Part shown: positions 1 to 33,406 of the stretch, piece by piece
How the letters are laid out: each line of letters starts with the position of its first letter
How positions within the stretch are numbered: position 1 is the first letter of the stretch
DNA from: Omnitrophica WOR_2 bacterium RIFCSPLOWO2_12_FULL_51_24
Lineage (GTDB): Bacteria > Omnitrophota > Gorgyraeia > Pluralincolimonadales > Pluralincolimonadaceae
DNA length: 33,406 bases
Direction of reading: 5' to 3'
NCBI GenBank assembly: GCA_001805885.1
Contig: MHHC01000020.1
Coordinates: forward strand, 1-33,406
Program-made: the position numbers and the translations under genes
The notes under the pieces: model-generated
The model's database searches: none
What the model saw: the letters and a program-made list of their open reading frames with translations, nothing else
What the model was told of the DNA's origin: nothing

Positions 1-66
1 ACCAGGCTCGCTGGAGGGAGGCTGACAAGCGAGGTAAAGCAGGTCGCCAAGGAGGAGATCGAATGA
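1..66 (+). CDS. xseA: Probable C-terminal fragment of exodeoxyribonuclease VII large subunit (5-prime end outside window)
   Basis: Frame 1 is open from base 1 to a TGA at 64-66 (TRLAGGRLTSEVKQVAKEEIE*). That stop overlaps the xseB ATG at 63 in an ATGA junction. Identity is inferred only from the common xseA-xseB gene order; 21 residues are too few to recognise. Confidence 0.35.
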   Translation, partial: TRLAGGRLTSEVKQVAKEEIE

Positions 67-302
67 CTGCCGAGATGAAATTTGAGGAAGCGCTGAAAAA
101 GTTGGAGAGGACCGTATCTGACCTCGAGTCCGGCGAATTGTCGCTGGATGATTCGCTCAAAAGATACGAAGAAGGCGTGAAGCTGGCGCAATTCTGCTCG
201 AAAAAGCTGGAGACCGCGCGCAGGAAAGTCGAGATTCTCGTCAAGACAAGCGGCGGCAAGCTGGAAGCGAAGCCGTTTGACGAAAAGGCGCTCGAGGAAT
301 AG
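63..302 (+). CDS. xseB: Exodeoxyribonuclease VII small subunit
   Basis: A 79-aa helical protein. The stretch FEEALKKLERTVSDLESGELSLDDSLKRYEEGVKLAQFCSKKLETARRKVEIL matches the characteristic XseB pattern. It is followed by ispA and dxs, a common bacterial arrangement. Confidence 0.9.
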   Translation: MTAEMKFEEALKKLERTVSDLESGELSLDDSLKRYEEGVKLAQFCSKKLETARRKVEILVKTSGGKLEAKPFDEKALEE

Positions 303-316
303 CAAGGAGAAACCGA

Positions 317-1132
317 TTGAAGACCGCTATTTACCTCAAGGTGAGACAAAAGTTAATCGACGCGGCATTGGAATCTTATCTCCCGGGCGAGAATGAATAT
401 CCGAGAGAGATCCACAAGGCGATGAGGTATTCAATATTTACCGGCGGTAAAAGGGTAAGGCCGATACTTACTTTGGCTTCATGCGAAGCGTGCGGCGGAA
501 ATATAAAAGAAGCCATCCCGGCCGCCTGCGCCGTCGAGATAGTCCATACCTATTCCCTGATACACGACGACCTGCCGGCGATGGACGATGACGACTATAG
601 GAGAGGCAAGCCTACCTGCCACAAGAAATTCGGCGAAGGGATCGCGGTTTTGGCCGGCGACGCGCTTTTAACTTATGCCTTTGAGCTTTTGACCGGGGGG
701 AGAGACCCTGCCGTAAACAATGAGATAATAAGGTCACTAGCCGAGGCGATCGGCAGCAACGGGATGATAGGCGGACAGGTCGTGGATATCCATAATCAGG
801 TGGACCCGGACCTGCCGACGCTTACATATATAAATGCCCACAAGACAGGAGCGCTGATCTCTGCTTCGTGTAAGATCGGGGCGCTGGCCGCTAAGGCGCC
901 GAAGAAAAAAATCGACGCGCTCAAAAGGTACGGCGAATATATCGGCTTTACGTTTCAGGTCGTAGATGATATATTAGATAAAGAAGGTTTCGCTCTCGCG
1001 CTAGGGGTTGACGGCGCAAGAAGAGAGGCCGCAAGGCTTATCGCTAAATCCCACAAAGAACTGGAGATCTTCGGAAGAAGGGCTAAACCGTTAAAAGACC
1101 TGGCCGTCTTCATTTTAAACCGCAAAAAATAA
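317..1132 (+). CDS. ispA: Short-chain (E)-polyprenyl diphosphate synthase (farnesyl/geranylgeranyl diphosphate synthase)
   Basis: TTG start preceded by AAGGAGA at 304-310. The first Asp-rich motif is IHDDLPAMDDDDYRRGKP and the second is FQVVDDILD. KTGAL is also present. Product chain length cannot be determined from the sequence. Confidence 0.85.
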   Translation: MKTAIYLKVRQKLIDAALESYLPGENEYPREIHKAMRYSIFTGGKRVRPILTLASCEACGGNIKEAIPAACAVEIVHTYSLIHDDLPAMDDDDYRRGKPTCHKKFGEGIAVLAGDALLTYAFELLTGGRDPAVNNEIIRSLAEAIGSNGMIGGQVVDIHNQVDPDLPTLTYINAHKTGALISASCKIGALAAKAPKKKIDALKRYGEYIGFTFQVVDDILDKEGFALALGVDGARREAARLIAKSHKELEIFGRRAKPLKDLAVFILNRKK

Positions 1133-1135
1133 ATT

Positions 1136-3016
1136 ATGTTTAAAATCCTGAATTCCATAAACTCTCCGCAGGACATGAGGATCCTTTCAAAAGAAGAACG
1201 CGAGCTTCTGGCTAAAGAGGTCAGGGAGCTTATTGTCAATACGATCTCCAGGACCGGAGGCCATCTGGCTCCGAGCCTCGGCGCGGTAGAGATCGTGATC
1301 GCCCTTCATTATTGCTTAAATACGCCTTACGATAAGATAGTTTGGGACGTGGGCCATCAGGCTTATGCCCATAAGATACTTACCGGCAGGCGCGATAAGT
1401 TTAAGACGATACGCCAGTTCGGCGGGCTTAGCGGTTTTCCGAATATCAACGAGAGCGAATACGACACCTTTACGGTCGGACACGGTTCCACCTCTATATC
1501 GTCGGCATTGGGATTAGCGAAGGCGAGGGACATTGCGGGCGAGGCCTATAAGGTAGTTGCGGTCATAGGCGACGGCTCACTCGTTGGCGGAATGGCGCTC
1601 GAGGCGTTAAACCACGCCGGGCGCTCAAATACCAATATATTGATAATCTTAAACGACAACGAGATGTCGATCTCCCCCTCCGTAGGAGCGCTATCAAAAT
1701 ATCTCAATAAGATACTCATCAATCCCACATACAATAAGATCCACAAGGACCTCGAGGGGCTCATAAAAAGAGTGCCTTGGTATGGCTTTAGGGCCTACCG
1801 GGCCGCCAAGAAGCTCGAGGAGAGCGTAAAAGGGCTCTTGATACCCGGTATGCTGTTTGAGGAACTGGGGCTGAGATATATTGGGCCGATCGACGGGAAT
1901 AACCTTGAAGAGTTGATAGCGACTATCGATAGCGCTTTAAGGTTGGACGGGCCGATATTGATACACACGCTTACGAAAAAGGGGAAAGGGTACGCGCTCG
2001 CCGAAAAACATCCCGAGAAGTTTCACGGCACAGCGCCCTTTGATATCGGGACCGGAGAGGTAAGAGACGCGCAGCCTGATCCGGTAAAGTCTTTCACCGA
2101 GGCGTTCTCCGACGCGATAATGGATATCGCGAGGGAGAACCCCAAGGTAGCCGCGGTAACAGCCGCCATGTCGGACGGCACGGGCCTCGATGAGTTCCAT
2201 AAGGCGTATCCTGACAGATTTTTTGATGTCGGCATGGCCGAGCAGCACGCTGTTACGTTCGCGGCAGGTCTCGCGAAAGGCGGGCTTATGCCGATCGTCG
2301 CCATCTATTCTACTTTTATGCAGCGGTCTTACGACCAGATAGTGCACGACGTATGCCTCCAAAATCTTCATGTGGTACTTTGTCTTGATCGCGCAGGCAT
2401 CGTGGGAGAAGACGGGCCTACGCATCACGGGCTTTTCGATATTCCTTATCTGAGGCACATGCCTAACATCACTATAATGGCGCCGAAAGACCAATCCGAA
2501 CTTAAGGCGATGTTGAAGTTCGCCGTCGACGGATGCAAGGGGCCGGTCGCCATCAGATATCCGCGCGGAAAGATCGTGGCGCCGCCTGTCTTGGAGGCGA
2601 CGGCGCCCATATCCTGCGGGAAAGCGGAAGTCATGTCGAAGGAGGGTGAACTTGCGATACTCGCGGTCGGTTCTATGGTCTGGCCGGCTGCCGCTGCGGC
2701 CGGGTTGTTATTTAACGAGGGGATAAGAACTTCGCTCATAAATGTCAGGTTCATAAAGCCTCTTGACGAGGAATTACTGAAAAACCTGGCGTCGAAAACA
2801 AATAGATTTGTGGTCGTAGAAGAAGGGGTCCTTGAAGGAGGATTCGGTAGTGCGGTCATGGAATTTTTTGAACGCGAAAATATAGATGATATATCCGTAA
2901 AAAGAATAGGCCTTCCCAGCAAGTTCATCGAGCACGGCAAGAAATCGGAGCTCCTTAAGAATTACGGATTGGATGCTCAGGGGATAGCCGCGGAGATAAA
3001 AAAATGGCGAAGATAA
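1136..3016 (+). CDS. dxs: 1-deoxy-D-xylulose-5-phosphate synthase
   Basis: A 626-aa protein with typical DXS motifs: GGHLAPSLGAVE, VWDVGHQAYAHKILTGRR, the ThDP motif IGDGSLVGGMALEALNH...LNDNEMSIS, and the DRAGIVGEDGPTHHG pyrimidine-binding region. Confidence 0.95.
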   Translation: MFKILNSINSPQDMRILSKEERELLAKEVRELIVNTISRTGGHLAPSLGAVEIVIALHYCLNTPYDKIVWDVGHQAYAHKILTGRRDKFKTIRQFGGLSGFPNINESEYDTFTVGHGSTSISSALGLAKARDIAGEAYKVVAVIGDGSLVGGMALEALNHAGRSNTNILIILNDNEMSISPSVGALSKYLNKILINPTYNKIHKDLEGLIKRVPWYGFRAYRAAKKLEESVKGLLIPGMLFEELGLRYIGPIDGNNLEELIATIDSALRLDGPILIHTLTKKGKGYALAEKHPEKFHGTAPFDIGTGEVRDAQPDPVKSFTEAFSDAIMDIARENPKVAAVTAAMSDGTGLDEFHKAYPDRFFDVGMAEQHAVTFAAGLAKGGLMPIVAIYSTFMQRSYDQIVHDVCLQNLHVVLCLDRAGIVGEDGPTHHGLFDIPYLRHMPNITIMAPKDQSELKAMLKFAVDGCKGPVAIRYPRGKIVAPPVLEATAPISCGKAEVMSKEGELAILAVGSMVWPAAAAAGLLFNEGIRTSLINVRFIKPLDEELLKNLASKTNRFVVVEEGVLEGGFGSAVMEFFERENIDDISVKRIGLPSKFIEHGKKSELLKNYGLDAQGIAAEIKKWRR

Positions 3017-3207
3017 CCATAGATAGAGAAGCGTGCAAGGGCTGTGAGCTCTGCTCGATAAACTGCCCGGAGAAGCTTATATTTATGGATGACTCGCTGA
3101 ACATCCGCGGCGTGCATCCCGCGAAATTCCGCGATTCGGATAAATGCAAGGGTTGTAAGATGTGCGCTATAATGTGTCCTGAAATATGCATAGAGGTATA
3201 TAAATAG
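3004..3207 (+). CDS. korD: 2x[4Fe-4S] ferredoxin-type delta subunit of 2-oxoacid:ferredoxin oxidoreductase
   Basis: A 67-aa protein with two CxxCxxCxxxCP clusters (CKGCELCSINCP and CKGCKMCAIMCP). Its start overlaps the dxs stop by 13 nt, and it abuts the alpha subunit with 0 nt spacing. Confidence 0.75.
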   Translation: MAKITIDREACKGCELCSINCPEKLIFMDDSLNIRGVHPAKFRDSDKCKGCKMCAIMCPEICIEVYK

Positions 3208-4299
3208 ATGGCAAAGATAATGATGTGCGGGAATGAGGTAATAGGCGAGGCGGCGATCCACGCGGGCTGCACTTTTTACGCCGGATACCCGATAACCCCC
3301 CAGAACGAACTGCCGCAGTATATGTCTTCGAGGATGACCGAGGCAGGCGGGACCTTTATCCAGGCGGAATCGGAACTCGCCGCGATAAACATGATATTCG
3401 GCGCTGCCGCGGCCGGCGCCCGCGCGATGACATCGAGCTCGAGCCCGGGCATAAGCCTTAAGCAGGAAGGGATATCATATCTTTCGGCGTGCCAGCTTCC
3501 TGCCGTTATAGTGAATATGATGCGGGGCGGTCCGGGATTGGGCAACATCGCACCGTCGCAGGCGGATTATTTCCAGGCGACGCGCGGCGGCGGACACGGA
3601 GACTATCGGACGATAGTTCTGGCACCCTCGGCCGTAGAAGAGGCCTGGCATCTGACGCATCTCGCGTTTGACCTGGCCGATGAATACAGGAATCCTGTCA
3701 TAATACTTGGGGACGGGATCCTGGGCCAGATGATGGAGCCTATCGAGGTCGTCAGAAAACATCTTCATGGCCGGGTGGCGAATCATGATTCCCGCAAGCC
3801 ATGGGCGCTGACCGGATGCAAGGGCAGAAAGCCTAATGTGATACGTTCGTTATATCTTGGTGAGGGCGAACTCGAGGAATTCAACAGGATCCTTCAGATG
3901 AAATTCAATAAAATCAAATCGAAGGAAGTACGCTTCGAGCCCGTGTATACCGAAGATTCGGATTTGGTGGTGGTGGCGTATGGCACGACTAGCAGGATAG
4001 TCCGTTCCGCGATATCTAAAGCGCGGCACGAAAGGCTGCATGTCGGTATGCTGAGGCCCATCACGTTATGGCCTTTTCCCGAAGCGGAGTTGAACAAACT
4101 GGCGAAGAAGACGAAGGCGTTTATGGTGGTCGAGATGAGCGCCGGTCAGATGGTAGATGATGTGAAACTCTCGGTCTCGGGGAAGAGGCCCATACATTTT
4201 TACGGAAGGGCGGGCGGCGGCATCCCCACTGAGGAAGCGGTCCTGGACATGATAAGAGATATACTCAGGCCCAAAGCAAGGAATAAAGTCTACATATGA
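3208..4299 (+). CDS. korA: 2-oxoacid (probably 2-oxoglutarate):ferredoxin oxidoreductase alpha subunit
   Basis: A 363-aa protein. GNEVIGEAAIHAGCTFYAGYPITPQNE and the FIQAESELAAINMIFGAAAAGARAMTSSSSPG pattern are typical of OFOR alpha subunits. Subunit sizes (67/363/244/180 aa) fit the four-subunit Kor/Oor type. Substrate specificity is inferred, not shown. Confidence 0.8.
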   Translation: MAKIMMCGNEVIGEAAIHAGCTFYAGYPITPQNELPQYMSSRMTEAGGTFIQAESELAAINMIFGAAAAGARAMTSSSSPGISLKQEGISYLSACQLPAVIVNMMRGGPGLGNIAPSQADYFQATRGGGHGDYRTIVLAPSAVEEAWHLTHLAFDLADEYRNPVIILGDGILGQMMEPIEVVRKHLHGRVANHDSRKPWALTGCKGRKPNVIRSLYLGEGELEEFNRILQMKFNKIKSKEVRFEPVYTEDSDLVVVAYGTTSRIVRSAISKARHERLHVGMLRPITLWPFPEAELNKLAKKTKAFMVVEMSAGQMVDDVKLSVSGKRPIHFYGRAGGGIPTEEAVLDMIRDILRPKARNKVYI

Positions 4300-5030
4300 A
4301 AAAAATATTTGGGCGCCCCAGGTCATTGAGGGATGTGCCCACGCATTATTGTTCGGGCTGCGGGCATAGCCTGGCGCACCGGCTCATTTGCGAGGTGATA
4401 GATGAACTCGGGATACGCGAAGATGTGATAGCCGTCTGTCCTGTCGGGTGCGCTGTCATCGCCTACGAATACTGGGATTTCGATTGCTCGGAGGCGGCAC
4501 ACGGGAGGACGCCATGCGTTGCTACCGGCATAAAACGCGTCCATCCCGATAAGATCGTCTTCAGTTACCAGGGCGACGGCGACCTCGCGGCCATAGGTAC
4601 AGCCGAGATAATCCATACGGCGAACCGCGGCGAAAATATAACGGTGATATTCATAAATAACGGCGTCTACGGCATGACTAACGGACAGATGGCGCCGACT
4701 ACCTTGGTAGGGCAGAGGACATCGACGACACCGCGCGGCCGCGACATCCTGCGCGACGGTTATCCGCTTAAAATATCAGAGCTCTTGGCTCAACTGCCGG
4801 GCCCGAGGTATGTCGAACGCGTCTCGGTCGATACTCCGGCTAATATAGTTAAAACGAAAGCCGCGATAAAAAAAGCGTTCAAGAACCAGATCAATAAAAA
4901 GGGCTTCTCCCTGGTAGAGGTCTTGTCGCCGTGCCCGACTTATTGGGGGCTTTCTCCTAAGGATGCCTGCGTCCGCATCTCCGAGGAGATGACGAAGGTT
5001 TTTCCGCTCGGCGTGATAAAGGATACATAA
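4296..5030 (+). CDS. korB: 2-oxoacid:ferredoxin oxidoreductase beta subunit (ThDP-binding)
   Basis: A 244-aa protein with the N-terminal HYCSGCGH Cys motif and the ThDP motif GDGDLAAIG...FINNGVYGMTNGQ. It has an ATGA overlap with the alpha subunit. Confidence 0.85.
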   Translation: MKKIFGRPRSLRDVPTHYCSGCGHSLAHRLICEVIDELGIREDVIAVCPVGCAVIAYEYWDFDCSEAAHGRTPCVATGIKRVHPDKIVFSYQGDGDLAAIGTAEIIHTANRGENITVIFINNGVYGMTNGQMAPTTLVGQRTSTTPRGRDILRDGYPLKISELLAQLPGPRYVERVSVDTPANIVKTKAAIKKAFKNQINKKGFSLVEVLSPCPTYWGLSPKDACVRISEEMTKVFPLGVIKDT

Positions 5031-5033
5031 AGG

Positions 5034-5576
5034 ATGAAAGAGGAGATAATATTCGCGGGTTTCGGCGGGCAGGGGATAATGGTTATGGGGAAGGTCCTCG
5101 CCTGGGCCGCGATGCGCGAGGGCCTGAAGGTCACATGGATGCCTTCATACGGCGCGGAAGTACGCGGCGGCACTGCGCATTCGATGGTCGTCATCTCCGA
5201 TGAGATGGTCCCTTCGCCGGTCGTGACAAATCCGACCGCGTGCGTCGTCATGAACAGGCCGTCTATGGACAGGTATGAGGATTCGCTGACGCCGTCGGGT
5301 ACTTTGATAGTCAACTCTACGTTGATAGATAGGCAGGCGGCAAGAAATGATATCGACGTGTTGGAAATACCTGTTACGCAGATGGCTACGGACTTGGGCA
5401 ATACGCGCTGCGCGAACATGATAGCCCTCGGCGCGTTGAACGCTAAATTAAAGATAGTATCGATGAGGGCCCTGGTCGACGCTTTAAAGGAAGTGATACC
5501 TGCCGACAAGCATGACCTTATTCCGATAAACGAAGAAGCGCTGAAAGAAGGCGCTAAGCTGGTCTCAAGGCATTAA
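5034..5576 (+). CDS. korC: 2-oxoacid:ferredoxin oxidoreductase gamma subunit
   Basis: A 180-aa protein. IIFAGFGGQGIMVMGKVLAWAAMREG and SYGAEVRGGTAHSMVVIS are typical of the OFOR gamma domain. Confidence 0.8.
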   Translation: MKEEIIFAGFGGQGIMVMGKVLAWAAMREGLKVTWMPSYGAEVRGGTAHSMVVISDEMVPSPVVTNPTACVVMNRPSMDRYEDSLTPSGTLIVNSTLIDRQAARNDIDVLEIPVTQMATDLGNTRCANMIALGALNAKLKIVSMRALVDALKEVIPADKHDLIPINEEALKEGAKLVSRH

Positions 5577-6907
5577 TGGTAAAAGTGAGATTCGCCCCAT
5601 CCCCTACGGGTTTTTTGCACATAGGAAGCGCCCGCACAGCGCTCTTTAACTGGCTCTTTGCCAGGCATGAGAAGGGTGTGTTCGTCTTCAGGGTCGAGGA
5701 CACGGACAAGGAGCGCTCGAAAGATGAATTCCTTCAGGAGATTATAAGCTCGCTCGAGTGGCTTGGCATGAGCTGGGATGAAGGTCCCTATTATCAGACG
5801 AAACGGATTGATGTCTACCGTGACTATGCCAAGAAGTTGTTTAGGGAAGGAAAGGCCTACGAGGCCGAAGGGACACTTGGCGGCGAAAAAGCGATAATCC
5901 TTGCAATGCCGAAAGGTACTATAACCCTGGATGACCTCGTCCACGGCCCGGTCTCATTCGATATGAACCTGCAGAAAGACCTCGTCCTTATGAAATCCGA
6001 CGGGTTCCCGGCATATAACTTCGCCTGTGTTATCGACGATTTCGATATGAAGGTAACCCATGTTATAAGGGGCGACGACCACATCTCGAACACGCCGAAA
6101 CAGTTGGCGGTCTATCAGGCGCTTGCGATCGATCCGCCGAAATTCGCACACATCCCGCTTATATTGGGAACGGACCGTTCCCGCATGTCAAAGCGCCACG
6201 GCGCGACGTCTATCTCCGATTACAGGCAGATGGGCTTCCTGCCGGATGCCCTCGTAAATTATATCTCCCTTTTGGGTTGGGCGCCGACAGGGGACCGCGA
6301 GGTGATGCCCATCGATGAGATAATAAGGGAATTTTCCCTGGAAAGGGTCGGGAAGACAGGTGCGGTATTCGATATAAACAAATTGATCTGGATGAACGGT
6401 GAATATATAAGGGCTAGAAAAATCGAGGACCTTATTCCGCTTGTCGTACCGAGGATTAAGGAGAGCGGCGCTATCCGCGATGATTACGACAAAGGCCGCC
6501 TCACGGAAGTAGTGAGGCTTTTTCATCCCCGCGCAAAGACGATCACAGAGCTTGCCGATTCGGTCGCCCCATTTTTTACCGACGGGGTAACTTATGATGA
6601 GGCTGCGGTTGCCTCTGTCCTCGCGAAAGAGGGGGTAAAAGCGAAACTGGAAGTGGTTATCGCAAAATTCAGTTCACTCAAGACATTTGACCCCCAGACG
6701 CTCGAAACCTGCATAAGGGACCTCGCTTCTGAATCAGGGACAAAAGCGGCGGACTTTATCCATCCCATCCGCGTAGCCGTAACAGGCTGCAAGGTCGGCG
6801 CGAGCCTATTCGAGACGATCGCTCTCATCGGCAAAGAAAAGACGATAATGCGCCTTAAGGCCGGTCTCGCCAAAGCCTTATCGAAATATGATAGCGGTCC
6901 AATATGA
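5576..6907 (+). CDS. gltX: Glutamyl-tRNA synthetase (short form, 443 aa)
   Basis: Class I motifs are present: HIGS in PSPTGFLHIGSARTALFNW and KMSKS as RMSKRHG. DDFDMKVTHVIRGDDHISNTPKQ is characteristic of GluRS. Its start overlaps the korC stop in a TAATG junction. Confidence 0.93.
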   Translation: MVKVRFAPSPTGFLHIGSARTALFNWLFARHEKGVFVFRVEDTDKERSKDEFLQEIISSLEWLGMSWDEGPYYQTKRIDVYRDYAKKLFREGKAYEAEGTLGGEKAIILAMPKGTITLDDLVHGPVSFDMNLQKDLVLMKSDGFPAYNFACVIDDFDMKVTHVIRGDDHISNTPKQLAVYQALAIDPPKFAHIPLILGTDRSRMSKRHGATSISDYRQMGFLPDALVNYISLLGWAPTGDREVMPIDEIIREFSLERVGKTGAVFDINKLIWMNGEYIRARKIEDLIPLVVPRIKESGAIRDDYDKGRLTEVVRLFHPRAKTITELADSVAPFFTDGVTYDEAAVASVLAKEGVKAKLEVVIAKFSSLKTFDPQTLETCIRDLASESGTKAADFIHPIRVAVTGCKVGASLFETIALIGKEKTIMRLKAGLAKALSKYDSGPI

Positions 6908-8508
6908 CCGAAAAAATAAACGTACTTATCCTCATCGTATGCTGTCTTTTTTTGTATTTTATCGGCAGCACATCCATTAATCTTACCGACCCGGACGAGG
7001 TCTTCTACTCCGATACGGCGAAAGAAATGATTGTTAACAACAGCGTCCTGACGCCGCTTATCTTCGGGAAACCCCAATTCGAGAAACCGCCCCTGTTTTA
7101 CTGGTCGCTTATGGCCTCCTTCAAGATGTTCGGCATAAATACGTTCGCCGCGCGGCTTGTCCCGGCGCTCTTCGGGATAATAGGGGTATTGGGCACCTAT
7201 TTCTTTATGAGGAAGATCTTTAGCGGTTCAATATCTTTTTACGCGGCGCTCTTTTTGTCGACAGCCTTCCTGTATTTTGGGCTTTCTAAGACCGTGATCA
7301 CCGATATCGCATTTTCAGTCTTTGCGGCCCTTACCCTTTACGCCTTTTATCTCTGGCATAGGTTCAAGAAAGAGGCATATATCGTCCTTTTCATGATCTT
7401 CCTGTCCCTGGCAATGCTGACCAAGGGACCGCTGGTGTTAGTCCTGTCTTTAGCGGCCATTATCCCGTTCCTGGCGATAACAAAAGATCTTAAAGCCTTG
7501 CGGCCTTTTCTGCTCAATCCGTATTGGATCATTTTTCTGGCGCTCGGCTGCAGCTGGTTTATTTACGCCTCTTTGAAATACGGCAGGGAGTTCACGGGGG
7601 AGTTTTTTATGCGCGATAACTGGCACAGGATACTTTATGCCGAGCATCCCCACTCGGATAGGTGGCATTTCTATCCGGTCATCATAGTGGGCGGGATGTT
7701 TCCCTGGACGGCATACCTTTTGCTGATGGGGAAGGGTTTCAGGAGATACAAGAACGAGTATATATTTTTTATTTCCTGGATATGCACCACCTTCATTATA
7801 TTGACTTTCGCGCATTCCAAATTGGCGAGTTACATACTTCCGATCTTCCCGGCGGTCTGCTGCGCCCTCGCCATCTCCTTGGATTCCTTGACCGGGAGGT
7901 CGAAGATGACGTTCCTTGCCGGAATTGTAAATATCCTGCTCGGAATAACGGCTTTGGCGGCTGTGCCGTTTATCGCCAAAGAATACCCGGATCTGTCCAA
8001 ACCTCTTTTTTTGAGCCTGCTGCTGCTTTTTATATTCATGTCGGCAGGCGGGATATTTCTTATGCGGGGCAAGTTCAAGCAGGCTATTTTTATAAATATC
8101 GCCGGCATGGCGGCCTTTCTTCTAGCGGGAGTTTCCACGGTCCCGAATAGGCTGGAGACCGCTTTCAGCGACCATAGCCTGCCCGGGATCGTACGGCAAT
8201 ATGATTATCAGGGAGAACAGATACTTTGCAGTAAGATATACGTGAGGGGGGTATATTTTTATACGGGCAACCCCGTTATAGTGTTGAATCTGGGCGACAA
8301 AACCCCTTTTTGGAGCAATCACCCGCTGGATGTGATCAGCACGGAAGGGGAGATGAGATCCCTTTTCAATAGTAGAGACAGGATATTATGCGTTTTGACA
8401 GATGACGGCCTGGAGAATCTAAACGAATTCTTCGGCAACAGCAGGACGAATACGGTCATCTCCCATAATTTGGACAGGGCCGTTGTCTTAAGCGAAAAGC
8501 CCCGGTAA
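6904..8508 (+). CDS. GT-C fold glycosyltransferase, family 39 / ArnT-like (polyprenyl-phosphate-sugar dependent)
   Basis: A 534-aa protein with about 11-12 hydrophobic segments. An N-terminal loop motif, DPDEVFYSDTAKEM, follows TM1, as in ArnT/PMT-type enzymes. A soluble C-terminal domain of about 120 aa follows. It has an ATGA overlap with gltX. The acceptor substrate is unknown. Confidence 0.75.
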   Translation: MTEKINVLILIVCCLFLYFIGSTSINLTDPDEVFYSDTAKEMIVNNSVLTPLIFGKPQFEKPPLFYWSLMASFKMFGINTFAARLVPALFGIIGVLGTYFFMRKIFSGSISFYAALFLSTAFLYFGLSKTVITDIAFSVFAALTLYAFYLWHRFKKEAYIVLFMIFLSLAMLTKGPLVLVLSLAAIIPFLAITKDLKALRPFLLNPYWIIFLALGCSWFIYASLKYGREFTGEFFMRDNWHRILYAEHPHSDRWHFYPVIIVGGMFPWTAYLLLMGKGFRRYKNEYIFFISWICTTFIILTFAHSKLASYILPIFPAVCCALAISLDSLTGRSKMTFLAGIVNILLGITALAAVPFIAKEYPDLSKPLFLSLLLLFIFMSAGGIFLMRGKFKQAIFINIAGMAAFLLAGVSTVPNRLETAFSDHSLPGIVRQYDYQGEQILCSKIYVRGVYFYTGNPVIVLNLGDKTPFWSNHPLDVISTEGEMRSLFNSRDRILCVLTDDGLENLNEFFGNSRTNTVISHNLDRAVVLSEKPR

Positions 8509-8515
8509 TATTTTA

Positions 8516-8544
8516 TTCCGTTTCTCCGGCAAATCAGGTATAAT
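8516..8544 (+). promoter_or_regulatory. Possible sigma70-type promoter for tRNA-Gln
   Basis: A perfect TATAAT lies at 8539-8544, 33 nt upstream of the tRNA 5-prime end. The -35 at 17-nt spacing is weak (TTCCGT). Confidence 0.3.
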
Positions 8545-8576
8545 CATTTCTCGGTAACAACAGGTTCGAGATCCTC

Positions 8577-8650
8577 TGCCCCGTTGGGTAATGGTAGCCC
8601 ACAAGATTCTGGATCTTGCTGTCTTGGTTCGAGTCCAAGCGGGGCAACCA
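8577..8650 (+). tRNA. tRNA-Gln (anticodon CTG)
   Basis: Hand-folded cloverleaf. The acceptor is TGCCCCG/CGGGGCA, with the U1:A72 pair typical of bacterial tRNA-Gln. The D stem is GGGT/GCCC. The anticodon stem CAAGA/TCTTG carries loop TTCTGGA. The T arm is CTTGG-TTCGAGT-CCAAG. The discriminator is A and CCA is encoded. Length is 74 nt. Confidence 0.9.
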
Positions 8651-8667
8651 AGCCTATAGAGGAAAAT

Positions 8668-9165
8668 ATGAACAGAAAAAAGATGATAAAAACGACGCTT
8701 GTCGCCGGTTTATTTTTCCTTGCTCTCGGCGGCTGGCTTCTGCACCTCAGAATACATTCCCTCGTAAAGAACGTGGATAACGTTATTCCCCTTATTTCCG
8801 GGATAGTGAGCGTTTTTTTTCTCCCGCTTCTTTTTTGGTTCAGGTCAACGGTTTCATCGGCTTATACCATCAATGGTTTTTTGGTTATAATCGGCACAAT
8901 AACCATGTCGCATTTTTCCTTTGCCACCTTTCAAGATCCCCTGACCCCGGCGAATATTATTTTAAAGACGACCCTGGCGGACATCTCTATTTTATGGGGG
9001 AAATTTGCCGTAGGAAAAGCGCTGTTTGACCTGGAATTTTTAAAGTCAGAGACCGACGTAGCCGCTAAAGGGCGTTTCTTCAGGTACCCGAATATGGGTT
9101 GGTGGTGGGCGCATCTTTTTGCTTTAGCGACAGTGTACTCTTTAGGAAATATTTTCTGGAAATGA
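8668..9165 (+). CDS. Hypothetical polytopic membrane protein (165 aa)
   Basis: The track ORF 8584-9165 overlaps tRNA-Gln. The in-frame ATG at 8668 (MNRKKMIKTT...) has a purine-rich GAGGAAAA upstream and starts just after the tRNA. There are four to five hydrophobic segments. I recognise no family. Confidence 0.55.
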   Translation: MNRKKMIKTTLVAGLFFLALGGWLLHLRIHSLVKNVDNVIPLISGIVSVFFLPLLFWFRSTVSSAYTINGFLVIIGTITMSHFSFATFQDPLTPANIILKTTLADISILWGKFAVGKALFDLEFLKSETDVAAKGRFFRYPNMGWWWAHLFALATVYSLGNIFWK

Positions 9166-9177
9166 AGGAGAGCATTC

Positions 9178-9273
9178 ATGTACCGGTTTTTGCTGTTTAA
9201 GCCCGGCTGGTGGATTCTTCATATCATAGCGATAGCGCTTATCTTCTGGCTCGGACACTCCGTGCAATTTTAG
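9178..9273 (+). CDS. Possible 31-aa single-TM micropeptide (MYRFLLFKPGWWILHIIAIALIFWLGHSVQF)
   Basis: It is not in the ORF track because it is too short. AAGGAG at 9165-9170 lies 7 nt before the ATG at 9178 and overlaps the upstream stop codon. Its sequence resembles the last TM segment of the upstream protein (GWW..H..A.A....LG). No homology evidence is available. Confidence 0.35.
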   Translation: MYRFLLFKPGWWILHIIAIALIFWLGHSVQF

Positions 9274-9296
9274 ACTTTTCCCGCGACCTTAACCCC

Positions 9297-9325
9297 TTGT
9301 TATTTTGTTTAAACTTTGGTATATT
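9297..9325 (+). promoter_or_regulatory. Possible sigma70-type promoter for tRNA-Leu
   Basis: TTGTTA at 9297-9302, a 17-nt spacer, then TATATT at 9320-9325, ending 20 nt upstream of the tRNA 5-prime end. Confidence 0.4.
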
Positions 9326-9345
9326 TGATGTGGTTTCCCTTCATT

Positions 9346-9433
9346 GCTGGGATGGCGGAATTGGCAGACGCGACAGTTTGAGGGGCTGTTGGTTGAATAG
9401 ACTGTGGGGGTTCAAATCCCCCTCCCAGCACCA
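9346..9433 (+). tRNA. tRNA-Leu (anticodon GAG), type II with long variable arm
   Basis: The acceptor is GCTGGGA/TCCCAGC. The anticodon stem ACAGT/GCTGT carries loop TTGAGGG. There is a long variable arm. The T arm is GGGGG-TTCAAAT-CCCCC. The discriminator is A and CCA is encoded, followed by a T6 run. Length is 88 nt. Confidence 0.9.
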
Positions 9434-9454
9434 TTTTTTAATAAGTGGTGTCAT

Positions 9455-10237
9455 ATGGCCAGATTCAAAATAGGATGCCATACCCTTACATGGGGTAATT
9501 ATTTAAGCGGCTACTCCATAAAGGATGCTCTTTGGGAGATAAAGGAAGCCGGCTATGACGGCGTGGAGATTTATGACCCGCTGACGAGGCTTGGCTCGGT
9601 TGCGGCGTTAAAGACGCAGCTTAACGAGCAGGGCCTTGAGTTGGCTACGTTATCCGCCGACATAAAGGTGACCGGTGATGAGAAAGCGGACCTTGCCGAG
9701 GCGAAGGAGAAGGTCTTCTTCGCCGGCCAATTCGGCGCGAAAGCGCTTATGACCACCGGCGGTTGGACCAACGACGGATTGAAGAAGGAAGCCAAGAGCT
9801 ACAAATCCCTCTGTAAAAGGCTTGATTTGCTGGCCGGGTATGCCTCGAAATTCAACATGCAGGTCGCCTTCCATAATCATCTGGATACCATAGTAGAGGA
9901 AGAGAGGGATATACTCAACCTTCTTGAATTCTCAAAGGCATTGAAACTATGTATCGATACCGGCCATCTGGCCGCGGTCGATGCGGACCCGGCCTATGTC
10001 ATAGAAAAATACGCTTCGTCGCTCGCGCTCGTGCACCTGAAGGACTGGGATCCGAAAATAAGGGATTTTGCAGAGCTGGGGCGGGGGATACTCGGCAACA
10101 GGATGAAGAATATCCTTGCAACATTGGAAAAGATTAATTATACTAACTGGATTATTGTAGAACTTGACAGGACTTCCATTACTCCGTTCGAAAGCGCGAG
10201 GATATCGCGCGATTTTCTTAGGGGGATAGGATATTAG
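9455..10237 (+). CDS. Sugar phosphate isomerase/epimerase, xylose-isomerase-like TIM barrel (AP_endonuc_2 superfamily)
   Basis: The track ORF starts inside tRNA-Leu at 9404. The in-frame ATG at 9455 (MARFKIGCHTLTWG...) is the plausible start. Typical pattern: GYDGVEI, FHNH, IDTGHL, VHLKD, and IIVELD metal-ligand strands. Confidence 0.85.
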   Translation: MARFKIGCHTLTWGNYLSGYSIKDALWEIKEAGYDGVEIYDPLTRLGSVAALKTQLNEQGLELATLSADIKVTGDEKADLAEAKEKVFFAGQFGAKALMTTGGWTNDGLKKEAKSYKSLCKRLDLLAGYASKFNMQVAFHNHLDTIVEEERDILNLLEFSKALKLCIDTGHLAAVDADPAYVIEKYASSLALVHLKDWDPKIRDFAELGRGILGNRMKNILATLEKINYTNWIIVELDRTSITPFESARISRDFLRGIGY

Positions 10238-10239
10238 AT

Positions 10240-11244
10240 ATGGAGTTTAAGGTCGGCATCTGCGGCCTTGGAAGGAGCGCCCAGGAATTCCACATACCGC
10301 TAATGAAGAAGGTTGGGAATTTCCAGGTAGTCGCGGTATGCGACACTATACCGGCGCGCAGGAGGGTCGCGGATAAGAATTATCATACTATAGCTTTCTC
10401 GGATTACAAACATTTCCTCGATAGCGATATAGACTTGGTCGTGATAGCGACCCCTTCGAGCAGCCATTTCAGGATCGCGAAGATGGTTTTGGAGGAGGGC
10501 AAGCATTGTGTCGTCGAGAAGCCGATAGCGCTTACATTGAAAGAGGTAGATTACCTCATACGGCTTGCCCATAAGAAGAGGGTTGTGCTCTCGGTCTTCC
10601 AGAGCCGCCGGTTCGACGGGGATTTTCTGACCGTGAAGAAACTTCTTGAGGGGGACCTCGTCGGCGAACCCTTTACGGTCGAGTCGCGCGCGACCTCATA
10701 CGGCTCTTTGAAGAATTACGGCGTGAAAGAATTCAATCCTGCCTGGCGGTATAAGAAGGCATACGGCGGCGGGATACTCTACGATTTCGGTTCGCACATA
10801 ATCGACCAGATGCTCTGTCTTGTAAAGGAACAGCCGGTCTCGGTCTTTTGTGATATGAAGTCGGTCCTCTGGTCGAGGGAAGTCGATGACTATTTTAAGC
10901 TTTTGATAAGGTTCCGCGGCGGGATAACGGCGCATCTCGAAGCGAGCCAGGTCTCGCGGTACAACCTGCCGCGCTGGTATGTGCTTGGTACCAAGGGCGC
11001 CCTGTTAAGCGAGAACGGCGGGCATCCCATAAAGGTCAGGACGCGGATAAAAGGCGAAGAGTTCGAGCGCACCTATCAGGTCGAACCCAGCTGCTGGGAA
11101 CGGTATTACGAGAACCTCTACGATGTTTTGATGCACCGGGCGCACCCCATAATCAAACTCGAAGAGGTGCGCAAGTCGGCCGCGGTTATCGACGCCGCGC
11201 GCCTTTCCGCGCATAATAAAAGAGAACAGAAAGTAAGATATTAG
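10240..11244 (+). CDS. Gfo/Idh/MocA family NAD(P)-dependent oxidoreductase
   Basis: The N-terminal Rossmann motif is VGICGLGRSAQ. The family signature EKP appears in HCVVEKPIALT. A C-terminal alpha/beta dimerisation domain follows. It lies 2 nt downstream of the TIM-barrel gene. Confidence 0.9.
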   Translation: MEFKVGICGLGRSAQEFHIPLMKKVGNFQVVAVCDTIPARRRVADKNYHTIAFSDYKHFLDSDIDLVVIATPSSSHFRIAKMVLEEGKHCVVEKPIALTLKEVDYLIRLAHKKRVVLSVFQSRRFDGDFLTVKKLLEGDLVGEPFTVESRATSYGSLKNYGVKEFNPAWRYKKAYGGGILYDFGSHIIDQMLCLVKEQPVSVFCDMKSVLWSREVDDYFKLLIRFRGGITAHLEASQVSRYNLPRWYVLGTKGALLSENGGHPIKVRTRIKGEEFERTYQVEPSCWERYYENLYDVLMHRAHPIIKLEEVRKSAAVIDAARLSAHNKREQKVRY

Positions 11245-11248
11245 ATTT

Positions 11249-11324
11249 GGCCCCTTCGTCTAGTGGCCCAGGACGGCAGCTTCTCAAGCTGTAGACACGG
11301 GTTCGATTCCCGTAGGGGCTACCA
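11249..11324 (+). tRNA. tRNA-Glu (anticodon CTC)
   Basis: The sequence GGCCCCTTCGTCTAGTGGCCCAGGACGGCAGCTTCTCAAGCTGTAGACACGGGTTCGATTCCCGTAGGGGCTACCA is colinear with canonical bacterial tRNA-Glu. The anticodon loop is TTCTCAA. CCA is encoded. Length is 76 nt. Confidence 0.9.
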
Positions 11325-11351
11325 ATCGACATATTAACCCTTCAAAGCCCA

Positions 11352-13397
11352 ATGAATAAAAGAGCCCAGATAAAAGAGGGAATATTTTACCTCGGGGAGG
11401 AGCCGATTTTTTTAGTGACGGCCGACTACCCGTATTACCGCGACGACGCCGGAAATTGGGACGACAGGTTGAAGAAGATAAAGAACGCCGGCATAGACGC
11501 GGTGACTTTTTATACGCCGTGGCGCCATCACGCGCATAAATCCGGCGATAAGATAGAATTGGATTTTGACGGCAGGACCCAGCCGAACCGCAATGTCAAG
11601 CTTTTCCTGGAGCTATGCGCGGAGAAGAAGCTTTGGGCTGTGGTAAAACCCGGGCCTTACATACACGCCGAACTCACCTTCGGCGGGCTGCCGGATTGGG
11701 CTGCCGCGGAGAAGGGTTCTGGGATAGAGCCGCTCGTCAATAATAAGGGAGAGCCGATGCTGGATCCGTTCCGCCCGCCGGGCAGTTACGGAAGGCCGAT
11801 GCCCGCGCCGCTTTGCAAGAAATTCAAGGCGATGACCAAAGAGTGGTATAGATCGGTCTATGACAACCTCATTAAAGACAGCATATATCCCAAGGGCAAT
11901 ATAATCGCGGTCCAGGTCTGCAACGAGGGGCTCTATTCGAACGGGCCTGCCGCGATAACCGACTACGATTATTCCGATTCGGCCCTTGAATTATATAAGA
12001 AGTTCGCGAGGCGCGAAAACGTCAGGGCGCCGAGAAGGCTGTCGGCTGTAAAGAAAATATCTGATCTGAGAGATTATCTCGACTGGGCCCGCTGGCAGTC
12101 TGAATACATGAGATTAGTCTATGCAGAATTCTCATCGGTCCTGCGCGGGAAAGTCCCTATCGTGATAAACTTAAACCCGCCTTCGGAAGGGCGCGGACTC
12201 GATCATTGGCTTACGCGCGTCATCCCGGAGAACTGGCCCGGGATAAGTTATGGGTTCACGAACTGGCTCAGGCCCGTTTCGGAAGACAGGGTATCTTTCG
12301 ACCGCTATAGCCTCTTGTCGAAGCGCAAGAGGGGAATAAATTTCGAGGAGAATTGGGGTTTTTCCAAACTTTACGATTACCATTTCCAGTATCCGGTCGT
12401 CTGCGTATTCGAGACCTTGCTCGCTATTGCCAATGGCGCGACCGGTTTCAACGTCTATACTGCCGTAAATACCGCTTCATGGGATGACTCGATAGACTGC
12501 CAGCACGAGAGGCCTTATCCCGATTCGTCTCCGATAAAAGAAGACGGCTCGCTTACGAAGAAATACGAGGTATTGAACCTAATGTCGCTTTTCTTCGAAG
12601 TAAATGGGCCGGAATTCTTAAGATGTGAACCGGATGCTACGGTGGCGTGGGGATTATATCCGCCTTACGCCTATCTTGCCGCCTGGGATATCCCCAAGGA
12701 GGACTGGGACAGGTTCCATGCCGAGCCGGTCAGGTGCGGTTACGAGGCGCTCGACAGGTTCCAGAGGATAATGCGTGACAGAAACGGGGATTTTCAGATC
12801 GTAAATCTCGAGACCGCTTCGCCGGCCGAGCTCAAGAGGCATAAATTTATTGCGCTTTACGGCGGGTTCTTTATGGACGGAAAGACACAGAAGAAACTCG
12901 CCTCATACTCATCAGCCGGCGGAAGGGTAATATTTATCGGAGAGGCGCCGCATCTCGACGAGGATTTCAGCGACTGCCGGATATTAAAGAAGAAATGTTC
13001 CCGCCTGTTAAAGATGGAAGAAATAGGCGATATTATCGGGTGCGGTAATAAAAAATTACATGTCAGCGACCCGGAGACTCAGGTCTGGGCCTATGATAAT
13101 CCGGATAGAAAGACGCAGTTTTTCTTCGTGCTCAACCTGTCGACAAATGCCGGAGCGAGACATTTCAGTTACGAAGGCAAAAAGGCCGCCGTAGTATTGC
13201 CGGATAAATCAGCGGCCGTTATTAAAATAAAGGACGGTAAGATAGACTCCGTATTCATAAAAGGCATAAACGAGATGAATAAGACCTCAGTCGTGCCCGA
13301 AGCCGCGTTTGGTAAAGACAGGTTTAAAGCGAAGACCGCTTGCGACGTCTTGGCTCTCAGGCAAGGGAAGAAATGGCAGATAAAGATATCGGCTTAA
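11352..13397 (+). CDS. Divergent GH35-like (clan GH-A) glycoside hydrolase, putative beta-galactosidase-type, cytoplasmic
   Basis: The N-terminal 330 aa follow the GH35 layout: ADYPYYRD..WDDRLKKIKNAGIDAVTFYTPWRHH, VVKPGPYIHAELTFGGLPDW, the acid/base region VQVCNEG, and the nucleophile region NFEENWGF. There is no signal peptide. I do not recognise the C-terminal 350 aa. Confidence 0.65.
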   Translation: MNKRAQIKEGIFYLGEEPIFLVTADYPYYRDDAGNWDDRLKKIKNAGIDAVTFYTPWRHHAHKSGDKIELDFDGRTQPNRNVKLFLELCAEKKLWAVVKPGPYIHAELTFGGLPDWAAAEKGSGIEPLVNNKGEPMLDPFRPPGSYGRPMPAPLCKKFKAMTKEWYRSVYDNLIKDSIYPKGNIIAVQVCNEGLYSNGPAAITDYDYSDSALELYKKFARRENVRAPRRLSAVKKISDLRDYLDWARWQSEYMRLVYAEFSSVLRGKVPIVINLNPPSEGRGLDHWLTRVIPENWPGISYGFTNWLRPVSEDRVSFDRYSLLSKRKRGINFEENWGFSKLYDYHFQYPVVCVFETLLAIANGATGFNVYTAVNTASWDDSIDCQHERPYPDSSPIKEDGSLTKKYEVLNLMSLFFEVNGPEFLRCEPDATVAWGLYPPYAYLAAWDIPKEDWDRFHAEPVRCGYEALDRFQRIMRDRNGDFQIVNLETASPAELKRHKFIALYGGFFMDGKTQKKLASYSSAGGRVIFIGEAPHLDEDFSDCRILKKKCSRLLKMEEIGDIIGCGNKKLHVSDPETQVWAYDNPDRKTQFFFVLNLSTNAGARHFSYEGKKAAVVLPDKSAAVIKIKDGKIDSVFIKGINEMNKTSVVPEAAFGKDRFKAKTACDVLALRQGKKWQIKISA

Positions 13398-13400
13398 AGA

Positions 13401-13414
13401 TGTTACCGCTCACA
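13401..13414. promoter_or_regulatory. LacI-family operator candidate (lacO-like pseudo-palindrome)
   Basis: The site is TGTTACCGCTCACA. Its reverse complement, TGTGAGCGGTAACA, differs from the E. coli lacO1 core TGTGAGCGGATAACA by one missing base. It lies directly 5-prime of a TTGACA box and 53 nt upstream of LacI gene 1. Confidence 0.5.
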
Positions 13415-13443
13415 TTGACAAAATATCGTTGATATGGTATTCT
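13415..13443 (+). promoter_or_regulatory. Possible sigma70-type promoter of the LacI-1/GH2 transcription unit
   Basis: A perfect TTGACA at 13415-13420, a 17-nt spacer, then TATTCT at 13438-13443, ending 23 nt upstream of the ATG at 13467. Confidence 0.35.
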
Positions 13444-13466
13444 TTTCTTCAGGGGTTTAGTAAGCC

Positions 13467-14492
13467 ATGAAACGTTTCGATAAAGCCAGTGTGACAATAA
13501 AAGACGTTGCGAAACGGGCAGGGGTCGCTCATTCGACGGTCTCTCTTGTTATGAACGACCGCGAACACGTCTCGCCGAAATTGCGCGAACGCATCCTGAA
13601 GATCGCCAACGAGATGGGCTACATGCCCAATATAGTCGCGCGCAGCCTCATCAGCAAGAAATCTGCCACCGTAGGCGTAGTCTTTCCTGAGAATCCCCAC
13701 TTCTTTACCATGACGTACTTCCTTATGGTGATCGACGGCATCCAGAGCGCCTGCAAGAAATACGATAAGGCGATGATGTTCTTCAGCCTTGACCAGACCA
13801 AGGGAGAGTCCTATTACCAGTTATCCCGCAAATGGCTTATTGATCTTATGATCATCGTTAACATCGACTACACAAGAGACCTCTCGAAGGATATCCAGGA
13901 CCTGAAGGATCACGGCATAGCCTTCTCTTTTGTGACCAAATATATAGGTAAGGAGAAGGTCAATTCGGTCTGTGTCGATAACTTAGAGGGCGTGAGGTTG
14001 GCCCTCGAGCACCTGATCGCGCAGGGCCACAGGCGGATAGGATTCATAAGCGGTAATCCGAACTCGGCTGACGGCCCAGAGAGGCTGAACGCGTTCCAGA
14101 CCCTTTCGAAGAAGATGGGATTGGACCAGGACGAGGGCCTTATCGTCTACGGTGATTTCACCTTCGAGAGCGGCGAGAGAGAGGTTCCGAAACTCCTCGG
14201 GCTCAAGAAGCGGCCCACCGCGATATTCGCCGCGAGCGATTATATGGCTATCGGCGCGATGCGCGCCATGAAGGCGCAGGGGATCTCGATACCAAAGGAT
14301 ATAGCACTGATGGGATTCGATAACTCCCTCGAATCCGCATACGTTGAACCCGCGCTCACGACGATAAGACAGCCGCTCCAGGAGATGGGCGAGAAGGCTG
14401 TCGATCTCGCCATCCGCTCGCTGAACGAAGAGAACTTTGAACCCACCACCCTTATAATGAAACCGGAGCTCCTCAAGAGACAATCATGCTAA
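13467..14492 (+). CDS. LacI/GalR family transcriptional regulator (regulator 1)
   Basis: The N-terminal HTH is TIKDVAKRAGVAHSTVSLVMN. A periplasmic-binding-protein-like sugar-binding core follows (IGFISG, AIFAASDYMAIGAMRA, IALMGFDN). Its stop overlaps the GH2 start by 7 nt. Confidence 0.9.
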   Translation: MKRFDKASVTIKDVAKRAGVAHSTVSLVMNDREHVSPKLRERILKIANEMGYMPNIVARSLISKKSATVGVVFPENPHFFTMTYFLMVIDGIQSACKKYDKAMMFFSLDQTKGESYYQLSRKWLIDLMIIVNIDYTRDLSKDIQDLKDHGIAFSFVTKYIGKEKVNSVCVDNLEGVRLALEHLIAQGHRRIGFISGNPNSADGPERLNAFQTLSKKMGLDQDEGLIVYGDFTFESGEREVPKLLGLKKRPTAIFAASDYMAIGAMRAMKAQGISIPKDIALMGFDNSLESAYVEPALTTIRQPLQEMGEKAVDLAIRSLNEENFEPTTLIMKPELLKRQSC

Positions 14493-17400
14493 AGAGGATT
14501 TTTTCGTATTGTATACCGGCAGTTTTTTTATCGTTGTGTACGATCTTACCCGCCGGGACGACGCCGGTCCAGCCCCCTGCGCCTGAGACGCAGCCCGCGA
14601 CATTCGAAGTGAAAGAAATAGACGGCCTGTATATGCCGTTTCAGAACGGCATACCTTTCCCGTCGTGGGAGAAGCAGGACCATTTATATGTAGATCTAAA
14701 CGGCGCGTGGAAGGTCGAACGAAAAAGCGTCGACCATAAGCTCACGCTTTACAATAGGACGCCGGAGAACATAAAACTTGTCGAACGGGAGGGCGCAGAT
14801 AGGCATAAGGCCGAATACAATGATGGCGGATGGAAAGAAAAACAGATCCCGGGCGTAGAGAATCCCGCTCCGGACAGATATATGGACGGTGTATGGTACA
14901 GGCGCCATTTTACAATCCCCTCCGATGCGGCCGGAAAATACATAAAGCTCATGTTCGAGGCCGCGAATTATTTCACCGACGTCTGGATCAACGGGAAATG
15001 GATAGGCTGCCATGAAGGCGGTTATACTCCGTTTGCCTTCGATATAGGCCAATACCTTAACTACGGGCAGGATAACGTGATAGCCGTCCGCGTCGATAAT
15101 ATCCCATGGCTCCCCAACGGCGACAGCTCACCCGAGGCCCTCAAGACGAACGATCATAATATAGTACTGTATGCTACAGGCGACTGGTGGAATTACGGCG
15201 GGATAACCAGAAATGTGTATATAGAAATATCACCGTTAGTCTCTGTTGTCCGCGCTGATGTGAAGCCAAAACTCGTCGACGAGAAAAATTCTGAACTGAC
15301 GATAGATGTGGTTGCCTATAACCGGAGCGATGCCGAAGTCAACTCATCTCTGTCGCTTAAAGTCCTTCAAGCCAATGTAAAGGATAGCAATTTGGAGGAA
15401 GCGTCGGCAAAGAAGATGATTACAGGTAAAACCGTCTCCGTTCAGGGCGAGACCTCTAAACAGATAACCCTCAAGGCCGGCGAGGCAAAGGCATTCAGGT
15501 TCTCCCTGAAGTCAAGCGGACTCAAGCCCTGGTCGCCGGAGGCACCGAACCTTTATGTATTGCAGGTAAATCTCGGGGACAAAAAGACAAAATCAGATGA
15601 GTTCTATACGCAGTTCGGCGTCAGGGAGATCAGCGTCGATAAGGCTAACGCGAAACTTCTCCTGAACGGAAAAGAGGTTTTCCTCCGCGGTATCGCCCGG
15701 CACGCGGTATTCTACGGAGAGCCCGGCCCGCGGGTTTACGGTCCGGCCAGCATTGTCGAGGATTTCAGGCTCGCAAAAGATGCCAACGTGAATTTCGTAA
15801 GGACTGCCCATTACCCTAACCAGCAGGAGACTTACCTGATCGCCGACAGGATGGGCCTTCTTATTTGGGAAGAGATACCCGTTTTCTGGTTCGGCGGGCC
15901 GGAATTTTTAATCCAAAAGAATGTCCGCGGCATCGCAAGACAGATGTGGTTCGAGATGATATACCGCGATTATAACAGGCCTTCGGTCATAATCTGGAGC
16001 ACGTGCAACGAGTGCAGCTGGCAGGCGGAGAGAGCCGCTTTTATCAAAGACCTCAGGGAGAACGCCTACAAGGTCGACGGGACGCGCCTCGTAGCGCAAT
16101 CGGCCTCTGGAAGCGATCCGACGGATGCAACCCAGAAGGAATGCGACCTGCTGGGATTCACCACTTATTACGGGATATTCTACGGCGGTTCGTATGACGC
16201 TGACACGAAAGTCGCACTGGAGAAAGCGCATAAGGCGTTTCCCGACAAACCGATAATATCCACCGAATACGGCATGTGGGCACATTACGGGGATTTCCCG
16301 CAGGAGGAGGTACAGATCGAAGTGGCAAAGGAAACCTTCGGGGCCCTTAGGGAGTTTCCGTATGTTGCCGGCGCAACGTGGTGGACTATCGCCGATTGGC
16401 ACACGATGATAAACGAGCCGCAGACGATGGGCACGATGACGATCGACAGGAAATTACAGAAGCCGGTCTATTTTCAGCTGCAGCGGCAATATGGCTCGCT
16501 TTTAGGCGATTTGACGGTTGAGATCAAAGAGCCGACAGAAGGGCAGGCCTTAAATGGCAAGGTCGCCATATCGGCCGAGATAAAAGGGAGAGAGAAGCCT
16601 GAGGCCGTGGAACTGATTATCGAAGGGAAGTCTTTGGGCCGGCTCTCCCAGAAAAAAGACCTCTATCAGATGGAATTGGATACGACCAAGATATCGGAAG
16701 GCAGGCATACGTTTATCGTGCGCGCGAAAAGCAAGAAAGGTTACTATATCTCCGATTTCATCAGGGTCACCATCGATAATATTGACGGGCCTCCGACTAT
16801 CACGGCCAATCTGAAAGATCAAAATGTTGTGATGGGCAAGCTCTCCCTGAAAGCCGTCGCGACCGACGACAAGGTCGTCACCTCAGTCACCTATTCTGTA
16901 GACGGAGGAGAAGTCCTGCAGATGGAGAGCATAGGCGAGGGGGATTATCAGGCGACATGGGATGCCTCAGGGCTTCCGGATGGTTCCGCGCATGAGCTTA
17001 AATTCACGGCCACTGATACGGGGAACCAGACAGCCGAAGCTAAAGCCAAGGTGACAATCGATAACAAACCCGGCCAGTACGTGGGATTACCCTTTGACCA
17101 TGACTGGATCTCCTGGAATAAAAACCGCGGTGACGGTACGGGCTATGACTTCCCGGCCGAAGAGCTGCCGGACTCGAATTCCGAATTCATATTCAACGGC
17201 GCCGAGAAGGTAAAGTTCAGATTAGGCGAAAAGACCGACGGCGCAAAAAATAATGTCGAATGCAACAAACAAAAGATAGCTTTCGCCCCGGGTAATTATA
17301 CAAAAGTGCACATACTTGCCACTATGCATAACGGCGGGTCGAGACAACCGTTTATTCTCAACTATACCAACGGCACCTCCGAGAAGGTTGTGACCGGTTT

Positions 17401-19063
17401 TTCAGATTGGTGGGGAGGGAACCCTGTCTTCGGCGAAGAAACGGTCATGATGACTACACACCATCATGAAGTGGCCGCTGACAGAAAACCGGGCGTGGCG
17501 CTCTATATACAGACGCTGGAGCCCGACAAGAAGAAGATCCTTTCTTCTATTGGTTTGCCCGCGGATAAGAAGATCCATATTTTCGCGATGACCCTTGAGG
17601 GAGAAGTCTCGAACGTTCCCTTGCCCGAACCCGCCATAGTAGAGCCTAAATCTGACTCATCAGTGGGCGATGTGGTCAAAATCGTCGCGGAGGATAAACA
17701 GAAAAATATCGCAAAAGTCGAGTATTCCACGGACGGAGACGACTGGAGATCGATGACCCCCGCAGGAGACGGAACCTATACGGCCGATTGGGATACGACC
17801 AAATTAAAAGGCATAAACCACACTATAAACGTAAAGGCGACCGATAAGATAGGACAGATAAACATAAAGAGCATAAGCGTCAGGGTTGTAAATAAGGTCA
17901 CCATAGTATTTCCGTTTGAGGGCGCGAGCGTCTATAGGATGGCTACGCTCATGGTCGAACCGAGAGCTAACAAGGAAGTCGATAAAATAGAATATTCTAT
18001 CGATAACGGGCAGTTTATGCAGATGTCGCCCAATATGGGGTTATACACGGCCGAGTGGAAGATAGACGAAGGATATAAACCGGGCTCAGCCCATATGCTG
18101 ATAGTAAGGGAAATTGAGAAGGGCGGCGGGGTCACCATCGACACGGTCAAGGTCACGGCCGACACGGTCAAAATCATGATCGCCGAGCCGGTCAAGGGCC
18201 ATTCCATAAAGGTCGATAAGAATGTAAGGGATTGGGTCGGCGTTCCGCCGGAACAGGAGAACGCCGCGACGGTCAGTAACGGAGAATATATATGGAAAGA
18301 TGAGAAAAACGATGATACCGGGAACGGCCATTACACGTATCCGACGAATAGAGCGGTGAACAAAGGCGCGGACCTGCGGGAATTTAGGGTCACTTGGGAC
18401 AGCGAGAATCTCTATTTAATGATAAAATGCGATCGCCCCGGAGATTACTGGGCGCCTTACAGGATAATAGGGATAGACAAGGATGGCGCTAAAGGCGGAA
18501 ATAGCGGTACTCAGGTATTGGCACAGGTCAACTTAGATGACATTAGTCCTGACACTGGTTGCTACGGCAACCTTAAGGTCTCGCCGGAACTGGCTTGCGA
18601 ATACGCCATAGGGATATCCAATTCCTATAAGGGCCGCATCTGGGACGCGAAAGGAAAACTTATCGCTCGTAAGGAAGGCGATAACAATGATACGTCCGGA
18701 TTTCTGGTAGATGACGCGAATTGGAATGCCGTTGAGGTGGCTATCCCATTGAAACTTATAGGGGCAAGCCCGGCTCTCCTCTCGGGACAGACGTGGAGAT
18801 TTATAGTCGGAGTCGGCTTGCAAGATAACGAAATTTTCAGGAAAATAGATAAGGATGCGTCCGAGTGGCATGGAGGAGGAGGCGAGATAAACGGCTCGAA
18901 CCCCTATGTTTACGATCTTGCGAGCCCTGACAGGAAGACGCAGGAATATGAACTGAACAGCTACAAAAAGGAAGGTGACTCCGCGGATCCCGGCACGTTT
19001 GTGACCATCAGGAGGTCTTATCTGACCGTTACATTCAGCGACGAGGGGGCGAAGTCCCCATAA
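14486..19063 (+). CDS. Secreted 1525-aa multidomain GH2 glycosidase: GH2 catalytic core, two Ig-like domains, an unknown domain, two Ig-like domains, and a Glucodextran_C-like C-terminal module
   Basis: The signal peptide MLKRIFSYCIPAVFLSLCTILPAG is followed by a Pro/Thr-rich linker. The GH2 sugar-binding domain shows WYRRHFTIP and FEAANYFTDVWINGKWIGCHEGGYTPFAFDI. The TIM barrel shows VNFVRTAHYPNQQE, with acid/base WSTCNECSW (Glu about residue 509) and nucleophile ISTEYG (Glu about residue 594). See the domain features below. Confidence 0.85.
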   Translation: MLKRIFSYCIPAVFLSLCTILPAGTTPVQPPAPETQPATFEVKEIDGLYMPFQNGIPFPSWEKQDHLYVDLNGAWKVERKSVDHKLTLYNRTPENIKLVEREGADRHKAEYNDGGWKEKQIPGVENPAPDRYMDGVWYRRHFTIPSDAAGKYIKLMFEAANYFTDVWINGKWIGCHEGGYTPFAFDIGQYLNYGQDNVIAVRVDNIPWLPNGDSSPEALKTNDHNIVLYATGDWWNYGGITRNVYIEISPLVSVVRADVKPKLVDEKNSELTIDVVAYNRSDAEVNSSLSLKVLQANVKDSNLEEASAKKMITGKTVSVQGETSKQITLKAGEAKAFRFSLKSSGLKPWSPEAPNLYVLQVNLGDKKTKSDEFYTQFGVREISVDKANAKLLLNGKEVFLRGIARHAVFYGEPGPRVYGPASIVEDFRLAKDANVNFVRTAHYPNQQETYLIADRMGLLIWEEIPVFWFGGPEFLIQKNVRGIARQMWFEMIYRDYNRPSVIIWSTCNECSWQAERAAFIKDLRENAYKVDGTRLVAQSASGSDPTDATQKECDLLGFTTYYGIFYGGSYDADTKVALEKAHKAFPDKPIISTEYGMWAHYGDFPQEEVQIEVAKETFGALREFPYVAGATWWTIADWHTMINEPQTMGTMTIDRKLQKPVYFQLQRQYGSLLGDLTVEIKEPTEGQALNGKVAISAEIKGREKPEAVELIIEGKSLGRLSQKKDLYQMELDTTKISEGRHTFIVRAKSKKGYYISDFIRVTIDNIDGPPTITANLKDQNVVMGKLSLKAVATDDKVVTSVTYSVDGGEVLQMESIGEGDYQATWDASGLPDGSAHELKFTATDTGNQTAEAKAKVTIDNKPGQYVGLPFDHDWISWNKNRGDGTGYDFPAEELPDSNSEFIFNGAEKVKFRLGEKTDGAKNNVECNKQKIAFAPGNYTKVHILATMHNGGSRQPFILNYTNGTSEKVVTGFSDWWGGNPVFGEETVMMTTHHHEVAADRKPGVALYIQTLEPDKKKILSSIGLPADKKIHIFAMTLEGEVSNVPLPEPAIVEPKSDSSVGDVVKIVAEDKQKNIAKVEYSTDGDDWRSMTPAGDGTYTADWDTTKLKGINHTINVKATDKIGQINIKSISVRVVNKVTIVFPFEGASVYRMATLMVEPRANKEVDKIEYSIDNGQFMQMSPNMGLYTAEWKIDEGYKPGSAHMLIVREIEKGGGVTIDTVKVTADTVKIMIAEPVKGHSIKVDKNVRDWVGVPPEQENAATVSNGEYIWKDEKNDDTGNGHYTYPTNRAVNKGADLREFRVTWDSENLYLMIKCDRPGDYWAPYRIIGIDKDGAKGGNSGTQVLAQVNLDDISPDTGCYGNLKVSPELACEYAIGISNSYKGRIWDAKGKLIARKEGDNNDTSGFLVDDANWNAVEVAIPLKLIGASPALLSGQTWRFIVGVGLQDNEIFRKIDKDASEWHGGGGEINGSNPYVYDLASPDRKTQEYELNSYKKEGDSADPGTFVTIRRSYLTVTFSDEGAKSP
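14600..16516 (+). other. GH2 catalytic region (sugar-binding jelly roll, Ig-like sandwich, TIM barrel) of the 1525-aa protein
   Basis: Motifs are listed under the parent CDS. LWSPEAPNLY marks the end of the Ig-like sandwich. Boundaries are approximate. Substrate (beta-galactoside, beta-mannoside or beta-glucuronide) cannot be assigned by eye. Confidence 0.75.
16517..17065 (+). repeat. Two tandem Ig-like (bacterial Ig / Big-type) domains, protein-level repeat
   Basis: Each unit is about 90 aa and ends in VTIDN. The shared pattern is V..V.Y(S).DG.....M...G.G.Y.A.WD...L.DG.H.L...A.D. Similarity shows at protein level only. Boundaries are approximate. Confidence 0.6.
17066..17605 (+). other. Unassigned ~180-aa domain inserted between the Ig-like pairs (residues ~861-1040)
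   Basis: The domain runs KPGQYVGLPFDHDWISWNKNRGDGTGYDFPAEELPDSNSEFIFNG...VECNKQKIAFAPGNYTKVHILATMHNGG...FSDWWGG...IHIFAMTLEGE. It is probably a beta-sandwich. I cannot name a family. Confidence 0.4.
17630..18163 (+). repeat. Two further tandem Ig-like domains (copies 3 and 4)
   Basis: Copy 3 shows VKIVAEDKQKNIAKVEYSTDGDDWRSMTPAGDGTYTADWDTTKL. Copy 4 shows VDKIEYSIDNGQFMQMSPNMGLYTAEWKIDEGYKPGSAHML. Both follow the same pattern as copies 1 and 2. Boundaries are approximate. Confidence 0.6.
18197..19060 (+). other. C-terminal ~288-aa Glucodextran_C-like module of the GH2 protein (paralogue copy 1)
   Basis: It starts at GHSIKVDKNVRDWVGVPPEQ. The motif EYIWKDEKNDDTGNGHYTYPTN....GADLREFRVTWD resembles the D.(G)DD.G.G.YTYP......DL..F.V signature I associate with the Pfam Glucodextran_C family. 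It is colinear with the two downstream proteins all the way to the C-terminus. Confidence 0.6.
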
Positions 19064-19080
19064 AAAGGAGGTGCAGTAAA

Positions 19081-20061
19081 ATGGGCAGAGTAGCGTTATT
19101 TTTAGTGATTGGGCTGGTATTTTCGTCTGTATGTTTTGCCGAGGATGCTGCGGAGCCTGCGGCTACAGCCGTAAAAGCTCTTACTGTCGATGAAGCGGGG
19201 AAGATCCCGGTTACCGGGCACACCATCGCGGCCGACAAGAATATAAGAGACTGGACAGGCGTAGCTCCGGAACAGGAGAACTCAGCCGCGGTGAGCAATG
19301 GAGAGTACATATGGAAGGATGCGGCGGGCGATGATGCAGGAAGCGGAAGTTATACTTATCCCCTGGATAAGGTGCTCAAGAAAGGCGCGGACCTGAAAGA
19401 ATTCAGGGTGACATTTGATAAGGATAACCTTTATCTCCTGATCAGGACCGACAGGCCCGGAGACTGGTGGACCGGTTTCAAGATAGTAGGGATACATAAA
19501 GAAGGGGCCGCCGGCGGGACAGAGGTCTTGGCGCAGGGTGATATGGATGAAGGCGGTTTCGATTCAGGCACTTTCGCCAATCTGAAAGTCGCGCCCGCAC
19601 TTGCTTGTCAGTATGTCGTGGCGATCTCCTCGAGTTATAAGGGCCGTATTTATGACGAGAAGGGCAAGGTGATAGCCCGCAAAGAGGCGCAGCCGGATGA
19701 TACACCAGGGTTCAAGGTCGATGACTTTAACTGGAATGCGATCGAAGTCGTTATTCCGTTGAAGCTAATAGGCGTGCCCCAAGGGGCTAGTCCAGCAGGA
19801 GAGACGTGGAAATTCATTATTGCTACAGGTCAGCAGGATAGCGATGTCGCCCGAAGGGTCGAGGCGACGCAAAGCCAGTATCATGGCGGCGGCGGAGCTG
19901 AAGTCAACGTGAATCCGAATGTCTATGATTTAGCCGGGTCCGACAAGGCTACGCAGGAGAAAGAACTGGGTAGTTTTGATCCTAACGCGCAAGAGGGCGA
20001 TCCGAAAGGTTTCGCAACTATCGGGAAATCGTTCTTGACGGTTAATTTCGGTTCGAAATAA
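19081..20061 (+). CDS. Secreted stand-alone Glucodextran_C-like module protein (326 aa, paralogue copy 2)
   Basis: A strong SD, AAGGAGGTG, lies at 19068-19076. The signal peptide is MGRVALFLVIGLVFSSVCFA/ED. The mature part aligns end to end with GH2 residues ~1238-1525: GHTIAADKNIRDWTGVAPEQENSAAVSNGEYIWKD, YTYP, ADLKEFRVTFD, QYHGGGG, YDLAGSD, and KSFLTVNF. Confidence 0.8.
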   Translation: MGRVALFLVIGLVFSSVCFAEDAAEPAATAVKALTVDEAGKIPVTGHTIAADKNIRDWTGVAPEQENSAAVSNGEYIWKDAAGDDAGSGSYTYPLDKVLKKGADLKEFRVTFDKDNLYLLIRTDRPGDWWTGFKIVGIHKEGAAGGTEVLAQGDMDEGGFDSGTFANLKVAPALACQYVVAISSSYKGRIYDEKGKVIARKEAQPDDTPGFKVDDFNWNAIEVVIPLKLIGVPQGASPAGETWKFIIATGQQDSDVARRVEATQSQYHGGGGAEVNVNPNVYDLAGSDKATQEKELGSFDPNAQEGDPKGFATIGKSFLTVNFGSK

Positions 20062-20091
20062 CAGGTCTATTTTTGTAGAAAGGGCAGGAGG

Positions 20092-21054
20092 ATGAGAAGG
20101 AAGCCTATTTTTTATCTGGTATTGGTATCTCTTTTCCTGCTCTGCTCTCCCGCTGATGCGGGAGAGACGTACGGAACCCTATCCGGCCATTCCATAAAGG
20201 TAGACGGTTCGGTATCCGACTGGGTCGGTGTCGCTCCGACCAAGCTTGATACGGGAACGATAAGCAAAGGCGAATTCATATGGGAAGACGCCTTAGGCGA
20301 CGACACCGGAAACGGCAGATACACCTATCCCAAAAATCCCGCCATGGCAAGAGCTGCTGATCTCAAGGAGTTCAGGGTCACATGGGACAGTAGGAACGTT
20401 TATTTTCTTATTAAGATGACAATGCCCGGCGAGTGGTGGGCCCCTTACCGAGTTATCGCCGTAGACACCGACGGCGCCGGTGGCGGCAGAAAAGGCATGA
20501 GGGTGATACAGCAGGGTGACATCGATACGATGGATTCGGATAGCGGTACGTTCGGCGAGTTGAGGGTCTCAAGTTCGCTTGCCGCCGATTACGTTATTGT
20601 CATATCCGGAACGTATAGAGGTATGATCTGGGACGCGAAGGGGAGACTTGTCGCAAAGACCTCCGGCGAAAAGACCGATACGCCCGGTTTCAAGATCAAG
20701 GATTCAAACGTGGCTACTATCGAGATCCAGGTGCCGCATAAGATAATAGGGAATCCCCAGGGAAGGATCTGGAGATTTATCGTCGCGACCGGCATCGAGG
20801 ACCATGGGCACGTCCGGGAGATATACAGGGAAGCGGAGGAATGGCATGGCGGCGGCGGCGAGAATACGGTCGCCGAAGACGGAGTGGACCCAGATTTCTA
20901 TGACCTCGCCAGCCCGGACCAGAACACGCAGGAGATAGAACTGGCGGGCTATGGGGCGAACGCGCCGGCCGGCGAGAGCCGATCATTCACAGAGATAAAG
21001 AAATCATATTTGGAAATAAAGTTCTCCCCATTTTTGAGTTCGACTCCCAAGTGA
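20092..21054 (+). CDS. Secreted stand-alone Glucodextran_C-like module protein (320 aa, paralogue copy 3)
   Basis: The signal peptide is MRRKPIFYLVLVSLFLLCSPADA/GE. The protein shows GHSIKVDGSVSDWVGVAP, GEFIWEDALGDDTGNGRYTYP, ADLKEFRVTWD, EWHGGGGE, YDLASPD, and KSYLEIKF. It is colinear with copies 1 and 2. Confidence 0.8.
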   Translation: MRRKPIFYLVLVSLFLLCSPADAGETYGTLSGHSIKVDGSVSDWVGVAPTKLDTGTISKGEFIWEDALGDDTGNGRYTYPKNPAMARAADLKEFRVTWDSRNVYFLIKMTMPGEWWAPYRVIAVDTDGAGGGRKGMRVIQQGDIDTMDSDSGTFGELRVSSSLAADYVIVISGTYRGMIWDAKGRLVAKTSGEKTDTPGFKIKDSNVATIEIQVPHKIIGNPQGRIWRFIVATGIEDHGHVREIYREAEEWHGGGGENTVAEDGVDPDFYDLASPDQNTQEIELAGYGANAPAGESRSFTEIKKSYLEIKFSPFLSSTPK

Positions 21055-21060
21055 CCTCAA

Positions 21061-21078
21061 TATGTTATCGATAACATA
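21061..21078. promoter_or_regulatory. Perfect 18-bp palindromic LacI-family operator candidate
   Basis: TATGTTATC|GATAACATA is a perfect inverted repeat with a central CG. It fits the LacI/GalR operator consensus (TGnnAnCGnTnnCA). It ends 2 nt before the ATG of LacI gene 2. It shares the TGTTA(T/C)C half-site with the 13401 site and with the right half of lacO1. Confidence 0.6.
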
Positions 21079-21080
21079 AT

Positions 21081-22094
21081 ATGAAGAAAGTAACCTTTAA
21101 AGAGATCTCCAAGATAGTCGGCATATCCCCGATGCACGTATCCAGGGCCCTGGCCGGGCATCCTTACGTCAAGGAAGAACTGCGCCGGCGGATATTCAAG
21201 GTTGCCAAAAAGCTCAACTACAGCGTAAACCCCTTCGGCCGCGGCCTCTCGAAGAACATCCAGATGAAGGCGCGCATGATATGTATCCTGACCAAATACG
21301 AAAACTTCTTTCGGACAGAATATTTCATCAACCTGATGGACGCTATCAGCGACAATTGCAGGGCGAAGGGATACGACGTAATAATAGTAAGCCTTAACGA
21401 CAACGAACCGGAGAACATAAAGAGGCTCAAGAACCTGGTCAATTATCATAAGGCGGGCATAATAGAGGGGTTTGCCTTTATCGCGCCCGACCTTGAAGCT
21501 CCGGAAGGGATCTTCCTGCACGGCGAGAAAGTAAATTTCGTATGTGTAGGAGACAGGATAGTCGCAGAGACGAAATATGTCGATGTCGATAATTTCCGGG
21601 CGGGTTTTGAGGTAGGGGAATACCTGGTCGGACTAGGACACAAGAAGATCGGTTTCGTGAGGGGTCCGGGCAATAGGTATGACACCCATGTGAGGTATCA
21701 GGGTTTCTTAAACGCCCTCCAGGCGAAGGGGCTCAGGCCGGAACAGGGCCTTATAGTGAACGGGGATTATAAGGCCGCTGGCGGAAAAAAAGCGACGGCG
21801 ATATTATTTTCACAAAAGAAAAGACCCGACGCAGTATTTTATGCTAACGACCTCATGGCCTACGGCGGCCTCGAGTTCTTTAAAGAAAAAAAGATAAAGG
21901 TACCGCGGGATGTATCGATAGTAGGTTTTGACGATCTTGCGGCGTCGTCCAAGACCGAGCCTCCGCTCACGACACTCAGGCAGCCGTATGGGGAGATGGG
22001 CGAAGCGGTCACCGAGGCTGTATTGGACCCGAATTTTGTGTCAAAGAGTATCGCGGCGAAATTAATAATAAGGAAGAGTTGCGACAGGTTATAG
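21081..22094 (+). CDS. LacI/GalR family transcriptional regulator (regulator 2)
   Basis: The N-terminal HTH is TFKEISKIVGISPMHVSRALAG. The sugar-binding core shows IGFVRGPG, AVFYANDLMAYGGLEF and SIVGFDD. No Shine-Dalgarno sequence is visible upstream. Confidence 0.88.
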   Translation: MKKVTFKEISKIVGISPMHVSRALAGHPYVKEELRRRIFKVAKKLNYSVNPFGRGLSKNIQMKARMICILTKYENFFRTEYFINLMDAISDNCRAKGYDVIIVSLNDNEPENIKRLKNLVNYHKAGIIEGFAFIAPDLEAPEGIFLHGEKVNFVCVGDRIVAETKYVDVDNFRAGFEVGEYLVGLGHKKIGFVRGPGNRYDTHVRYQGFLNALQAKGLRPEQGLIVNGDYKAAGGKKATAILFSQKKRPDAVFYANDLMAYGGLEFFKEKKIKVPRDVSIVGFDDLAASSKTEPPLTTLRQPYGEMGEAVTEAVLDPNFVSKSIAAKLIIRKSCDRL

Positions 22095-22103
22095 GAGAAG
22101 AGG

Positions 22104-25100
22104 ATGAGGAGAACGGCCGCATACAAGATCGGCAATGATAACGAGTTTATCATCGAGAACTACAACTACTCAAAGGCCTTTTCGAGTTTTTTGCCCGGTA
22201 TAGCCGGAGTGGACGGGATCCCGATGTGGGTCTTTTATGTGAACAGGAATCAGGCGGTCTGCAGCCTGGGCATAGAGAGCAAAGACCGCGCGATGATGGA
22301 ATTCCTGCCGGCGAATTTCGCGTATCAGCTGGTCGGGACGCAAGGCTTCAGGACTTTTATCAAGATAAGGGTCAAGGGTGGATTTACTTTATATGAGCCG
22401 TTCCGGATATACGAGAAAGAAGAGAGATACATCCCGTCCCAGACGATGATAATAACCCCTTATTCCGTCATACTCAAGGAAATCCACGAGAGACTGGGAA
22501 TAAGCGTCGAAATCAAATACTGCAATGTAGTGCAGGAACCGTTCCCCGGCCTGATAAGGCAGGTGGAGATAAAAAATATCTCCAAACGGCCGATAAAGAT
22601 CGAACTCCTCGACGGTATCCCGCGGGTCATCCCGTTCGGGATGGATGATGTCAGCCTCAAGAGGATGAAATACCTCGTCAGATCCTTTAGTTTCGTAGAG
22701 AACCTCGAAAAAATGATCCCATATTTTCACATCAGGACGACCCACGAAGACGGCCCCGAGGTCGCGATGGTGAAGAGGGGACATTACTATGCATGCGTCA
22801 AAGTGGACGGCAAGAAGGCGGAGCTGAAGCGTCCCCTGGTCGATACCTCGCAGATCTTCGGCACGAGGGAGGACCTTATCTTTCCTTCAAAATTTAACGT
22901 CAAGTCCAAATTTGCATACGATCTTAAGAATGAGCTCACGAGCGGCGAATTTTCTTCCGCTATGTGCTACGAGAATATTACGCTCAGGCCGTCGGAGGCG
23001 CTTGCCTTATACTGCGCCTGCGGGACCCTTGACTCTCTCGGCGATACAGAGAAGGTCGCGCGCGCCCTTACTGCGGATTTTGCGGAGATACAGCTCGAAA
23101 GGAACAGGGTCCTTATTGAATCGATAATGAGCTGTTCTTTGATCGTAAGCGAAAATGAGAAATTCGACAGGTATTCCGTTCAGAATTTTCTCGATAACGT
23201 TTTAAGAGGCGGCTTCCCGATAGCAGTGGCCAAGGATAGAGGCAAGGTATTCTATGTCTATTCCAGAAAACACGGCGACCTGGAAAGGGATTATAATCAG
23301 TTCTACCTCTCGCCTACCGTCTATTCCCAGGGTGATTCCAATTACAGGGACGTGAATCAAAATAGGCGCAATGATGCGTTCTTCAATCCCGATGTCGGGA
23401 TGACCAATATAGTGAATTTCGTAAATCTCATACAGATCGACGGGTTCAATCCGCACGGCGTGGGCGGGATGTCCTTTGTATACAAAGGGGGCAAGGTCCT
23501 GAGCGAAGCGAAGGGCACGGTCCTTAGCGAAGCTAAGGGCAAAAAACTCCTTATAGATATCTTCAGTAGAGCAGCCGACAGGATGGATGAATTTCTCAAA
23601 AACCCTTTCACCCCCGGCGACATCTTCAAGTTCATCGACTCCGATTCGATAAAGCCGGCCGTATCAAAAGAGGAGATGCTCTCCCGGATACTTGAGAATT
23701 CCGACGCGATCCAGAATTCACAGCATAGCGACGGGTTCTGGAGCGACCACTGGCATTATAACATGGACCTCATCGACAGCTTCCTTGCGGTATATCCGGA
23801 CAGGAGGAAAGAGCTCTTCTTTGATCGCAGGGATTTCACATTCCACGACGGCCCTTGCATAGTGCTTCCGAGGGAGGATAAATACGTTGTCTGGGACGGC
23901 AAACCTATCCAATTGGGCGCGGTGAGGATCGACGAAGAAAAGAAGAAAATGATTTCCGGCAGGAAGTCGGACAAGACGCTCGTTCGCAAAGTAAACGGCA
24001 AAGGCGATATCTACAGAACGAACCTCATAACGAAACTTTTCATCATCGCGGTCAACAAGATAAACTCCATCGGGCCGGACGGCTGCGGCATCGAGATGGA
24101 GACAGATAAGCCAAACTGGTATGACGCGTTAAACGGCCTGCCTGGTCTCTTCGGCTCGTCCTCCAACGAGACATTCGAGTTAAAGAGACTCATCAGTATG
24201 ATCTCGAAAAACCTCAACGCGAACGTTGACGAGAACGTTGACAACGCCGCTCTCGAGCTTCCCGAGGAGGTTGCCGATATCGTTAGAAGTTCCAGGGGTA
24301 TCTTAAGCGATTATCTCGACGGAAGATTAGACGATTTCGGCGTATGGGATAAGCTGACCGCGATAAAAGAGGATTTCAGGAAGAAGGTGAAGTTCGGGAT
24401 AATCGGCAGGCTGGTCCCGGTCCCGGCTGACGAGCTCTCCGAATACCTTATAATTGCGGGTAAGAGAATACAATCCGCAATAAACAAAAGTTTTGACGAG
24501 AAGACCGGGCTTTATTCCGGATATTTCATCAATATCCCCGCCGAATACGAACAGATCACCTATGTCGACAACTCCGGGAAAGAAGTGCCGAAGATAAACC
24601 ACAAAGGTCTTCCATGCATAAAAGTCATGAAGTTCAATTCGAGACCGCTGCCGTTATTCCTGGAGGCGCAGGTCCACGCGCTTAAAGTGGAGGAGGATAA
24701 GTCGGTCGCGGCGAAGCTGCACCGCAATCTGATGAAGAGTGATCTGGTTGACAAGAAGCTTAAAATGTTTTTCGTGAATGCCTCGCTAGAAAAAGAACCG
24801 TATGAGATAGGCAGGACAAAGACCTTCAATCCGGGCTGGCTGGAGAACCAATCGATCTGGCTGCACATGGAATACAAATATATGCTTGAACTCCTGAAGG
24901 CCGGGCTTTATGAGGACTATTATGAGAACTTAAAGAACGTGCTCGTGCCTTTCCTGAAGCCCGAGGTCTACGGGCGCAGCATATTCGAAAATTCATCGTT
25001 TATCGCAAGCAGCGTCCATCCCGACAGGAAGGTCCACGGCCAGGGGTTCTACGCGAGGCTCTCCGGTTCGACCGCGGAATTCGTCCATATGTGGCTTATA

Positions 25101-25466
25101 ATGGTTACCGGCGGCAAGCCGTTTGCGCTGGATGGGAACGGTAAACTGGTATTCAGCCTCTCGCCGGCCTTGAAGGGCGATATGTTCCTTAAAAAGGACC
25201 GCAAGGTCAGTTATTATTCTCCCTGCGGGAAATTACGCGAGGAGACGGTAAAGAAGGGCACGGTGAAATTCATCTTCCTGGGAAAGATCCCCGTGACTTA
25301 CGTCAACCCCAAGGGAAGAGATATATTCGGGAAGAGCGAGGGAGCCAAGTATCTGGTGACGCTCGAGGATGGCACTACAAAGGAATTTACCGGCAGCGTC
25401 CCCGGGCCGTACGCGGATCTTATAAGAGAGAGAAAAATAAAAGAGATAAAGGTGTTCTTCAACTAG
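22104..25466 (+). CDS. Uncharacterised 1120-aa cytoplasmic protein; possibly a distant (alpha/alpha)6-barrel glycoside phosphorylase/hydrolase (GH94-like)
   Basis: GGAG lies upstream and there is no signal peptide. Notable motifs are [25 protein letters not shown] near the N-terminus, [13 protein letters not shown], and [13 protein letters not shown] at residue ~670. The last recalls the DWND(C/A)LN catalytic-Asp motif of GH94 phosphorylases. [13 protein letters not shown] follows. The assignment rests on motif resemblance only. Confidence 0.7.
   Translation: [1120 protein letters not shown]
23493..23540 (+). repeat. In-frame 24-nt tandem duplication (KVLSEAKG / TVLSEAKG)
   Basis: The two units are aaggtcctgagcgaagcgaagggc and acggtccttagcgaagctaagggc. 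They match at 21 of 24 positions. Two of the three differences are synonymous. Confidence 0.85.
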
Positions 25467-25484
25467 ATCAAATAGGAGGTTTCG

Positions 25485-28256
25485 GTGAATAAGGGTGTTG
25501 TTTCTTTCGACAGAAAGAGCATGATCATAGGCGGAGAACGCGTGTTGCTCTACGGCGGAGAGTTCCATTACTTCCGCGTGCCGCATGAATTATGGGAAGA
25601 CAGGCTTCAGAAGATGAAGGCGGCGGGCTTAAACCTCGTCGCGACGTATATACCGTGGAATTTCCACGAGACGAAAGAGGGCGAATTTAATTGGGCGCGC
25701 GACCGCGATCTCGAGAAATTCATAACACTGACCGAGAAATACGGGTTTTATCTTGTCATAAAGCCGGGCCCGTATATCTGCGCGGAGTGGGATTCCGGCG
25801 GGTTCCCGGATTGGCTCTTGGCCAAAAAAATAAATCTGCGCGAAGACGATCCCAAGTATCTTAAGATTGTCGGCAAGTATTATAAGGAGATCGCAAAGAT
25901 CCTCAGGCCGCATCTGATCACTAAAGGCGGCAACATTATATTGTTCCAGATAGAGAATGAATACGACCACCTCATAGCATTCAGCGGCGTAAAGAGATAC
26001 AGGGACAACGCGCTGCGCTATCACCTTAAATTGCTCAAGATGGTGCGTAAGACGGGTATAGACATTCCGACTTTTGCGGTCGAAGGAAGTTTCTTGAGAA
26101 AGAGCGAGATAATCGACGCGAGGACGTATTACCCGAACATCCCGTGGATATGGCTGTGGGAGTTCAACGATTTCGACAAGGCGATAGACGCCTCGGTCGC
26201 GGAACAGCCCAAAAAACCCCTGATGATAATGGAGCTCGAGACCGGCTGGTTCGCGCAGTTCGGCAGACCTCTCTATCAGATAGAGCCGGAGGTCACGAGG
26301 GCGATACTTAGGACGGTCATAGCCGAGGGCGCGTCAGTAATGAACCAATTCCTGTTTGTCGGCGGCACGACATTCCCTTATTGGAACTGCAAGGGCGACT
26401 TAGACGGTATAGGCACCTGCACTACGTATGATTTCGGCCATTCGCCTATAAGGGAGTGGGGCGAGGTCTCTCCGACAAAATATCACATGGCCCGCAATAC
26501 CGCGCAGTTCCTCGATTCGTTCGAGGACGTGCTTTTCGAGGCGGAGAAGAAGGAGGGCGCGGCAAAGTTTATCGACGCCGGCAATACCGTGGCGCTCGTA
26601 GACCGGAAGAAGGGCGCGGTCAAGCCCGACTTCTCGGGGACTTTCGAGAACGTCAAAGTCGTCGAAACGGCCGGGAGGAAGGGCGGATTCATCATGATCC
26701 GCAATCTCACGGAAGATACCCACAGGGTCCAGATAGAATATTTTTCTCCGGCAGAGAAGAGGAACAAGAGGCTGCCCATGAAAGGGGACCTTGAGCTTGG
26801 CCCCCGGTCTTCATTCCTCTTACCCATCGATATACCCATAGGCGATGGGGGTATGGTACTGAAACAGTCGACATGCGAGCTCCTGTTGAGGAAAAAGATC
26901 GGCAACGATGAATTTGTGTTTCTCGTCGGAAAGTCGGAACTTAAAAGCAGGACCTATCTCAAATGCGGTTCCGCGAAACCGGTGGTCGTCGAGGGCGATT
27001 TCAGGGTAGAGAAGGCCAGGGACGGTTATATCATAGAGAACGATAACGGGGGGCTCCGCATAATAAAGGTGGGCGGGGTCTTTTTCGTATTCCTTGACGA
27101 TAAAAAGGCCGCAAGGGTATGGGACAGGCAAGAGGCGGTAGTGGTCAGCGATTACTATTATATCGGGGATATCCTCGTCGACCGGAAGTCCATCGGCATA
27201 AGCGCGCAGGTCAAGAACGGCAGCAACCAGCGCACGAGGATATTTACGGCCTTCGTGCCCAAGGCGATAAGGATCAACAACGTGAAGGTGAAATTCAAAT
27301 ACGACAAGGAGACCGGGTCGGCGACTTTCGAGTATGATTGCGCCGTGGAAGAGCTTCCGAAAATAACATGGCTTGACTCTCCCCGGTTCATCTCTGACAT
27401 CGAAGAGAAAGAATGCGGTTATAACGATTCATCGTGGAAGACGATAGCCTTGCCGAAGGCGCTGGAACAGGCAGGATTCCTGGAGCACGGTTTTATCTGG
27501 TACAGGCAGAAGTTCGGACTAAAGGGCAAACCGTCAGAGTGCCGCGCGAAGATCGTGACCAACGACATAGACAGGTTCTATGTCTATATAAACGGTGAAT
27601 TCATCTGGCGCGGGATAGGGAGCCCCGATCTTGATATTACGGGGGCCGTAAAGAAGGGCGAGAACGTCCTTGCCGTAAGGTATGAGAACGCCTATCACAC
27701 AAAGGCGCATCCGCATGAAGGGCCGATAAAAAAGCTGAGCGGCATAATGCAGCCGGTGAAGATACACGGCAGGGCATCCGGCAGGGCCTTTAGCATCATC
27801 CTGAAGAAGATGCTTATACGCGAAAGGGCGGGCGGCTTGATCAAGGGCTATCATAAATCCGAATGCAGCGAGAGCGGATGGAGGGTTTCGCCTCCGGCGA
27901 AGAAATACGTATTCGCGAAGGATATGGGCGAGCTCCTATGGTACAGGCGGAAGTTTAAGCTCTTGCCCCGCAAGGGCGGCGTCTGTGCCCTCAAGCTTAC
28001 GATAGACCACGCCTTAGAGAGATGCGTCATATATCTGAACGGGAGAGCGCTCGGCAAATACGAGTCGGTCGGGCCGCAGAACGATTTTTACATCCCGGAG
28101 CCGTTCCTGCGCAATGAGAATACGCTCGCGATCCTCATCGAGGGGCCGGGTTTCCACCCGGTCAAGGAATCCGGTTTCATGCCGCCGGTCCTGAAGGACC
28201 CGAAGATAGGTTTCTACTACACCGCGAAACTGTTGAATGTGAGAATATCCGGATAA
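25485..28256 (+). CDS. GH35 beta-galactosidase (923 aa, cytoplasmic), with C-terminal beta-sandwich (galactose-binding-like) domains
   Basis: GTG start with AGGAGG at 25474-25479. The GH35 pattern is classic: [60 protein letters not shown], acid/base FQIENEYD, and nucleophile region [11 protein letters not shown]. There is no signal peptide. The C-terminal WYRQKF and WYRRKF jelly-roll-like segments are repeated. Confidence 0.88.
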   Translation: [923 protein letters not shown]

Positions 28257-31200
28257 ATGGGCCACGCACACTTACCGGAAAAACAGGGATTATACGACCC
28301 GCGGTTCGAGCACGACAGCTGCGGCGTAGGATTCGTCTGCGATATCAAGGGCCGTAAGTCTTACGATATCGTAAAGAAGGGCATCCTTGCCCTTGAGCAC
28401 CTGATGCACCGGGGCGCGACCGGTTCTGACCCGAAGACAGGCGACGGCGCCGGCGTGCTTATTCAGGTGCCGCACGGGTTCCTATCGAAAGAATGCTCGA
28501 AGATAGGTATCAGGCTTCCGAAATCCGGAGATTACGGGGTAGGCCTCATATTTCTCCCGACCGATGATAAGGAAAGAAAATTCTGCGAGGATAATTTCAG
28601 AAAGATCATCGAGGAGGAAGGGCTTAAATTTCTCGGTTGGCGAGACGTCCCCGTTGATGATACCATGATAGGAAAGACCGCGAGGGAGACAGAACCGGCC
28701 ATAAAACATATCTTCGTTGGAAAATCCCCTGAAATTCCCGATGAACTTACGTTTGAAAGAAAGCTCTATGTGGCGAGGAAGCGCGCAGAGAGCCTCATCC
28801 GCAGCTCAAAGATACGGCAGAAAAAATATTTTTATATCACAGGGCTATCGTCGAGGACATTGAGCTATAAAGGGCTGCTTATGTCCACTCAGCTCAAGGA
28901 GTATTTCCTCGACTTAAAAGATGAGGGCATCGCGAGCTCTTTCGCGCTCATCCACGCGCGTTACAGCACGAACACATTCCCGACGTGGGACCTCTCACAG
29001 CCGTTCCGCTACCTTGCCCATAACGGGGAGATAAACACGCTGCGCGGAAACATAAACTGGATGGCCGCGCGCCAGGGATTATTTAGAAGCGGCCTCTTCG
29101 GAAAGGATATAAATAAGATATTCCCGGTCGTCGTCCCGGGCGGAAGTGACTCGGCGATGATAGACAACGCCCTCGAGATGCTCGTCTTAAGCGGCCGCTC
29201 TCTTCCGCATGTGATGATGATGCTCATCCCTGAGGCATGGCAGGCCCCGCAAGCGGGGCAGGCTAATAACCAGATAGACGAAAAAAGGAGAGATTTCTAC
29301 GAATATCACGCCTGTCTGATGGAGCCCTGGGACGGGCCCGCCGCGATCGCGTTTACCGACGGCAGATTTATCGGCGCGACCCTCGACAGGAACGGCCTGA
29401 GGCCGGCACGTTATGTCGTAACGAAAGACGGTATAGTAGTCATGGCATCGGAGGTCGGTGTCCTGGATATCGCGCCTGAAAATATCCTCGTAAATGGGCG
29501 CCTCAAACCCGGCAAGATGTTCCTTGTCGACACACATGAAGGCCGCATTATCGACGACAGAGAATTAAAAGACAGGGTCTCAACCGCCAAACCGTATAAG
29601 AAATGGCTAAAGGAAAATCTCGAGAGGCTTGAAGATGTTCCTGCGCCGAAAAAATTTAAATTCGCAGAGATAAAGGATATCCTCGGGTTGCAGAAGGCCT
29701 TCGGTTATTCGAAAGAGGACTTGAGGACAATAGTTAAGCCGATGGCCGAGACAGGCGCCGAACCGACCGGCTCGATGGGTGATGACACTCCGCTTGCCGT
29801 CTTGTCAATAAAGCCGAGGATGCTCTACGATTATTTCAAACAGCTTTTCGCTCAGGTTACGAACCCGCCGATAGACCCTATCCGCGAGGAACTCGTCATG
29901 ACCCTCGATACATACCTCGGCAGCGAGAAAAATATCCTCGATGAGACCCCGAGCCATTGCCACCGCCTTAAAGTAAGAAATCCGATCTTAAGGGACGAAG
30001 AACTCGAGAAGATACGGCATATAAAGAACAGGACATTCAGGACCAAGACGATCTTAACGTTATTCGAGGCTAAAAAGGGGAAGGTTGCGTTCAGGAGATC
30101 GCTGGATAGGATCTGCAAAGAGGCCTCGAAGGCGATAAAGGACGGATATGGTTTTATAATTTTAAGCGACAGGGGTGTAGGCGAAAAATACGCGGCCCTG
30201 CCGGCACTATTGGCAGTGGCTTCGGTTCATCATCATCTTATACGCGAGATGACGCGCACGCAGGCAGGCATAATAATAGAAAGCGGCGAGCCGAGAGAGA
30301 TCGCGCATTTCGCGCTCCTCTTCGGATACGGGGCGGATTGCGTGAACCCATACCTCGCCTATAGGTCCATAGAAGGCCTCATCAAAGAAAAAGAGCTTGA
30401 TATGGACCTCAAGACGGCGCAAAAGAATTACATCCATGCCCTCGTCCACGGCATATTGAAGATCCTTTCGAAGATGGGCATCTCGACCCTCCAGAGCTAC
30501 CGCGGCGCGCAGATATTTGAGGCGCTCGGATTAAACGATGAAGTGATCGAGAGATGCTTTACCGGCACAGTCTCGAGGATAGGCGGTGTCGGACTCGATG
30601 TGATCGCGCGGGAAACGATAGAAAGACACAGCGAGGCGTTTCACGAAAGGTCGGCCGAGAAGCCGCAATTAGCGGTCGGCGGGCTTTACCAATGGCGGCG
30701 AGACGGTGAATTTCATCTATGGAATCCGGAATCGATATCGGAATTACAGGATTCGGTCCGCAATAACGATTTCGAAGCGTTTAAGAGATTCGCCGAGCTG
30801 ATAAATAATCAGGAAAAGAGCCTTTGCACATTACGCGGGCTCTTAAAGTTTTCTACCAGAGGCGGAAAGGGCATCAGCCCCGTACCTCTGGAAGAGGTCG
30901 AGCCGGCATCGGAGATAGTCAAGCGTTTTGTGACCGGAGCCATGAGTTTCGGGTCGATAAGTAAAGAGGCGCACGAGGCGATGGCCACCGCGATGAATCG
31001 CCTGGGCGGTAAATCAAACTCGGGCGAGGGCGGGGAGGACCCGATAAGGTTTATTCCCCTTCCCAATGGCGATAGTTTGCGTTCGGCGGTAAAGCAGGTC
31101 GCATCCGGAAGGTTCGGCGTGACCAGTAATTATCTGACTAATGCCGACGAACTTCAGATCAAGATCGCGCAGGGCGCGAAGCCCGGAGAGGGCGGCCAGC

Positions 31201-32825
31201 TTCCCGGCCATAAAGTAAGCGTCACGATAGCGAAGGTCCGCCATTCGACGCCGGGAGTCACGTTAATTTCACCTCCGCCGCATCATGATATATATTCCAT
31301 CGAGGACCTGGCCCAGCTTATTTTTGACCTGAAGAACGCGAATCCACGCGCCCGCGTAAGCGTGAAACTCGTTTCCGAGATCGGCGTCGGCACTATAGCC
31401 GCCGGCGTGGCGAAGGGCCACGCGGATATGATACTCATCTCCGGAGGCGACGGAGGGACGGGCGCGTCACCTATCAGCTCCATCAAACATGCCGGATTGC
31501 CATGGGAACTCGGGATTTCCGAGACGCACCAGACACTCGTCTTAAATGACCTGAGGAGCCGCGTCCGCCTGCAGGCGGACGGACAGATGAGGACAGGCCG
31601 CGATATAGTCATCGCCGCGATCCTCGGCGCCGAAGAATTCGGTTTCGCGACCGCCGCGCTTATCGTCCTTGGCTGCGTCATGCTGAGGCATTGCCATCTC
31701 AACAACTGCTCGGTCGGCGTCGCCACGCAGGACGAGATATTAAGGAAGAGATTCGGCGGAAAGCCGGAATACCTGCAGACCTACTTTACTTTTGTAGCCG
31801 AAGAGGCGCGCCGCATCATGGCAGGGCTCGGCGTGCGCAAGATAGATGAGCTCATCGGCCGCACCGAATTTCTCGAGAGGAACGAAGGGGTCCTCCACTG
31901 GAAGGCGAGAGGGGTGAATTTCTCAAATATACTTTATAAGCCGCAGGTCCCGCCTCATGTCGGAACTCATTGCACAACGAAGCAGGACCACGGCATAGAT
32001 AAGGTCCTTGACCTCGAACTGATGGAACTGGCAAAGAACGCGCTCGAAAATAAAGAGCCGGTAAAAGCCGATTTGGCCATCAGGAATACGGACAGGACGA
32101 CAGGCGCGATGTTAAGCGGCGAGGTATCAAAGCGCTACGGGGAAGACGGGCTTCCCGACGGGACGATGCATTTCAAATTTAACGGGACGGCGGGGCAGAG
32201 CTTCGGCGCGTTCCTCGCTAAGGGAATAACTTTTGAGATCGAGGGCGAATCGAACGATTATATCGGCAAAGGGCTCTCCGGAGGCAAGATAATAGTCTAT
32301 CCTCCGAAAAGGGCGTCTTTCAAGCCCTCCGAGAATATCATAATAGGCAATACGTCTTTCTACGGCGCTACATCGGGCGAGGCGTATATCCGCGGGGTCG
32401 CGGGCGAGAGGTTCTGCATACGCAATTCGGGTGTTTTTGCGGTTATCGAGGGCGTCGGCGACCACGGGTGCGAATACATGACCGGAGGCCGCGTCATCGT
32501 TATCGGAAAGACGGGCCGTAATTTCGCCGCCGGCATGTCAGGCGGCATCGCCTATGTGTACGACGAGGATAAGAAATTCAGATCGCGCTGCAACATGGGC
32601 ATGGTGGAGCTCGAAAGGATCGGCAGCGAGGATAAATTCGCGATCCATTCCCTTCTGTTAAATCATTATAAATATACCGGCAGCGAGAAAGCGAAGAAGA
32701 TATTGGATAATATGGAGAAAGAGGTCAAAAACTTCGTCAAGATCATGCCGACCGAATACAAGCGCGTGCTTGAGGGCGGCATAGTAAAGAAGAAGCCGGT
32801 ATTTGTCGAGGTAAGCGATGGGTGA
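28257..32825 (+). CDS. gltB: Glutamate synthase (GOGAT) large subunit
   Basis: A 1522-aa protein. The N-terminal Ntn amidotransferase segment HDSCGVGFV supplies the catalytic Cys. The central domain, the FMN/3Fe-4S domain ([28 protein letters not shown]) and the C-terminal GXGXG beta-helix domain are all present. The ATG follows the GH35 stop codon with 0 nt spacing. Confidence 0.95.
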
Positions 32826-33406
32826 TGTCAAGGGTTTCCTGAAAGTAAAACGCGAGGCCCCGCCTTATCGCGCGGTATGCGAGCGCGTGAAGGATTTTAA
32901 GGAGGTAGCGGTCCTTCGGCCGGAGAAGAAGTCCCGGGAGCAGAGCTCGCGCTGCATGGACTGCGGCGTGCCCTTCTGTCATTGGGGATGCCCGATAGGA
33001 AACTATATACCCGAGTGGAACGACCTCATGTTCCGCGGCCAATGGGATAAGGCGATAGATGTCCTCCAGGCGACGAACAACCTTCCGGAGATAACCGGCA
33101 GGATTTGCCCGGCGCCGTGTGAATTCGCGTGCGTCCTCGGGATAAATGACGACCCTGTCACAATACGCGAGGATGAGCTCGATATCATCGAGCACGCGTT
33201 CAAACAAGGTTGGATAAAGCCCAATCCCCCGAAAAGGCGCACCGGAAAGAAAATCGCGGTTATTGGTTCGGGGCCTGCGGGCCTAGCCTGCGCGGACCAG
33301 CTCAACAAAGCCGGCCACAAAGTCACGGTATTCGAGAGAGATGACAAAGCAGGCGGCATCCTCCGTTATGGTATCCCGGATTTCAAACTTGATAAATCGG
33401 TCCTCG
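32818..33406 (+). CDS. gltD: Glutamate synthase small subunit (NAD(P)H-dependent), 5-prime partial, runs off window
   Basis: It is not in the ORF track because there is no in-window stop. My translation from the ATG at 32818 gives [18 protein letters not shown]...[26 protein letters not shown]...[24 protein letters not shown]...[48 protein letters not shown]. This is the canonical GltD N-terminus. It overlaps the gltB stop by 8 nt. Confidence 0.9.

Follow-up and report, generated by a model that had tools for sequence, protein, structure and literature searches.

The window, by which we mean the whole stretch of 33,406 nucleotides analyzed here, contains a GH2 glycosidase gene whose product ends in a Glucodextran_C module, directly followed by the genes of two proteins, F1 and F2, that consist of this module and nothing besides. 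This combination of a fused module with free ones is genuine and old. The reading we prefer, and hold to be evenly poised between right and wrong, is that F1 and F2 are exported and, having no catalytic role, serve the GH2 enzyme as dedicated glycan-binding partners within a LacI-controlled glycan-utilization locus. An earlier sequence-only reading of this DNA knew of no described system with this layout, and we likewise found no literature describing it.

Three copies of the Glucodextran_C module

The enzyme-borne module comprises residues 1238-1525 of GH2 and the stop codon (18197..19063, + strand; 'ENZ' orthologue clade). It is followed by the genes of F1 (326 aa; 19081..20061, + strand; 'first free copy' orthologue clade) and F2 (320 aa; 20092..21054, + strand), the latter being orthologous to whichever free copy comes last in relatives with three. 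A Pfam profile search, as called for by the sequence-only reading, matched all three segments to Glucodextran_C (PF09985; clan DOMON_like) at E ~1e-21. The GH2 copy scored 75.0 bits (E = 8e-21), F1 76.7 bits (E = 2.5e-21), and F2 80.9 bits (E = 1.3e-22), against a curated gathering threshold of 22 bits, and 214-217 of the 228 profile positions were covered. No other Pfam family, including CBM9 (CBM9_1), matched the three copies at E <= 10. Each free protein is a single ~290-residue Glucodextran_C beta-sandwich of the DOMON/CBM9-like superfamily, and Omnitrophota proteins already carry the NCBI name 'glucodextranase DOMON-like domain-containing protein'.

Alignment bore out the claim that the C-terminal ~288 residues of GH2 and the next two gene products are colinear paralogues, running from GH(S/T)I to the C-terminal S(Y/F)L.(V/I).F, and every motif block listed in the sequence-only reading was present. 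Identity among the copies was 43-58 % (58 % and 51 % to the GH2 copy). Nei-Gojobori estimates gave a saturated pS of 0.72-0.81 and a dN of 0.33-0.51, and the codon was shared at only 39-52 % of the residues identical between copies. The three copies thus stem from old duplications and have been maintained by purifying selection, as had been proposed, and the synonymous saturation and differing codons rule out an assembly artefact as their source.

Gene organization and the GH2 enzyme

A GH35/GlmA-like exo-beta-glycosidase homologue, predicted to be cytoplasmic, is encoded upstream of the operon (11352..13397, + strand; Pfam Glyco_hydro_35 and GLMA_2nd); its score for the NCBIfam exo-beta-D-glucosaminidase was under the cut-off of that model. 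Ahead of the first operon, positions 13401..13443 (+ strand) hold a possible LacI-type operator half-palindrome (TGTTACCGCTCACA) and then a sigma-70-like promoter (TTGACA-17-TATTCT, with TG), both of which are low-confidence candidates by consensus match. LacI-family regulator 1 (13467..14492, + strand; Pfam LacI and Peripla_BP_1/3) keeps its position in the syntenic loci, and its stop overlaps the start of the 1525-aa GH2 ORF (14486..19063, + strand). The F1 start lies 17 nt past the GH2 stop, with an AGGAGG Shine-Dalgarno sequence 9 nt upstream. Because of the 17-30-nt gaps, the stop/start overlap, and the lack of a + strand terminator within LacI-GH2-F1-F2, these four genes would be transcribed as one LacI-controlled operon. 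A perfect 14-bp palindrome (TGTTATCGATAACA; 21063..21076, unstranded) of LacI-type operator shape overlaps a promoter-like site 5 nt before the gene of LacI-family regulator 2 (21081..22094, + strand), the first of a second operon. Next come the genes of two putatively cytoplasmic proteins, a GH161-type beta-1,3-glucan phosphorylase homologue (22104..25466, + strand; PDB 9qqk 'gh161 phosphorylase', E = 4.7e-191; no signal peptide, hydropathy 1.47) and a GH35 beta-galactosidase homologue (25485..28256, + strand; Pfam Glyco_hydro_35, E = 9e-84).

The GH2 core (aa 1-1040; 14486..17605, + strand), delimited by Pfam, PDB sequence matches, and the end of short orthologues at aa ~1040, is the portion common to every orthologue, short ones included. 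It is made up of a predicted signal peptide, N/Ig/TIM-barrel domains (aa 125-669), Big_7 Ig domains, and a stretch at about aa 870-1040 that has no domain assignment. A C-terminal extension of Ig-like spacers, recognized by Big_7 matches (17606..18196, + strand), leads from the core to the module and is missing from the short orthologues. Glyco_hydro_2_N, Glyco_hydro_2, and Glyco_hydro_2_C all scored over the Pfam threshold, and PDB sequence matches were to a GH2 beta-galacturonidase and beta-glucuronidases (E = 6e-55); all scores against NCBIfam equivalogs were far under the cut-offs. The motifs CNEC and STEYG contain what we take to be the expected clan GH-A acid/base and nucleophile Glu positions.

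Export features

In F1 and F2, the N-terminus opens with a basic residue, followed by a hydrophobic segment and by CFA|ED or ADA|GE, giving predicted signal peptides of ~20 aa in F1 and ~23 aa in F2. The maximum 12-residue hydropathy is 2.9 in each protein, compared with 1.0-1.5 in the cytoplasmic neighbours, and an exported-type N-terminal feature was present in 66 of 66 orthologous free copies of related loci, in line with the earlier claim that both free proteins have a signal peptide. Within the locus, exported-type N-termini are confined to GH2 and the free modules. Among the anchors looked for in F1 and F2, neither a lipobox (L-x-[GAS]-C in the N-termini) nor a transmembrane helix, dockerin, or sorting tail was found, and SusC/SusD were absent from the window and the syntenic loci.

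Predicted fold and distribution of the family

The AF2 model of F1 (pLDDT 91.7, pTM 0.88) gave glucodextranase 1ug9 as its top Foldseek match (E = 6.6e-9, probability 1.00, 283 columns, query TM 0.51), which is the outcome anticipated for this check against the glucodextranase C-terminal domain. As modeled, the module has the fold of that C-terminal beta-sandwich domain. The second-best match was the starch-binding CBM74 of Sas6 (E = 5e-6, rmsd ~9 A, TM 0.46), and no CBM9 structure was among the 50 best matches. When all PDB sequences were searched at E <= 10 with a profile built from 47 homologues, only 1ug9 was recovered (E = 0.41), and not the Sas6 CBM74 chains.

In a survey of 1.84 billion representative proteins, we found 599 Glucodextran_C family clusters. 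The sequence-only reading had described the module as normally an appendage of an enzyme, and this view did not hold, since many of the clusters are proteins of 300-450 aa with the module starting at residue 15-30. Several enzyme-free members lie in other glycan-utilization loci, beside GH57, GH66, GH13, or ABC transporters. Such members are common in other lineages and often end in TM helices or in weak sorting tails of the T9SS type, which suggests that they may be surface-anchored binding proteins.

Conservation in relatives

The ~30 loci with close relatives belong to Omnitrophota or to MAGs that carry labels such as Elusimicrobia and Verrucomicrobia. Co-conservation of the free copies with a module-bearing enzyme, which the earlier reading had proposed to look for in related genomes, was supported by gene neighbourhoods: an orthologous GH2 gene lies directly upstream of the free copies in 29 of 31 loci, and the other two end at a contig edge. 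There are one, two, or three free copies per locus. At L010, L026, L029, and L030, a short GH2 (1043-1062 aa) without a module stops exactly where the C-terminal extension of the window GH2 starts, and a free module follows directly; both free copies are kept intact in L010, where the GH2 module is lost. The coexistence of fused and split gene forms makes a clean evolutionary argument that module and GH2 act together.

Across the enzyme-borne, first-free, last-free, and 'Elusimicrobia' free clades, 54 residues are conserved, and the set common to all copies includes the aromatic and acidic residues of the enzyme-borne copy; only 4 of ~290 positions are conserved in a clade-specific manner. An ABC solute-binding protein gene lies between the two free copies in L022, and an ABC transporter is encoded just upstream in L001-L005. 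Pseudopilin genes occur within the operon in L022 and adjoin it in L030.

Proposed function and alternatives

Of the functions suggested in the sequence-only reading, soluble glycan capture fits best. Judged by signal-peptide features, the Sec pathway would export the 1525-aa GH2 exo-glycosidase together with the two ~300-aa proteins. Since all copies retain one set of conserved aromatic and acidic residues, F1, F2, and the enzyme-borne copy would probably bind the same polymeric glycan. The free modules could help GH2 by retaining or concentrating this glycan at the envelope of the presumed diderm cell or by loosening it. From the gene content, the oligosaccharides set free would enter the cell through the ABC transporter found in the same locus in relatives, and the cytoplasmic GH35s and GH161 phosphorylase would complete their breakdown. 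The only functional data on the family come from MdDDE, where removal of the Glucodextran_C domain raised the Km threefold for polysaccharides and left it unchanged for oligosaccharides; direct sugar binding has never been demonstrated for any Glucodextran_C domain (PMC10074034), which runs against a binding-partner role. So do two further points: the known family partners are alpha-glucan enzymes (GH15, GH57, GH65, and GH49) and the partner here is GH2, and an unanchored soluble binder brings no targeting gain unless it is enzyme- or cell-associated.

The free modules might instead, as the sequence-only reading first suggested, be non-covalent GH2 subunits that dock module-to-module or onto the core, so building an extracellular hetero-oligomer that serves as a complex or scaffold. 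A soluble module with no anchor is most readily understood if it attaches to something, and the Rosetta-stone pattern (a module fused in most genomes and encoded by a separate adjacent gene in the four loci with short GH2s), the invariant gene adjacency with tight spacing, and the distinct paralogue clades in fixed gene order all point the same way. We nevertheless consider this unlikely, as the free-copy number varies across genomes, the few clade-specific positions give little sign of specialized complementary interfaces, and both free copies persist in L010 beside a GH2 without the module, so that the enzyme copy cannot be a required partner for module-to-module pairing. The stricter proposal that the free proteins join GH2 and each other in a non-covalent, hetero-oligomeric exported glycosidase complex needed by GH2 is unlikely. 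If it were true, fused and split genes would represent alternative builds of one machine, and Glucodextran_C would count as a new family of carbohydrate binders and also as an oligomerization or scaffolding module in the nano-sized Omnitrophota and relatives.

Binding to a cell-surface glycan of the own envelope, a host, or prey instead of the food substrate, as adhesins or as a GH2-retaining coat, is distinctly improbable. The 'SLH-like' Pfam label of the family, the membrane or T9SS-type anchors in other lineages, and the pseudopilin genes at L022 and L030 are in its favor. However, F1 and F2 lack an anchor or repeat architecture, their genes lie in a LacI-regulated catabolic operon with cytoplasmic glycosidases rather than among envelope genes, and their linkage is limited to one GH2 orthologue group. 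This reading includes the S-layer-like lattice or SLH anchor suggested earlier, but the three copies gave no match to SLH (PF00395) or any second Pfam family at E <= 10, and an S-layer role is unsupported. It is also conceivable that the stand-alone modules are enzymes or redox proteins: the CBM33 'chitin-binding' proteins turned out to be LPMOs, some members of the DOMON superfamily bind haem, and the copies here have many invariant acidic residues and a conserved (W/Y)HGGGG motif. We regard this as highly improbable, as there is no N-terminal His past the predicted cleavage site, the conserved GH motif of the enzyme-borne copy lies inside the chain, the HGGGG His is below 90 % conservation in at least one clade, the nearest structures are non-catalytic domains, and no Pfam match to cytochrome-type DOMON families was found.

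Under the preferred glycan-binding reading, the locus adds a concrete, conserved glycan-utilization system to the little-known physiology of Omnitrophota, and the Glucodextran_C family works with beta-glycosidase systems too, beyond alpha-glucan enzymes. Glucodextran_C is a widespread ~290-residue module of secreted glycosidases that has no CAZy CBM family and a function so far only inferred. F1 and F2 are naturally enzyme-free, single-module, predicted to be well folded, and tied one-to-one to GH2, and are therefore convenient reagents for testing module-ligand binding.

Comparison with known systems

Glucodextranase (1ug9), which is exported, as the proteins here are predicted to be, belongs to the same Pfam family, shares the motif D..GDD.G.G.Y.YP.N, and is the best structural match, although sequence similarity is marginal outside the motif (E = 0.41). 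The enzymes that carry the module in glucodextranase, GH57 amylopullulanases, GH65 MdDDE, and GH49 dextranases act on alpha-glucans, whereas here it is fused to a GH2 and also occurs as two separate proteins. The dextran locus of Microbacterium dextranolyticum encodes the GH65 MdDDE and two GH49 enzymes, each with a Glucodextran_C 'D-domain' that, in that system, improves affinity for the polymer (PMC10074034). It resembles the present locus in having several module copies in one glycan-utilization locus with a sugar ABC transporter, but there all three copies belong to enzymes, with no free one among them, and the system acts on an alpha-glucan in a Gram-positive actinobacterium.

CBM74 of Sas6 from Ruminococcus bromii (PDB 7UWV/7UWW) is, like the module, a large ~300-aa CBM9-like beta-sandwich, and a CBM9-like core has been described for it (bioRxiv 10.1101/2022.11.20.514607). 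The similarity is at fold level only, with a poor superposition and no sequence relationship to the Glucodextran_C copies at E <= 10. Sas6 is an enzyme-free starch-binding protein working beside enzymes with related modules and is therefore a functional analogue, but a dockerin holds it in the amylosome, whereas F1 and F2 have no anchoring element. SusE/SusF-type proteins, which are lipoproteins of Bacteroidota, and the Caldicellulosiruptor tapirins are non-catalytic binders encoded beside a cognate glycosidase and transporter. They belong to unrelated folds and families, and F1 and F2 differ from SusE/F in having no lipobox and no SusC/D pair in the locus, but the arrangement of non-catalytic binding proteins adjoining a glycosidase gene is shared.

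Paralogous Glucodextran_C modules of the GH2 locus

In the window, PF09985 (Glucodextran_C) is matched at 75-81 bits (gathering threshold 22) by the C-terminal segment (aa 1238-1525) of the 1525-aa GH2 glycosidase homologue (14486-19063, + strand) and by the two free proteins encoded after it, F1 (326 aa, 19081-20061, +) and F2 (320 aa, 20092-21054, +). The three colinear segments described in the sequence-only reading were recovered, with every one of its shared blocks present and the copies aligning from end to end. Synonymous sites among them are saturated (pS 0.72-0.81) at a dN of 0.33-0.51, and the copies are therefore old paralogues under purifying selection, as that reading had also proposed. 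F1 and F2 are single Glucodextran_C modules with predicted export signals, the putative mature chains being aa 21-326 and aa 24-320, respectively. Basic-plus-hydrophobic N-termini occur in GH2, F1, and F2 only, not in the LacI proteins, the GH161-like protein, or either GH35 of the locus, and they are also present in 66 of 66 orthologous free copies from related loci.

Fold and family of the module

An AlphaFold2 model of F1 (47 homologues; pLDDT 91.7, pTM 0.88) consists of one mostly-beta globule comprising the whole mature protein, with disorder confined to the signal peptide. When this model was compared with the PDB using Foldseek, the top match was Arthrobacter glucodextranase 1ug9 (E 6.6e-9, 283 aligned columns), in agreement with the kinship suggested earlier, followed by several entries of CBM74 of Ruminococcus bromii Sas6 (E 5e-6 to 1.4e-4); all else were generic Ig-like sandwiches at E >= 0.015. 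Against PDB sequences, phmmer with F1 gave no match at E <= 1, and the 47-sequence family profile reached no CBM74 chain and produced a marginal match to 1ug9 (E 0.41), covering the motif D..GDD.G.G.Y.YP.N only. A Pfam scan of the module copies at E <= 10 returned no SLH, CBM9, or other family besides PF09985, and no NCBIfam model matched F1 or F2.

Glucodextran_C is a member of the DOMON_like superfamily, resembles CBM9, and is carried by GH15, GH57, GH65, and GH49 enzymes; its sugar binding has never been demonstrated, and it is not a CBM family (PMC10074034). Without Glucodextran_C, MdDDE, a GH65 enzyme of Microbacterium dextranolyticum, has a threefold higher Km for polysaccharides only (PMC10074034). 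CBM74 has a CBM9-like core according to the Sas6 authors (bioRxiv 10.1101/2022.11.20.514607). By analogy with CBM9 and CBM74, of which structural Ca2+ is a feature, the acidic DD.G.G loop may hold such an ion. An LPMO-like histidine brace was rejected, as the predicted mature N-terminus is not a His and, in the enzyme-borne copy, the GH motif lies within the chain. The C-terminal ...L.V.F was also rejected as an outer-membrane-protein signature; it is the last beta-sandwich strand (E319-323 in the F1 model), followed by variable tails.

Linkage of the free modules to one GH2 group

A word-indexed protein search gave 76 matches, all of 180-348 aa with PF09985 as sole domain. All matches with a named source come from Omnitrophota/Omnitrophica; those that NCBI names are entered as 'glucodextranase DOMON-like domain-containing protein'. 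The Glucodextran_C family is already known, and the free proteins already stand under this generic name. Among the papers open to searching, none was found on free Glucodextran_C members, their dedication to GH2, or the fused-plus-free layout. The main value of the system is that it gives experiments clean access to a widespread module of only inferred function.

Looking up contigs and scanning a single genome of each species yielded 36 loci, which were searched with a family-built HMM and, for the GH2 core, with tblastn. Of these, 31 have close relatives of the free module, which in 29 loci are directly preceded by an orthologous GH2 (43-78 % identity) and in the remaining two lie on contigs that end too early; some loci are same-contig copies (L005/L011 and probably L001/L017), and independent loci number nearer two dozen. 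The free modules thus keep strictly to a single GH2 orthologue group, and the co-occurrence of fused and free copies seen in the window extends to its relatives. The full Omnitrophota synteny comprises an ABC transporter, a 708-aa DUF5060 protein, LacI, GH2 with module, three free modules, LacI, the GH161-like protein, GH35, and gltB, whereas the window has two free copies. In a neighbour-joining tree, whose deeper branching is not trustworthy, the enzyme-borne, first free, and last free copies form three separate orthologue clades, with F1 in the 'first' and F2 in the 'last' clade. The middle free copies of relatives group with the first-copy clade and are therefore later duplicates of the first copy. 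Across all paralogue clades 54 residues are conserved, including, in F1 numbering, W58, W78, Y91, Y93, F108, Y118, W130, F211, and many Asp/Glu such as D80, D84, and D85, and clade-specific conserved positions number only four.

In four loci, L010 (Omnitrophota), L026 (labelled 'Planctomycetia'), L029 (unclassified), and L030 (Verrucomicrobia), GH2 stops at the equivalent of window aa ~1040, the exact start of the Big_7-plus-module extension of the window GH2, and a free module follows directly. The short GH2 plus free module and the fused GH2 are a natural fusion/fission pair, in which the free modules are interchangeable with the fused copy; no other evidence speaks as strongly for joint action of the module and GH2. 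In L010, the downstream context is unlike that of other loci, with two free modules followed by a 196-aa exported protein without Pfam match and a GH5 cellulase-family enzyme with CBM6/CBM35 (12659-14323).

In the 'Elusimicrobia' MAGs, LacI and two pseudopilin-like genes precede the module-bearing GH2, after which two free modules flank the gene of an ABC solute-binding protein; two permeases and a GlmA-like glycosidase come last. Prepilin/pseudopilin-type genes with an N_methyl motif lie in or beside the GH2 operon of 'Elusimicrobia' and Verrucomicrobia MAGs (L022, 4261-5376; L030, 202-885), and the Omnitrophota locus L005 instead has a T2SSK/Laminin_G_3-like gene upstream (1-380). Such genes hint at possible export of GH2 and the modules by type II secretion or a pilus-linked route.

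The GH2 enzyme

The catalytic region of GH2 is nearest to GH2 beta-galacturonidase/beta-glucuronidase structures (PDB sequence search, E about 1e-54). Its scores are far under every NCBIfam equivalog cut-off, and it was therefore given no specificity. Pfam assigned no family to aa ~870-1040 (window 17093-17605, ~170 residues, beginning ...GQYVGLPFDHDWISWNKNRGDGTGYDF...). This region is kept in all orthologues and, in the short variants, forms the final domain, directly before the free-module gene; it might serve as an additional binding domain or for docking.

Gene order and regulation

The genes form a tightly packed run on the + strand, in which a GH35/GlmA-like glycosidase (11352-13397) and a LacI-family regulator (LacI 1, 13467-14492) precede GH2, and F2 is followed by a second LacI-family regulator (LacI 2, 21081-22094), a 1120-aa protein (22104-25466), a GH35 beta-galactosidase homologue (25485-28256), and the glutamate synthase large subunit (28257-32825). 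Gaps of 17, 30, and 26 nt separate GH2 from F1, F1 from F2, and F2 from LacI 2, respectively, and F1 and F2 share one reading frame, interrupted by a stop codon; an AGGAGG site lies 9 nt upstream of F1, and no + strand terminator-like site was found in 16000-23400. A perfect 14-bp palindrome, TGTTATCGATAACA (21063-21076), lies 5 nt before LacI 2 and overlaps a promoter-like site. Its degenerate relative, the half-palindrome TGTTACCGCTCACA (13401-13414), lies before LacI 1 and abuts the promoter-like site TTGACA-17-TATTCT (13415-13443). Both elements look like LacI-family operators of two separate operons. Given the gaps, the lack of a terminator-like site, and the palindrome and promoter-like sites before both LacI genes, the layout is likely to be two LacI-controlled operons, the first comprising LacI, GH2, F1, and F2.

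The 1120-aa protein has neither a Pfam match nor a signal peptide, and matches the solved GH161 phosphorylases 9qqk and 9h8v by PDB sequence search (~1e-190, best E 4.7e-191). Its position is unchanged in every syntenic Omnitrophota locus, and the match points to beta-1,3-linked oligosaccharides as a probable part of the locus substrate.

The sugar ABC transporter (SBP and two permeases) found just upstream of LacI-GH2 in L001-L005 is absent from the window, where the corresponding stretch (9404-13397) instead carries a sugar-phosphate-isomerase-like gene, a Gfo/Idh/MocA oxidoreductase, tRNA-Glu, and the GlmA-like GH35. tRNA genes (Gln-CTG 8577-8650, Leu-GAG 9346-9433, Glu-CTC 11249-11324) lie among the sugar-metabolism genes; of the mechanically called ORFs, 8584-9165 overlaps tRNA-Gln and 9404-10237 overlaps tRNA-Leu. 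Because of the latter overlap, the xylose-isomerase-like TIM-barrel gene probably starts at ATG 9452 instead; ORF 8584-9165, without Pfam match, is doubtful as called.

Possible roles of the free modules

The free modules may be helper glycan-binding proteins for GH2, an explanation that, taken as a whole, we give roughly an even chance. They would share the glycan ligand of the enzyme-borne copy and act as helper binding proteins for the enzyme, the products would enter through the ABC transporter, and the cytoplasmic GH35s and GH161 phosphorylase would finish them. A physical hetero-oligomer of the free modules with GH2 would suit the fusion/fission pattern and the free proteins' lack of any anchor, but appears rather unlikely, since free-copy number varies from one to three, both free copies are kept in L010 although GH2 there has no module, and the clade-specific conserved positions are too few to suggest complementary interfaces.

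A cell-surface adhesin or S-layer-like role is less probable still. The S-layer-like lattice envisaged in the sequence-only reading finds neither an SLH match (Pfam, E <= 10) nor repeats in its favour, and the genes sit within a catabolic operon. A hidden enzymatic or redox role, with no positive support, is very improbable. Helper binding proteins are the reading that we prefer.

Enzyme-free members in the wider family

When 1.84 billion representative proteins were searched in full with HMMER, 599 clusters reached E <= 1e-3, among them 176 with E <= 1e-10. Many of these proteins measure 300-450 aa, with the module starting at residue 15-30, that is, a signal peptide and one module with nothing more or a short tail. 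Among twelve such proteins inspected, tails were either C-terminal transmembrane helices (the distant family proteins P0101 and P0113) or ~90 aa with sub-threshold T9SS sorting or FlgD-Ig matches. The contexts of distant free modules are again glycan loci. L039 has an ABC transporter, free module, GH66-like enzyme, and TrmB regulator, with GH31 further downstream; in L037 the free module adjoins GH57, with two Por_Secre_tail proteins nearby; and in L031 (Bathyarchaeia MAG) a module-bearing GH57 is followed first by GH13 and next by a free module. Ten distant stand-alone clusters are named 'hypothetical protein' or not at all. From the many single-module clusters and their glycan-locus contexts, enzyme-free members are a common, unstudied class. 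The earlier view of the module as normally an appendage of an enzyme therefore holds only in part.

In Verrucomicrobiota and Kiritimatiellia MAGs, giant ORFs encoding 5079-6101 aa (L034, 1760-17056; L035, 1916-17155; L036, 44-18349) include a stretch that matches the N-terminal half of the module only (profile positions ~21-181, E 1e-14 to 1e-17).

Follow-up and report, generated by a model that had tools for sequence, protein, structure and literature searches.

A full-length GH161 glycoside phosphorylase beside a GH35 gene in an Omnitrophota glycan locus

Results

The window analysed here is the whole 33,406-nt stretch of contig MHHC01000020.1 from Omnitrophica WOR_2 bacterium RIFCSPLOWO2_12_FULL_51_24. 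At the centre of its glycan locus lies a GH161 glycoside phosphorylase gene (22104..25466, + strand) of 1120 codons plus stop, with an ATG start and no internal stops. The open reading frame is a real gene because full-length homologues are found, at 99, 87, 85, 79, 69 and 57% identity and with thousands more at about 40–45%. The gene for LacI-family regulator 2 (21081..22094, +; Pfam LacI plus Peripla_BP_3/1/4) ends 9 nt upstream, and 18 nt downstream follows a GH35 β-galactosidase-like gene (25485..28256, +; 923 aa; Pfam Glyco_hydro_35, E=8.6e-84) that starts with GTG at 25485, preceded by AGGAGG. The intact reading frame and both gaps had been given in a preliminary description of this DNA, and the coordinates 22094 and 25485 bear the gaps out. 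Ahead of the regulator gene we found a perfect 16-bp palindrome, ATGTTATCGATAACAT (21062..21077, no strand assigned), a candidate LacI-family operator of the LacI2–GH161–GH35 unit. The palindrome search gave 3 matches where 0.14 were expected, and the same type of palindromic site occupies the same place in three related loci (L001, L002, L009).

Further upstream, a second unit (13467..21054, +) encodes LacI-1, a secreted GH2 and two secreted Glucodextran_C proteins, as read from Pfam matches and signal-peptide-like N-termini. The GH2 protein has 1525 residues and a C-terminal SLH-like Glucodextran_C module (Pfam); this surface-anchored enzyme is closest to β-glucuronidases and β-galacturonidases. 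The three β-galactosidase-class neighbours are as described before, with a GH35-like gene at 11352, GH2 at 14486 and GH35 at 25485, next to two LacI genes. Searched with Pfam, the window contains no GH1/GH3 β-glucosidase, no GH16/17/81 endo-β-1,3-glucanase and no sugar transporter. It thus departs from the typical, although not defining, GH161 neighbourhood, offering GH35, GH2 and a GH35 GlmA-like protein without a transporter.

The GH161 protein is cytoplasmic, as proposed earlier: its N-terminus lacks a signal-like segment, and no transmembrane segment was found, the highest 19-residue Kyte–Doolittle mean being 1.25.

The 1120-residue protein belongs, along its whole length, to CAZy family GH161, which forms clan GH-Q with GH94 and GH149. 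Against the PDB, phmmer matched 9qqk_A ('GH161A') at E=4.7e-191 and 9h8v_A at E=1.9e-190 (residues 10–1028), and family profile A1 aligned positions 12–1107 to residues 3–1037 of 9qqk with 1043 bits, i.e., over the full length. The next PDB sequence match after GH161 was GH149 6hq6 (E=7e-19; 1.2e-33 with the profile), and no GH94 chain was reached by phmmer or by the profile at E<=0.01. The protein had seemed to belong to an unknown family because GH161 has no model in Pfam or NCBIfam. The Pfam search returned nothing apart from a spurious sub-threshold MBD hit, and the sole NCBIfam match was GH149 (NF058639), whose score of 118.1 bits falls far below the equivalog cutoff of 1150 and leads us to reject GH149 membership. 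GH94 membership is rejected as well, with no Pfam GH94 match at E<=1 and with similarity at the level of the fold only (10–14% identity).

Homologue searches yielded 563 clusters (50% identity) at E<=1e-30 and >5800 proteins at E<=1e-20, and the top homologues shown are mostly named 'hypothetical protein' or 'cellobiose phosphorylase'. The blank Pfam result, the sub-threshold GH149 score and the many 'hypothetical protein' names could suggest that the protein founds a new CAZy family of phosphorylases or hydrolases active on β-galactosides. To this reading we assign practically no chance. It is refuted by the phmmer, profile and Foldseek matches to GH161, which are full length and highly significant in sequence as in structure to solved enzymes of a family founded in 2019 (PMC6484121). 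Of the earlier proposal of a new phosphorylase or hydrolase family, the phosphorylase part hence stands and the novelty falls, given this confident match to a characterised family.

The AlphaFold (AF2) model (pLDDT 88.6, pTM 0.91) shows the GH161 architecture in order. An N-terminal β-sandwich domain, mostly β-strand (22104..23033, +; about residues 1–310), is followed by a helical linker (23037..23210, +; about residues 312–369; helices 312–321, 326–345 and 352–369), a helix-rich catalytic (α/α)6-type domain with inserted subdomains (23211..25112, +; about residues 370–1003) and an all-β C-terminal β-sandwich (jelly-roll) domain (25113..25463, +; about residues 1004–1120); the boundaries of the N-terminal and catalytic domains are approximate. 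The same domain order has been published for GH161 and GH149 (bioRxiv 10.1101/2025.04.05.647330; PMC6771811). With Foldseek, the model matched 9gy9_A (TM 0.86/0.93) and 9qqk_A (TM 0.86/0.92), both GH161 structures released in 2025, and GH149 and then GH94 (laminaribiose, cellobiose and chitobiose phosphorylases) ranked below. The GH94 matches, at TM about 0.5–0.8, agree with the original guess of an (α/α)6-barrel phosphorylase. The catalytic domain matched its GH161, GH149 and GH94 counterparts, and the C-terminal domain was aligned by the family profile to the 9qqk C-terminus, up to residue 1037. Model confidence is low (pLDDT<50) in the catalytic loop 669–680, in loop 391–402 and in segment 465–472. 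Into the last of these falls an in-frame 24-nt tandem duplication in a surface loop (23489..23542, +; TRF period 24, 2.2 copies); the homologue at 87% identity is 19 residues shorter than the window's protein.

All five blocks that had looked conserved by eye (residues 26–50, 412–432, 543–553, 669–686 and 914–931) contain columns invariant in 93 homologues. In the catalytic loop W672-Y673-D674 (24117..24125, +), D674 is the predicted general acid. The loop aligns with the WND loop W651-N652-D653 of GH149 Pro_7066 (6hq6) (PMC6771811), and the likeness between NWYDALNG and the catalytic-acid motif of GH94, noticed earlier, is real homology. W672 and D674 are invariant in the 93 sequences, while the middle residue is Y, F, C, N or D across the family; the W-Y-D form is shared by 9qqk, which was deposited with a β-1,3 gluco-oligosaccharide. 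The S387-R388-K389-H390-G391-D392 motif (23262..23279, +) contributes conserved Arg and His residues to the active-site region, aligns with SRRHGD of 6hq6 and is invariant at R388, H390, G391 and D392, as are R395, R421 and R422 (93 sequences). The RD motif R415-D416 (23346..23351, +), predicted to recognise the sugar 1-phosphate, aligns with 'nwRD' of 6hq6, numbered R470-D471 in the paper (PMC6771811). Counterparts of R345 and R373 of THA_1941 can be assigned only tentatively, the published spacing being 28 and that in the family 27.

The E914-N-Q916-S-I-W-L-H921 block (24843..24866, +) contains a predicted sugar-binding Glu, a predicted phosphate-site His and the clade-specific E916Q. Two putative phosphate-binding serines, S965 in S964-S965 (24993..24998, +) and S987 in R985-L986-S987 (25056..25064, +), were assigned by spacing as equivalents of S891 and S913 of THA_1941. 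The E914–S965–S987 spacings of 51 and 22 equal those of E840–S891–S913, a mapping by motif spacing and not by direct alignment (bioRxiv 10.1101/2025.04.05.647330). R415-D416, E914, H921, S965 and S987 show no or almost no variation in the 93 homologues, and R985 and L986 are invariant. THA_1941 mutants of R345, R373, D625 and E840 were inactive (bioRxiv 10.1101/2025.04.05.647330).

The window's protein belongs to a clade with eight co-occurring substitutions, R190Y, E193K/R, A194S, N411D, D657G, E916Q, L961F and V983Y, at positions conserved in most other GH161 members. The clade forms one cluster at 50% identity, with the next relatives at 43%. Q916 is confined to it, with E in 78/78 other sequences, and position 657 is G in the clade and D in 78/78 others; in 9qqk, sites 916, 657 and 411 are occupied by the consensus E, D and N. 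Three of the changes adjoin active-site motifs: E916Q lies two residues from E914, N411D borders the RD motif and V983Y borders R985/S987. The acceptor subsites may therefore differ from those of characterised enzymes.

From this signature, which is unique to the clade, one might argue that the enzyme still performs inverting phosphorolysis, with a shifted specificity that exposes or releases galactose for the GH35 β-galactosidase. Its substrates could carry a glucosyl unit in β-1,3 linkage on galactose or on some acceptor other than glucose, or they could be oligosaccharides in need of prior uncapping by GH35; formation of Gal-1-P from a galactosyl donor would be less likely. In agreement with this, an alignment with human GLB1 shows both the catalytic and the galactose-binding residues conserved in the GH35 partner, whose galactosidase-type −1 signature is thus intact, the window combines GH2 and GH35 enzymes without a β-glucanase or β-glucosidase, and GH35 is not mentioned in the founding GH161 paper (PMC6484121). 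Against it, the donor-sugar and phosphate residues known from GH149 or THA_1941 (R415-D416, W672, D674, E914, H921, S965, S987) are all unchanged, which makes a galactosyl donor unlikely.

The loci of relatives also weigh on this question. The GH161–GH35 pair recurs in L001–L007, L009, L010, L012, L014, L027 and L042, where the GH161 sequences of L004, L007 and L010 duplicate those of L003 or L006, and the upstream unit (LacI-1, GH2, Glucodextran_C) is kept 5′ of the GH161 gene in L001–L004 and L008–L010. In distant lineages and several phyla, a GH35 gene of ~920 codons lies downstream of GH161, in the slot held by GH3 in sister loci of β-glucan type; neighbours in the sister clade are GH3, GH16 and GH30. 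However, the 57% homologue, a clade member with the full eight-residue signature, adjoins GH3 and a laminarinase-type GH16 (3azx, E=3e-78), and clade member L008 (76%) has no GH35. A second GH35-linked clade has the consensus residues at the signature positions, and the GH35 partnership is therefore independent of the substitutions. The 45% homologue adjoins an ABC importer and three GH30 genes; one of these, when tested, was nearest to PDB 5ngk (E=1e-76). The typical GH161 neighbourhood is thus found in relatives L005 (GH3, GH16) and L006 (ABC importer, GH30). On balance we consider a shifted specificity unlikely, though worth keeping in view. Action on galacto-oligosaccharides, as first suggested, is unsupported, since the protein retains the active-site motifs of the clan (the catalytic Asp loop, RD, E914 and the phosphate-site residues) and GH35-bearing relatives adjoin the laminarinase-type GH16 and the GH30 nearest 5ngk.

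In roughly 20 of the 80 genome loci, each under an Omnitrophota or Planctomycetales MAG title, GH161 sits in a conserved housekeeping-like neighbourhood and not in a glycan locus; in representative sequences the neighbours look like gatA, gatB, tsaD, lepA and lepB. Such contexts, the lack of a transporter in the window and the reversibility of the reaction, by which characterised GH161 enzymes make long β-1,3-glucans in vitro (PMC6484121; bioRxiv 10.1101/2025.04.05.647330), could point to a mainly synthetic role, or one on an endogenous polymer, in which intracellular or cell-associated β-1,3-glucan is built or recycled from Glc-1-P. We regard this as very improbable. The copies in housekeeping contexts fall in another clade than the window copy, which is embedded in a LacI-controlled unit together with exo-glycosidases and a secreted GH2, as is typical of catabolic loci; moreover, homologous loci contain ABC importer genes.

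Discussion

The window protein is an ordinary GH161 enzyme of an already established family. Its function is probably the phosphorolysis of imported β-1,3-gluco-oligosaccharides to α-glucose-1-phosphate. We infer this phosphate-dependent cleavage from homology and the gene neighbourhoods in relatives; the characterised members PapP and THA_1941 are β-1,3-glucan phosphorylases (PMC6484121; PMC8140972). What counts against a β-glucan substrate is the choice of partners in the window, two GH35-type proteins and a surface-anchored GH2 with no β-glucanase, and the GLB1-type galactose-binding signature of the GH35 is not needed by a pure β-glucan pathway.

By homology to GH161, the reaction would be an inverting phosphorolysis by single displacement. 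Conserved R388 and/or R415, H921, S965 and S987 would hold inorganic phosphate, which would attack C1 of the non-reducing-end β-linked glucose in subsite −1 while the departing glycosidic oxygen takes up a proton from D674 in the W-Y-D loop. As a result, α-D-glucose-1-phosphate and an oligosaccharide shortened by one unit would be released. The likeliest substrate would be an imported β-1,3-linked gluco-oligosaccharide of the laminari-oligosaccharide type. The GH161 gene is apparently co-transcribed with its own LacI-family repressor and the GH35 exo-glycosidase, and in such a division of labour GH35 presumably strips a sugar refractory to the phosphorylase, be it a cap, a branch or a limit disaccharide.

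We may also speculate, although we think it improbable, that the Omnitrophota clade represents a subfamily of GH161 whose acceptor specificity is new or that its GH35 partner has an activity undescribed for GH35. In the first case, GH161 and a dedicated GH35 exo-glycosidase may form an obligate pair for a mixed glucose/galactose (or uronic-acid-capped) oligosaccharide, which the surface-anchored GH2 may release. In the second, the ~920-residue GH35 may do something new for its family, e.g., hydrolyse laminaribiose.

Naming the protein correctly as GH161 turns an apparent orphan at the locus centre into a defined energy-saving step that provides Glc-1-P without ATP cost. The gene also gives one of the rare carbohydrate-use traits that can be read in Omnitrophota, a candidate phylum for which our homologue searches contained metagenome-assembled genomes only. 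It raises the questions of why a glucan phosphorylase should have so constant a companion in a galactosidase-like GH35 and whether the changed residues of the clade affect substrate choice.

Compared with known GH161 enzymes (9gy9; 9qqk/9sr2/9h8v; Paenibacillus polymyxa PapP; Thermosipho africanus THA_1941 = TaBGP), the window protein has the same order of four domains, the W-x-D loop and the cytoplasmic location, and it shares the RD motif and the Glu, His and Ser phosphate-site residues with characterised members. Identity is 34% to 9gy9 and 9qqk in Foldseek structural alignment and about 41–45% to most of the homologues from other clades. Its clade has the eight substitutions, and the window gene adds the surface-loop duplication. 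Published GH161 loci contain GH1, GH3 or GH30 β-glucosidases, GH94 and an ABC transporter (PMC6484121), whereas the partners here are GH35 and GH2. The GH149 β-1,3-oligoglucan phosphorylase Pro_7066 (6hq6/6hq8) is of the same clan and fold (TM about 0.72), with alignable catalytic loop, RD motif and SR(R/K)HGD motif (PMC6771811), but at about 16–17% identity; its own features are two extra domains (Dom 1 and Dom 2) and a W-N-D loop (PMC6771811). The GH94 laminaribiose (6gh3/6ggy), cellobiose (3qde/2cqs), chitobiose (1v7v) and cellodextrin (5nz7) phosphorylases share the architecture, the (α/α)6 catalytic domain and W-x-D, with TM to target of 0.57–0.80, and at 10–14% identity this kinship is one of clan and not of family.

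Assignment to family GH161

The 1120-residue protein encoded at 22104-25466 is a member of GH161, as its match to solved structures of this family is unambiguous. Compared with the sequences of solved structures, it aligned to 9qqk/9sr2 ('GH161 phosphorylase', 'GH161A') with E=4.7e-191 and to 9h8v with E=1.9e-190 over residues 10-1028, and to the GH149 enzyme Pro_7066 (6hq6) with E=7e-19. A profile of 17 family sequences aligned positions 12-1107 to 9qqk residues 3-1037 with 1043 bits; hence the C-terminal ~90 residues also belong to the family architecture. AlphaFold2, given 93 homologues, yielded a confident model (mean pLDDT 88.6, pTM 0.91), which Foldseek matched to 9gy9 (TM 0.86/0.93) and to 9qqk, described as 'GH161 phosphorylase in complex with beta-1,3 glucooligosaccharide' (TM 0.86/0.92). 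After the GH161 structures followed GH149 6hq6 (~0.72), then GH94 enzymes: laminaribiose phosphorylase at a TM to target of 0.78-0.80 and, last, the phosphorylases for cellobiose, chitobiose and cellodextrin at 0.57-0.73.

The Pfam scan yielded nothing usable, with one spurious MBD match, and the sole NCBIfam match was the GH149 model at 118 bits, far under its cutoff of 1150, which explains why the protein had seemed unplaceable. The preliminary description had seen a protein of unknown family with a faintly GH94-like catalytic motif, perhaps a new family of phosphorylases or hydrolases. Motif and phosphorylase assignment hold, but the novelty claim falls with the match to solved GH161 structures, a hit to a characterised family being what the description itself had named as contrary to it. 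The protein thus adds a divergent new member to a family already known.

Among its named relatives, the nearest belong to metagenome-assembled genomes (MAGs) of Candidatus Omnitrophota. More than 5800 proteins of a 90%-clustered collection matched at E<=1e-20, the top matches mostly being named 'hypothetical protein' or 'cellobiose phosphorylase', and 563 clusters of a 50%-clustered library matched at E<=1e-30. In the latter, the Omnitrophota clade that holds the protein, here called the window clade, is a single cluster (63%), the next relatives standing at 43%. Archaea have GH161 homologues as well: those of Pyrococcus and Thermococcus isolates share 57-59% identity with a Thermotogaceae enzyme, and a further one is in a Hodarchaeota MAG (locus L084; proteins P0153, P0155, P0159, P0160). 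This suggests inter-domain transfer among thermophiles. Furthermore, in some 20 loci from MAGs with Omnitrophota or Planctomycetales in their titles (within L016-L087), GH161 mostly has a W-F-D loop and in many lies outside any glycan locus, in a conserved neighbourhood read by eye as gatA, gatB, a C-terminal protease, tsaD, lepA, lepB and plsY. Such housekeeping-like neighbours hint that the enzyme may there serve the metabolism of endogenous glucan.

The gene and its locus

The reading frame on the forward strand is uninterrupted, with an ATG start and 1120 codons plus stop. A gap of 9 nt separates it from the LacI-family gene upstream (21081-22094), and one of 18 nt from the GH35 gene downstream (25485-28256), whose GTG start is preceded by AGGAGG. 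The protein's N-terminus is hydrophilic and the top 19-residue Kyte-Doolittle mean only 1.25; by these two measures, therefore, neither a signal peptide nor a membrane segment was found. All five protein blocks quoted in the preliminary description were recovered, each with residues invariant in 93 aligned homologues, so that its account of the frame, the neighbours and their spacing, the missing export signals and the blocks is borne out throughout. Full-length homologues at 99, 87, 85, 79, 69 and 57% identity indicate a real gene under selection. An in-frame 24-nt tandem duplication at 23489-23542 adds eight residues in a surface loop modelled at pLDDT<50; it looks harmless. The 99% homologue is 1120 residues long, and the 87% homologue is 19 residues shorter. 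GC content is roughly even across the window (0.48-0.55) and thus gives no sign of recent transfer.

The glycan locus consists of two units, each headed by an operator-like palindrome. ATGTTACCGCTCACAT at 13400-13415 lies ahead of the first LacI gene and abuts a promoter-like TTGACA-17-TATTCT; the perfect 16-bp ATGTTATCGATAACAT at 21062-21077 lies 3 nt ahead of the start of the second. Both keep their position in related contigs and are probably LacI-family operators that mark two regulated units. Unit 1 comprises LacI-1, a secreted 1525-residue GH2 protein carrying an SLH-like Glucodextran_C module at its C-terminus, and a pair of secreted Glucodextran_C proteins; LacI-2, GH161 and GH35 make up unit 2. 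The same arrangement recurs at 99, 79, 76, 70 and 69% GH161 identity.

Several neighbours deserve mention in their own right. The GH2 protein (region 14486-21054) has a signal peptide, Big_7 domains and the SLH-like module, features that make its display on the cell surface probable. Among solved structures it is nearest to a GH2 beta-galacturonidase and to beta-glucuronidases, not to LacZ. In every related locus it is followed by two or three secreted proteins of ~320 residues with the Glucodextran_C module alone. A second GH35-like protein (11352-13397; 681 residues, GLMA_2nd domain) is nearest to archaeal GlmA-type exo-beta-glucosaminidases and an Ignavibacterium GH35 beta-1,2-glucosyltransferase rather than classical beta-galactosidases; in two related loci its slot holds a DUF5060 protein (L002) or an ABC permease (L003). 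The Rfam scan of the window found three tRNAs only (8577-8647, 9346-9430 and 11249-11321), none inside the GH161 gene. Since they overlap tRNAs, the mechanical frame 8584-9165 and the GTG start called at 9404 are probably wrong. The tRNA at 11249 forms the left edge of the glycan locus. Just upstream, at 9404-11244, an iolE-like, xylose-isomerase-like TIM-barrel protein adjoins a GFO/IDH/MocA oxidoreductase, a pair that recalls glycoside 3-dehydrogenase or inositol-type pathways of sugar oxidation.

Catalytic machinery

A 10-residue segment of the catalytic loop aligned to the W651-N652-D653 loop of Pro_7066, in which the Asp is predicted to be catalytic, and SNYRD aligned to its RD motif R470-D471, which recognises the sugar phosphate (PMC6771811). 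From the loop alignment, D674 is the predicted general acid. In THA_1941, a characterised thermophilic GH161, the glucose moiety of Glc-1-P forms hydrogen bonds with W623, N624, D625 and E840, its phosphate is bound by R345, R373, S891 and S913, and mutants of R345, R373, D625 and E840 are inactive (bioRxiv 10.1101/2025.04.05.647330). The sequences of THA_1941 and PapP were absent among the homologue matches listed; equivalents of the THA_1941 residues were mapped by motif spacing. The spacing E-51-S-22-S, equal to that of E840/S891/S913, is constant in every family member in which the motifs were found and thus gives E914, S965 and S987. Invariant in 93 sequences were W672, D674, R388, H390, D392, R415, D416, E914, H921, S965, R985 and S987.

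The middle residue of W-x-D, N624 in THA_1941, is Tyr in our protein, in 9qqk and in most of the family, with Phe, Cys, Asn and Asp also seen. As a specificity marker it was rejected, since Tyr versus Asn neither splits the family nor tracks GH35 or gene context; W-Y-D is common to 9qqk and to loci linked to GH3, GH16 or GH30.

The GH35 partner and the likely substrate

Neighbours of GH161 genes were typed by tblastn in 87 loci (80 from a genome scan, 7 from earlier look-ups) and arranged on a neighbour-joining tree. A GH35 gene of ~920 codons lies directly downstream of GH161 in two clades: the window clade, including its 57% member L005, and a second one from Verrucomicrobiota, Kiritimatiellia and other lineages (L006, L012, L014, L027, L042). 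Beside the window (GH35 at 25485-28256), the pair occurs in L001-L007, L009, L010, L012, L014, L027 and L042, across several phyla, with identities down to ~42-45% for GH161 and ~37-40% for GH35. L008, a window-clade member, has neither GH35 nor LacI-2. In a sister clade with MAGs from Cloacimonadota, Neomarinimicrobiota (Marinimicrobia) and Lentisphaeria, the GH35 slot is taken by GH3 in several members; GH30 is nearby in most and GH16 also in some.

The L005 locus carries GH3 and a GH16 clearly of laminarinase type (3azx, E=3e-78). In the L006 locus, an ABC importer is accompanied by three GH30 genes, and the single one compared had as its nearest match 5ngk (E=1e-76), the Bacteroides beta-1,6-glucanase BT3312, which the PDB labels 'glucosylceramidase'. 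Both loci thus point to a beta-1,3/1,6-glucan, which supports the default GH161 activity, beta-1,3-glucan phosphorolysis. We also considered beta-1,3-galactan or type II arabinogalactan, with GH30 as beta-1,6-galactanase, GH16 as beta-1,3-galactanase and GH161 as galactan phosphorylase; the laminarinase type of the L005 GH16 and the 5ngk match of the L006 GH30 led us to reject it as the main reading. The GH35 partner itself has a galactosidase-type active-site signature by alignment, though L005 and L006 hold beta-glucan-type enzymes: compared with human GLB1, the equivalents of Y83, A128-E129, N187-E188, E268 and Y333 are kept, and Y306 to Phe is the sole change.

When the 15 members of the window clade were compared with 78 other homologues, the whole clade differed at eight sites where most of the remaining family is conserved (R190Y, E193K/R, A194S, N411D, D657G, E916Q, L961F, V983Y). 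All 78 non-clade homologues have Asp at 657 and Glu at 916, and at the four sites checked in 9qqk (equivalents of N411, D657, E916 and V983) the residue is that of the consensus. The eight substitutions co-occur, are unique to the clade as a set, and several adjoin active-site motifs: N411 is four residues ahead of the RD motif, E916 two past the sugar-binding E914, and V983 two ahead of R985. A signature common to all GH35-linked GH161s was sought as well; A194S alone qualifies, being shared with the second GH35-linked clade. The clade-specific residues may line the acceptor subsites, and mainly for this reason we keep an altered specificity as a rather unlikely alternative; a cytoplasmic beta-1,3-glucan phosphorylase remains our preferred reading.

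Comparison with the families of clan GH-Q

GH161 dates from 2019, when it was defined on the Paenibacillus polymyxa enzyme PapP and joined GH94 and GH149 in clan GH-Q; GH35 is unmentioned in this founding paper (PMC6484121). The interest of the protein lies in the undescribed GH161-GH35 pairing and in the clade signature. All three families act by single displacement with inversion (PMC8140972). From this shared mechanism, the enzyme would be expected to convert oligosaccharide(n) and Pi to alpha-D-glucose-1-phosphate and oligosaccharide(n-1). Every testable defining feature of GH161 is present in the protein, and it failed the membership tests for both GH94 and GH149. These two families are hence its kin at the level of the clan, not of the family.
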